Source: Amphiscolops sp. MND2022
Lineage: Eukaryota
Assembly (NCBI GenBank): GCA_964187785.1
Contig: OZ076409.1
Coordinates: forward strand, 29,824,001-29,888,000
DNA length: 64,000 nucleotides
Direction: 5' to 3'
The position numbers and the translations under genes were made by a program. Every line of letters begins with the position of its first letter. Positions within the stretch are counted from its first letter, which is position 1. Positions 1 to 64,000 of the stretch are shown one piece after another. The notes under the pieces were generated by a model. That model did not search any database. It was given only the letters and a program-made list of their open reading frames with translations, and was not told where the DNA came from.

Positions 1-568
1 TCATCTCAGCCCACTATACCATCTTCTCTATCACTACCATTTCAAATCACATCAGGATTTGAAACAGCCTCTCTTCTTTCTGAAGAGCCAGCAACTATAT
101 CAGATAGCGCAGCTAATTTTTCACGAGTTTACTCACCTAGTTCAATAGCATACAATTACCTGAATATTTTTAGAAGAATTCTCAAGACCTCCATCGCCAA
201 ATCCTCACGAATATCCTATTCGTGTTAACTCAAAAATTGTTCGCACGCTTAACGAAGATCCTCGATACACGGTATTACCTGCAAGATTTATAAACAAAAG
301 TTCACTCTCAACTCAAAGAAAACAAAGAGAACTACGAAGATTACAAGAACAACAACTCACATTAAAATTTGAAGTAGAAGTCACATTCAACTCGTTAGGA
401 CCTCATCCATTCTCTCTTTCAACAAGAGTAGCACATAAAACAACCCCATCACCATTCATTGTTACATCCATTTCCTACCTTTGTGACGCAGATTTACCTG
501 AGATTAGAACAGGACATAAACTTTTTTAATCCCTACTCAGGACTCAATTAAAGATCAATATTTTAACC

Positions 569-3145
569 ATGAACCAAATCACCTTTACCTTTCATTTAAT
601 ATATATAATACAAGTTGTTAAATACACGTATATAATAAATATAGTTCACTCTTTAGTTCACCCTTCAACTGTTCCCAAAGTTGACACCACCAATTCCGAA
701 AATCATATTTCAGACCAAGATCCTAACATTTTAAACTTAATGGTATCTCATTATGATTGTGCAAAACAAAATAACTTAAGACAATTCAGTTTATTAAATG
801 TAGAACCATGTAAACAAGCACCCTCAGATATACAACACACAAAAACCCAAGCAACAGTTTACGTTAGAGCAAAAGCCAAAAGAATAAAAGCTTTTAAATG
901 TGAAGCATATATAAAGACTGAGAAAGTCTGGTGTTCACAAACATTCACATCTAGTAGACGATATGATCGTTTACAATGGGGACAAAACACATTAGAACTT
1001 CCAAAAATATTGGACCCTATTGAATGCAAAAATATGATCAGATATTTAAACGCGACTGATAGCGAAGAATTAAACAACTACAATTTACAAAGCTCTTTCT
1101 CATTGTTCGATGATAGTAATTATCAAAACACAATTGAACGAATTCAGACACCATTTAGAGTAAAAAAATTGAATACATGGCATATTGGAACCTTCGTATT
1201 TGACGAAAATTATCCTGATTGGATAGTTAATGTTACACAAAATACATACTCTAGATGTCGATCAGACCGCGAACATATAATTACCCGACAAAGTTGGAAA
1301 CTTAGAATTGTTAACACCGCAATAGATTATGACGATAAAAACAATCAATTAATACATGACGGACACATATTACCATGTTATCATTCAGACGGATTTTGTA
1401 AACCAACGACCAAAACTCCATATACATTAACATGGTTGGATGAAAAATTTTGCCTCATATTTCAACTTCAAGAATTCATTGGTAGAATGACACAAATCAA
1501 AGATAGATATTGGATAGAAACCAATACCTTCATTGAAACTTCAAACATCACACAAAAACTTCAAACCGAAGGAATACAAGGAACAAAATACCCTAATATA
1601 AAAACACCACAATCAAAAGTAAGCAATCCAAGCCTTTCTCGATTTGAAATATACCCAAATGCACAAACCTTCTGTGGAAAACCTGAACCATTATTTTCAA
1701 CACAATATGATGACATCTTTGTTACATACTTAGATGGTTTTGATATGAACACAGGATTACCAAAACCACACTCAATAATTGACCAAACAATTAGTGGAAA
1801 TGTAAAATATGATGATTCAAACAAAAGGTATATATTCCCTGCATTGAATATATCAAACAATTTCGCCACTTTAGACTATGATGCCCACATTAATACAAAA
1901 ATTGATTTCACAATAAATCATGTATTTAAATCCATGACAGTACAAGAACTAAACACTCTTCATACAATATGTGAACTAGAAAGAACTCAACTGTTAACAA
2001 TACTAGCAATGTCAGTTAAAAATCCCCAATTAGCCGGTTTTCTTTTAATTGGAAATCGTACTAACTTTCTCTACGTTGAAGGATCTACAGCATGGCTGTA
2101 TGATTGCCCTCATTTTATATCACCACTATACAAGGCAGATAAATGCTTTGATAGAATTCCTATACACTACAGAGAAACGATAATGTATGTTGACCCAATA
2201 ACAAGACAAACTTTTAACTACGCAACACCAATTGAATGTGGAAATAACCCACAAAATATAATAGAATTAGATCCAGATTCCAACGACGGAGATTTTTATG
2301 TGTTAACACCAGAACCACTCAAACGAGAAGCACCACAAATGTTTAAACCTACCCAAATTAAAACAACAATCACTCCTAATACATTTACCGCCCAAGATGC
2401 CGGTATATACTCAAATGCAGAATTAGATCAATTCTGGAATAGAGTATTATTTGCTAAACATTCAGACAAAACTCTTCAAATACTTGGAAAATCATTAAGC
2501 TATGATTTCATTTCAATGCATAATGAAAAACACTCATACTCAGGACATAATCCCTATAATCATTTAAGGATTGGAGTACATGACCACTTGTTAAATCTTT
2601 TACCACTTTTTAACCCTGACTGGTTCAGTCAAGCATTCATTAATTTCTTTGGATACCCATGTTATGTTTTAACCCAATGTGGAATTTATTTTTCAACATT
2701 CCTTTTCATTAGAGAAGTTTTAACATTTTTACTCAAATTCTACAGAACAATTAGCATAAAATATAATCTCCAAAGCAACATTTCCATTTTGAGTTCATTA
2801 GCCCATGGATTTTTTAATTTAGTTACATCGGAAATGGTAACCGATTTAAATAATACAGGAAAACGAAAACGGATATACACTAAACACAAAATTACAACAA
2901 GTGAAAATGATAATATCCTTTTGCCGGAAAAAGAATTAAACAATAAACGAAGATACTCTGATACTGACTCCCCTTATTTACCTCCTAAATATTCCAGTAA
3001 GAATTCAACATTTCAATCACCGCAAAAGACACACCCAACTAATGTAAACGATATTAATTCTCAGGACTATGACCCAATAATGTCAAATGTAATAGCTGTA
3101 CCGGAAAGTCCTGCTAAAGTCTTTATAAAATTCAATCCCTCCTAG
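569..3145 (+). CDS. env: Envelope glycoprotein, chuvirus-G-like (class III fusion-type)
   Basis: 858-aa intact ORF with N-terminal hydrophobic segment and Cys-rich ectodomain. Motif CELERTQLLTILAM...NPQLAGFLLIG...EGSTAWLYDC...CFDRIPIHY...VDPITR...C has the spacing I recognise from chuvirus glycoproteins. C-terminal TM (CYVLTQCGIYFSTFLFIREVLTFLL) and cytoplasmic tail. Confidence 0.75.
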   Translation: MNQITFTFHLIYIIQVVKYTYIINIVHSLVHPSTVPKVDTTNSENHISDQDPNILNLMVSHYDCAKQNNLRQFSLLNVEPCKQAPSDIQHTKTQATVYVRAKAKRIKAFKCEAYIKTEKVWCSQTFTSSRRYDRLQWGQNTLELPKILDPIECKNMIRYLNATDSEELNNYNLQSSFSLFDDSNYQNTIERIQTPFRVKKLNTWHIGTFVFDENYPDWIVNVTQNTYSRCRSDREHIITRQSWKLRIVNTAIDYDDKNNQLIHDGHILPCYHSDGFCKPTTKTPYTLTWLDEKFCLIFQLQEFIGRMTQIKDRYWIETNTFIETSNITQKLQTEGIQGTKYPNIKTPQSKVSNPSLSRFEIYPNAQTFCGKPEPLFSTQYDDIFVTYLDGFDMNTGLPKPHSIIDQTISGNVKYDDSNKRYIFPALNISNNFATLDYDAHINTKIDFTINHVFKSMTVQELNTLHTICELERTQLLTILAMSVKNPQLAGFLLIGNRTNFLYVEGSTAWLYDCPHFISPLYKADKCFDRIPIHYRETIMYVDPITRQTFNYATPIECGNNPQNIIELDPDSNDGDFYVLTPEPLKREAPQMFKPTQIKTTITPNTFTAQDAGIYSNAELDQFWNRVLFAKHSDKTLQILGKSLSYDFISMHNEKHSYSGHNPYNHLRIGVHDHLLNLLPLFNPDWFSQAFINFFGYPCYVLTQCGIYFSTFLFIREVLTFLLKFYRTISIKYNLQSNISILSSLAHGFFNLVTSEMVTDLNNTGKRKRIYTKHKITTSENDNILLPEKELNNKRRYSDTDSPYLPPKYSSKNSTFQSPQKTHPTNVNDINSQDYDPIMSNVIAVPESPAKVFIKFNPS

Positions 3146-3561
3146 CTGAGAAGCAATAACTTAAAAAACAAATTAACCTCAAGAAAAGTTCACAAAATTA
3201 TCAATCAAATTCTTCTCAGTTTCAACTTTCATTCACACCCAAATTCTCACTCGGACCGGTCTCTCCTTTTCAACTCAACTTAACTCTCAACCAGAAGACT
3301 TCAACTGGATTTTCAGTCCATTTAAACGACCGAAATCACAGAAGTTTCTATTCCTGGAATAGATGCCACTGTGATTGTTGATGTTTTTAACCCATCATTG
3401 ACCCAGTATTCCCATATTGTAAGTACAATTTAAACTTTAATTTTAACAAACAATTTAATGGATAGAAAAGACATAACAAAATTTTTCCTTAGTATTAGAA
3501 ATAATGTAATCAAATGTTATAATCATTATTTTAGCTCTACAAAAACACGCAAGTTTAAATA

Positions 3562-4855
3562 ATGGAATCCTTGCCCGAAATTGATGTAGTTAACTCTAAT
3601 CCCTCTGAATTGCTTGCAACCCCTTTGAATATAACTATTCAACAAAATGTTAACGAAGATAATAACTATTCCTCCAACTCTCAAGATCCTATAGAAAATA
3701 TCCCTATTGAACAAGTAGATCATGTTAACACAAGATCTCAAAAAAGAAAGTACCCAGTTATAACCGCAGATAAACCTTTTATGGAATCTGGCGCTTGCCC
3801 TCCTTTCATAAAACCAATTAAACAAGATGAAGATAGAGATTGTGAATTAGTTCCTATTCTCTCGTCGAAACAATTCACATTTCAATCTCAGTTAACTTCG
3901 TTATACATGATTCCAACAAAATACAAATTCATCATCAGAGAATTTAAATATGATTATCATACATCAATTGCTTCAAAACTGATTACCCCATATGATTGGT
4001 GGTTAAACAATAAAGTGAAAAGTTTCTCACTTAAAATACAACTTCCTCAGATCATCTCCATATGATCTTCGAACAGAAGAAAATGATGCAAATTTTTTGC
4101 CATATCAAATCAAAAAGGCCCACCATATGACTTATCAAAAGTTCCTTCAATATAAAGAGCCCGATAAATATATATTCTTCAACTCCAAATATACATCGCC
4201 ATTCACTTTCAACTCAGAATATTTAATATATCATACCAAAACAAAAGGAAAACTTAGAAATTATGACCCGCTGAAACAAAGTTTTCTCTTCCTTCCAAAT
4301 GATAACCCAAAAAGATCAATCATTGTTCCACAAGAATACCTCATTCTAAACGACGATTCGTTACTACAAGAAGATATACCTCAACATATATCTGATCCTC
4401 TTCCTCCACTTCAACAAATAGCCTCTCAACCATTGGGAGACTGTGAAAAGTCTTATTTCCACGCAATGATCAAAAAGGGATATTCAAATAATGAATTAAT
4501 TTTCATTATTTCCCACCTGCTTTCACTTCTTACAAATGGAAATCACAAAGAATATAAAAAGGCAAAACAAGAATCGCCTAAGAAAACCAAAAATGATATT
4601 CCTCAACCACAAAGTTTTCGCCCAACAGATGAATTACAGAAATATACAGAAATTCTGAATATCATAAAACCGTATCATCATCCAAACCGAGATATTCTTA
4701 TAACAATCGCTGAAATTGTAAATACCCTTGAACAAGCTCGAAGCATAATACAAAATATCGTATTTGATACGACAAGAATTAGCCAATCAGCTTTGTGCAT
4801 TCGCACATCCTTAGACGAATTCAACTACACTATTGAAAAAATGCATCGATCTTAA
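3562..4855 (+). pseudogene. Accessory ORF(s) of unknown function downstream of env (167 aa + 252 aa, probably one frameshifted gene)
   Basis: Two adjacent same-strand ORFs 31 bp apart in different frames. The first has an ATG start. No recognised domain. Confidence 0.4.
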
Positions 4856-5376
4856 CTGGTAATTATGGGATAATAGCTTTAAAGTTGTTAACACTTATCA
4901 CTTAATCTCTTATCAACCTGTCAAAATGAATTGAATCTACACGCATATGCCTGCTATGCATGATTCTAATACATGCTTGATGTTAAAATACACTTTTAAA
5001 ATGAAATAACATAAAAATTTCAATCACGACATCAAAATTTTCAACGAAATTCTTCAATTGCTCCTCCTTTTAATGGACCGATTTCAACAAATAAGGACTT
5101 ATATGAAAGATATTTAAATATCCTTCAAAAGACTTCCAAAATACAACAACTTAATTCTTAAAATTAAAAAGTTATAACATCACAAAATTCAATAAAAAAA
5201 TGTCAACTACGAAATTCTATTTTCAAAGGAACTTTATTGTAAACAAACTAATCTATTTTAGGTGAATATCGTCACAACTGCTTCTTCAGCATTCCTTCCT
5301 CCTCTCAGGTCACCCATTCAAGAAGAATTCCGAAGTATCTTCTACAGCTTTCAACGAAATTTTCTCATTCTTCAAT

Positions 5377-5853
5377 ATGACAACTATCCACTCTGGCGAC
5401 ATTGACTGCCCGATAGCTCCTTTTCTTTCAATCTCTTCAGCTCGATTGCGATCCTTGATCCTGAAAAAGTTTTTAACGACATTAAATGCGCAGCTTCGAA
5501 CAGAAAAAAAGGCAGACCCACATCTTACAAGGATGATATTGCTTAATATGTTCCAAATAATCCAAATAACAAGAATAAATTTCGACCAATATCTCCATAT
5601 TTATAAACATCCTGACACTTATTCAACTCGAAAGGATGCCACTACCCAAACAGAACATACTACCATCAAACCCAAGCGTTTATTACGAACTCTATCCAAT
5701 AGAATGCGTTCCGAAATGGAAAAACAACATCTAAATTCGTATTGGCCCTCAGATGACAATGATGACACTGACGAAGACCTTCAAAAAGATCCCCCAGAAG
5801 CACTTATAGATGATAATTACCCACCCAAAACATATACTTACGTTTCCTTCTAA
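5377..5853 (+). CDS. Possible accessory ORF, 158 aa, unknown function
   Basis: ATG-initiated ORF with acidic C-terminus. It is preceded by a possible splice acceptor (TATTTTAG, ~5260). Confidence 0.3.
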   Translation: MTTIHSGDIDCPIAPFLSISSARLRSLILKKFLTTLNAQLRTEKKADPHLTRMILLNMFQIIQITRINFDQYLHIYKHPDTYSTRKDATTQTEHTTIKPKRLLRTLSNRMRSEMEKQHLNSYWPSDDNDDTDEDLQKDPPEALIDDNYPPKTYTYVSF

Positions 5854-6903
5854 TATCAACAGACGCCACCAACAGCACCCGTCTACTCCCATCTTCGAAT
5901 TCCACATCTTCAACGAGCAACAGATCAGCACCCATCTTCAACTTCACCGCCGCCCAACAGTTGCCCACCTTCATTCATCTGCTGACCCTTCTTCTTCCAT
6001 CTTTCAATCGTCCATCGTCACCCACATGCTCAGTCAAAGATGATCGATAAGTAATAACAAAGAAAACTCAAAGAAAAACATTGTGCATGATAACATTTCG
6101 AAAAGTTTCAAACTCATCTAATAATTCATAGAATTCAAACTCTCATCTAAATTATTCATTATGTAGTTATTATTTCAAATTTCATCCCCACCTATATTTA
6201 TTTGCCCAAAAATCTTTTATTCACACCCGTACCGATATTTATTTGCTTTATTTTTAAAGAATAATTAGTAATAATTATTATTTTTCGGTGCTATCCTAAC
6301 CAAAAAATTCACAAATATTATCAACAAATCTTTCCAAATTTCAACAAAACCAGCTCAAAATTAGATCAAGCACATTGTTCAGATCAAATTCGAATAATGA
6401 CAGACCCAAGTTCTCAAAGTTTTCAACATTTGTTACATACCAAACCCGCCAAAGTTAATTACAACCAGAAATCTTTTCAAACGTATTTCACGTTCGAAAA
6501 AATTTTTTCTCAACAATATTATTTCTTTGACTCTTTGACCTCTAACTCGTATGATGTTTGCTCACGTTTGTTCAATGCGAAGTTCATTCAAAACTTCAAC
6601 AGAAGCATAAAATTGAGCATCTATCAGTTCAAAAAACAAGCCGACGAAAGCATAGTGAAAAAGAACACTTTGACGCTTTTGAACTGTAGTCGCACCTACG
6701 AGGTGTCAATCAAAATTTTGACAATTCGAGGTACACCAATGAGTCGAACTTACACCACTTTTAACGAGACTTATGCCAATCATCCATCAAATGAAAAATG
6801 TTAACTAGCTGAAACGCTAAGAACATTTAAACAAAAAATTTTTTCTTCATTTCAATTAATGATGCTACTTTAAAATTTTATTTTATTTAAAAACCGGGAT
6901 GGA

Positions 6904-7172
6904 TGTACTGACCTACATTAATAACCAATAGTATTTAGATGTTTATAGAATGTTCTAGAATATACATTTATTTGTTATTGAATGATTGTAAATCTCTACT
7001 CCTTCAGAGAGAGAAAACTAATAACCAGTATTCAGTTGACTTCCTTTTTGTTCTACTCCTAACACCTCGGAATAGTTGTAATAAAGTAAGCTAGCTAGCC
7101 TGTCTCTCAGCCGCTTTTAGTAGTTGCGTATAAGACCATCAAAAACAATAACCAACCATTAAAAGCAGCACA
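6904..7172 (+). repeat. 3' LTR of env-bearing element (~269 bp)
   Basis: TG...CA ends with 7-bp imperfect IR (TGTACTG/CAGCACA). PPT immediately upstream; AATAAA at 7080. Confidence 0.65.
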
Positions 7173-7199
7173 TTACTAAATTCTGCCAAAACTCCACTT

Positions 7200-7483
7200 T
7201 TACTCCATTTTAAATTTAATATTGCGTTTTACTATGGAGGAGGCAGAAGTTCGAAAACAAGCGTTCCCATTTGTCCCAGCACGCTATATTCGAACTTTTG
7301 ACGTTATATCCGAAGTTAATTGTGTTTTTCTACGGAGGAAGCGGAGGTTCAAAAATTTGCGCTAAATCCGAATTTTGACGTTATATCAGAAGTAATATGC
7401 GTTTTCCAAGGCGGAGGTAAATTTGCGATTTCCGCTTTCAATCGAAGGCGGAAAATAGCCCGTCCATAGCGGGCGACTTGTTT
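7200..7483 (+). mobile_element. Fragment of Helentron/HINE-like repeat family
   Basis: Shares CGAACTTTTGACGTTATATCCGAA blocks with the 8440-9570 copy. Ends in hairpin GCCCGTCCATAGCGGGC followed by ACTTGTT. Confidence 0.45.
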
Positions 7484-7823
7484 GATACATTGTGATTTTA
7501 TCGTTGTTATTGTATCCTAAACCAAACATCTTACTGTGCCCGACAGAAGCCTATATTTGATATTTTGAAAACAATGAACATCCAAATGTCTTAATGACAA
7601 AACAATTGGCTACCGAATATACTTGGCATACCGAAAAACAAACCTTCTTGATACGCTTGAAAACAAGAAATTGGAGTTGAAAACAAGAAATTAGTTTATA
7701 AAATGTCCTAGAAAGCCAATGTTTGAATTCGATACTGTTTTGAAAAAGTTTTGTATAGTTTTTGAATGTTCAAGCGATTGAGACTGAAGTTCAATGACAA
7801 AAGGAGTGGCGATTTAGCACGTA

Positions 7824-8320
7824 TTTTTAGTCGGCGCTTTTCTTAAGAAAAGAGCCCGACTATTACAGTCACTCGTTTTTTTCTTTTTTTTAAATTTAAG
7901 ACAGACTCGAAGCGACGAACGTTAAAATTAACGTTCAACTACTAAATAAGTACTAAACTACTGGACCGCTAAAGGCAAACGGGGAGCGCATTCATTTACT
8001 TTTTCAACGTTACATACAAGCCCGGACGGGACTAAAGTTTCGTACCCCCCCCCCCCTTTCGATTTTTTTCGGCGCTGTGAGATTTTTTTTCGAATTTTTT
8101 TTTATGTCCCCAAAGGGTCCCCCCTTTGAGTTTTTTGTTATTTTGCTACAGAATGCGTGTTTCTAAATCAAAAAGGGTCCCCCTTTTACATTTTTCGGCA
8201 CTGTGCGACATTTTCCGAAAGAAATTTTTTTTCGAAAATTTCAAGTTTTTTTCCAAAGAAAATGTTTTGCGCTTTTTGAGCCTTAGATATAGCGCCGACT
8301 TGAGGCGTTCTCGTCTTGTT
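7824..8320 (+). mobile_element. Non-autonomous Helentron/HINE (DINE-1-like) element
   Basis: 5' TTTTAGTCGGCGCT with adjacent partial inverted copy (AGAGCCCGACT). 3' subterminal inverted repeat AGCGCCGACT at 8291-8300, then ~20 nt ending CTTGTT. Confidence 0.6.
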
Positions 8321-8439
8321 AGCGACATATCCCAAGTTTTCTGAAACATGTTCTTAATAATTCTCGCTCGAAAATTCCAACACGACGGGAACGTCTAAAG
8401 TCGGCGCAATATCTAAGACTCAAAAAGCAAAAAGCAGAG

Positions 8440-9570
8440 TTTTTAGACAGTGCTTCTATTAATAAAAGAGCCCGACTATTACAGTCACTCGTTTTTTTTT
8501 CTTTTTTGAAAGACACACTCGAACCGACGAAATTTTTGTTCAGTTTGTTCAACTAAACGAATACCTCCAAAACGCATCTAAGTTTTTGCAGAGGGTCCAC
8601 CTTTCATTTTTTACTTTTGAAACTAAACACAAAACTGGACGAGACTGGGTCACACCTTTCAATTTTTTTCGGCGCTTTGAGATATTTTTTCAAATTTTTT
8701 GTCTCCAAAGGCCCCTCTTTCGATTTTACTTAAGTCCCCCCTCGTAATATCCGAAGTAAAGCGCTATATCCGAACTTTTGACGTTATATCCGAATTACAT
8801 TGCGTTTTATTAAGGAGGAGATGGAGGTTCGGAAACATGAGTTTATCCTGAAAATGTCCTGCGCATATTTTACAAACTAATTAAAAGGAGCTATCTGAGT
8901 TTTTGACCATATATCCAAACTCTGCGTTTTTATTATTTTTTATCATTTTTTTTATTTTTATTATTTTTTATTTTTCATTTCTGCGATACCAGGAATATTA
9001 CTGAAATCTCAAGAATTCAATTTTTTCAGTACAATTCTTGTGGTGACACTGAAAAATTCGGATATTTGGTTCGGCAGTAAGATTAAAATTTCTCAAGCTG
9101 CCGACAACAATTCGTTTCTCGTCCGATGGAACGACCGAGTGGTAATGCATTCGTACGCCGAATTCATTGAGATGAAGCGAGCCAATGTTCGTAATTATGC
9201 TTTCGTACGCCGAGTTATTGAGATGAAGCAAACGAGTGTTGATTATTCGTTTGCCGAGAGCTTCGCCTGCATTAGAATGCGAAACTGCGTCTACTTTTTG
9301 TAGTTAGATTTTTATTTTGTCTGAGAAGTATTAAAGGCGGTATAAACTGGTAGTGGATTAATTGTGCGCTATATAAATGATTAATATATGCTTCTATTAT
9401 GGAACATGAAAGTCTAAAAGCAGAAATAATACTGTGCCCCGCCTATTTTACTAAGGAGGAAGTGGAGGTTCGAAAACAGGAGTTTTTCATGAAAACGTCC
9501 TACTCATATTTCAAATCTGCGCTTTTCAAGCCTTGGATATAGCGCCGACTTACGACGTTCCCGTTTTGTT
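8440..9570 (+). mobile_element. HINE-like element with ~0.5-kb internal insertion
   Basis: 5' end homologous to the 7824 copy (AAAAGAGCCCGACTATTACAGTCACTC). 3' AGCGCCGACTTACGACGTTCCCGTTTTGTT. Confidence 0.55.
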
Positions 9571-9995
9571 AAAATATGCGTAGGACGTTCTGATGAAAAA
9601 CTCTTGTTTTCGAACCTCAACCTCCTCCTTACTAAAACGCAATATAATTCAGATATAACGTCAAAAGTTCGAATATAGCGCTTTACTCCGGATATTACGA
9701 GGGGGGACTTAAGTAAAATCGAAGGGGGGGCTTTGGAGACAAAACAAATTCGAAAAAAGTCTCACAGCGGCAAAAAAATTGAAAGGTGTGACCTAGTGTC
9801 GTCCAGTTTTGTGTTACAATTCAAAAGTAAAAATGAAACGGGGACCTTCTGTAAAAACTTAGATGCGTTTCGGACGTAATCGTTTAGATGAACAAACTGA
9901 ACAAAAATTTCGCCGCATTCGAGTCTGTCTTTTAAAAAGAAAGAACAGTAACTGTAATAGTCGGGCTCTTTTGTTCTAAAAGCGCCGGCTAAAAA
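9571..9995 (-). mobile_element. Inverted, 3'-truncated copy of the same HINE-like family
   Basis: Reverse complement of ~8440-8880. Ends in AGCGCCGGCTAAAAA. Confidence 0.6.
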
Positions 9996-10589
9996 CAGTT
10001 CAATTATCGACGGTTTTATGGAACTTTTGACAGTTTTTGAATATTTATCATGTCTTAGATAGAATAGAATTTTCAAAGAGAAAACGTTTTTAAGCCAAAA
10101 CAAAACATTGAATTTTGTAGGCAAAATGTGAAATCAAAAAATAGAATGAGAACCCGCTAAAATCTTTGCCCTGCTCAGATCTTAGGTCAAAAGTATATGT
10201 TTTGGTAATCTTTTACGGTCACTTCCACCGGATTTTAAATAGTAATAAAAGGCACTCACTAAGGAAAAACTAAATATTTGTCGCGGTTTTTTTCGCATAG
10301 CGCCGGCTAGAAACAGTCTGTTTATAGGCTTCGAAATTACTTTAAAATCCCACGAAAATGCACACTCGCATGAATTTCAAAACACGAGCTGAGATCAAGT
10401 TGGATAGAGTTCTACCCAAAAATTTTCACTTTAGTTTAGCACCATAATGTTTTGTATTTTTTCAAACTAGTGACTCCTTCAAGCATTATATTCACCCTAT
10501 GTCCCCTATGTCATCACACCCCTATGTCCGAAGGACAGCAAAATTGCTCTTCTGAAGTAACATCTTGTGTTTTGCGGTAAACTGTTACA

Positions 10590-11485
10590 AAAAGATCCTT
10601 AGATGAGATTTGATATCGAAGATATTCCGAAAGTCCTTGAATGATCTTTGATCTCGAAGATCTTCCGAAGGTCCTCGAATGATCTTTGCTGGCAAAGATC
10701 TTTCGAGGATCCCTGAATGACCTTTGATCTCGAAGAACTTCCGAACATCCTCGAGGGGCCTTTGATCTCGAAGATGTTCTGAAGACCTTTGGAGGATCAT
10801 CCATCTCGAAGATATCCCGAAGATCCTTGAATGATCTTTGATTTCGAAGACCTTCAAAAGGATCTTGATTGATCTTTAATCTGGAAGATCCTTGAATAAT
10901 ATTTGATCTCGAAAATCTTGGGAAGGTCCTTGAATGATCTTCGATCTCTATTATCTAAAGCTCCTCGAATGATGTTTGATCTCGAAGATCTTCCAAAAAT
11001 CTTTGAAAGATTTGACTTCAAAAATCTTCCGAATATCCTTGAGTAATTTTAGATCATGAAGAACTTCGGGATGTCCTTGAAAGACCTTTGATATCGATAT
11101 CGAACATCTTCCGCAGATCCTTGACTGATCTGTGAAATCAAAGACCTTCAGAAGGTACTTGAATGATCTTTGATCTCGAAGATCTTCCGAAGGTTCTTGA
11201 TTGATATTTCATCTCGAAGATCTTCCGAAGGTCCTTGAAAGATCTGTGACACGGAAGATCTTCCGATGGTCCTTGATTGATCTTTAATTTCGAAGATCTT
11301 TGATTAATATTTGATCTCGATCTTGTGAAGGTCCTCGAATGATCTTCGATCTCGATTTTCTAAAAACGTCGGGAGTTCCTTAATGAACTTTGATCTCGAA
11401 GATTTTTCGATGATCTTTGAATGAAATTTGATATCGAAGATCTTCTGAAGGTCGTTGAATGATCTTTGATCTCGAAGGTCTTCTT
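10590..11485. repeat. 38-bp tandem satellite (~24 degenerate units)
   Basis: Unit GATCTTTGATCTCGAAGATCTTCCGAAGGTCCTTGAAT recurs at 10643, 10681, 10719 and onward. Confidence 0.9.
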
Positions 11486-11803
11486 TAATGAGGATTGCAC
11501 TGGTATTTCTTTAGGTTTGATATTAGCAGCCATGTCAATCAATAGGCTTTCAAAGTTAGATTATTTTTCTCAAAGTCAAGATCGAATTTGATTGGCATGG
11601 CATTTTTCAAAAAGATCTTTCAGTTGGCATACAAATTGTTACGTAATATGCTGTCATAATTAATGTTGATCGGTTCTCGGCTATTACGTAACAAAGCTGC
11701 CGATACAAAGAAAAGTATCTGCATTATATCTAGGATTTTGAATTTTATCATTCACTATGTACATAGCATGTATGTACATGGGTGAAACTTTTCACTTCTG
11801 CAG

Positions 11804-12018
11804 GAATAGTGACGATCCTATTGGTGCACTTCCTGGCTGAGTTATACGACATCTCCAAACTAGTTTTGATCTTCACTCTGATCACGACTTTCCTCATGGT
11901 CCTGCTGAACATGAGAAACATCATCGGCCTGTGTGTCGGCTTCTACGAATTCCTGGCCTCCTTAAATGGTCAGATGTTCATCCTCATTTGGATCATCATC
12001 CTCGTCCTCGTCGGACCT
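11804..12018 (+). CDS. Candidate internal exon of host multi-TM protein gene (DC-STAMP-like N-terminal region?)
   Basis: Acceptor TTCACTTCTGCAG and donor GTGAGT. Open frame of hydrophobic helices ending FLASLNGQMFILIWIIILVLVGP. Confidence 0.5.
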
Positions 12019-12208
12019 GTGAGTGAGAAAGTGAACAATGTTGAGCATGACACCAATCGAGTGAGTCAAAATAACTAAATGTTCTTCAATTTTCATTCAA
12101 AGTGCAATTGTTTCATCACTACAAAACTGCAGCTTCACTAATCGAAAATGAACAACTTCCAGAAGGAATAACAGCGAAACAATAATTTCAACTAAATACT
12201 ACATTTTT

Positions 12209-14131
12209 TGTGGAATTTTTGATTCTTTGGTGTATTAGAAAAATCCCATCATGTTTGCGCGAAGCACAGATTATAGATCGAACTAAATTTCAGACATTCC
12301 ACTTTTCGTAAGTCAGTAAAAACAGTTGAAACGGCGAATTTAGCGTATTTCGTTAATGATTTTGGCAACGGAATATAGAAAGAGTAAATTTGATTGTTTG
12401 AGCCAAGTAGAGTTGACGTCAATAGCGAAATTGTTCGAATCATGCTAAGACAGAACTTGTCTCGCTTAGAGTGAATTTTACTAAGAGGTATGTAAAAAGG
12501 GCCACACCCCCCCCCCCGCGTCCCAGAGAACTACCGAACCCATCCGGCTGAAATTTGACAGACGTATACCTGAGCTCTTATGCTACTGATTTAAAAAAGC
12601 GGAAGCGAGCCAGGACCCCCCAGTCCCAGGCTATTAGCACCGGAAGCTACCTAGGTCGACAGCCCTTCGAACTCATCGGCCAAGGACGGGATAAGTCATA
12701 TAGTATATGGAACTGATAGCTCATAGAATATTAAGCCGTTTGCGCATATTTTTAATACCCTATGACGCGTAGAGGAGGAGTACGGACCCTAAGTACATAA
12801 GCCTCGAACGTTATGTAAATAGCCAACATGAAACTTGTCCAAGATGTTCACTTAGGAACCCTAAGGGATATACATGAAAGATACATTGATCGGTCCACCA
12901 CGAGCGGAGTAATGTTTGATTAAGGAACGCGGGACCGGACGCGCGGGTCCGACGTATAGATGACAAATGACCTTGACTTGTAATATCCCAAACGAACGGG
13001 AATGATGAATGTAGTCGAATACTAACAAGAATGGAAACGTATTTACAACCCATGCGGAGCTGACCACCTTAAGTAAACAAACCATACGCAGAGCATGTAT
13101 CTCGGGAACCATTGGCCCTAGGATGATATAACTTGGCATGTAGCAACCCTAGATGAGGACGAATAACTTCAAGGCCACGGAAGGACCTCAAGATCATTTT
13201 AGATGCAACCGCTGAACAAATAGAGAACCTTACGATAAAACATGTAAATCAGCGTTGTTAGGTGATAATTTATGCAATTCAGTCAGGTGAGGCAATTTGT
13301 GATACATTGCGCTCCAAGAGGACGGAAAGTACCCCTTAAGTAAAGAGAACATGTAAACCATGTAGTTGAAGGTCATTAAGCAATTTCTTCGATAATAAAA
13401 ATATCTTGGGTGACTTGAATTATTATTGAAATGTGGACTTCGGCAAGAAGTAAATTATTTGTCGTTGGCGGCAAGGAATGTTTAGTCGAAGTATAACCAG
13501 TGGCGTTCGCCTTACTATAAAAGGAATGGATAAACATGAAGGGAAACACATGCAAACTTAATATGCCGACGCCCTGTATGTAACGAAAATGTCACGATAG
13601 TATGTTAAGATGCGATCACCAGAAACACGCGCGATGAATGAAAATAACTTAGGCGGAATTAAAACAGAATCGAAGAGACACAATCGAGTAAGAGAACTAG
13701 AAGAAAGTTGAGTCTCGCGGAGACAAGAGACCTTTTGTAGATTTTGTTGTCGATAGCCTAAAGTAGAGTTACTGACAAGTCCGGGACTTGTGACTTGGTT
13801 GAAGTCGGAGCTTTAACAAAATTGGACTCGCCTAACGTGACTGGCTGAATCGCGGGTCGTTTTCTTATTCATAGAGATTATTTAGTTTGGCAGTGACGAG
13901 TTATTTAGTGTTACCTTTGATGTGATAGTGGTAACTTTGCTGTATAGAAGTAACTGTATCATCTCATTAGTCGAACTTTTTGGAATAATTAGAGCTGAAG
14001 AGCAATCCGGAGAGAAAAATAGTCGCGCTAGCAATCAACGCAGAAGCCCTACCTACGAAACAAAAAACCTTCCTGTTGAGAGTGGAGCCTCAGGGTTTTC
14101 TCGCCAACCCTAGTAGCTAAATTGTCTTACA
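12209..14131 (+). repeat. 5' LTR (1923 bp)
   Basis: Colinear with 18967-20931; TG...CA ends; PBS follows. Confidence 0.85.
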
Positions 14132-14132
14132 G

Positions 14133-14150
14133 TGGCGCTCCCGGGTGGGC
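14133..14150 (+). promoter_or_regulatory. Primer binding site, probably tRNA-Asn
   Basis: TGGCGCTCCCGGGTGGGC, one base after the LTR end. It is complementary to ...GCCCACCCGGGAGCGCCA, a tRNA-Asn-like 3' end. Confidence 0.7.
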
Positions 14151-14278
14151 TGGCTTTCTGATATCTATCGTGATTGAATTGGAACTCGTGATAAGACTGA
14201 TCGAGAACGCTTTGGCATTGAAAGACCAGAAAAGACTTGCCATTGCAGTCAATTGACACCCAAAGGGGCATCTTTTGG

Positions 14279-15336
14279 ATGGAGAATGAAGAGCGTCTTG
14301 CGATAATGGAGGCCGTTGCTCAAGGGGTAATACAGGGCCTCAACGGGAATGAGAACCGATTGTTTGGAAATGGAACAATCAGACCAGACAGTTTCCCCTC
14401 ACAAAATTATCCTGATTGGGCTCAGTGGAAAACGAACTTTTACAGGGTTGGCACAGCGGATGAATGGATGGACGGAGTTGCAAGGCCTGCAAGATGTGTC
14501 TGTGTGCTTGAATGGGTACGCATTGAACGAATAGAACGTTGCACCTCATGAGCTGAAAGAGCAAGTTTATGGGGCAGATGCACCTACGTTAGCTGCCCTA
14601 TTCAATCATATGGAAAGAGAAATGGGAATGATACGTAATGACCGTCTGGGGAAAGTAGAATTTAGAAAACTTCGACAGCGACCAGAGGAAACCCTGAGGG
14701 AATTTCACCGTCGAGTTAGAAACATCGGAACGATTGCATACTCGGAGAAGGATCCGAACACCAGAGACGAATTTTTCCGGCAGAAGTTCCTCGAGGGTTT
14801 GAGCGAAGTACAACTGGAAGTTCAGTTGTTGAAAGAAAACCCACAAACAATTGGAGATCTAGTAAACAGGGCCGTTGACTTGAAAGTTATTGCTCGAAAA
14901 ACACGTGGCCGTTCACGGAATGAACAAGAGCGGTACGAAGAGTTTGGAAGGCAGCAAGACTCAAGTCGTGAGTTCCGTGGTCATTCACCCGAACGAACCG
15001 TGGAAAGAGGGGGTACACCAGCTCACAAGAAGAAAGGACCAGATGACGCAGATGATGACGTTTGTGGAAACAACGAGGCCAGAGAAGCGGTCTGGGTTGA
15101 CGGACCCATGGAGAAACGATGTCATCCCTCTAGCGAACGAGCGGAAGTTCCAGGGGGACGGTTGTCATGCAGCCAAAACATGCCCCGTTTGCGAGGGTTT
15201 TGGATATTTTCCTTATCAATGCCCCAAACGGCACGTGAAGGTCGAAGACGCTTCTCAGATGCATGGGAAGTTGACAAGAGAGAAAGCTGCACAAATGGTT
15301 GAGAGGGCTGGCCTAGCAATAGAAAGAAACAAGTAG
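14279..15336 (+). pseudogene. gag: Frameshifted gag
   Basis: Fragments in ORFs 14237, 14610 and 14890. They include a Ty3-type LRQRPEETLREFHRRV motif and a degenerate zinc knuckle CPVCEGFGYFPYQC. Confidence 0.75.
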
Positions 15337-15348
15337 TGAACGCTGTGC

Positions 15349-15717
15349 GTGTGGTTGACTGTTCTGGTTGTAACAGCGGTGTCTTTGAGAATTGAGGGAA
15401 AGAGATGGACGTTGTTAGACACGGGAGCTGGTGTGAACGCGGTGGACTCAAGTACGTTGGAATTGCTCAGACTCGATGACGTGGTCGAAGAGTTTTGTGG
15501 AGAGTTGCGATCTGTAGACGGCCAACCAGTGACGACTAAGGGAATTGTCCGCCTGAAATTGCATCTGGGACCCATGAAAAAGCAGGAAGAGTTTGTGGTG
15601 GTTCCCCACTGCGAGCCATCAGTTATTCTGGGATTGAAATTCCTGAAGAAGCGCAATTTCATTGTTGATTTTGGAAAAACCGAACTGTCCATACTCCGCT
15701 ATCCCCAGAACCGTTGA
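15349..15717 (+). CDS. Retroviral-type aspartic protease
   Basis: LLDTGAG catalytic motif and ILGLKFL flap/C-terminal motif. Confidence 0.85.
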   Translation: MWLTVLVVTAVSLRIEGKRWTLLDTGAGVNAVDSSTLELLRLDDVVEEFCGELRSVDGQPVTTKGIVRLKLHLGPMKKQEEFVVVPHCEPSVILGLKFLKKRNFIVDFGKTELSILRYPQNR

Positions 15718-16069
15718 AAATGATGGTTGTTGCTTGGAGCGAAGACGTGAGCAGGGTTACCAGCGGAGCACGGACAACAGCCAAGAAAGCGTGGAGACTG
15801 AACTCTCACGGTCGGCACCCCCCACTCAGCACTTGAGTGTTCAAGATACCAGGGATCCAACATGGAATTTCAGAGAAATACCGGCACCAAGAAGATGGGA
15901 TGCAATGACTGTTGACTCTGAGGCTGATTTCCGCATGGAATCGACGACCGCCTCCGATTAATGCTGCGATGGGAACAGATGCCCCATTGTCACTACGTTG
16001 AAACCTCATCAAAAGACGGTTTTTGGCAACGTTGCAAGTGAGGAGTTACTCGGAAGCTTGGAGTACGAA

Positions 16070-16543
16070 GAGATTGAAGGAGACCTATTCTAAGGTTGTT
16101 TGGCTCACTGTGTTTCGGCAGACTTCCACATGGGGACAGGAATCGCCAAGAAAGACAAAACCAGGTACCCCACAACTTATCCAAAGGACATCGACCACAA
16201 GAGGCAGCCCCTATTTGCGCAGTGGACCGAACAAGAACGTCGCTACGTGTATCACCTGGTAACCAAACGACGGCACTTTGAGAAATCGACATGTGAATCC
16301 GTAACAACGTCGCTGCAACAGATGAGAATCCACGCGGAGTTGTCTGGAGTCAAAAGGTTAAGTTTGCCGAGGGTAGGCTGTGGTTTGGATCAACTGAATT
16401 GGAGAGAAATCAAGAACTTAATAAAATACGTTTTCAAGAGAAGCCATGTAGCTATTACAGTGTATGTAGTCCCTCCCCGACTCCCAATTGCGAGACTGAC
16501 GTCGAAGAAGTCGGAATCAGAAAGGAAGAACGACCTTCGCTGA
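16070..16543 (+). pseudogene. TARG1/OARD1 (Poa1p-like) macrodomain, ADP-ribosyl hydrolase type; one in-frame TAA at 16091
   Basis: IEGDLF*GCLAHCVSADFHMGTGIA...RYVYHLVTK...LSLPRVGCGLDQLNW...ITVY is the signature sequence of TARG1-class macrodomains. Confidence 0.9.
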
Positions 16544-17218
16544 CACCTTTCGACTCGGAGTTCATTTACGACTGGTTCGACAGGAACCAGCAAACGGAAC
16601 GGAGAAATTTCAAGGAGAGAGGGTTGCGTTCCCTCCGACACGAGAGGAGCGAGAATGCAGGCTTGTGTTCAGTCACGCGCGGAGCGGCTCAGCCTGATGT
16701 GATGTCACTGGACCGTACAAACGTGAGAAGATGATGGCCTAAAGAACAACTATCACTCCGGAAGATTGACTTGTCTTTGGTTAGATGTATTTGACCCGGA
16801 ACTTCGATTTCGTTTGATGACTTCATGAACCATAGTGAAACATTCCTTAATCTTTTTTTGTTTTTGTTTTTTTTATATATATATTTCAAGTAACGCCCCT
16901 TCCGTGACTACCTTAAACCCCCCCCCCCCCTTTGACGTTGCTTTGAAGACAGCAGAAGAGGAGAAAGAATTTTGAATTAGCAGTGCTAGATATTAGAATT
17001 TAGAGTATTACTAAAACAATGGCGCGTCGAAACAATGTCTCTCCCCCCAACGCTCAAAGCATGTTCTTGCGTATAATTTTCTCGACCCAACGAGACCCGT
17101 TCCTGAGGTTTCCCCCTTACAAAGAAAATATGTGTCTTTGTTGAATTGTGACCCCCGTCCTTTGTTTTATTCGATCTGAGACAAACTCTTTCACCAAAGG
17201 GCTGTTTCGCCTTGACAA

Positions 17219-17772
17219 TTTTTAGTCGGCGCTTTTCGAAGAAAAACGCAGACTATAGTAGTGACTTCTTTTTTTTAAGACCAACGAACTGACAGATTTT
17301 ATAAAGAGTTATAAATAGCTGACTTCACTGCACTAACAGTAACTGCAACGCTAGCTATCACTGCTGGCACTTGGCATAGAGGTTAATTAGGCTTTTTGAG
17401 GTCTGCCAAGCAGAAGGACGTGGGTTCGAGTCCCGTCCTTGATCAAATTTTTTTGTGCAGGTTTTTTTTCCGCTTTGTGAGACTTTTTTTCGCAAATTTT
17501 TTTAATGTCTCCAAAGGGTCCACCCTTCATTTTTTTCTATTTTGCATAAGAATGGATGTTCAAAACCTCCCAAAGTGCCCCTTTTACAATTTTTCGGCAC
17601 TATGCGACTTACCGGAGACCAAAAAATTTCGAAAAAAAATCAAAAAAATTCGGATTTTTTTAAAATTTTTCCTCACGCGGGTACTGTAGAAGAGAATACT
17701 TGACACTTTGAAGTCCTTTTGCTATTTATGAGCCTTAGATATGGCGCCGACTTGGGCCGTTCCCGGCTTGTT
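17219..17772 (+). mobile_element. HINE-like element nested in the LTR element
   Basis: 5' TTTTAGTCGGCGCT; 3' GAGCCTTAGATATGGCGCCGACTTGGGCCGTTCCCGGCTTGTT, the same termini as 7824-8320. Confidence 0.7.
17365..17454 (+). other. tRNA-derived Pol III promoter-like segment (not a full tRNA)
   Basis: A-box-like TGGCATAGAGG (17372), B-box GGTTCGAGTCC (17423) inside a hairpin, and a downstream T-run. Confidence 0.45.
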
Positions 17773-18966
17773 TTATTTACGCCTATCCAAGCTCCCCCCT
17801 GACACTACTAACCCCGATGTTACGACGCGGTGCTAAACAGGCGTTTTGTACCTGGCGGAGAAGCGTAGTACCCCCAGACTTGCTTTGATACATAGTTTGA
17901 TGCAGTTTCTTTTCGTAATATACTTTGATCCCTGCAACCTTCTCTTCAAGGGCGCCTAGAAGACTCGACCGAACCCTGAATCGTACTCGTTTTGTAAGCA
18001 TTAAGGGGACTTTCCCAAGTTAGAAAGAGGGTTATCAGTACTGTATTCCAATTTTGAGTATTTAATTGATCGTTACCCGCGCCAGCCTGGTGGGTTATAG
18101 ATAGTCCGAACATTTTCCTGGTCAAAAAAAGGTTGCACTTCAAGATGATAGAGTGGCTGTATAATTTAGCAGTACCGAAATTCCGAGCTGACGAAAGTTG
18201 ACTTGTTCACAGAGTAAAACTGCCGAGTAAACAAAGACTTCAACAGCGAAAAATCTGCATCAGATAAATTTTGTTTTTTGGTGAGCAGCAACAAACCTTA
18301 ACAATTTACGAATGACATATGTTGGTCATGGGTCTGCGAGGATTTCGACGAGGTAGTGATTGTGGAGCGGATTTTTTTCGATAATGGGGGAAGAACCAAT
18401 GGTCGCCCGAATTCACTGTTGTAACCGACACATAATAAAGAATGTGGAAGTTGCCCCGAGCACCAGATGGTGGAACACTTCATTGGAAATGCTCAGAGAA
18501 ATTTTCGCCGTTGCGGGGAATTTTCATTCTGTAGATCGGGAGAGGGTCAGGGTGTTATTCGATTTCATGGTACAATCGAGAAAGTCGCGGGAATAACTCA
18601 TAAATTCATTACTTAAACCATTTTTCATTTTACCACACATCGTTTTATTGTAAACCTGAACTAGATTCACTGCATTGGTTGCCCACCCCAAATACTACTT
18701 CAGAGATTTTTTAAATTGAAACTTCGGTGCTTTTCTGATTATATGATGTTTAAATTGCCTAATTTATTGCTGCTGATTGATGTTATACTAGTTCATGAAT
18801 ACTGTACTCATTATCAACGATTGGTATTTTTGTCCTTATTCGAAAATCACTTTGACCAATGACCAGCCCCCCATATTTATGTGCATTTTCAACCTAGATC
18901 CAACGAATCAGCCAACCATAATATCGCTAAGTTTATTCGGGAGAATAAAAGTACAGAAGGGAATAG

Positions 18967-20931
18967 TGTGGAATTTTCGAACCTTTGGTGTTTCAGAAAA
19001 ATCCCATCATGTTTGCGAGAAGCACAGATTATAAATCGAACTAAACTTCAGACATTCCACATTGCGTAAGTCAGCAATAACATCTGATACGGCGAATTTA
19101 GCGTACTTCGTTAATGCTTTTGGCGACGGAATTTAGAAAGAGTAAATTTGATTGTGTGAGCAAAGTAGAGTTGACGTCAATAACGAAATTGTTCGAATCA
19201 TGCTAAGACAGAATTTGTCTTGCTTAGAATGAATTTTACTAAGTTTTTTTTGTTTTGTGCAAAAACAAGAGGTATGTAAAAAAAGGGCCAACCCCCCTTC
19301 CGTTCCAGAGAACTAACAAACCGATCCGGCTGAAATTTGGCACACGTATACCTGAGCAGTTATGCTACTGATTTATAAAAACGGAACCGAGCCAGGACCC
19401 CTAGTCCGGGGCTATTAGCACCAGAAGTTACCTTGGGCGACCCCCCTTCGAACTCGTCGACCAAGCACGGGATAAGTCATATAATATATGGAATTGAGAG
19501 CTCATAGGATATTAGGCCGTTTGCGCATATTTTTGGAACCCTATTACGCGTGTAGGAAGAGTACCAACACTAAGTAAATAAGCCCCGAACGTTATGTAAA
19601 CAGCCAACGGATGACCCGAAGATCATGAAACATGTCCAAGTGTTCACTTAGGAACCCTAAGGGATATACATGAAAGATACATTGTCGGTCCAACACGAAC
19701 GGAGTAATGTTTGTTTAAGGAACGCAGGACCGGACGCGCGGGCCCGACGGATAAATGATATTTGACCTTGTCTTGTAATATCCCAAACGAACGAGAATGA
19801 TGAATGTGGTCGATTACTGACAAAAATGGAAACGTATTCATAACCCACGCGGGTGACCACCTTAAGTAAACAAACCATACGCAGAGCATGTAACTCGGGA
19901 ACCATTGACCCTAGGATGATATAACTTGGCATGTAGCAACCCTAGATGAGGACGAATAACTTCAAGGCCACGGAAGGACCTCAAGATCATTTTAGATGCA
20001 ACCGCTGAACAAATAGAGAAAATTACGATAAAACATGTAAATCAGCGTTGTTAGGTGATAATTTATGCAATTCAGTCAGGTGAGGCAATTTGTGATACAT
20101 TGCGCTCCAAGAGGACGGAAAGTACCCCTTAAGTAAAGAGAACATGTAAACCATGTAGTTGAAGGTCATTAAGCAATTTCTTCGATAATAAAAATATCTT
20201 GGGTGACTTGAATTATTATTGAAATGTGGACTTCGGCAAGAAGTAAATTATTTGTCGTTGGCGGCAAGGAATGTTTAGTCGAAGTATAACCAGTGGCGTT
20301 CGCCTTACTATAAAAGGAATGGATAAACATGAAGAGAAACACATGCAAACTTAATATGCCGACGCCCTGTATATAACGAAAATGTCACGTAAGATAGTAT
20401 GTTAAGATGCGATCACCAGAAACACGCGCGATGAATTAATACAAAGAGGCGGAATTAAAACAGAATCGAAGAGACACAACCGAGTAAGAGAGCTAGAAGA
20501 AAGTTGAGTCTCGCGGAAACAAGAGACACTTCTAGAAGATTTTGTTGTCGATAGCCTAAAGTAGAGTTACTGACAAGTCCGGGACTTGTGACTTCGTTGA
20601 AGTCGGAGCTTTAACAAAACTGGACTCGCCTAACGTGACTGGCTGAATCGCGGGTCGTTTTCTTATTCATAGAGATTATTTAGTTTGGCAGTGGCGAACT
20701 ATTTAGTGTTACCTTTGCTGTGATAGTGTTAACTTTGCTGTATAGAATATATATGTATCATCTCATCAGTCGAACTTTTTGCAATAATTAGAGCCGAAGA
20801 GCAATTTGGAGAGAAAAATAGTCGCGCTAGCAATCGACACAGAAGCCTTTTCTACCAAACAAAAAACTTTTCTGTTAAGAGTTGAGCCTCAGGGTTTTCT
20901 CTCCATCCCTAGTAGCTAATTTTTTTTTACA
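18967..20931 (+). repeat. 3' LTR (~1965 bp)
   Basis: Copy of 12209-14131, preceded by PPT, ends TTACA. Confidence 0.85.
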
Positions 20932-21159
20932 TTATTCAATAATACTTGAGTTTTGAGGCCAAAAAAGTAAGACCTCACGTCAAATTTCGGATAAGGCTTT
21001 AGAAATTTAAAATGATTCCAAGAATCATCAATGATTTCTGTATGTCCAACTTTATTTGAACTAATAAGAACCAAAATTTTGGCCAAATAAAGCAGCTTGA
21101 CTCCGATAAAAAACATTCAATAATTGAGATTGCATTCCTGTAAAATCGTAAACGTCATA

Positions 21160-21530
21160 CTAGGTGAACCAAAAAATGGAACGCACAAAAAATTTCGCTC
21201 TTCAAAATTGTAATATCTGTAAACAAGGCTCAGAAAATTATCCAGCCAATCTTTGAAATCGGGGCTCTCATTGCGTAATCAAATTTTCAACAAAAGGAAT
21301 TTTGAACCCATAGTGAAATCCTACTTTTTACCAGTCATTTTGTACGCACTTCTGATGTGCGAAAGTTCTTTTGACACTCGAATGTATGAAAGCAAGCAAT
21401 GTTGTCAAATTGAATGATTGACAAGCTGAATTTCAGCGTCCAATGTTATTTTGAAACATTTGTTGACAACTATTTGATATTTTGAGAGCACAAAAATTTT
21501 TGTGCGTTCCGTTTTTTTTGGTTCACCTAG
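21160..21530. mobile_element. Tc1/mariner-type MITE
   Basis: ~36-bp TIRs CTAGGTGAACCAAAAAA.GGAACGCACAAAAA with TA on both flanks. Confidence 0.85.
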
Positions 21531-21571
21531 TACACAAAACATGCATGTGTTTTCATTGTGTTCTTTTGCAG

Positions 21572-21781
21572 CCAACGCCAAGAAGCGAATACGAAAGATA
21601 CACCACGGATGTAGTTGAAGGCGATATCATCAACAACAGTAGCACCAGTGTGAGCTCAGCGGCTGCATCTCCAACTCTGCAGCAGGACTCTATGTCTTCG
21701 ATTGACATACAGATGTTGATTGATCAGCTGCGGAAGAACCAATCATCAGTGACTCACAAGGTCTCTCAAAGCATTCATCAG
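21572..21781 (+). CDS. Candidate host exon (phase 0-0, 70 codons)
   Basis: Acceptor TTCTTTTGCAG, donor CAG|GTAATA. Open frame PTPRSEY...SQSIHQ; higher GC than flanks. Confidence 0.55.
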
Positions 21782-22384
21782 GTAATACTGTTCTTTAAAT
21801 TTTCTATCGTTCCTAACAACAAATCCAACAACACCAAAAATGACGCCATTATGACGCCATAGTGGAATAATTAGACCCTGATAAAACTAGGCTATTTCCA
21901 TCTTCAATCATTTTAAATTTAACGTCACAGCGGATACAAATATTCTCCATTTTTGAAAAGACGATTGCAGAAATACAAAAAAATAACACGCAGTTTTTTT
22001 TGATCGCTATTAATTCATTTCAATAGTTGGATGGAACATTTTACTCTTTATTCGAGGGTGAAATGTTGAGCCATTCGACTTGAAATAATTTATACAGTTG
22101 CAAAATAATCGATAGGGTGATACAATGTTGAAATATTTTCGAAGGTTCTATTGATTTTCTGATATTATTCTAGCAAAATGAATCACAGTGTGTCTCACTC
22201 ACCAACCATCGATAGAGTGAATGAGACTTCACTTCAGGTCAATAAGCAAGCTAAAACTGATACCAAGTGCTATTCACATCCATCTGATTAGTGAATGAGT
22301 CAGAGATACAAACACATTGGTGAATAAAAAATGAATGTGCAAAATCTATCTGGTTCCATACATGACCCGGGTTTTAGCTTGCTT

Positions 22385-22524
22385 ATGGTTTTATGCTACT
22401 TAATGCAAGTTATTACATGTGAATGGCTTGAAAGTATGAGATGAAACCATATGGCCATATGGTTTCATCCCATTCTTTCAAGCCAGTCATGTCTAATAAA
22501 TTGCATTAAGTAGCATAAAACCAT
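22385..22524. repeat. 140-bp near-perfect palindrome (hairpin element)
   Basis: ATGGTTTTATGCTACTTAATGCAA...CCATATGGCCATATGG...TTGCATTAAGTAGCATAAAACCAT. Confidence 0.85.
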
Positions 22525-22814
22525 GTCTTCATGCATAGAAACATGAAGAAACATTTTCATATGCATACAAAGACGTGGTATTCGAAAGTCGAACGTTTCT
22601 GATACACATTGCAGGTACCAACGAAAAACAATTTGCATTTGAAAAAGCTTGGGTCCTTAAAACAGTTTTCATGATTATCTAATGAGAAGCCCAATGAGCC
22701 CCGGGATAGTTTTCGCCCTTAATTTTTTGAACAACGATATCGTCCTAGGACTCGAACAGAGCAGTAAGTATGGACGTTTTAATTTCGGAAATTGTGACTT
22801 GATACCGTTTTTAG

Positions 22815-23065
22815 ATGCAAGCATCAATGTTGAAGCACTTGAAAATGGCTAAAGATGCCACTGTGGACCAATGTGAACAAGATGTGAGATCCATCAAAGA
22901 CAGAGTCAATCGGGCGGATGAGTCATCGGAGTGTTGGAGCGGGTTTCTAGGGGACTCTGCAGCTGCCGGAAGGAGAGAGAAAGAGTCACGCAACAAACCG
23001 ACCACACCAGTGGCCAGACAGACAACCAACAACGACCCCATCTCACGGATCATCAGCATGGGAAC
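22815..23065 (+). CDS. Candidate host exon (starts phase 0; 3' boundary uncertain)
   Basis: Acceptor GTTTTTAG, open frame MQASMLKH...CEQDV...ECW..., candidate donor GTTAGT at 23066. Confidence 0.45.
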
Positions 23066-24069
23066 GTTAGTTGATTCATTGAAGGTTCTTATCAAACTGC
23101 GAAACGATTGAGTAATCGTTCAAAACCCGCTTTAATTTGAATGGTAATCGGAGTTTCTACGCAATCACTTGAAAACGATTCAAAAACGAGAAAAAATTGG
23201 AATTAATTGGGATCACGATGCCTAAAACAACCAAGGAACTTTTTGTTTCCAGCAGTTTGTTTTAAAAGCTTTTACTCAAATGAGAGTAATTACTAGACAA
23301 CATAATGGATGTTAATAGGTCAGCATAAGTTCAAAATGAGTGTCAGAAAAAGACTTGAGGCAAATACTCAACGCTGTCAACAGTGTATTCTGACAGTCAT
23401 CTCTCAGTATAGATAAGTCTATACTGAATTAGGAACAATTCTCTCAGATTTGCAACATTTTACTTCAATATGTAGCAATCTTGAAGATTGTACGGATCGG
23501 TACAATTATGTTACCTAATTCACCACTACTGTTGATAAATTACTTTAATTTAAATTACTTGATAATTTACTTTGTAAATTTTTAATTGTTTACTGTATAA
23601 ATTTCCATGATTATCTTTACGTTTTCATGACAGTTTAAATGTCATTTGGACATTCCTACGTTTACATATGTTATAAAACTATATAAGTATTCTTATATAG
23701 CTTATAGCATATGTTAAAACAGGAAGAATTCTCACTTGCAAGTGCGTTGTGGATTTCATTGAATGACAAAAATATTGGAGCTTTTTTTAAAAAAAATTGG
23801 AAACAAAAAATGTGAAAATTCGAACTGATTTGAGCAAAATTGTGGTTTTTTGCAGTTTTTAGGTTGCGCATTTAGTACGAAAATGTGCCCGACAATTGCA
23901 GTGACTAGTTTTTTTCGTAAGAGCAGAGAGTGTATGCGAGTGGTCCACTTTTCAACAAGTTTGTTCTCGCCGTCAGTAGTTAGGATGAGCGCTTCCGAAA
24001 CAAACAGCCGTTTTTCGATGTCTGCCGAGGACTGAAGATCTCAGTTTGCAAACCCTTGGGACGTGTCAA

Positions 24070-25131
24070 ATGGTCCCCTTTTTGTTTTTCTGGTACTGTG
24101 CACTTCTTTTGGAAATGTAATTTTGGTACTCCAGACTATATGGTTTATTCGTTTGTTTGTTCTGCAGTATTTTGCGAAATGTCCATTTTTCTCGCATTTT
24201 GCACATTTCTTCCCTCTGGCTGGACATTCGTGTTGTCTTGTCCAGTTGGGTGCTCCGCATCTATTGCAGTCTATTTTCTTGAATTTTGTCGGTTTTTCCG
24301 ACGGCTCTTTTATGTTTCTTGTTTTTCTTTTATTGAGATATCTGATTTTCTTCTCTTCTTCTGTTTCTGGTGAGTCGTTCAATTCTTCGTACATGTATTC
24401 GTGTAATGCTTCTGTAATTGCTTCGACTGACATGTCACTTTTCCTGATCTTCTTTTTTAGATCATAGTCGCCCGTTGATTTTCCAATCAAGGATAGGAAT
24501 TTTGATGCCAGAAGTTCTGCCGCGGTTATTGTCTCGAACTCGCAGTTTTTTTTCTACTTCTAGTATTCGTTTCCATACATCCACCGCAGATTCTCCGTCT
24601 TCCTGTTTGAGGTCGAAAAAATCGGCTCTGCTGTGTTGGACGTTTCTTTCCGGTGTAAAATGTAGCCTGAACAACGTGTATAGTTTGTATAACGGTAGTG
24701 AGCTTGGTTCTCTTTCTCTAACCGTTTTGGTCATTTCTGTAACGGCGTTTTGGCCGCCGATTGCCCATAGGAATATATCTTTTATTTCCGTCTCCAACTG
24801 TTCGCGGTATTGTGGCAGTATTTCTTTGTTGTTCGTCATTTTTGAGAGGTCCAGGTCCTTAGTCATTTTTATGTACTGTACGAACTTCCGCCACCACATG
24901 TTTGCGTTGGTAAAATCTTGTTTTTCTAGTGTTGGGATGGTTAGTTTTTGTGTGCACGTCCGTTCACTGGTTCTGTTCAGCGTGTCGTTTGGCAACGGTT
25001 GATCGTTCGGGTGCGGTTCCGTTGACGTCCTGTTTGTAGCTCCATTTATTGGTGTGTTGACTGTATTGTCATCCATGTTTGGAGTTGGGTGCTTGTTCAA
25101 TGGTAACTCTATGGTTACGCTGACTGCGCCA
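24070..25131 (-). mobile_element. gag: Truncated tandem copy (PBS + gag) of the adjacent Gypsy element, sharing the 25132-25344 LTR
   Basis: ~24136-25131 is nearly identical to ~29988-30977. It includes the PBS and the CNRCGAPNWTRQHEC / CAKCEKNGHFAKYC knuckles. Confidence 0.85.
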
Positions 25132-25344
25132 TGTTGTATCTCTATGGAATACTGGTTGAAAAGCAATGTTTGTATGAAATTCAACTATTCTTTAGATCTG
25201 TTCTTTTTGTACTAACACATATAAGAAAGAACATCATCTGCACTTATGTGGCAGGCAGGTACATACTATAAATAGTATCGAACAAAATGAATAGAAATGA
25301 GGCAGACTAATAAGTTACTTAATTCAGTTCGTCTGTCCTCCACT
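25132..25344 (-). repeat. LTR (3' LTR of full copy, also 5' LTR of tandem copy)
   Basis: Matches 30978-31190. PPT on one side and PBS on the other. Confidence 0.9.
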
Positions 25345-25692
25345 TTCCCCTCTCTACAATTGGTCGATGTTTGGCCAATGGGAATGTGATCTTTTCTGTT
25401 GTGACGGTTATTCCTACACTGGTCCAGTGTATGATGGACGGTTGACCGTTCCTGGCAAGTTTGTTTGTTGTGGTTGGTTATTGGCCGTAACGTCTGGATT
25501 TTTTGTTCTGACCGGTCTAGAGATCGTCTTCTCTCCCCTCCGTTTGTGCAGGTGGTTGATTCGGTGTTGTTTCCGAATTCAGTCTTCTTACGGTGTTTCC
25601 TGTAATCATGACAAATGGGATTATTATATCTAATAATTGGGTTGGTTTTTGTTAGTCTCTTCGACCTGCGTACGGGTTCTTTTTCTTCAGTG

Positions 25693-28197
25693 TCAATTTC
25701 TGTACTTAAGCTTAAGTTGCTTGCTAATTCTAAGTCGGAGTTTTCGAAGCTCTTTTTGAGTGTATGAATTAGTTTTGTTGTCAGTAAATACCTTACCGTT
25801 TTCGTCCCTGATCAAAAGCTCTTGGGCTGCTTGTTTAGCGTCTTCTATGGCACGGTCTACTTCCGTGTCCGTCACGTTCGTGGCGACTATCGTTAGAGCG
25901 CCAGGAGTATGCTGAGCTGTTGTTTGTGGTGAGCTTGTACTTTTTCGGTCGGGGACCAGTTTTGGTCTGCCTCTCCCGAAAGAGCCGCTGGTGGTTGTAG
26001 TCGTTGTTGGGTCTGGGATCTTTGGGCTCTCGGTGTCCATTAATGGCGTCTCGGACTCCCTTTCCGATTCTATCACCGTCGTCCGTTTTGGTTTGGATGG
26101 TGATCTGATAAATCGGCCGTCCGGTCCGCGTGGCCCAATTCCTCTGTTGTTCTGTTCCTGGTAAAATTTTGAAATGGGTTTACTTATCATTTTCCTATGA
26201 AGGATTCTCCCATTTGGTGTAGTTATGGTATGTTTTGTACCAGATACTGCTAATTGTGGTTTATCAGAATAAGCGCTTTCGAATTTATTACGTTGGTGTT
26301 TCTTTTCTAGGAATAGGAAGGGGTATTTACTTACTCCTTTTGCGTTTTTCTTCGGCTTCATTGGCAGCTGGTCAGACACACCGCCAGCTCCGTTGAATGA
26401 ATATACCTGCAAGGTATCTGGTTTTGCTGAAACGGAATGATTTGTTATCTCTTTTAAATTGTCTAATTTTAGTAAGTTACTTATTTCCGTGTTAGGCTTT
26501 CGGCCGTAATGTAGTTCAAACGCGGTTTTTTTCAAGCGAGAATGTGGTGTTTTTCTCATTACATCCAGCGATAAGTCCAGGGCCTTACTAAGACGTTCTC
26601 CGGCTTTGATGTTCGTTAACAGATTTTCTTTCAGTGTTCTGACCCCCCGTTCTACAAGGCCGGTGGGGGTATGGATATACGGTGTCCCGTATATTAATTT
26701 GATGTAATGTTCTTTGCAGAAGTTTCTAAATAGGCGTCCCGTAAAGGCTGTAGCTTTATCGGTTCTTATTGTTTTTGGTACCCCGTTCAGTTGAATGTAT
26801 TGCTCGAGAAATTTAATTGCCGTTTCGCCGTCGGTAGATGTACAGAAACTTGCCGCTGGCCATTTGCTGAATCGGTCCATGGACAATAAAATGTGAAGTC
26901 GACGGTTGTTTACCGTGATTGGTCCGATGAAATCCAGTTGGATTTCTTCGTTTGGATTGTCTAACCGGGGAAGATAATTTTTTTCCGTATTTGGTATGTT
27001 AGGTTTAATGTTCTTACCGGACATTTTGCAGTGGATGCATGACTCGCATTTCTTTTGGATAGCTTCTGTCATCTTTGGCCACCAAAAGTGTCTTGCCGCT
27101 GCTGTCATTTTGTTGATGGCGGGATGGCCCTTGTGAAGTGAGCTAATGATTGTAGTCCTGAGGTTTTGGGGGACAATAAATTTGTCTTCGATGAAGACCA
27201 GGTCGAATCTGGTTGATAGTTTCTTCTTGTGTGGTAAGTATTCGTCTGGAATTTGTTCATGTTGTTGGTGTTCCAGACAGACTAATGTCTTCAGCATTGT
27301 CGGGTCATTCGTGGTTTCGTTCATTAGTAGCTGTAGGTCTGTTGAGAAATTTCGTTCTGTTTCCCTTACAGCTTGTCCGAGGTCCCAGTTGTTTTCTTCC
27401 ATTGCCGCGACTTTTGGTGCATGTCCCATTTTAACATACTGCACGCTCCTTACCCCCACGTAGCGTGCCCAGTTGATTGCGGGGACTTCGAGTACTGACG
27501 GGTCTTGGTCCGTCTCTGATTCGATTTCGCCTTCTTCCATTGGCATGGGGGCGAAAAGTTCTTGTTGAGACGATGGGCCCGGTTGATTTGCGTGATTAAC
27601 CGGTGTGGGTCTGTCCATTTCCCAAAATGGATCGACGGTCCATTGTTCGGATCTTCCGAAGTTTGGTTGGTATCCTCCACTGTACTGTGGACCGATCCGT
27701 TGTCTCAGGTCGCCTTGTTCTCGTGCATTGATAATTTGTTGTAACCTTTCCTCGATTACTTTTCGCTCGTTGCGCAAAAATTTAGGTTCGTGGTATTTTT
27801 TCCACTTTCCACCGGTCATTCGGTAAATACCGGGTTTCACGATCTCCTTCCATCTCTGGATTAACTGGTTTGTTTCGGCGGAAAAGTCTACCGCCGCTAG
27901 GTTGTCAAGTGTTTTGACGTCCATTTTAAAGTTGCTGGTATTGTCGATTGATATAAGACGTGTTAACGCTGAGTTGTTTAGGCAATCAATGACGGTTTGT
28001 TTGTGTGTGTCTTGCGGCCGTGGTTTGTTGTTTGCTTTGTGCTCGTTTTCGACCGTTTCGCGTTCTGATTGGTTAGCGTGGTTGATAAGGCAACCGTGTT
28101 TGGAGATGAATTTGTAGTGCGGCATGATGCTATTGATGACGTATTCTTCGTCGTACGCTTCGTCCGTTTGCGGTGGCATTGACGGATTTCTACTCAA
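25693..28197 (-). CDS. pol: Pol C-terminal fragment: spacer + integrase
   Basis: HHCC (LHKGHP...CESCIHC) and DDE (LDFIGP, TDKATAF, GLVERG). Confidence 0.9.
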   Translation of the reverse strand: MSRNPSMPPQTDEAYDEEYVINSIMPHYKFISKHGCLINHANQSERETVENEHKANNKPRPQDTHKQTVIDCLNNSALTRLISIDNTSNFKMDVKTLDNLAAVDFSAETNQLIQRWKEIVKPGIYRMTGGKWKKYHEPKFLRNERKVIEERLQQIINAREQGDLRQRIGPQYSGGYQPNFGRSEQWTVDPFWEMDRPTPVNHANQPGPSSQQELFAPMPMEEGEIESETDQDPSVLEVPAINWARYVGVRSVQYVKMGHAPKVAAMEENNWDLGQAVRETERNFSTDLQLLMNETTNDPTMLKTLVCLEHQQHEQIPDEYLPHKKKLSTRFDLVFIEDKFIVPQNLRTTIISSLHKGHPAINKMTAAARHFWWPKMTEAIQKKCESCIHCKMSGKNIKPNIPNTEKNYLPRLDNPNEEIQLDFIGPITVNNRRLHILLSMDRFSKWPAASFCTSTDGETAIKFLEQYIQLNGVPKTIRTDKATAFTGRLFRNFCKEHYIKLIYGTPYIHTPTGLVERGVRTLKENLLTNIKAGERLSKALDLSLDVMRKTPHSRLKKTAFELHYGRKPNTEISNLLKLDNLKEITNHSVSAKPDTLQVYSFNGAGGVSDQLPMKPKKNAKGVSKYPFLFLEKKHQRNKFESAYSDKPQLAVSGTKHTITTPNGRILHRKMISKPISKFYQEQNNRGIGPRGPDGRFIRSPSKPKRTTVIESERESETPLMDTESPKIPDPTTTTTTSGSFGRGRPKLVPDRKSTSSPQTTAQHTPGALTIVATNVTDTEVDRAIEDAKQAAQELLIRDENGKVFTDNKTNSYTQKELRKLRLRISKQLKLKYRN

Positions 28198-30921
28198 ATA
28201 ATCCGTGAGTGCTAAGTGTTTACCGGCAATGAGATTTACGTTGATGGTGAAATGTGCTAACCGGTCCAGCCATCTAGTAAAGCGTGCGCTGTACGTCTTA
28301 TTGGATCGGTTTCTTTTAATTAATGGTTCTAATGCTTGGTGATCCGTGAGTAATTTAATCGGCTTACCGTAGATATATTATCGAAAGTGTTCTAATCCTC
28401 AAACTACGGCTAATAGCTCCAGTTCATTGATTGCGTATTTCTTTTCGGTGTCCGAAAGGAAACGACTGGCGAATCCGATCGGTTTTAACTTTCCGTCTGG
28501 TTGTTCTTGCCATAGGGTTGCCCCGAGGCCTTTTGTGCTTGCGTCGATTGTTATTATATTTGGGTAATCCGAATTGTAGTGGGCCAGACACGGTTTTTCC
28601 ATGATTTTTTGTTTGAGATTTTCAAAGGCCTGAGTGTGTTCTTCCGTCCATAGCCAGTCCTTGTCTTTCTTTAGAAGTTGTCTTAGACTGTCTGTTTGGG
28701 CAGAGGTTATCTATATATTTGGATAGATATTGAATGGCGCCTAAGAAGGATTTTAGTTCTTTTTCGTTGTTTGGTTGCTTCAAGTTTTTTATCGCCATTA
28801 ATTTATCTTGTAACGGTCTGATACCGTTTTGGTCAATTTTGTGGCCAATCCATTCGACTTCTGATTTGAAAAATTCGGATTTGTTTTCGCTGAGTCTGTA
28901 ACCGGCGTTTTCTAGTGGGGTTAATACTTCGGTTAATTCCTTCTTGTGTTGTTCCTTTGGTCCCTTTGTTACGATAATGATATCGTCCAACCATGCTGGA
29001 TGATTGTTTTCCAGTGTCTGGTCGATCCTTTCTTGGAATATGGTCGGTGTGTCCGCTAGACCGTAAAATCCCTTCAGGAATTGGTAGTAACCGGTGAAGT
29101 CACCCAAATTAGCTGACCGTAAGCGTAATCCAAGTCAAGTTTTGAGGCCCAGATTTCGTCCGTCGGACCATCCCCTATTTTTCTGGAGATTCTGGAAATG
29201 ACTTCTTCCATATTTGGCATTTGGGCTTTTCTTTTTATTGTGATTTCGTTAAGTTTTCGTGAGTCTAATGCGATCTTTACCGACTTGTCTTTTTTACTGT
29301 GATTACAGCCGGACTGACAAAGCAGTTTTCGTCGATGTTATTTGCTTTTTCTATGTGCCCCTGTTTTATGAGTTTGTTTATTTCTTTTCCAACCGATTGT
29401 TGTAAGTGAATCGGTATTGGTCTTCCCTTCTGCTGAATCAGTTTGGCGTCCTCTTTCAGCTGTATTTTCACTTCATTTCCGTTAACGGTATGATTCTCGT
29501 TAAAAAGTTTTCGAAATTTTCTCTTTAGGGTGGTTATATCTGGATCTTCGGTTTTTTGGTTTATTTGTGGACCGGTTTCACCGGTGTCCAGCTTAATACC
29601 TAGTTTTTCTATCCAGTCCAAGCCTACTAGAGGGTTGGTTTTCTTTGTGGTTATTAGTAGTTCAAGTTCGTTTCTTTTTCCGTTTATTTCTACTGATGCG
29701 GTCGTTTTTCCTTCGAATTTTATTCGGTTGTCGTTCATATCTCTGTATTCGGTTCCAATTGGTCTTAACGGTGTTATTCCGTTGAATTGTGATTTTGGAA
29801 TCAATGTGACCGGCGAGCCGCTGTCTAATATGAATTTGATTGGTCGGTTGTTCACCAATGCGGTGATTGTGAAGAAATCCGGACCATTCTTCTTGGTTTG
29901 GTGTGTTGAATGGACATTTTGATTTACTGAATGGATTGTGTTTGTTGACCAATTGTCATCTTCCGCGCTGCTTGCCTCGTCATCTTGTATATGGTTTATT
30001 CGTTTGTTTGTTCTGCAGTATTTGCGAAATGTCCATTTTTCTCGCATTTTGCACATTTCTTCCCTCTGGCTGGACATTCGTGTTGTCTTGTCCAGTTGGG
30101 TGCTCCGCATCTATTGCAGTCTATTTTCTTGAATTTTGTCGGTTTTTCCGACGGCTCTTTTATGTTTCTTGTTTTTCTTTTATGAGATATCTGATTTTCT
30201 TCTCTTCTTCTGTTTCTGGTGAGTCGTTCAATTCTTCGTACATGTATTCGTGTAATGCTTCTGTAATTGCTTCGACTGACATGTCACTTTTCCTGATCTT
30301 CTTTTTTAGATCATAGTCGCCCGTTGATTTTCCAATCACGGATAGGAATTTTGATGCCAGAAGTTCTGCCGCGGTTATTGTCTCGAATTCGCAGTTTTTT
30401 TCTACTTCTAGTATTCGTTTCCATACATCCGCCGCAGATTCTCCGTCTTCCTGTTTGAGGTCGAAAAAATCGGCTCTGCTGTGTTGGACGTTTCTTTCCG
30501 GTGTAAAATGTAGTCTGAACAATGTGTATAGTTTGTATAACGGTAGTGAGCTTGGTTCTTTCTCTAACCGTTTTGGTCATTTCTGTAATGGCGTTTTGGC
30601 CGCCGATTGCCCATAGGAATATATCTTTTATTTCCGTCTCCAACTGTTCGCGGTATTGTGGCAGTATTTCTTTGTTGTTCGTCATTTTTGAGAGGTCCAG
30701 GTCCTTAGTCATTTTTATGTACTGTACGAACTTCCGCCACCACATGTTTGCGTTGGTAAAATCTTGTTTTTCTAGTGTTGGGATGGTTAGTTTTTGTGTG
30801 CACGTCCGTTCACTGGTTCTGTTCAGCGTGTCGTTTGGCAACGGTTGATCGTTCGGGTGCGGTTCCGTTGACGTCCTGTTTGTAGCTCCATTTATTGGTG
30901 TGTTGACTGTATTGTCATCCA
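28198..30921 (-). pseudogene. pol: Frameshifted gag, protease, RT and RNase H
   Basis: FILDSGS protease; RT FQERID...WLDDIII; RNase H IDASTKGLGA...YAINELELLA. Several frameshifts. Confidence 0.88.
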
Positions 30922-30977
30922 TGTTTGGAGTTGGGTGCTTGTTCAATGGTAACTCTATGGTTACGCTGACTGCGCCA

Positions 30978-31190
30978 TGTTGTATCTCTATGGAATACTG
31001 GTTGAAAAGCAATGTTTGTATGAAATTCAACTATTCTTTAGATCTGTTCTTTTTGTACTAACACATATAAGAAAGAACATCATCTGCACTTATGTGGCAG
31101 GCAGGTACATACTATAAATAGTATCGAACAAAATAAATAGAAATGAGGCAGACTAATTAGTTTCTCAATTCAGTTCGTCTGTCCTCCACA
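30978..31190 (-). repeat. 5' LTR
   Basis: TGTGGAGG...CAACA on minus strand, followed by PBS. Confidence 0.9.
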
Positions 31191-31789
31191 GGACCACACT
31201 TAGTCAGGAGAACCGTAATTTTCATTGAATGGCGTAATTTTGCTGATTTTGAAAGATAAGCATTTTTCGAGACCATATGGCGCACTCTCGTTCATTTTTT
31301 GTCACACTGGAAGTTATGTGAAACATCCAAAAGCCTCCCTGAGTATTTCTATGAGACTTTAGAACTTATTCTTTGAGCGCCGACTTAGGACCCTCCTGAA
31401 TTGTTCTAATTTTTGACAGTTTTGCCTTAGGCTTTTTTGACAAGTTTTGTGCTTGATTAGTCCCATCCCAAGCAATTTTTCTGAAGCTTTGGATCTTCTG
31501 GATTGGTAAATGTTGAGATTGGTAATTAAATTTTTGCGCTTATCATTTCATTTGGTATGTTTCTGGCACAAACAAGTACCTCTGGTTTCTATCACCAAAG
31601 CAAAATACCACCTGCGGAATCCATTCTATAAAATTTCGAGACAATGTTTCAAAGAAGCTGCTGAACTGAGACAAAAACTGAAGGGTTCTTCTGGCGACTG
31701 CGATTTTGCCTAATGCACTAACTAAATTGAAACTGAGCCAATAAACAGTTTGTATTGCGTGATATCGGCCCGGGTTGACAATCAATAGC

Positions 31790-32160
31790 AGTGCACCGGT
31801 GGTAACCGATGATCCACCCAAGTCCCACAGGTGGACTACTGCGGTGACATCTGCAGCTTTTGCGTTGTACAAAATATTGCAAAAATTTTGACACCAACCT
31901 GTCTATTTGTTGACAGGCCAGCATTTAACATCTGTGCTATCAGTTCTAATACTTCGTTTGCTTTGACTGAGCTATATTTACTTTGCAGGCTTTGTAACTC
32001 GCGGTACCAAAAATTGCTCCTAATGCTGCAGAGATGATTAACATAACCCTCTGGGCTCAATATTAGAATAATAAGAGTCAAAAATAACATTTTCAATAGT
32101 TTTTCCAAAACTCTTAGTTCATTTTTCTTGGAAGAATTCCACCAGTGAAACCAGTAATTG
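31790..32160. repeat. Diverged dispersed repeat, homologous to ~51350-51720
   Basis: Shared blocks such as TACAAAATATTGCAAAAAT..TGAC...AACCTGT and CCAGCATTTA...CTG.GCTATCAGTT. Confidence 0.6.
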
Positions 32161-32922
32161 ATATTTCAAACTTGTCCCCACCGATGTCCGATGTTCGCTG
32201 GTGGTTTGTGACGGAGTGCGTGCAATGCCAGCACCGGGACACTCAGCGCATGGTGGAATGATTTCTCAATCACAGCACTGTCTGTGGTGTACACAATCTG
32301 GATCTTGCTATCAAACCCATTTGAGTTTTCTTTCAACGTGAAATTACAACGATGTAACTTTGGAAATTAGTCAGTTGACAAACAAATAGCTACTCTCAAG
32401 TGTTGTGAAATTAACGTTAATTAATCGGAAAATCTTCACTCAGTATTATGAAAAAAAAAGGTTTTGTCAGATGGGAAGATTGTCCAGAACAACACATACT
32501 GGCTTAGCAAGCGGAAGGCGCGCAGTAAACCGACATGCCATCAAACCGAAAATTGAAAATCGACTCAAAAGCCGACACCAATTATCTGTTTGGTCCAAAA
32601 GTGTCCCTTCTAAGTTTGTAGTTCAAGCTTGAAGGAATTGTGCAGGTATTTTCACTAGCTATTATATCTACTGTCATAATGGTTGGGGAGCGGGAATAAC
32701 GTTTAAGAAATCTAAATGCAGAACGGGAATAGCGTCTAAAGCCAATTCATGTTCATTGCCTATGTTGAAACATTGAATTTTGGACGTCATTCCTTTAGAC
32801 GTTATTACTTAGGCATTTTTCGCGCTTCTACGGATTGTTGACTCGTCGGTTTAATAACTTATAACTCATAACCTCATTAACTTGCTGCACGACCTCCGTA
32901 GCATGCATGAGTCATTGGATGT

Positions 32923-33854
32923 TGTCAGAACGAGTCACGTTCGTGTTAATAACGGTGGTGAGACCGCTACATTCGGTCGTCGGTGCTGATATTTTCTCGG
33001 TAAGGGCTAACAAAATGTTTGTTAATTCGCTGATTTGTTTATTCATCTCCATGAAACGTTGATCAACGGAATTTGAACTAAAATTTTGTCTAACATTGAT
33101 TAAATCTCCATTCTCGAATTCATTCATCTGGTTTCTAGATAATGTGTTAGGAAAACTATATTCGCTTTCGTTGTCACTATTCTGTTCCATTCCGCTGGAA
33201 CATGCAGCATAACTATCTACGTTTTGAGATCTGGTATTGACCATCTTTGAATCTTCGAAAGGAATTGTTGTTTTTGAAGGTTTATTGATTTTAATAGGAA
33301 ATATGAATAATCAAGTTTCGACTAAATCAATGAGGTAAGCAACACTACGTTAGGCTGTGTAAAACTTCGTACTGATCATACTTCAACTCTTGTCGCAAAT
33401 TTCACTGCAGTTGGTCACGTGACCGCATTGGCCAATAGTATTGCGCTATTGATTAGGTGTTAATTGGTGCGTCCTGCTGGTAGCAACGTAAATGGTGTTT
33501 TGTACAAAAGGTAGCACCAATATGTTACCATGGTTACATGAATCATCTATCATTTGCGTTGGTTGATACAAATTGCGTCTATGATGGTGCACTACCAACG
33601 TTATATATGATACTACATTTTACTGATGAAATTAAATATGGTGAAAGCACTTGTACGAAGCGTGTAATGAGTAAATGATGTCAACGTTTACAATTCGTTT
33701 TTTATTTTAGGAAGTAATATTAATGATGGGATAGGCCCGTAATTGTTCAATGGTAATTTATGGTTATTGAAATATCAAGAGTGTTATATTTAACTGAGTT
33801 TTTTAAATGTTTAGATTGTTTTTTATCAGTTTCATTCATGCTTCCGGCATGACA
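32923..33854 (-). repeat. 3' LTR (932 bp)
   Basis: Copy of 47647-48573 with adjacent PPT and TSD. Confidence 0.95.
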
Positions 33855-34888
33855 CTCCCCCTCTTTAAAAGAAAAGGCGAAGTGTAGGGGTCTTTGGAAA
33901 TCTGGTAGCGGGAAGGTGAGGTAAATGTAGTAGCTTCACTTATGCAGTAAGTATTGGCTGTTTAATCTTCCTACGAGGGTGATTTGGCTGGTGTAGTGAC
34001 CTCAACTACTTTTGGTCTGTCCGTTACGGATGATGTCATAGCAACCACGTCGGTATTGATGAGTTGCATTGATGGCTTTGAGTACTCGGCTTGTTTGGGA
34101 CCAATTGTTACTTCGATTCGGTACAGCAATTGAGAGGAAGAGAATGAGTTTAGCGTAACGAGTGAACCACTTCGGTAAATAGTAATTGTAGAGTCGGTGT
34201 GGCGAGAGTAGCCACGTCATCCAATTGTGCGCTTCGTTTGTAGTGAGAGTTTAAGAAAGAATGAATTTGCCGGAAATTAGTTGAACGTGGCAGCGTGATA
34301 TAATTACTCGGCTCATTCGGTAACTGTTCGGAAGTAAATGTAGTGGAACATCGTACGCTTTGTCAACAAATCTTCGTCGGTGCTAAATACGAGAGTAGAA
34401 GTAAGCTTGGTTACGGTTGATTCAGTTATTGATTGAAGTTGTTATTATCCAGTTAGCGATATACCAGGTGGATGTGATTTGACTAGCGGTAAATCGGTTC
34501 AGTGAATGCTGTCTGCATCTAGGTTACTCTGCGTGAAAAAAACTCAATTGCAGCGTAGTAAGACTTCCGAATTTGGCATTTTGTTTTCTTGTTTTTCTCT
34601 TTTCCCCTTCTTTTCTTTAGTTTTGAGTAGGATCCTGCGATCTTTAGTTTTTCGAACGCAACCGTTCTTTGAGTTTGAATTTTTTCCCAATGAATTAATT
34701 TCGAGTAAATTCGGTTGAAATTTCTCTTTGTGATATTCCGGTGTCTTGTGAACGCGGAGGGTGTGGGTGATCAGACCACATCTCGTATTGTCAAAGACGC
34801 TGAAGCCTGGTAGATCGCGAATTCTACAGTTATAGATCCTTGTTGTCTCGTTCGCCATTGGTTGTTCGTGATTAATTCCATTACTTGG

Positions 34889-37800
34889 ATGTTATCCCCC
34901 GAGTTGTCTGAAGAAGAAGTTGCATCGATTGTGATAGCCGCGGAAGGCGCGCTAGCTGAGATGTCAAATTTGGAGCAATTGTCAGATGAAGAAGGTTTCC
35001 AAGCCTCAGTTGATACGTTGTTGGAGGGAGAGACACCATCTGTGTGCTGCCAGTTTGCTCAGCGTGTGACTTCGTCTAATGTAGAGGCTGCTACTACTTT
35101 GTTGGAGATAGCTCTCTCCAGTGAATTCCGTAAGTAAATCCGTAGTTATCGTTTTTCCTTCTTTTGGCTACTGAGACGGTCTTTCAACGTGTTTGTTGTT
35201 GTGTGCTTTGTAGTTAGGGCTAAACTCGTCAAGGTAATTGAAATGTTTGTTGCATTGGTATTTGTGTACTGTAGCTACCAACGTCTCGACTAAAAGGACT
35301 TCCCGGAAACTATTACCTTGGGTAGACTTCTGGGAATTGCTCATGGTTCTCATAGGTTAGATTGTACCATGTATGTTGCAGAATCTTTGAGTCTGACCGA
35401 TATCGTCGCCGCTCTACGACGAATGCTTCAACAGAATGAGCCTCCAGTAGTTGCATCTCCCGCGAGTGCCGTCGAGACTGGGCTCCGGAATTATGTATAC
35501 AGCCAAACTGGTAAGTCTGTTCGCTAACTGGTTCGTCATTGTAACGATGGTGTTATATGATCGTTACTGCTCCGTACGGCGTGTCGGTTATTTATGGTTG
35601 GCTTCGAGATGCACTCTCGTTTACACGATGTGTAGTACTCTGCGTTGTTATCTTTTGGGTGGGATGTTTCCAGGTACAGCGTTGGGTGACTTGTTAACTC
35701 TAGAGGACGTCGTTGCTGCTATCGCTCGACTGCAAAAGGAGTTGTCCGGCGTGGTTAAGACCACCATCGAATCCACTCTTGGTCAGCGCGGGACAGTTGG
35801 GGCAATGGCTGTGGATGAGTTTGTTGGTCAACTGACTGCAGCAGTTTCCCGTTTAGTCCCTGCTAGTGGCTTGAAAGCAACCGTGCCTCGGGAGGATGCC
35901 CCCCTCAGATCGTCATCATCATCTGTGGGTGTTGCGCCAGTTGAAGGTGATGATCAAAAAGACTTGTCGGTCGTAAGCCGGACGGCATCGCTAGTTCCTT
36001 CCATTTTTGGAGAGGGAACCGTAGCAGGATCCTCCAGTGCAGGGAAAGTGGCTGCTGCTAAACCTGGTAAGAATCTCAAAAAGATCATGGGCGGGGTTTT
36101 AGTGAACAATAATGTTAAGATTATCAAGAGACAAGACTAGATATATATGTTTTTTTTGTTTTTGTTTTTTTGTGTATATGTATATGGGACTATTTAACGC
36201 GTTGTGTGTTTGCGTTCTAGCTCGTGCTCGGAAGATCAAGACGCTCAAGCCGTCTTACTTTGTTTCTGGCGTCGTGGGGACCTTCGTTGGGTTCCCCCGG
36301 AACAAGCGGGTGATTGACGGTTACGCTCGATGTTTACTTTGTCGTGCGGATTTGAGCATTGCAGGACGTGGTCTGTCGTCGTTATGGGATCACTGGAAAG
36401 GAGTTGAACACACCCGATTGGAGCAAAAGTACAGGATTATGACACACAGGCCATTGCTGGACAAGTCTTGCAGACTAGTATCTGCAGAAGAAGATAGACG
36501 GATCAGACGTGCTCGTCTGACCAAACCGCCGGTCTTTCTAGAGTCTGCGCTGAAGTTAACTGTGGAGGAGCGAATAGCTATTGAGGAGGCAGAGGCTGAA
36601 GAAGGCGCGCGTCCGCAATTGCAGGACGAAAGTGTGAATTAATTGTGGTTGAGTAATTTCGTCTCAAGTTTTCTGACTGTGACGTCCTTTGATGGGGTGC
36701 TCCGGTCACTGGACTCATGGAGGGACTGTATGGCCAACGAACTTCGTTTTGAGTGCCGTACTCTGACCTACTCTCGTTGTCAGGTAAAAATCAGATTTTG
36801 CTGTCATTATTAAGTTGTACTGGCTACTTAGGTAACTTGCTAGTCAGGTGGTTGTTATCGGTGCATTGTAACGCTTTTCGGGTACGGGTGTTGTGTTTGC
36901 TTACGTTTTTCGGTAATTTTATTAATTTGTTTGATTCTGTTTAGAGTCTCGTGCTGTATGGCTTTTACCAGTATGAAATTGAGCAGTTGGACGCACTGGT
37001 TGCAGCAAGCTCTTGCATCGGCGTTTGCATCCGTCAGTGCGATTGGCGGTGGTGTGGTGAGCTTCACATCGTTGGCGCCCATGGCATAACTTCAGTGGTC
37101 TTGGCGCTTGTTTCCGGTGGAACTGGGTGGGAGAAGCGGCTATTGAACAACGTCATCCCAGTTCTTGCGTGTCTCAAAGACAGAACTCAATTGAAGACGA
37201 TTGCGGTGGAAGGTGATGTACATGTTGGGCGGGCGTTGGCTGCAGTGGTATCGCCTAAGACTCCTCTCGTGGTGGGGTTGATTACGCAGCGGTCAGTGTT
37301 CAACGAGGTACAAAAACAGTTTCTCGCAGAGTTCGCGGGTCTAGATCCTCTCAGTGTCCTGGAATACTTTCGTGTGAGGCTGATGTCCGTTGCTCAAGAG
37401 GGTTTCTTAGACCGTTTGCCGTTATTGCAGCGGGTTAGTAAAAAAACCCTTTTTTTGTTTTTTTTTCTTTTTTTGTGTGTGTGGGTCATGGCATTTGCGT
37501 AGGTTTTCGATTGTTTGGCTCTGGTAACAAGGTAGATCGTGTTCTTGTTTTGTAGTATATTCGACTTGGTGGAGATGACGTGTCCCAACTTGCACTGGTT
37601 TGCGCAGAAGTGGTGGACTATTGGAATGATTTGGCGCTGTACTTTGGTACTCATAGACCGGGAGTGACGTCGGAACTGCGTCCGATTACTCCTCTAGAAA
37701 GTCAGGTGTTCGAGGATGCACTGATTCGGCCTCGTTTTGCTGTTCTGCGCTTAGTGCTAGATTTGAGTGAGTATGGGTTTATATGCCGTTGATCGGATAC

Positions 37801-39291
37801 TCATTTGATTACACGTGTAGCTGTAATTTTGTATGTTGAATATGGTCCAAAATTAGGTTAAGTGGGGACGTATGAAGCTAAAGTTTCGCGTGTACAGTTT
37901 GGTGTGTAACCCATTGGTGTTGGGTTTTAGTGGTTAAGCACTGCCCTAGTTTGTGTAGACGTGGACGCGATGATGGCATTGTCTCGGAACGGGAACTGGC
38001 TCACCTTTTGCGTGGACTAATGAAGTTTATCTATCCGGCTCACAGTATTCCAGCGGAGTACGATATCGCTGCCTTGTTGAAAAATGTGGACCGGGAGTAT
38101 GCCGACGTAGACTCTAAGATGTACAGATTACATTTCGGGCAGTACTTCCGTTTTGACATCAGCACTCAACTGCCTTTCTTTTACAAATCTGTCCAGAAAA
38201 TGTTAGTCGGTATATGTCGTGGACTGAGCGGATTGTGGCAGCGTACGTGGCCCCAGCATTTGAGCTTGACTCCATTTGATCCGGTTCTCATTCATAGTGG
38301 GTCGGATGATCGCTGTGTCGACTCCTTAGTAGCAACTTGTGCTGTGTTGACTGCTCATGGGCTTGTGGGACTAGATGATGGCGGAGTAGTTCAGCAACAA
38401 TATCGCGAAGTCACCCAATTTTTCAAGAGACGCTGGACCTCTACTGCGGAAGAACTACCAGTAGTGGAGGACATTTTCGCGTTGTGGATGTCGTATCCTC
38501 ACTGGGAGCGATGCGAACAATTGCGGCAGGTCATCGATCTGGCTTTCAGTGCAGTGGCCACTAGATCGTACCGGGCGGATTTTGTGGATGACGTCGGCGG
38601 AGCTTTGGATCCTGATGAACTGGCTTCAAGTGTGCATTTCGTCCGGAGTTGGTTCAGTCAGTCTTTTGTGGGGAGATCGCGTCGTCAACTACGTGGTTTG
38701 TTGCGTGTCATTGAGACAACTGACATGCAAGTGTCTCGCTTAAACGATAGCGTTCGCGCTAAACCGTGGGATCAACTCCTCAAAGTCGGACTGGATCAAA
38801 CGTTGTCCTTGTGTGTATCCGTGTTGGACAATGGTCCTGATACTGCAGTCTTTCCGGTGGTGGATGAGTATCGTTCGACAGTACTTGCGCAGTTGAACGT
38901 TATGGCGGTAATGGCAACGAGCCCTACCCGTGTAGCGACGGGTTCTAAAGCGACGCCATCCAGTACAGACGCGAAATCCAAACGGCCCCGCAGTCAGTCT
39001 GATGTAAAGTTGAAGACTTCCAAGAAGACGCCTAACGTGGCTACGGTTGGAACCTCTAAATCTACTGGGCGAACGAGAGGCGTTGTGGTCAGTCGACGAG
39101 GTCTTAGTGCAGCGGTGAAGTCTGGAAAAGGACGGCGAACTGGCGGGAAACCGCATGCATCTAAGAGACTTGTATTATCTACGGCGGCAAGTGAGGCTTC
39201 AGATCATGGTAGTCAATCGTCCAGTGACGATGTGCCACTGTCTACTACTAAGCGGACGAAGCAGGTCATCCGTGATTCACCGGATGAATAG
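34889..39291 (+). CDS. 7-exon antisense gene, ~1128 aa, degenerate hAT-transposase-like protein with BED-like zinc finger; one premature TAA at 36640
   Basis: Exons 34889-35129, 35382-35510, 35674-36066, 36221-36783, 36945-37433, 37556-37766, 37931-39291. All six introns are GT-AG with matching phases (1,1,1,0,0,1); summed length 3387 nt = 1129 codons. Zinc finger ARCLLCRADLSIAGRGLSSLWDHWKGVEH. Confidence 0.8.
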
Positions 39292-41431
39292 TTGTGAACT
39301 AGACATGCTGTTGAGCGTGTATTTGTCAGTTTGTCGTTTGCTAAAATGATTTGTACCTTCTTGAATGTTTTGCTTCTGAAAGTGTAGTTTGTATATTTTT
39401 TTTGTTGATTTATCGCAGGAGCGTTTTTATGTGTATCGGGAGTCACAAGGTGCTAGTTGCGTTATCCGGTAACCTCCTTTCCTACTTGTTGAACTAGTGG
39501 TTATTTTAGAACGTTGAGCTTGTTTTTCAGTTTTCATTTCGATGATTTTTGTTTATTTCTGCATACTTGTTGTGTTGTTCTTTTTTCATGATTTGTAGTA
39601 TTCAGTTGTTGTTGGTCCATGACCTTTGACTAAGTTTTGTTTTACTTCCAATGACCTTAGTACAGTTGAATTTACATGTTGCCTACGTTATACAAATTTT
39701 TTACCCTAATTTGCATGTAAACTTAGGTAGCTGGTTTCAAAATGTTGGAGCGATAGACTCAGCTTTGCAAGTCATTCAAGTTCTAGTAGAGTAGTCGCCG
39801 AGGTAACTACCATTGAAAAGCTCTCACTCACCAAGTGCCATCCTCGTGTCAGCGTTGTTCATGATTATAGCTTACATATGACAGAGATGGAAACTTGGTG
39901 GGTGGGTGGAGTCGCTCAACTCCTACAGATGATCTGAACTTTTGAGTAGCTGCTTTTATAGTGCTCTAGTTGGTTATTTGACAGGTGTTTACTAACTTAG
40001 GTGTCATTCTAATCTGTCAGTTCATGTCGAGTTTTACCTATATTCATTTCTCATGTAGCGTTATTCTTGACGTCGTCATCGTTGATGTGTGTCATGCGAC
40101 GTCATCACTCGTGTCGTGTGTCGAGTGTTAACGTCAATCTTAATGGTAGATGGGTTTCCCCATAGCCATTAAACTTTTTGACAAGGGATGGTGAGTTCCA
40201 TCCCTTGTTACGAATTTTCGGTGATGTAGTGATTGAGCCTGCATGTTTTTTGTTGTTCTGTCCTTCCCGCCGCGAGGCGAAGCCTACGCATCAACAGTAG
40301 GAACGAAAGTGTCATGGCCTGAATTCGATGCAAAGATGACGACTGCATTTTACTGTCCTAGGAAAAGTTTTATATGTTGTTCATTGGATTGGGAAGGTTA
40401 TTTGCCGTCGCAAAAACCCATACAAAACTAACACCGAATCCACTTGCTAAAGAGCAAGCTTCATCTGAATGTTTGTACAACCACACAGACGCGCATTTGA
40501 CGACGCACCCACACAGCCGAACCACATCATGATTTCCTGAGCGGAAGTGCGGGACTAGATTTTGGCGGCGTAACTTAACTAAGGCAGCTATCTCTTTTGC
40601 ATGTTCGATTGTGTGCTGTTACTTTTGCTAATTTTGGTTTATTACTGTCGTCATAAGGTTGGTAAGTACAGAATTGTAAAGCAATTCCTTTGAAAGTGTG
40701 TGGTTGGGATTTTCTGTGAATTGCATAAATTAGCAACTCATTTGCATGTGTTTTACATGTACTTAATAATTTCCTGTTAACGTGATGTGGTGTGTATGAC
40801 TGCATTGCATGTATTTACATTTGCGCTCAGCTGTCTCGGTAGAGAGTAACAATATACTCTGCCGGTAAACTCAAGTATGTTGGACAGTAAGTATCAGTCG
40901 TCACTGAATGGCGTAAAGTAATCCAAACAATTTAAAGGTATGATTGATGCATGTGGTGATGTCAACTACATTCAATTAATTGCATGTACATTTTTTCTTT
41001 ATTTACGGTGAAAATGACGTAGTATGTGTGGCAGCGTTAGGTGTTTCTTTTCGTTCATACTGCTGGTGTAATAGGGTGAGGCGTTGAATAACACGTAGCG
41101 ACGCAGTGTGTGGAACTGCGTAACGGCTTTCTCGCCTGTTGTTCGTTAGCCGGTTAAGGGCGGAAATATGCTCTGGCCGGTAATTTTGAAAACTGATGAC
41201 AGTGAGTGTTAGGCGTTATTTATGGTATCATTCAGTATTGTTTTTTCTTTGTGTCTACTTGATTTAATTTACATGTATGTGTTACGAGATTCTCTTTTTT
41301 GTTTTTTTTTGTAGAGGGTGTAGGACATTCCCATTTAATTTTTGCATGTGATATCACTTCTCGTGCCGATACGAGGCGAAGCCTACGAGTTGTCAGCAGG
41401 AGAGAACACAGATTTTATGTTTGCATGCATT

Positions 41432-44400
41432 TTAGTCGGTGGATTTGTCTTGCATGAATTTTAGCAGAGCCGGTTTGACTCGGAGTTCGTGAACTAAGAA
41501 GTTCTGGTAGATTTTCGGTTGCAGTTCGGTTCGGAGGTTGTACCGTGTTGCGTTGTTACGCGACGTTGTGTGGTCATGCTCATTATGAACTGTCGTTGTA
41601 TGTTCAGTCACAGGTTCGTTTGTTTCAGTATCTGGTTCGTTGTTGGTGTCGTAATGAACAACTGAATTGTCAGGCGGTTGTTCGCAGGTTTCAGGTGAGC
41701 TCTCAGGAATTGGTTGCGTCAGCGTATGATCGTTCAATTTCCGTACATGCTCATAATAGATAATGCCGTGTTCATTATTGATTTCTTCTTGATCGGTTGT
41801 TTTCGGTGCCGGTTCCGCATACAAATGCTGAGGCATGTGGTCATTGAAGAGCGCTTGATCATCGGCCGCATCTGGGTCAGCGAACAAGCGATTTGAGTCT
41901 TCTTCAATGTCCGGTATTGGTGCGTTCGGTGTGAAAGGACGTAGTCGCATCCTATGCACGCACTGTGTTCGGAAGGTTCCGACCTTCCTGATTATGTAGT
42001 TAAAGTTTGTCAGTACTTTAATTACTTCGAAGGGACCTTCCCATTTGAAATCATGGAAGTTAATCTTGTCGGACTGCGTGGTGAGTTTAGGATTAAGCAT
42101 AATTGTGTAGTCGTTGACCTTCAATGGTAACGCTTGGGCTTTACGGTCGTAGTACTTTTTGTACTTGTGGTATGCTTGCAGTATGTTATCATTGACTTGT
42201 TGGTATTTGCCGTTCACCTGGTCAACTAATCTTTTGATATCAGTTTCCGTGGTTTCACATTTCAGAGGGTTACCGAATTTGAGGTCTAACGCGTTAAACG
42301 GAACTCTGCCGTGGAAGACTTCGCTCGGAGTGCACTTGAGTGATTGATGGTAAGTTGTGTTATAAGCCATTACTGCAAGATTAACTTACCTGTCTCATTG
42401 GGGGGAGTCGACGGAAATGTTAATCTTCAGAATTTGTTTCAGTCTTTGGTGGGAACGCTCCACCATCCCTATGGTTTGGGCATGCTTTACAGTAGCGTGA
42501 TCGATTTTGATTCCGGCAGTTTTCATGATTTCGGTCATGATGTTGGATGTGAAAGCCGTGCCTTTGTCGGTGATAATTGTCTTCGGGACGTAGGCGTGTT
42601 GGGTGAATATTTGCATGAGCGCTTTTACAACCGAGTTAGTGTCTGGTTTCCGTATAGGTACAGCGAACAAATACCGTGAGAAGTAGTCGCACGCCGTCAG
42701 GATAAGCGTATATCCGTTTGAGTTAGGTAGTTCACCTACTAAATCGATTTCCAGTACGTCTTCCGGGCCGTTACAGGGGTCGTAGATTTTTTCCAGAGGA
42801 GGCATTAGTCGTCTTGGGTTAACAGGTTTTGCTTTGATGCACTCAATACAATTACTTACGTACTTTGACACGTGTTCACTCAGGCTTGGTATGTAGTAAC
42901 GCTTGCGGAGTTCTACCAACATTTTTGATGCCCCAGGGTGTCCCTGCATGGGGTCGCCATGCATTGTCCTGATTATGGGCATGGTAGTTTCTGGAGGTAC
43001 TACGATTTGTTTAAGTAGAATTCCGCCAGTGTTATCAAAATGTTCCTGTAGAGTACCTTGTTGACTACTTCAAGTCTTTTTTTGTTTTTTACCAGTTTTT
43101 GAAAAAAGGAGCTAGTAAAGTTAACGTGGTTTGGTAGTGGTTCGTCGTCCACTAAAACGCGGACCATTTTTAGGACGTCTTAGTTACCTAACTGATCTTG
43201 GACGATTTGTGAATCCCCTTGCGGGCATACCTGATTTACCGGGTTAAGGTGGTGACGTCTGGTAAACCTCGTCAGTATGATGGAAGGGGTGTCTCCTGCC
43301 AGAACAGGTTCGAGGTGTCGGCTGATGATCTGAATCATCTTGAGACATTCGTCGTCATGTGTTTGAAGGTTGTTCGCCATTGAGTTTAGTAGAGTCCGCA
43401 TCTTGGTGAAGTCGTCTGCTGGACCGGTGGTTTCAGACTGGTGTGTAGTGGGTATCGCTGCATCGGGTTGTTGTTGGTCTGGGTCGTAGTCTTCTTCGTC
43501 CTCGTCCTGTTTTGGGGTTTTGGCCGCAAGATCTATTTCGATGTGGTGGACTGGAATCTGGTCATTCAATTTCAAGTGAATTCTGTCTTCAGGGTTAATG
43601 TCTAATCGAGACAGGTAATCCGCCGCTGGGTTCTCGACTCCAGGGACGTGGGCGAGAACAAAGTCAAATTGAAGTGCTTGGTCACAATGGTTCCATAGTT
43701 TGGGTGGTATTCGTTTCGAATGGAAGAAGCGGGTCAGGGCCTTGTTATCTGTCATCACAATTGTGGGTTTTTTGACACCCCACAGTATGTGAGCAAATTC
43801 GTCGAAGGCGAAGTGCATTGCGAGGAATTCTTTAGCATACATGGTCAATGACATTTGACCTTCCGTGAATCGTTGTGAGCCGAATGCTACAGGGGCGTAC
43901 GTCTTCTTCTGTCCATCATTGGCTTCGGTGTAGTCCTCAATGAGGAGCACGTACCCTGCTGCGTGTTCACTCGCATCGCACATGATGACCAGTTGTTTGT
44001 CTGGTAGTGGTAGTCGCAGAGATAGTTTTGCAGCTCGTACCAGGTTCTGATTAATATCAAAAATTGCGTCCTTGTGAACCTGCGTCAGGGTGAACTTGAT
44101 GTCTTTCTGTAGTAGTTTGTACAGAGGAACAAGTTTTTCTGCTAACATCGGTATGTACTGTCTGTAGAATTGTACGAATCCGATGTAGCGTTGTAGTGAT
44201 TTGACTGACGTTGGTGTTTTCAGGTTGTTGAGGAATTTGTCGATCTTGTCCTCAAGTGGCGCAATCCCTTTGGTAGTGATGCTTCTACCTAAGAACTCGA
44301 TCTTCGGGTGACCAAAGGCGCATTTTGACATCAACAGCTTTAGACCTGCCTTCTGAATCTGCTGGAAAACTGCTTCGATGTTAATTATCAGTTCGTCCAC

Positions 44401-46382
44401 ATTGTTGGCAGCGATCCCAATGTCGTCGACGTTTTGGGCACATTTGTCTGCTTTTACCAGTGCATCTAAGTACTCTCGAATTGTACTGTTGAATGCAGAC
44501 AAAGACCTATTCAACCCTTGCGCGAGTCGGAGGTAAGCAAAGGTTCTGCTGCCAAAATTGAATGCCAGAAATTGTATTGATTGTTCGTCGGCCATTTGGA
44601 GACAGTGGTAAGCTTGCGAACAGTCAAGCTTGCAAAAGTACCTTTTGCCAGCCATATGCTGGGCTGCATCGGCAATGATCGTTACTGGGTGGTTGTGGTT
44701 GTTGTAGTCATTTTTGAGGAGGTGGTTGATCCGCCTCAAATCGACTAATATCCGAAGTTTCCCGTTAGGTTTTCGTTGTGCGAAAATTGGGGAGGAATAT
44801 TTACTGTATGGTAACGTCGTGATGATCCCGTACTCCTGCATCAGTGCGAGTTCGACCAGCAGATCATCTTTCAGATTGGTTGGAGTAGGTAGACTCTGGG
44901 CGTACACGGGATCATCGTGTTTTGGGGTCAGCTTGATCCTGAAATCGGTGTTGATGCCGATATCAAGACGATGTCGAGCAAATATCGTGTGCTATTTGAC
45001 GAGCAGTTCTTCGATCCTCTGTTGCTCGTGCTCAGTGAGGATCGAGTCGTCCCAGCTGAAAATTTTGAGGAATGTTTGGCGTTGTTCGTCATCGCATGTC
45101 GGGTTGAGTTTTTCAGCTTTTCGGAGTTTGATGAGTTCGTCGTAGATACGTCTTTCTATTTTATTCAGCTTGTCAGGATCGTCACATGTTTCGGGCGTCG
45201 GGTACCATCTTTTATCATTTGTGGCGCTTGGATCCTGGAACAGTTGGTTGATCACATTAGCCGCTTCATCAGGGAATTTAGTGATCAACGCCAGCTGCTC
45301 GTTGGTCATTGGCTGGATGTTTCTGGCTTGGTTTGGCGTAAGTATTCGGAAGACTGCGATTGTACTGCTCTGAGGTATTGTAACTGCGTGGTCCATGTGG
45401 TTGGTAATTTGGACGTGTGTCTGTTGGTCCTTGATTTCAGACATTGATGGTGACACTAGCAATTCGGTTTTTCGTTCAAAGGCTGAGAACGCCTCTATTG
45501 TGCCTGTCACTATTCCGATGTCCTTGTCCGTTGTAACAGTCACAAATATTTGTTGTCCCGGCGAGATGGTTGTTTTTTGGGTTGTTCTGAGTTCCAACAT
45601 CTGCAGTTTGAATTTCCCGTTTGGCGGTTTTAGTTGGAGGGTTATTTCTGGGAATCGTACAATGTTATTTGCAAGGTCTAGCGTGACAGAGTATTTTTTT
45701 AAAGAACGACATTCCGATGAGGATGTTTCCCATTGTTGGTAGGATCATGAATGTTGTTTCCCCCAATGAAAAATCGAAGAAGCACTTGTTTTCTCACCGG
45801 AACGATATTTCCGTTGGCTATTTGGACTTTGAAGTCCGGTGCTGGATATTCTTCCAACTGGGCTGCTGGGTGGGCTTGTAGGATTCGACGTAGCTCGTTT
45901 TCAGACATCGCGCTCTGGATGGCACCAGTGTCCTGTAGCCCTTGATTTTCATACTCACGGAATTGAAGAGGGACGTAGAGCATCTTGTTTCTTCTGTCTA
46001 ACTGGAGTGTAGCGCTTAATGGTCTGATGTTTGTTGGCTTCGGTTGGTGCCCCTGTTTGGTATTGTCATCCAGTTCATTCGGTTTTTGTTGTGGGTTTCT
46101 AGTTCTGGTCGGGTTGACCCTCTCGCGTTGGTGTGGCCTGGCTGCAGTCTCTTTCGGAATGCAGCCCTTCGTTGTACAATTGGGGTTGTCGTCTATGAGA
46201 GGGAGTATGTGGTAGTTATTTGTCGAGACTTTGCGTACATAGTATTTTGTTGATAGTTTAGTCTGTTTATCAGGACGCTGCCAACATCCTGTCGTTGTAG
46301 TTTTCGAGTAGTAGTGAGTTGGAGTTGGTTTTTTGTTGCGCGCACTTTCTGTTTGGTTGGACTGAGGATGACGTGGCATCAC
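41432..46382 (-). pseudogene. pol: pol (PR-RT-RH-IN) with a few stops/frameshifts
   Basis: DTGA protease; RT KLDCSQAYH...NVDDIG; RNase H CDASEHAAG; IN HHCC (MHGDPMQGHPG...CIEC), IDLVG/TDKG/VER, and WEGPF GPY/F motif. Confidence 0.92.
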
Positions 46383-47914
46383 AAGTTTTTTGAATTCGTA
46401 TCGTATTCATCGTTGTAGTCCATGTCGTAGCAGTCGTTGGTTTCTTCTGGTTGGGTGGTCTGGCTTGTCGCTTGCGTGACTTGGTAGGTTGGTTGGTAGT
46501 TGTTTTGTGACTGTTTGAATTCACGGCGGAACTCTCGGTTTTCTTTGGTGTATTGTTTGTCATATGGTACATTTCGGTAAGCCGATGCTCCTGGTACCCT
46601 GTCTCTGCAATCCCGTGCTGAATGTCCGATCCTGCCACAAATTTGGCATACTAATTTGGAGTTGTATCGTGGTTTTTCGGTTTCTTGTTGTTGGGCATTG
46701 TTGTTTCCAGGTTGGGGAAGTTGTTGTGATTTCTTCGTTATTCCGTTGGCTTCGTCCCTGAGGCGTTTACGGCATTCAATCCACTTGTGGCCTAGTATGT
46801 TGCAGTATCTGCAATTTCCTTCGAATCTTCGTTTGACTTCTCTTGTTGGGTTCTTCTCGGTGTTGTTTGGGTTGTGGGCTGGCTGAGCGTTGTTTTGCTT
46901 TGGTTGGTAGTTGTAGACCTGGTTAAGTGGCTGCATATCCGAGGTGCCGGGGAGCAGTTGTGCATATTGGCAACGGCGTTGTACAAACGTCTTGATTTCT
47001 TCAACCTTGGCATCGTGTTTGCCTGCCATGGCAAGTTCATTCTGAATCTGGATTGGTAGTTTGGCAAACAAGAATGTTTCGGCTATGTCATTGGCTTTAT
47101 CTCCGTATGCTTGTTTGGCAAGTTTCTTGTATCTAGTTAGGAAATCAGCAAATGATTCTTTTGTGGGGTCATACCTCATCTGATCGAATTTGTACTTCGA
47201 TACTTCTTTGAGGTCTTCTTTCGCATACTCCTTGGTGAAAGCTTGCAGGACGTCTTGGAGTGTCGTTTCTGTCGTGATTTTTAGTGTTTGCCAGAATTCT
47301 ATGGCTTCGTCTCTAAGCAGGCTTTGAAAATAGTTTAGCTTCTGCTCTTCTGTTACTTTGTTCATGTGTGGGCGGAGGTGGTTCTTCAGTAGGTGTTCGA
47401 ATTCGTTGTACTTCTCTCGGTTTCCGCGGAAGAGAGGTACTTGAGTTTGGAGGATTTTGGGCTGTATTACTCCGTCGGTCATTGTTGTTCGTAGGTTGTG
47501 TATTTCGGTCAATACATCATCCATCTGAGGTTCATTGGTGGGTGGTGCACGATCTCTGTTTTGGTGAGTTGCAGGGTTTGGGAGGGTTCTGCGTGGTTGT
47601 TGGATATTTGGAGTCGGATTTGGGTTCGTGGAGACTCCTGTCACCATGTCAGAACGAGTCACGTTCGTGTTAATAACGGTGGTGAGACCGCTACATTCGG
47701 TCGTCGGTGCTGATATTTTCTCGGTAAGGGCTAACACAATGTTTGTTAATTCGCTGATTTGTTTATTCATCTCCATGAAACGTTGATCAACGGAATTTGA
47801 ACTAGAATTTTGTCTAACATTGATTAAATCTCCATTCTCGAATTCATTCATCTGGTTTCTAGATATTGTGTTAGGAAAACTATATTCGCTTTCGTTGTCA
47901 CTATTCTGTTCCAT
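46379..47914 (-). CDS. gag: Gag (511 aa), begins inside the 5' LTR
   Basis: Two CCHC knuckles (CRYCNILGHKWIEC, CQICGRIGHSARDC). Open frame runs through the LTR end and PBS. Confidence 0.92.
   Translation of the reverse strand: MEQNSDNESEYSFPNTISRNQMNEFENGDLINVRQNSSSNSVDQRFMEMNKQISELTNIVLALTEKISAPTTECSGLTTVINTNVTRSDMVTGVSTNPNPTPNIQQPRRTLPNPATHQNRDRAPPTNEPQMDDVLTEIHNLRTTMTDGVIQPKILQTQVPLFRGNREKYNEFEHLLKNHLRPHMNKVTEEQKLNYFQSLLRDEAIEFWQTLKITTETTLQDVLQAFTKEYAKEDLKEVSKYKFDQMRYDPTKESFADFLTRYKKLAKQAYGDKANDIAETFLFAKLPIQIQNELAMAGKHDAKVEEIKTFVQRRCQYAQLLPGTSDMQPLNQVYNYQPKQNNAQPAHNPNNTEKNPTREVKRRFEGNCRYCNILGHKWIECRKRLRDEANGITKKSQQLPQPGNNNAQQQETEKPRYNSKLVCQICGRIGHSARDCRDRVPGASAYRNVPYDKQYTKENREFRREFKQSQNNYQPTYQVTQATSQTTQPEETNDCYDMDYNDEYDTNSKNL
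46385..46391 (-). promoter_or_regulatory. Putative -1 ribosomal frameshift slippery site A-AAA-AAC
   Basis: In gag frame (TCA AAA AAC TTG TGA). The -1 frame continues into the pol ORF (LVMPRHP). Confidence 0.7.
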
Positions 47915-48573
47915 TCCACTGGAACATGCAGCTATCTACGTTTTGAGATCTGGTATTGACCATCTTTGAATCTTCGAAAGGAATTGTTGTTTTTGAAGGT
48001 TTATTGATTTTAATAGGAAATATGAATAGTCAAGTTTCGACTAAATCAATGACGTAAGCAACACTACGTTAGGCTGTGTAAAACTTCGTACTGATGATAC
48101 TTCAACTCTTGTCGCAAATTTCACTGCAGTTGGTCACGTGACCGCATTGGCCAATAGTAGTGCGCTATTGATTAGGTGTTAATTGGTGCGTCCTGCTGGT
48201 AGCAACGTAAATGGTGTTTTGTACAAAAGGTAGCACCAATATGTTACCATGGTTACATGAATCATCTATCATTTGCGTTGGTTGATACAAATTGCGTCTA
48301 TGATGGTGCACTACCAACGTTATATATGATACTACATTTTACTGATGAAATTAAATATGGTGAAAGCACTTGTACGAAGCGTGTAATGAGTAAATGATGT
48401 CAACGTTTACAATTCGTTTTTTATTTTAGGAAGTAATAATAATGATGGGATAGGCCCGTCATTGTTCAATGGTAATTTATGGTTATTGAAATATCAAGAG
48501 TATTATCTTTAACTGAGTTTTTTAAATGTTTAGATTGTTTTTTATCAGTTTCATTCATGCTTCCGGCATGACA
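47647..48573 (-). repeat. 5' LTR (927 bp)
   Basis: Copy of 32923-33854 with a 5-bp deletion; PBS adjacent. Confidence 0.95.
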
Positions 48574-48585
48574 GATGTGATAATA

Positions 48586-48966
48586 CAGTGTGTGACGCTG
48601 AGAAGTTGATAAACGACATTCAATATTCAAAAACCAATGAGGTGAAATATTGAAGACACATTCAAAATTCCCAAAATGATACTCAATTTCAGTAATCCCT
48701 CAGCGGACCACTGCTCACATACTGCTGGTATTTAAGATTGAAAGTTTGCGCCGCTATGCAAAACAGCATTTTTATTCTTTCTGCCTTTCCAGTAGCATGA
48801 TAAAGCGTATGTATGCTAATCTTGAAAGTCTATTTTGGTAAAACTTGAATGGTTATTTGTGAAAAGTTGATTGTCTATTTTATTTAATTATGCAATCACA
48901 AACAAGCTGCTGCCGAGCGGTTCAAGTTTTGCATGTCGTTTATCAACTTAGCAGCGTCACACACTG
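48586..48966. mobile_element. Tc1/mariner-type MITE
   Basis: ~34-bp TIRs CAGTGTGTGACGCTG..AAGTTGATAAACGACAT, TA on both flanks. Confidence 0.85.
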
Positions 48967-49233
48967 TAGTGTTACCAATTGGCTGGGAGGAAAAACATTA
49001 AGGACATAAATTTTTTTTATTTTTTAGTCGTCATTTAATTCAACGAGAATGTTAATTTTAGATCTTAATTCAACAACGAACCCAGATCTTAGTTCACTGG
49101 CATCTCGGTTTCCAACAGCCGATAACCACCACAGTATGACCATCTAAACTCTGAAAGTTAGAATTTAGATAGAAAGGGAGTAACATTGATGTATCGACGA
49201 TTAAAAACCAAGTGTCAATGTTGAAAATTTTTA

Positions 49234-49272
49234 TTGTAAACGTTTTCGCAGTTCAACTGCATCATCAGACAT
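49234..49272 (-). ncRNA. Minimal hammerhead ribozyme (Penelope pLTR type)
   Basis: Reverse complement of the 49922-49960 motif. Confidence 0.65.
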
Positions 49273-49921
49273 CTAAAAATAGATCAAATAAAACAACTAA
49301 ATAAGCAAAAAGCATCGTGAAAATCGGAATAAAGTCATATAGAGTTAGAAACGTCAAATCTTTAGTGTCAGTTGACGCTGTCTGAACTCGTCGCGTTGAT
49401 TTAAGGCGGGATTAAGTCGGTCGATGTATAGAGCTTCCAAAGTGAGAAGCTTCGATGCATTCCGTATTCTGTCCAATATCTTGGCTGATGGAAAAGTAAC
49501 ATTTGGAGCACATTTTCAAGATGTTGTGAAACAGGTGCACTGGATCGCTGGTGCTCATGCAGTCGTGTCGTAAGATGTCGCACTGTTTGGCCAACATAGC
49601 TGGAGTCACATCCAGGACATTTTATGCAATAGACGACACAACTACAGAGATCGCCAGTAATCTTTCGACAACATCTTGAAAATGTGCTCCAAATGTTACT
49701 TTTCCGACAGCCAAGATATTGGACAGAACACGGAATGCATCGAAGCTTCTCACTTTGGAAGCTCTATACATCGACCGACTTAATCCCGCCATAAATCAAC
49801 GCGACGAGTTCAGACAGCGTCAACTGACACTAAAGGTTTGACGTTTCTAACTCTATATGACTTTATTCTGATTTTCACGATGCTTTTTTGCCTATTTAGT
49901 TTTTATTTGATCTATTTTTAG

Positions 49922-49960
49922 ATGTCTGATGATGCAGTTGAACTGCGAAAACGTTTACAA
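49922..49960 (+). ncRNA. Minimal hammerhead ribozyme (Penelope pLTR type)
   Basis: CTGATGA - stem GCAG/CTGC - GAAA - palindromic AAACGTTT - then AATAAA. Confidence 0.65.
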
Positions 49961-50275
49961 TAAAAGTTTTCAACATTGACACTTAATTTAGATTTTAGAA
50001 GTTGGGAATTAAATTACAATAAAATTCCCCGAAAATCTCGCAAATTGCAACCTAACTGGCGGGGTTAGGAATTGCGGTACCGAAAAGAATCCTTAATACA
50101 ACCTTTTTCAGAATAAAGACACTAATATTATATTCATTTCTGATATATCCAGATGGGAAAGATCCAAAATTATCCAAAGAAAAAAAAATGAACAATTTTT
50201 GTATCGAATTTGAAAGTTCTATCAAGGAAAAATTACCACCCGTGCTGACAACCCAAGGCAACCCACCGGTCATTA

Positions 50276-51287
50276 GAGTGCACAGGCAAGCCTTATTTGC
50301 TCAAAGCGCAACACAGTGCTTTCAATGTCTTGGACTCCACAACCATACATTTAACCCTGCAAAATTGGAAAATTACGTCATTTGTCCCGGATTCCACGGA
50401 TTTAGTCGTGGATTCCAGTAACAAATGCTTAGCTGTACGAACTGTCAGCATGCAGCGGTGTCCCGGATTCCACAAAAACGTAAGTTTTGCGAAATGAACC
50501 AATCAGATTGCAGAAATCATAAATTTCCTGGATTCCACGACTTTATGCTTGACGCGATACGCGGCATCTCTTCTTGAATTAAATTCAAGTGGAAGACTGA
50601 ACAAACATATTATTATGCACTACTTTTCGTATAATAATTCAAAATGATTCAGACAATTACACCAATATCACTCAAAATTTTTAGATTTTTCAGTTTAGTA
50701 CCAGTTTTGAACAAACTGCCAGATCATCACAATCTGCCATTATTTGATGACATGCTTTAATTTTGGTACCAGTCATGAGTATCTCTATTCGTACTTCTTG
50801 GATTTTTCGTGTCAATCAAAACAATTTCCTTTGATATAAGATTGATTTAATTCAAGTTCTTCTGCCTTTCCAATAATGATCATGCAAAATGAATATTAAA
50901 TAACACAAACATTCGTATTTTTCAGTTTAGTACCAGTTTTGAACAAACTGCCAGATCATCACAATCTGCCATTTTTTAATGACATGCTTCATTTTTGGTA
51001 CCAGTCACGAGTATCTCTATTCGTACTTCTTGGATTTTTCGTGTCGATCAAAACAGTTTCCTTTGATATAAAATTGAAATAATTTAAAATGATTACTCAA
51101 AATCAGCGGACCAATCAGAGAGCAGCGGCAAAAGTGTCATTATAGCAGCAGTATTGGCGTGGAATCCAGGACAACACTGTCGTAGAAACCAAGACGCGCT
51201 TAACATCAAAGAGAAATTTTGTCCTGGATTCAACGACTTTTCTCAATTTTCGTGTCCCGGATTCCAAAATAGCTTGCCTGTGCACTG
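50276..51287. mobile_element. ~1-kb TA-flanked MITE with subterminal TGTCCCGGATTCCA motifs and an internal 232-bp-period duplication
   Basis: TIR (C/G)AGTGCACAGGCAAGC at both ends with TA flanks. Internal duplication ~50685-50845 / ~50917-51076. Confidence 0.65.
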
Positions 51288-51349
51288 TAATGGTGGCCTA
51301 TGCACTTCCCATCGCAGCCCGCGGTGGCCAGGACACATTTTGTGGTGGT

Positions 51350-51720
51350 CAGGGGTGGACCACCGGTGTGGAAAAACTTCATATTGTATACAAAATATTG
51401 CAAAAATCGTGACGCGAACCTGTATTAATTTCGTTGACACTCCAGCATTTACCTCTGCGCTATCAGTTTTTGCAATTTGTTTGTTTTGCCTGAGCTATAT
51501 TTGTTCTTCAGCATTTCCTACATCGCGGCTCGCGTACACGCGGTGCCAAAATAGTATCAATTGCTGCAGTACTTCTTGAGTGCAAAGTAACTTTTTGAAA
51601 ATTTAAATAATCTTCGGATGCCACGATGAAATAATAATTTTCAATGATTTCCCATAATTCACAATTCATTTTTTGAAATAGTGACTGATTATCCAAAATT
51701 GTCACCGGTGGTTTGCAGTG
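51350..51720. repeat. Diverged dispersed repeat, homologous to ~31790-32160
   Basis: See partner copy. Confidence 0.6.
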
Positions 51721-53152
51721 GAGTGTCAGTACTGGCAACGCATTTCTTGCAAGAATTCCAAACGATTCCACGCAAATGCAATGTTATCATAATCTAATAA
51801 GAAATTCATCATATTTTTGTAAGAAATATCAATCTTGCAAAATATGCTGTTCCTGTACAAACTTGGAAAACTCTGCTAGAAATGCATAATTGCAAAATTT
51901 GTGATTTTCGAAATTATATTATTTCGTTCACGCTACAGTGATTACAGTGATTTCAATTCCACCGTGTCCATCGATGATGTGGAGTTGTAACTCTTAAACT
52001 GAGATGTGTTGTACTGCAAGTCAAACTACAAAATTTCTGATTGTAAAATTTTCTAATTTATGCTCTTGTCACAAATGGAATGAATAATTCTACTACCTGG
52101 TTGTAACTCGAAGAAATAGGACCTTTTTGTCTAATTTTTCATCAGAAGCTAATTACACAGAAAAAGTGATAGAAAATTTAATAACAAGCCCATTGACTTA
52201 GTGATTATAATGCTATTTTATGGAATGTCTTGTAGCACCGCCAATTCCCTTGAGGTAATCCCTCAGGTGCAAATTAGGTAAGAAAAAACTCTGACCTGAA
52301 AAAGAATCTCGCTTTCCGAGTTCACTTCACGTTAATTCAATTCAAATCGTTTTCACATATAATGAATTCAGTCAAACTTATGTCCTCAAGTAGAGGTACT
52401 TTCAGAAAATTGAAGTTTTTGGTCAAATAATCATGGCGTTAGGAAAGCATTCTAGTTTACGATCGTTAAAGCAATTGGTAATCATTCGTTTTTCTTATAA
52501 GCATCAGAAATTGCAAATAAAATTCTTAATTCATCATCGATGATAAATTAATTGTTGTGGCGTGGCTTTGATTACTTTACGTTTTTCCATGAAGAAGATC
52601 GAAATTAGCCTATTTTTCAAAGCATATGCCATATGATTCTTGCCATTGCTATCATTTTGTGCGCTAAATCATCACACTTCGTGGAAGATATATTTTAAGA
52701 AACGAATTAGGTTTCGTGGAGCGGGTGCATATTTTTTTCAAAATGAGTGGTTGGAACTGCTTGAAGATATTGTGAGTAGATTTTAAGCAGAAGCGTAAAA
52801 CTAGAATCAGAAATTGCAAATAAAATTCTTAGCAGAAAAGCAGCGTGGCCTTTTTTTAAGCCAGTTATGCGGCGGGAATTTTTTTGAAATCATGCTCTTC
52901 TGTGGTCATTTCAGGTTTCATCCTAAGCATTTTTACTTTGGTAGATAAGACTTAGTAATCAGTATGATAGATTTGATATAACGAAAGGATTGAAGCGCTT
53001 GGAAGGACTATTAACAATGAGAAGAAGCATCTATTGAGAAAAAATCAGAAGTGAAATAAACACAAGATTGCATGAAACGAGGCGTTCTATCTGCGTAGGT
53101 TTTCAGAGAACCTGAATTTGTGTATTTCGCCATAGAACTAAAAGTGCAAATT

Positions 53153-53854
53153 CCCAATTCTCGAAGCCATGAAACGCTTGCCATGATCATGGCTAATCTT
53201 GCTAAATCATGGTTAACCATGATACGTGGAACGCTTGTCAAGATCATGGCACGATCTTGATTAGATAACGATGGTTCTTATCAAGGATATGTCAAAAAAA
53301 TCAAAAAAAATATCTTCAGTTATTGACCGTGTCCCAACTAATTCGGAGGCCTGTCTATGAATGAGGGGACCAGGATTAATATCTAAAATCCAAAACACGT
53401 CAGAAATTCGAAATGTCTGAAATGTCTAAAAATCCGTCAAACAACTTTTAAAATTTCTTTAAAAAACGTCCAATATGTGTTATAACGTCAAATAACGTTT
53501 ACAAATCGGCAAGATCACGGGCCGAACATTTGAGTGTCATCACTCGCTTGGAAAATTCCACCGATGAAATTCTGGACAAAGATCTTTTGACAATTACCAT
53601 TGTAGAAATGTGTAAACTAAAGTTCTCACTCAAAAAGCTCTTATTAGTAGGCATTTGCTACCACTTTGGAACCTAGTGGGAACTTTGATCTGAGTGAGAT
53701 ATGTAGATGAATACCTAAAAGTTGAGTGCAGAATTGTCCAAAAAACTCATTTGCTACCATGGAATCCTTGGCAAGATCATGGTAAGATCTTCGCAATGCC
53801 AGCAAGGAACTTGTCATGGATCTTAGCAGGGGTACCATGGCTTTGAACACTGGG
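53153..53854. mobile_element. Possible non-autonomous DNA transposon with CCC...GGG ends and CATG-rich subterminal repeats
   Basis: Imperfect TIR CCCAATTCTCGAAGCCATG / CATGGCTTTGAACACTGGG; TT on both flanks. Confidence 0.4.
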
Positions 53855-54035
53855 TTACCGGCAAAATACTCAAGATTCAAGACTCAAGACAACAAAATTA
53901 GCTTGTCATATTTTCTCCAAGAAGCAATTCAAGAAGTTTCTTTGAAAAATGTCCAAAAATACAAAATGAGCCAAAACGTTTCAAATATTTCAAGTTTGGA
54001 AACATTTCTTGAGGTTCATTGGCTATGCTTGATCC

Positions 54036-54242
54036 TGTTAAGAATTCTTGGTTTACTTTAAAACAATGTTGGTGGCAAAGAGTTTTCTTTCGACAATTCT
54101 GTATCAATGTATCCAAATGTAATGAGATCTTCTAGGTAAAAAAGAATAGTAACATAAATGTGACAGAAATTAGAGTTTGTTATCAAATGTTTAAACAACT
54201 CTCTGCCTAAAGTAGTTCCATCTATGACCTCTACATTCCACA
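54036..54242 (-). repeat. 3' LTR
   Basis: Homologous to 62918-63079; PPT adjacent. Confidence 0.88.
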
Positions 54243-54898
54243 TTCCCCCTCCTCCGGGTGAATTCCGTTTCAGCTGGTAGTAATTGATGGTGGTTCCAAA
54301 TTAATCGGTTGAAGTTTTTGTGCTCTACTGTTTTCCGTATTTCACGGTTGATCGTCCGTATTTCACGGTTGCTTCTCTCCTCAATTTGCTGTCGACTCGG
54401 TTGGCTGGTTTGGCTTTCCTGTAGCAATAAACTATTATTTATTTTTCTTTTATTGTTATTTGTGGAATATGGGATACCGCGTAATTTTTCGGTTTTTATA
54501 GCGTTGGGTATTCTTTTCGACTTTCTCACCGTTTGTTGTGGTTCATTTATTAATGGATTCGTTTTTATACCTGTTTCTGGGGTTAGGTTAGTCTCCTTGG
54601 GTAGCAATTATAGTTCATCGTCTACATTGGCGTGGACGGGTTTTCCTTCGCTGGTATTATAGCATTGGAATTCGTCGTCGGATACCATGCTCAAATCCAG
54701 GTCCATCGGTTTTCCCATCGACTTGTCGGGACTTGTGAACTGGCCTCTTTCATTGCGTGGCTGATCTTTCCTCTTCAGCCAGTCTGCGCTGCTCTCTGTG
54801 TTCTCCGGTTTCGGTGCTTCTTTTCTACGGTATAGGCAGGCGTTTTCCACCGTCTCTGAGCATGTCGGTTTTACGGCCGTTGTTGTCAGTCTGGTGTT

Positions 54899-57800
54899 GA
54901 TTGGGGTACGAGCGGAGCGAGATTGCCCATATGGTGACGTTTTTGAGGCTTCGAGCGAGCGAAGCGAAGCGACGAAGTCTCTATTGTTCCGCGTTTACTA
55001 GCGTTTTGGTTTTTTTTTCGCGTGACATACCCTCTGCATTTGTATTAATTGAAGGCTATTTTCTCAGAGCCTATTTTTCCGCGACCATCCAAACTTTCCA
55101 AAAAGAAACGCAACTTGATGCTCTTTCTAACCGTGTAAAAACTTTCCGAAAATTTTCCACCGGCGCGATTTTATTAGCTTCGAAAGCGCGAAATTTTCGA
55201 AAATTTTTAGGGTTTTGTCGATTTTGCTATTTTTCTTTTCGCAAATCACAGCGAATTGGCCCGATGTAGGTACTAACCAACGTGAAACGATGTTTTCTTT
55301 AATTTGGTGAAAGGTTTTTTATCCTAGAATTATTGGGCTTTGCGAAAATGACCATTAAAAATAGGAAAAATTTTCGGTTTTTTTGCGTAAAAAATTTCTC
55401 AACCTATTTTCAAGTAGCAATCAGTTCTAATCCGAGCAGTGGTGTTTCTACTCGATAACAGGTCTGCTTAGCTGCCCAAAGTTAGAAATTGGAAAGTCAC
55501 AACGTTTACGTCGGACAGATAGAGACAAAAAAGTTTTCAAATTTTTTGAATTTTTGATAAATTGCTCACTTTATTCAATTTTGTAAAAGTTTTGGCCTAT
55601 TTTCTCGGAGCCTAATACTTCGAGACCATCCAAAAACCCAACAAATTGTTGGAACTGAGTTTGTTGGTGAAGATTTAAATGTTGTTGGATTTTCGGGCAG
55701 TGAGAAAATAGCGATTCAATATCGAAAATTTTTTTGGAATAAATTTTTTTCGAAAATTTTGGAGCTTTCACTAATTTTGCTCATTTCTACATTACAAACA
55801 ACGTCGACCCGGCATAAAATACGTCCTATCCGACTTCTTTCACATGTTTAAAGTTTCAATGTGCTACATTTTTTAGTGATTGAGAAAATGGCGCATGAAA
55901 TTCTGAAAATTTACGTTTTTTCCCAATTTTTTCCAAGCTTTTTTCTGTTAATAGTTCTGTTCATTTTTGATTTTTTGGCCGTTTTCTCACAAGGGATTGC
56001 TTCAAGACGATTCGAAAAACAGCAATATTTTGTTCTTTAGCAGTTTTTCTAGAAATTTTTGGCCGGTGCGTATTAATAACGAAATACGAAAACCGCAAAT
56101 TTTTATTTTTTTTTGCAGACTTTGCTCCTTTCCTGTAATCAAACCACTTGGAACCGCGGCAGTGTAGGAACTGACCGTCATTCAGGACTGTGATATTAGC
56201 CTGGATAAAAGAATTCATTGATACGCGAATTTGCCGTCGGAAATAGTTTACGAGCCGATTTTTACTAGTTATCGGTTCAATGGGATCTCATCATTTCCGC
56301 TCAAACCATATAGTCCTAAGACTGTAGGCGAAAAGCTCGAAGCAATTAGATGCATGCGGAAAGTACTCGAATAGACGAGATAATTGCGCTGTGGAACGTC
56401 TTTCTACGCAAATTTGGGTTTTTTCTCAAACAATTAAACTTCATACATTAAAGGTCGTTCGTGGTGCGGGCCTTCTGATTCTTTTCGAGTAATACTCGGA
56501 TCGCAATCAGTAAAACGAGAAAACCACCCACAGGTCGTTAAAGGTGCGGGCCTACTATTCTGTGAGGAATAGTGAAACGAGAAAACCGGTTTATGAGCAC
56601 ATTACGAGGTAACGTCCAAAATTAGCATTTGGTTCGACTGTTATTAGATTATCTCTTATTCAAATGTTAAATCGGTTATTCAAATTCCTGTTTTTTCGTG
56701 GATTGATTAGTTATTGATGATGTAGTTGTTTGAAGCGTAAAACCGCGAAATTTCCGTTCTTAACGTATTCTATCCAGTGAATATCTGCACAGAAGGTATT
56801 AGGCATTACCGCAATATTCCTGAGAGATTTGATGTCATATGCAACGATTAAATCAAGACAACACTAAGTTATATTCACACCTCGCTGTGCAATGATATTC
56901 AACTACGTTGTATTGAAAACAAAAATGATTTCGGATCTTTTCGTGATTTTGCTCCATTCGCAAATTTTAACAGGTTATTCATCCTCTGGAATACGTTTCC
57001 AACGGTGCCCACTGATGCTGGAAGGTTGTTTGATGCACAATTCAGCTAATTTTTAGAACTGAAAGTATACTTGCTAGTGATGGCACATATCAACCCTCCT
57101 ATTGATAACTAGGGCAGCCCTTCCTTTTATATAGTGGTAAAGGCCGAAAAAGTTAAGCTTCATAGGATTAATACCCGCAATTCTTTCATTGTGGGCAATT
57201 TCATTGTATTTTGAGCATTCTCGTGCCGTATATAACCTTAGCTATTCGTCATAGCTAATAACTTGGTAATATGGTTCAAATGCACATGATGATAGTCAAT
57301 TATGGCTGCGGGACCTGTCGCTCGAAGCCGTGCGCAAATTCCTTTGCGCCTATGTTTTTTTTTCGCAGATTTCGTGACATGTGCCAACTTTTCAAATTTG
57401 GGCGGCAAATTTCTCAAAACCCATAACAGATACGGACACCATGTTTCCGCTAAAAGTTTTGCAGGTTCCTGGGCTACATTTTCGTTGGAAAAAACTTTCG
57501 AAAAAAAATCGGCTTTATGGTTTTTTTTTAAAAAGTTTTGAAAAAACGCTATTTTTGACTATTTTTTATGTTTGAACCCCGATTTCTCAGAACCAGGATC
57601 AAATACAGGGTCCATGGTTTCGTGTAATTTACAAGCGTTTCATAGGCTACATTTTCGCTCAAAATTGGCGTCAATTTTTTTTCAGACTTCGTTTTTTGGG
57701 CAAAAAAATGGATGAAAAAAAATGTCGAAAAATTTTCTCATTTGTAGCTCATATTTCTCAAAACTGACGAAAGATACAGAAACCATTCTCCCTCAAGACA

Positions 57801-58938
57801 AACAGCAAGGATGTAAGCTAGGTTTTGTACCAACATAGTTTCCGTCATCACGTATGACGCGTTCGTTTTTCTGCTAAAAATACTTGTTTTTTTTGAAAAA
57901 TTTTCCTATATATTTTATACTTGAGCCCCTATATCTCAAGACCGAGAACAAATACGCAGTCCATGGTTTCGTAATTTGTACTAAGGCTCAGTAGGCTGCG
58001 TTTAAAACCAATAATGACGTCGAATTTTTTTGCTCCGTTTTTTTGGGCAAATAAAGGGATGAAGAAAAAATTCGAAAAATTTCCCATTTTTTCATAACTT
58101 GTAATGGATTTTCCTCAGAACTGAAAAGTGATACGAAAAACCTTTGTCCAAGCCAAAAGTTGGGTAGAATCTTTGGCTACCTTTTCGTTGAAAAAATGTT
58201 TCAAAAAGAATTCGGCCTCCTGGTTTTTTTGAAAAAAGTTTTGAAAAAACGCAACTTTTTTAGAGTGTTATCTTTCTTCCCTTAATTCTCAAAACCGAGA
58301 CCAGATACAGAAACCATTCTTCCTCAAGACAAATAGCAAGGATGTGGGCTTTTTTGTACTAATCAAGTTTTTGTCATCAAGTATGACGCCTTCGTTTTTC
58401 TGCTAAAAATACTTGATTTCTTTTTTACTCGAGCTTGTATATCTGTATCCTGTATATCAGGACCGAGAACGAATACGGAGTCCATGGTTTCGTAATTTGT
58501 ATGAGGGTTCAGTAGGCTATGTGTAAAGGTAAAAATGACGTCGACTTTTTTTCGCTCTGGTATTATTGGGCAAATAAATGGAAGAAGAAAAAATTCGAAA
58601 AAAATTCCATTTTTTCCCAAATTGTAACTGATTTTTCTCAGAAGTGAAAGTAGATACGAAAACCATTCTCCCTCACAGAGTTATGCAAAGATGTAGGCTA
58701 GTTCTTGTACTATCAAACTTTCCGTCATCAAATATGACGCCTGCGTTTTTCTGCTAAAATTACAATTTTCATTTTTCTCAAACTTCAATTTCTCACCTTT
58801 CTTTCTAGTTCTTTCATCTAAATTTTCTTGATCTGAGACTAGATAAGTTCACTAGGTTTTGGAACCTCTAGCACCTTATGCAGACCATTGAACGTTTCTG
58901 CTCGTGCCCAAGCGCGACATGCCGTCGCGCCTATGTTT
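54899..58938 (+). mobile_element. Outer Helentron/HINE-like element inserted in the integrase tail
   Basis: 5' GGGTACGAGC (54904) and 3' GCTCGTGCCC (58900), followed by stem-loop GCGCGACATGCCGTCGCGC and CTATGTTT. Internal degenerate tandem repeats at ~57590-58760. Confidence 0.65.
54941..57356 (+). mobile_element. Inner HINE-like element nested in a T-run of the outer one
   Basis: 5' GGCTTCGAGC with nearby partial IR. 3' GCTCGAAGCC (57320), followed by stem-loop GCGCAAATTCCTTTGCGC and CTATGTTT. Confidence 0.7.
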
Positions 58939-58939
58939 C

Positions 58940-61900
58940 TTTTTGTCGGGGTTGTTGTAGCCTGAAAGGGTATTGGGTTAGATATTAGCTTCCTATGTAG
59001 CATTTTGTTCTTGTCCGTTGTTACCGTGTGTTTGGTCCCCGAGACCGCAATTAATGGTTTGTGTTTGAATTTGCTTCCGAGTGAGCATTTTGTATGTGTT
59101 TTTTCGAAAAAAGTAAATAGGGAGTTCGTATTTTTTTCTTTATTTACCGTATTTGACGGTTTCTGCTATTGGGCGAAAGTCATCCCCCTCCGGTAATTCC
59201 GGCGGTTTGTCTTCTTCTTCGACATCACCAGGTGGTCGGTAATCTCGCCGGCCGAATTGCGGGTGATGTAGACTGATAGGTCCTTGGAATTAACTGAAAT
59301 AGCATTTTTCAAGTTAGATAGTTTTGTTCCGGGTCCTCGCTCGAAGTGTAGTTCAAACGGGGTTTTCTTTATTTCGGAGTGTGTGGTGAAACGGAAGTTT
59401 TATAGAGCTTTATATAAGCTCTCGCGTAAAGTGTGCGTCTCTTCTAATTTTGTTTTTGTTAGTTTCTTCAGTGATTGGATGGTTCTTTCAACCAATCCCG
59501 TGCCACTATGCAAGTTTGGCGTCCCGTATTTACGGATTATAATTGATTCTTTGCAAAAGCTTTTATACTCTTTCGAGATAAAAGCGCTGCCGTTGTCCGA
59601 TTTAATTGTCATCGGTACTCCGTATACGTTTATTTATTCCCGTAGGAATGTTATTACTGTGTCGTGGTTGGTGTTTTTACAAATTTTCGCTACCGGCCAA
59701 CGGCTATTTTTTTTACGGCTACTAAGATAAAAGGGGAGGAGTCTAAATGTTTGCTGTTCAAATTTCCCGTAAAATCAATTTGGATTTCTTCTCCTGGGTG
59801 TTTTGACAGTTCAAGTTTTGATTTTTCGGTACTAGGTAGTTGGGTTTTTCAATTTTTACCGGCATTCAGGCATGCGGAGCAGGTTTTGGCCTTCTCCTCG
59901 ATGTCTGCTCTCATGTTTGGCCACCAGAAAATAACTGCATCATTGCACATTTTATTTATTCCTGGGTGGCCGGAGTGTAGCGCGTTGAGTGCGGCATAAC
60001 GTAAACTCTTGGGGATAATAATTCGGTCGTCCACCATTGTTAATCCCCAGCGGTGGGTCAGCTTCTTCGCTAGTTGTTTGTAGTCGTCTGGGATGGCCTG
60101 AGTATTATTATCCTCGATGCAGCACTGGACTTCGATCCGGTCTGGGTCTGCTGCCGTTTCCTTGATCAGTGTTTCCAGGTCAAGCATAAATCGAGTTCTG
60201 CAGCTCTGATGTTATCTTCCTGTTGTCGGCTTCTGGGGGCTTTTGTCTCGACAACTTTGTTGATACGTACATAATGTACAGCTATCTCTTCGATCGGGCC
60301 TTCACGGTAATCTTGAACGGGGATTGCTGTGTATGACCCTGGTTCTTCCGTTATTACCGGTTCTTCTGGTGATGAGGAAACTGTGGATTCGGTGTCTGCT
60401 GGTGCAGGCTTCTGTGTATTTATGGTTTCCGCGTTGATTTCCGATGATGTGCCGGATGTTTGAGATTTCGTCTCAAAAGTATTTGAAGTAGCCGCCCCCT
60501 ATGTGTGTGACTCGGTTTTCTTCTTTCCTTCTTAGGCGGATGTCGATGCGTTTGAGTTGTTTTCTGTCCACATCGTCCGGTCTTCTTGGGAGGAGTATTT
60601 CTCTCTCGAGTTTCTTGTGCCAATGGTGTCGCATGTGGCCCGGTCTTATTAGTTCGATTCTTCTCTCTACTAGTTCTTGTGTCTCCGGTGAGTTGTCTCT
60701 TCTGTTGATTATCTTCATGATTTCATCATCGGCTCCCCAGTGGTATTTAAGTTTATCGTTTAAAGCAAATCGGTCCGGAATTTGTCGGTTGTTGTTGTTG
60801 TTTTTGTCCATTGTTAATTCAATGTGATTTTTGCAATTTTCGTGAATGGTGTTGCTAATCTGATTAGCGGTCAAATTGGAATGGTTTGTGTTTGTTTTGC
60901 TGTGGCGCGTACCAGTCCGCGTGCGCGTATCATGCATGTTTGCCGTTTTGCTGTTTTCTGATTGGTCCAAAATCCGTCCAATTCTGCCGTTTACCGTTGC
61001 TAGTTGCGCGATGGCGTTGATGACAAATTCTTCTTCGTAGTTTTCTTCCGGTTCGGCAGTTTCCGTTGGGTTACGGCTAATGAAATCGGTGAATTTGATT
61101 TTTTTTCCGACGGTGTATTTTAGTGATATGTCGAAATAGTTTAGTCTGTCTAACTACCGTGTTAGTCGGGCACTGTATTGTTTGTTGGTGTTGTTTCTCT
61201 TTAATAGTGGTTCCAGAGCCCGATGGTCGGAGAATAATTGAACCTGTTTTGCATATAGATGAAATCTAAACCATTCAAGGCCCCAGACTACGGCTAGTAG
61301 TTCTATTTCACCGACGGAGTATTTTTTCTCTGCGTCGTTAAGATAGCAGCTAGCATATGCGATTGCTTTCAGTTCGCCGTTGTTTTGGCGTTGCCATAGC
61401 TCTATTTCTAATCCGGTGTTACATGCGTCGGTTGTGAAAATATTTTTGTTGCCGTTGTAATGTGCTAGGTAGGCATGGTTGTGTTGTCAATTCTTTTTTC
61501 AGGTTGTTGAAATCTGCGTTTCGTTCTTCTGTCCACTCCCATTTTACTCCTTTTTTCAGCGATTGTCTCATATTGTTCGTCTTTTCGGATAGATTCGGTA
61601 TGAATTTCGCAAAGTATTTTTTTGCTCCCAAAAAAGATTATAGGGTTTTTGTGTTTGTCGGTGGGTTCAGTTTATTGATTGCATCCGTTTTCTCTTTATT
61701 CGGTCTGATTCCATCTTGTGATATGGTATGTCCCAGCCATACGAATTCTTTTTGGTAAAATTTTGACTTCTTTTTACTGGTCTTAAAGCATTCGTTTTCC
61801 AGTTTTGTAAGGACTGATTCTAATTTTTGTGTGTGTTGTTCCTTTGTTCCGCGTGTCACAATTATTATATCGTCCAGCCATACTGGTATTTGGTGGCCGA

Positions 61901-62837
61901 GGATTCGGTCTATTTTCTCCTGGAAAATGGTGGGTATGTCGGCTGGTCCGTAAAAACCCTTTAGAAATCGGTAGTATCCGTTGATTTTCTCTCCCTTAAT
62001 GGCAAAATTACAGTGTTTGCTTGTTTCCGGTGATAGTTTCATTTGTCCATAAGCATAGTCTAAATCTATGACTGATATCCAGATTGGGTCTAGCTCGTTT
62101 TTTGATAGTTCGGAAGAGATTTAGGTTTAGTAAATCGTCCATATTTGGCATGTGCGGTCTTTTCTTTAAGCAACTGTCGTTGAGTTTCCGTGCATCAAGT
62201 GCGATTTTGAGCGTTTTGTCCTTTTTTACCGTAATTACAACGGGGGATACGAAACAGTCTTCTTCGATTGTTTCTAATCTTTGTAAATGTCCGGATTTTA
62301 ATAATCGGTCTAATTCGTTTTTTACGTCGTCTTGTAGATGGTACGGTATTGGTCGTGCTTTTTGTTGTATTGGGTATCACCCCGGTTTTATCTGTATTTT
62401 CACCTCCGCGTTCTGGATATTGTGGTTTGTTTCGAATACAGTTCCTCGGGTGTTTCATTATCTTCTTGCTTGGGCCAGAAGAAATCTCCACGGCTGTGGT
62501 ATGTGTTTCTTTTGGGCATGTAGTATTCCCGGAATAGTTGAATTAACTTGTCGGTTCTGATTGTGTCAGGGTCCGTGTTAAATTCTCCTTTTGTGATGAT
62601 TTCAATTGCCGACGGTCCGGCGCCCCAGATGAAATCTTGTCTGATTTCCGGTTCTTTTGTGTCCCATGGGTCACCAGTGGGTGCCGTATCATCGGTTATT
62701 ATCGGTTTGATATCTATATTGTAGATTCTTTTTATGTAGTGTCGAAATCTCTCGGTCCATTCTTTTGGTGTATATATTTTCCCGTCGAGTCCGGTATCTT
62801 CTAAGTATGGTAGTTGTACCTTTGTTGCCACGGCCAT
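58940..62837 (-). pseudogene. pol: Disrupted gag-pol (gag N-terminus fused by deletion to RT; RH; IN)
   Basis: gag HSRGDFFW; RT WLDDIII; IN LHSGHPG...CSAC, SDNGSAF, GLVER. Many stops and frameshifts; no protease seen. Confidence 0.85.
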
Positions 62838-62917
62838 TTTTGATATTTGTTGGTTGGTAAAAATGTTTCGTGTTTTAGTAAGAAAATTTGATAAAATAAT
62901 ATCTTGCTACTGCGCCA

Positions 62918-63079
62918 TGTTAAGATCTCTTGATTTACTTTAAAACAATGTTGGTGGCAAAGAGTTTTCTTTCGACTATTCTGTATCAATGTATCCAAAT
63001 GTAATAAGATCTAGGTAAAGTAGTATAGTAACATAAATGTGACAGAAATTACAGTTTTCTATGACCTCTACATTCCACA
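62918..63079 (-). repeat. 5' LTR (with internal deletion)
   Basis: Homologous to 54036-54242; PBS adjacent; TSD GATCC. Confidence 0.88.
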
Positions 63080-64000
63080 GATCCCCAGAATTTAGTTTGT
63101 TGCTAAACTGATTCAGGGTGGTAATATCCGGGCGTCTCATTACATAGCTGTAACTACATGTTAGCTTCAATAATCGAAAAATAACTTACAGCTGCATTGA
63201 TCATCAGCCTAATAAAAATTTTACCGGTTGCATTGAGAAACGGTTCTGATTTTTATGCAACTAAAATATCAATTTTACCACCATTTCATGGCAAAATAAC
63301 TTCAGTCACGTTGTAAACTTTTGAACCATTCATTTGAATTATCAAGAGATTTCAATTCAAAAACGGGTTGAAAACAAAGATAGAATCTAGTTGTGTAAAA
63401 TACTCAGTCAAAAGCGTTCAACTCAGAGACAAATGATCTTATATGAGCTTTCAGAAGTCTCATCTTTTTCGATTTGCTAAGCTTTCTTGAAAAAATGTTT
63501 GGATTTATGTTCTTCCCATTTCAAAACTGCAGAAAAAATGTTTAACATATAATTCCCCAAAAACCAATAGGATAAAAAATCAATGTAAAAAATCTTCAAG
63601 AGGAAGTTGTTCAGAAAGAAAGAAATAAAGAGGAACGATAAAAAGGTAAGCGCTTTGAATACATTTTTAAAATGCTTTGATTATGAGTGTTTTGAAAGTA
63701 GAGGCCGAAATCAAACATTTTAAAACAATTTACAGCACAGTACCATTGACCGTTGTAACCTCAAGCAAAAGAAGTAACTTACGAGCTGGTTTTGCAGAGC
63801 CTAAAACAGGAGCGGGAACAATCACTTTTTAAACCGAAAGTCACACGCATGCACCAGAAAAACAAGGTCCAGTCTTCGATGTTGGAGTTGCCTCACAGCG
63901 GTGGGATGGAAAATGTTACTGCAATAGTAATGCCCGTGTGATGAAAGACAATCGACGCTTAAAAGAATAGAAGGACCCTCCAGAATATTGAACTGAGGCA

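Follow-up and report, generated by a model that had tools for sequence, protein, structure and literature searches.

An intron-containing antisense gene of likely hAT transposase origin in a Gypsy retrotransposon clade of Amphiscolops sp.

Introduction

How does a gene with introns come to reside within an LTR retrotransposon, on the strand opposite to gag and pol, and what does it do there? The origin and function of antisense accessory genes in LTR retrotransposons are a recognized open problem, and one such gene lies in the 64,000-nucleotide stretch of the Amphiscolops sp. genome analyzed here (the window). The original prediction described a TSD-bounded Gypsy element of about 15.6 kb carrying a seven-exon antisense gene with six in-frame GT-AG introns, 1129 codons and one TAA, and it quoted the segments SSCIGVCIRQ, IAVEGDVHVG, YWNDLALYF, and LWMSYPHW from the gene product; all of these features were found.

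The Host Element and Its Antisense Gene

The host element (Table 1) is of the Ty3/Gypsy type, with a short TSD, a primer binding site (PBS), a polypurine tract (PPT), and two LTRs that end in TG..CA and match each other at 915/932 positions. Its domains run in the order gag, RT, RNase H, and integrase (Pfam zf-CCHC, RVT_1, RT_RNaseH, Integrase_H2C2, and rve), while the protease was recognized by eye as a motif, without a Pfam match. This copy is defective, with pol broken into frameshifted pieces; no env ORF was seen in the element, and an Rfam search of it gave no match. There is little methylation-driven decay in these elements, and CpG decay is almost absent: CpG o/e is 0.86-1.26 across the main regions, and singleton transitions affect 129 of 516 CpG sites as compared to 324 of 1602 other sites (p 0.02).

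Situated between integrase and the 3′ LTR, the gene matches the antisense accessory ORFs (aORF-3R) of LTR retrotransposons. Its codon count includes the terminal stop (1128 residues), the introns measure 122-252 nt, and the one internal TAA of the window copy lies in exon 4 (36640-36642). The net charge of the N-terminus encoded by exon 1 lies between -5 and -17 across 12 loci, and between -10 and -17 for the 10 whose reading starts at the first Met; the tail encoded by exon 7 carries an RTG[GE]xP motif (39133-39153) that is kept in 27 of 29 loci. As had been proposed, the strand composition of the gene fits the element, in that third codon positions with G 0.30 and T 0.31 on the plus strand mirror the C 0.33 and A 0.28 of RT on the minus strand. 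Two other acceptors for intron 6, at 37897 and 37958, were discarded for lack of conservation; the acceptor at 37930 is retained in 37/37 copies.

Table 1. Features of the element and of its antisense gene, in window coordinates.
Feature	Position	Strand	Description
TSD (GATGT, 5 bp)	32918-32922 (left); 48574-48578 (right)	no strand	
Whole element	32923-48573	minus	15.65 kb, bounded by TSD
3′ LTR	32923-33854	minus	932 bp; holds 5′ end of gag ORF
PPT	33855-33866	minus	
Conserved non-coding block	34167-34392	plus	CpG-rich (CpG o/e 1.66); in 17-19/27 divergent loci
Exon 1	34889-35129	plus	ATG and acidic N-terminus
Exon 2	35382-35510	plus	
Exon 3	35674-36066	plus	First half conserved, then variable Ser-rich linker
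Exon 4	36221-36783	plus	BED-like CxxC..H..H finger (36331-36411); highest conservation of all exons; private TAA
Exon 5	36945-37433	plus	RNase H-like core: helix, b1-b2-b3, helix, b4, helix, b5; without conserved Asp or CxxH
Exon 6	37556-37766	plus	Helical; Trp invariant; putative start of insertion domain
Exon 7	37931-39291	plus	Helical region with FDP and W..YP.W motifs; basic Ser/Thr-rich tail; stop 39289-39291
Block B1	40057-40123	no strand	Two ~29-bp imperfect palindromes in tandem; in up to 25/27 divergent loci
Block B2	40370-40520	no strand	Conserved non-coding; in 23-26/27 divergent loci
pol	41432-46406	minus	Protease-like motif, RT, RNase H, integrase; frameshifted pieces
gag	46382-47935	minus	Zinc knuckle; frame begins within 5′ LTR, reads through PBS
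PBS	47630-47646	minus	
5′ LTR	47647-48573	minus	927 bp

Selection and Splice-Site Conservation

Comparison with 39 other copies indicates that this is almost certainly a real gene under selection. The ATG is retained in all 34 other copies that cover the start, and only 4 broken splice dinucleotides occur across 12 sites in 34-37 copies. The TAA is found in none of the 35 other copies covering its position and is thus private to the window copy, in agreement with the expectation that the gene would be fixed in the family and open elsewhere. The purifying selection that the original prediction proposed to look for is apparent in variants common to at least three copies (313 synonymous and 122 nonsynonymous; pN/pS 0.13), as opposed to singletons (353 and 796; pN/pS 0.74; Fisher p 5e-50). 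For shared variants pN/pS falls to 0.04 in exon 4, compared with 0.25 in the integrase C-terminal tail, and nothing in the shared-variant counts points to diversifying selection. Of the 39 copies with coverage of ≥98%, just 2 are free of stops, frameshifts, and broken splice sites; these lesions are private to single copies, while shared changes are synonymous. Furthermore, indels of frameshift size present in at least three copies number 2 in exons, which form a compensating pair, versus 21 in introns.

Splicing of the gene can be inferred from the conservation of its splice sites, codon, and phase. In paralogues with exon 5 identity down to 30%, 197 of 207 mapped GT/AG sites occur at the same codon and phase (offset 0), and exons 4-6 are identical in length in 14 spliced copies spanning all lineages. 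Introns 4-6, in turn, are saturated in 10 distant loci (identity 0.36-0.59, 97-219 nt).

Spread Through the Clade

The gene is a trait of a whole, recently active Gypsy clade. It stands at the expected place beside 39 of the 40 nearest integrase matches and within 10.5 kb of 141 of the 150 nearest RT matches; one integrase match has its nearest accessory gene 22 kb away, and for 7 RT matches the accessory matches listed include none nearby. All 39 exon-7 copies adjoin an LTR or integrase of the element, all 27 divergent loci have a Gypsy feature in the flank in identical orientation, and every one of the 66 gene loci inspected over 10 kb lies in a Gypsy context. Scans of viral and metagenome contigs found no relative, with one locus in a bacterial contig (L156) rejected as a chance match.

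Within the clade, the gene is shuffled among members. Exons 5-7 show 30-45% identity where RT shows 86-89%, a divergence several-fold faster than that of RT, while the finger remains at 76-99% identity across loci. The gene is decoupled from the integrase C-terminus: rho is 0.49 in the identity comparison, which used 25 of 66 loci (the remainder had too little integrase sequence), and trees of 20 of these 25 loci give AU p 2e-12, for a group picked after the trees were seen. The scale of this phenomenon, a gene common to the whole clade and exchanged within it, was underrated in the original prediction.

Evidence for a hAT Origin

A hAT origin of the gene is likely, with weak support at the level of sequence. 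The predicted BED-like finger holds as a conserved CxxC..H..H pattern, in which the two Cys and the first His are invariant in 16/16 rows and the second His is kept in at least 90%, but the zf-BED match itself (E 0.035, 14.6 bits) falls under the Pfam cut-off of 20.6. Among 13 family members one gave a weak zf-BED match (E 0.058). Atlas scores of 0.81-0.83 to zf-BED and zf-C2H2_12 serve as leads only, as do all Atlas matches, which are below 0.9.

The structure comparison with Hermes that had been suggested bore out an RNase H-like core in exon 5. The model of this exon (pLDDT 76-86 across residues 11-100) retrieves Hermes hAT transposase chains at Foldseek ranks 1-9, with a best E of 1.6e-4 and three below 0.001, and in a second fold comparison the longest alignments are again to Hermes (up to 145 residues, from chain residue 152). 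In addition, a profile of spliced exons 4-7 is collinear with the Ac-type hATs of the Amphiscolops sp. genome over positions 28-647, with marginal similarity, pairing the finger, strand 1, xHF, DxA, RW, LDP, YP, and ERxFS. The hAT C-terminal likeness of the exon 7 helical region is apparent by motif only, and the dimerisation-like region originally proposed there was not confirmed: its structure model (pLDDT 41) made fold searches uninformative, hhalign of exon 7 alone was not significant, and Pfam gave no PF05699 C-terminal dimerisation domain. A complex prediction of exons 5 and 7, run without alignments, was uninformative (score 0.00). Neither Pfam nor PDB profile searches returned a hAT domain, hhalign found no significant match to Tip100-type hATs, and exon profiles run with hmmsearch on 128 hAT proteins scored no better than reversed controls, save for one BED match. 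Protein searches with exon 7 (against longer proteins) and the exon 4 alignment returned nothing or close family members only.

The loss of catalytic residues noted in the window copy extends to every lineage examined. With positions assigned by alignment to the genome's own hATs, no lineage has a DDE triad; 6/20 rows have Asp at the strand-1 position, a few have the second Asp, and 7/22 other rows have Glu at the ERxF position. A CxxH after strand 5 is found in 0/20 rows. The gene was also said to be without hAT TIRs, and of 168 inverted repeats, the 25 longest included no convincing pair bracketing it; its flanks are Gypsy sequence common to the copies.

Proposed Mechanism

We infer that the ancestor of the clade gained the gene of a hAT DNA transposon, placed head-to-head with gag-pol, the simplest route being a nested insertion whose hAT ends were later lost. 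Since gene and genomic RNA run antisense to each other, the introns would go unrecognized in packaged RNA and so would pass through each round of reverse transcription. Transcription is probably driven by the gene's own promoter near the CpG-rich block at 34167-34392, the candidate promoter, with splicing and translation to follow. Devoid of catalytic residues, the product keeps the BED-like finger, where constraint is strongest, together with the RNase H-like scaffold, the acidic N-terminus, and the basic tail. It most likely acts as an oligomer on repeated DNA motifs in its own element. The candidate binding site is B1, whose tandem palindrome ranks with the best-conserved non-coding features of the element. 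B1 was also considered as structured RNA, and a covariation term of only -0.26 kcal/mol lends that no support. In Hermes, the BED domain binds quasi-palindromic subterminal repeats (PMC10368747). Once bound, the protein encoded here may activate or de-repress cognate copies in trans by analogy with Spm TnpA; transposases can be sequence-specific activators, and TnpA comes from a transposase (bioRxiv 10.64898/2026.08.24.746577).

Our best guess for the gene product, evenly poised between right and wrong, is that it binds DNA and serves its own element as an activator or anti-silencing factor. The anti-silencing function had been suggested originally, and its DNA-demethylation form is weakened because CpG decay is almost absent in these elements. 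The fuller picture is more tentative, standing somewhat below even: a class I clade would have domesticated a hAT transposase, of class II, whose spliced gene would now encode a catalytically dead protein that controls transcription or counters silencing in a sequence-specific manner, with six introns kept by antisense orientation, palindrome binding in its own element, possibly a histone-H3-like tail motif, and exchange of the cassette among subfamilies underlying expansion of the clade.

Alternative Explanations

An unlikely alternative to transcriptional control is a role in integration, wherein the dead transposase would act as a tether between the cDNA/integrase complex and particular chromatin or DNA motifs, or would aid nuclear import. 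The BED finger and the basic tail with its RTG[GE]xP motif fit chromatin binding or import, and this motif may resemble the histone H3 tail near K9-K14. Such roles are discussed for antisense ORFs in PMC7264820. However, a candidate promoter of the gene's own and an acidic, activator-like N-terminus speak against this role, as do the decoupled trees (of a group chosen post hoc), because a tight integrase partner should co-segregate with integrase.

Rather unlikely, too, is a counter-defense function without binding to the element's own DNA, in which the protein engages a host silencing factor (piRNA or chromatin) or serves as a decoy or dominant negative against hAT-family proteins of the host or of transposons. 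The fast divergence of exons 5-7 and their swapping among elements are arms-race-like, and hATs abound in the genome (2215 candidates), but shared variation is strongly purifying and conservation is highest in the DNA-binding finger.

There is a slim chance that the selected gene stems from a mutator-type or other DDE transposase, or from a host gene domesticated from one, and not directly from a hAT. Sequence likeness to hATs is marginal, and ISCth4, a mutator-type transposase, equals Hermes in Z in the second fold comparison. A host gene could supply the six introns, and searches of the genome itself, in which 39 hAT loci were read, found no free hAT donor among the matches listed (mostly accessory copies). 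Nevertheless, a BED-like finger followed by a fold that ranks Hermes first and by collinear LDP, YP, and ERxFS positions is the hAT order, and all 66 loci lie in Gypsy context. Finally, a functionless passenger acquired by passive nested insertion or transduction, which the scarcity of intact copies would suit, is dismissed as very improbable because of the low shared pN/pS and splice sites conserved across saturated introns, with private lesions, constant exon 4-6 lengths, and the lack of TIRs among the repeats inspected also against it.

Relation to Known Systems

The closest parallels are the antisense ORFs of plant and fungal Gypsy elements, such as maize Grande gene23, rice RIRE2, Silene Retand TRP28/PF04195, and Botrytis Boty. 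These share the position between pol and the 3′ LTR and the orientation, occur in nearly all copies with conservation like that of core genes, and are suspected nuclear DNA-binding regulators; an own antisense promoter is shown for Grande, whereas it is a candidate here (PMC7264820; PMC11963269). They are described as ORFs of unknown origin, and the word 'intron' occurs 0 times in PMC11963269, in contrast to the six introns of this gene. They are also reported as lacking similarity to other transposons, with an inserted-transposon origin unsupported (PMC7264820). The present gene differs in its 1128 residues and traceable BED plus RNase H transposase architecture, and it has no Pfam match to PF04195.

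Like hAT transposases (Hermes and the genome's Ac-type and Tip100-type), the gene product has a BED-like finger, an RNase H-like core nearest Hermes, and collinear downstream motifs. Unlike them, it lacks the DDE triad, CxxH, and TIRs, has an extra 255-residue N-terminus and a basic tail, and is retrotransposon cargo. Spm/CACTA TnpA and Mutator VANC are likewise element-encoded accessory factors near conserved tandem motifs, though they belong to DNA transposons of methylated plant genomes, with TnpA derived from its own element's transposase (bioRxiv 10.64898/2026.08.24.746577; PMC13547354). The likely donor of the present gene comes from the opposite transposon class, and CpG sites here have scarcely decayed.

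Host-domesticated hAT genes such as DAYSLEEPER/SLEEPER also represent a hAT transposase turned probable DNA-binding protein, but here the domesticating host is a multi-copy retrotransposon and not a cell. The vertebrate ZBED genes are host-domesticated hAT genes as well. HBZ of HTLV-1 is a bZIP protein. Its gene is similarly described as an antisense regulatory gene near the 3′ LTR (PMC11963269). The two proteins are unrelated, however, and this locus has a six-intron, transposase-derived gene and no env ORF seen. A literature search, with Repbase and most subscription papers outside its scope, found no report of such a gene.

The clade offers a traceable, likely case of the inserted-transposon route, and one that crosses transposon classes. 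It also provides a retroelement that stably carries an intron-rich gene, contrary to the usual rule that retrotransposition strips introns. The function of the gene lends itself to direct testing, as copies number in the hundreds, young subfamilies are nearly identical, the DNA-binding domain is defined, and there is a candidate for its target motif. Ultimately, the finding suggests that one kind of mobile element may have tamed another's enzyme as its own helper.

Structure of the accessory gene and its host element

The LTRs of the window's Gypsy element are identical at 915/932 positions. The element is bounded by a GATGT target-site duplication, has a PBS and a PPT, and encodes gag, RT, RNase H and integrase domains arranged as is usual for Gypsy. 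The pol of this copy is broken into frameshifted pieces. Antisense to it, between integrase and the 3′ LTR, lies the accessory gene, whose seven exons are joined in frame across six GT-AG introns of 122-252 nt to give 1129 codons with a single internal TAA. The original prediction's description of the gene inside a TSD-bounded element is correct: its exons, introns, codon count and stop were all recovered.

Positions of the accessory gene, its host element and other features in the window
Feature	Position	Strand
Gypsy element	32923-48573	minus
Accessory gene exon 1	34889-35129	plus
Accessory gene exon 2	35382-35510	plus
Accessory gene exon 3	35674-36066	plus
Accessory gene exon 4	36221-36783	plus
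Accessory gene exon 5	36945-37433	plus
Accessory gene exon 6	37556-37766	plus
Accessory gene exon 7	37931-39291	plus
Internal TAA	36640	
RTG[GE]xP motif	39133-39153	
Block 2, tandem palindromes	40057-40123	
Block 3	40370-40520	
Gag frame running from LTR through PBS	32912-33250; 47647-47935	minus
Region between protease motif and RT	44992-45744	minus
Second Gypsy family, pieces	24000-31030; 59000-63000	
Long direct repeats	12209-14128; 18967-20927	
Gag-like ORF	14535-15299	
Tandem array and inverted-repeat structures	10557-11483; 49205-49989; 8525-9975	
Long A/C-rich ORFs	530-4852	plus

We strongly infer that the six introns are spliced. Among 27 divergent loci, GT or AG stands at the exact predicted codon and phase in 197 of 207 mapped sites representing eight junction ends. 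The intron 2 acceptor is at its predicted position in 23 of 26 divergent loci and the intron 3 donor in 13 of 26, the latter in a variable linker where mapping is poor. In 10 distant loci, introns 4-6 share an identity of only 0.36-0.59 with those of the window and range from 97 to 219 nt, with GT..AG kept. In one young subfamily (L141:3685-5055), intron 4 contains no stop and preserves the reading frame, so that exon 4, intron 4 and exon 5 form a read-through of 457 codons.

The gag frame begins within the LTR and continues through the PBS. Its LTR-borne part (about 110 codons) is 37-92% conserved in divergent subfamilies and carries a 5-bp deletion in the 5′ LTR of the window's copy. The 250 residues between the protease motif and RT lack a Pfam match and are possibly a degenerate dUTPase-like domain; such a domain sits between protease and RT in other elements, according to PMC6431247.

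Elsewhere in the window are pieces of another Gypsy family, with an RT about 25% identical and a gag segment duplicated 5.85 kb apart; a profile search of the window found no accessory-gene match in them. Long direct repeats 6.8 kb apart, around a gag-like ORF, probably represent a further plus-strand LTR element. One 38-bp tandem array, two long inverted-repeat (MITE-like) structures and A/C-rich ORFs of 871 and 278 residues were also observed.

Retention and exchange of the gene within the family

The accessory gene proved fixed in its LTR family. Exon 7 was used for a DNA search of the 1.07 Gb assembly, and among the best 40 of 149 candidates that were scored, all 39 other copies adjoin the element's LTR or integrase (10 kb read per copy). 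In the reverse test, which started from the integrase end, the 40 nearest matches comprised 29 copies already in the exon-7 set, the window's own included, five with an accessory match at the expected place in protein searches, five further loci that were fetched and all have exon 7, and one with an accessory match 22 kb off. The same comparison was made for the 150 nearest matches to RT (86-100% identity), with accessory coordinates chosen by eye from the search listings: 141 have an accessory match on the other strand no more than 10.5 kb downstream, two have one at 17-23 kb, and seven have none among the matches listed.

Subfamilies are numerous in protein searches, with 912 exon-7 and 5243 exon-4 candidates. 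The gene runs antisense in all 27 divergent loci and adjoins integrase, an LTR ORF or both. Local lesions occur, and one of these loci has exon 7 only. Exon 6 is duplicated at L090:4556-5827, and most of exons 5-6 are deleted at L142:5294-5513. At L145:7803-7925 a second LTR ORF directly follows the accessory gene, which suggests a pol-less derivative retaining it. Some subfamilies are very young: 13 matches have identical scores, and many of those elements carry open pol frames of 1603 residues.

Exchange of the gene is modular, and elements shuffle the accessory cassette among themselves. The correlation between accessory and integrase-tail identities reaches only rho 0.49 (25/66 loci), and the integrase tree rejects a well-supported accessory clade that was picked post hoc (p-AU 2e-12). 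Among loci L091-L108, the nearest relatives differ for the accessory gene, spacer, integrase tail and LTR, and L093 and L099 are 64% identical in the accessory gene vs 95% in the integrase tail, indicating frequent recombination among subfamilies. Two database relatives of exon 7 (P0086 and P0149) have just 25-30% identity to any sequence of this genome, a divergence suggesting that the gene exists in organisms other than this one or in far older lineages. A further candidate, L156:6131-8981, was rejected as a chance match in a bacterial contig, unrelated to the accessory gene; its ORFs, judged by eye, we take to be Argonaute-like beside SIR2-like.

Selection on the accessory gene

The TAA is private to the window's copy, as none of the 35 copies covering the site has a stop there. 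Two of the 39 copies covered to at least 98% are unbroken; most others carry private lesions, as expected since copies decay after insertion. The dN/dS comparison proposed with the original prediction was run as pN/pS, in crude counts rather than codon models, and points to purifying selection: the ratio is 0.74 for variants seen once vs 0.13 for variants in at least three copies (S 313, N 122), which mostly stem from replicating lineages. By part, the shared-variant ratio falls to 0.04 in exon 4; exons 2-3 and the tail lie at 0.24-0.29 and, for comparison, the integrase C-terminal tail at 0.25. Of the frameshift-size indels common to several copies, introns hold 21 and exons two, which compensate each other. 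The BED-like finger is constrained, being 76-99% identical across lineages where exon 5 drops to 30%. At its third codon positions, the gene shows the mirror image of RT's strand bias, which argues for its long residence in the retroelement.

Conserved non-coding blocks and proposed function

Across subfamilies, conservation extends to three non-coding blocks. Block 1, CpG-rich and 500-700 nt upstream of the ATG, is a candidate promoter; it contains CACGTCATC and CCGGAA, which we take to be ATF/CREB-like and ETS-like sites, respectively. Block 2, a CpG-rich tandem pair of imperfect ~29-bp palindromes, is present in up to 25 of 27 divergent elements, and block 3 is conserved in up to 26 of 27. 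Neither block 2 nor block 3 has an Rfam match. Covariation in the palindromes is almost nil, so that block 2 resembles a DNA site more than an RNA stem. As quasi-palindromic subterminal repeats are the binding sites of the BED domain in Hermes (PMC10368747), the tandem pair is the first candidate target of the finger. Separately, the RTG[GE]xP motif is retained in 27 of 29 basic tails that are otherwise variable; it may be a histone-tail mimic or nucleolar signal.

The original interpretation, an apparently domesticated hAT transposase that may act as a DNA-binding or anti-silencing factor, is supported overall: hAT origin is likely, and the function is kept as a proposal. The catalytic site of the protein is dead, and no convincing TIR pair was seen around the gene among the 25 longest of 168 inverted repeats, in line with the original prediction. 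A hAT element would have been captured by nested insertion into a Gypsy ancestor, its introns surviving since genomic RNA reads them backwards. Transcribed from a promoter of its own, the gene would encode a protein that binds the element's repeats and thereby activates or de-represses cognate copies, a role to which we give an even chance. Transposases are intrinsic activators, and TnpA, an accessory protein of plant Spm/CACTA transposons, is transposase-derived (bioRxiv 10.64898/2026.08.24.746577, whose main text lacks the terms 'retrotransposon' and 'LTR'). CpG is not depleted in the element and CpG transitions are enriched only 1.24-fold, which argues against demethylation like that of VANC, the anti-silencing protein of plant Mutator transposons.

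Beside binding of the element's repeats, the basic-tailed protein might act in integration targeting or nuclear import, which is unlikely, or in counter-defence through protein binding, which is slightly less probable again. A non-hAT source for the gene is a little more doubtful than either. The gene is fixed, selected, antisense and intron-bearing; that it is a passenger is improbable in the extreme.

Relation to known antisense genes

The accessory gene is of the same kind as known antisense accessory genes of LTR elements. Plant and fungal Gypsy elements carry antisense ORFs of unknown origin and function at the same position (PMC7264820, PMC11963269). PMC7264820 finds no similarity of such ORFs to other transposons and urges the examination of antisense and spliced transcripts. 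Other captured ORFs, but no comparable case, appear in the accessible portions of PMC13547354, PMC12859917, PMC12440569, PMC6431247 and PMC6338049. In the openly accessible main texts that were searched, no LTR element is described as carrying a spliced antisense gene derived from a transposase. Unlike the known antisense accessory genes, the present one combines a likely cross-class origin with retained introns, and both features would surprise a specialist.
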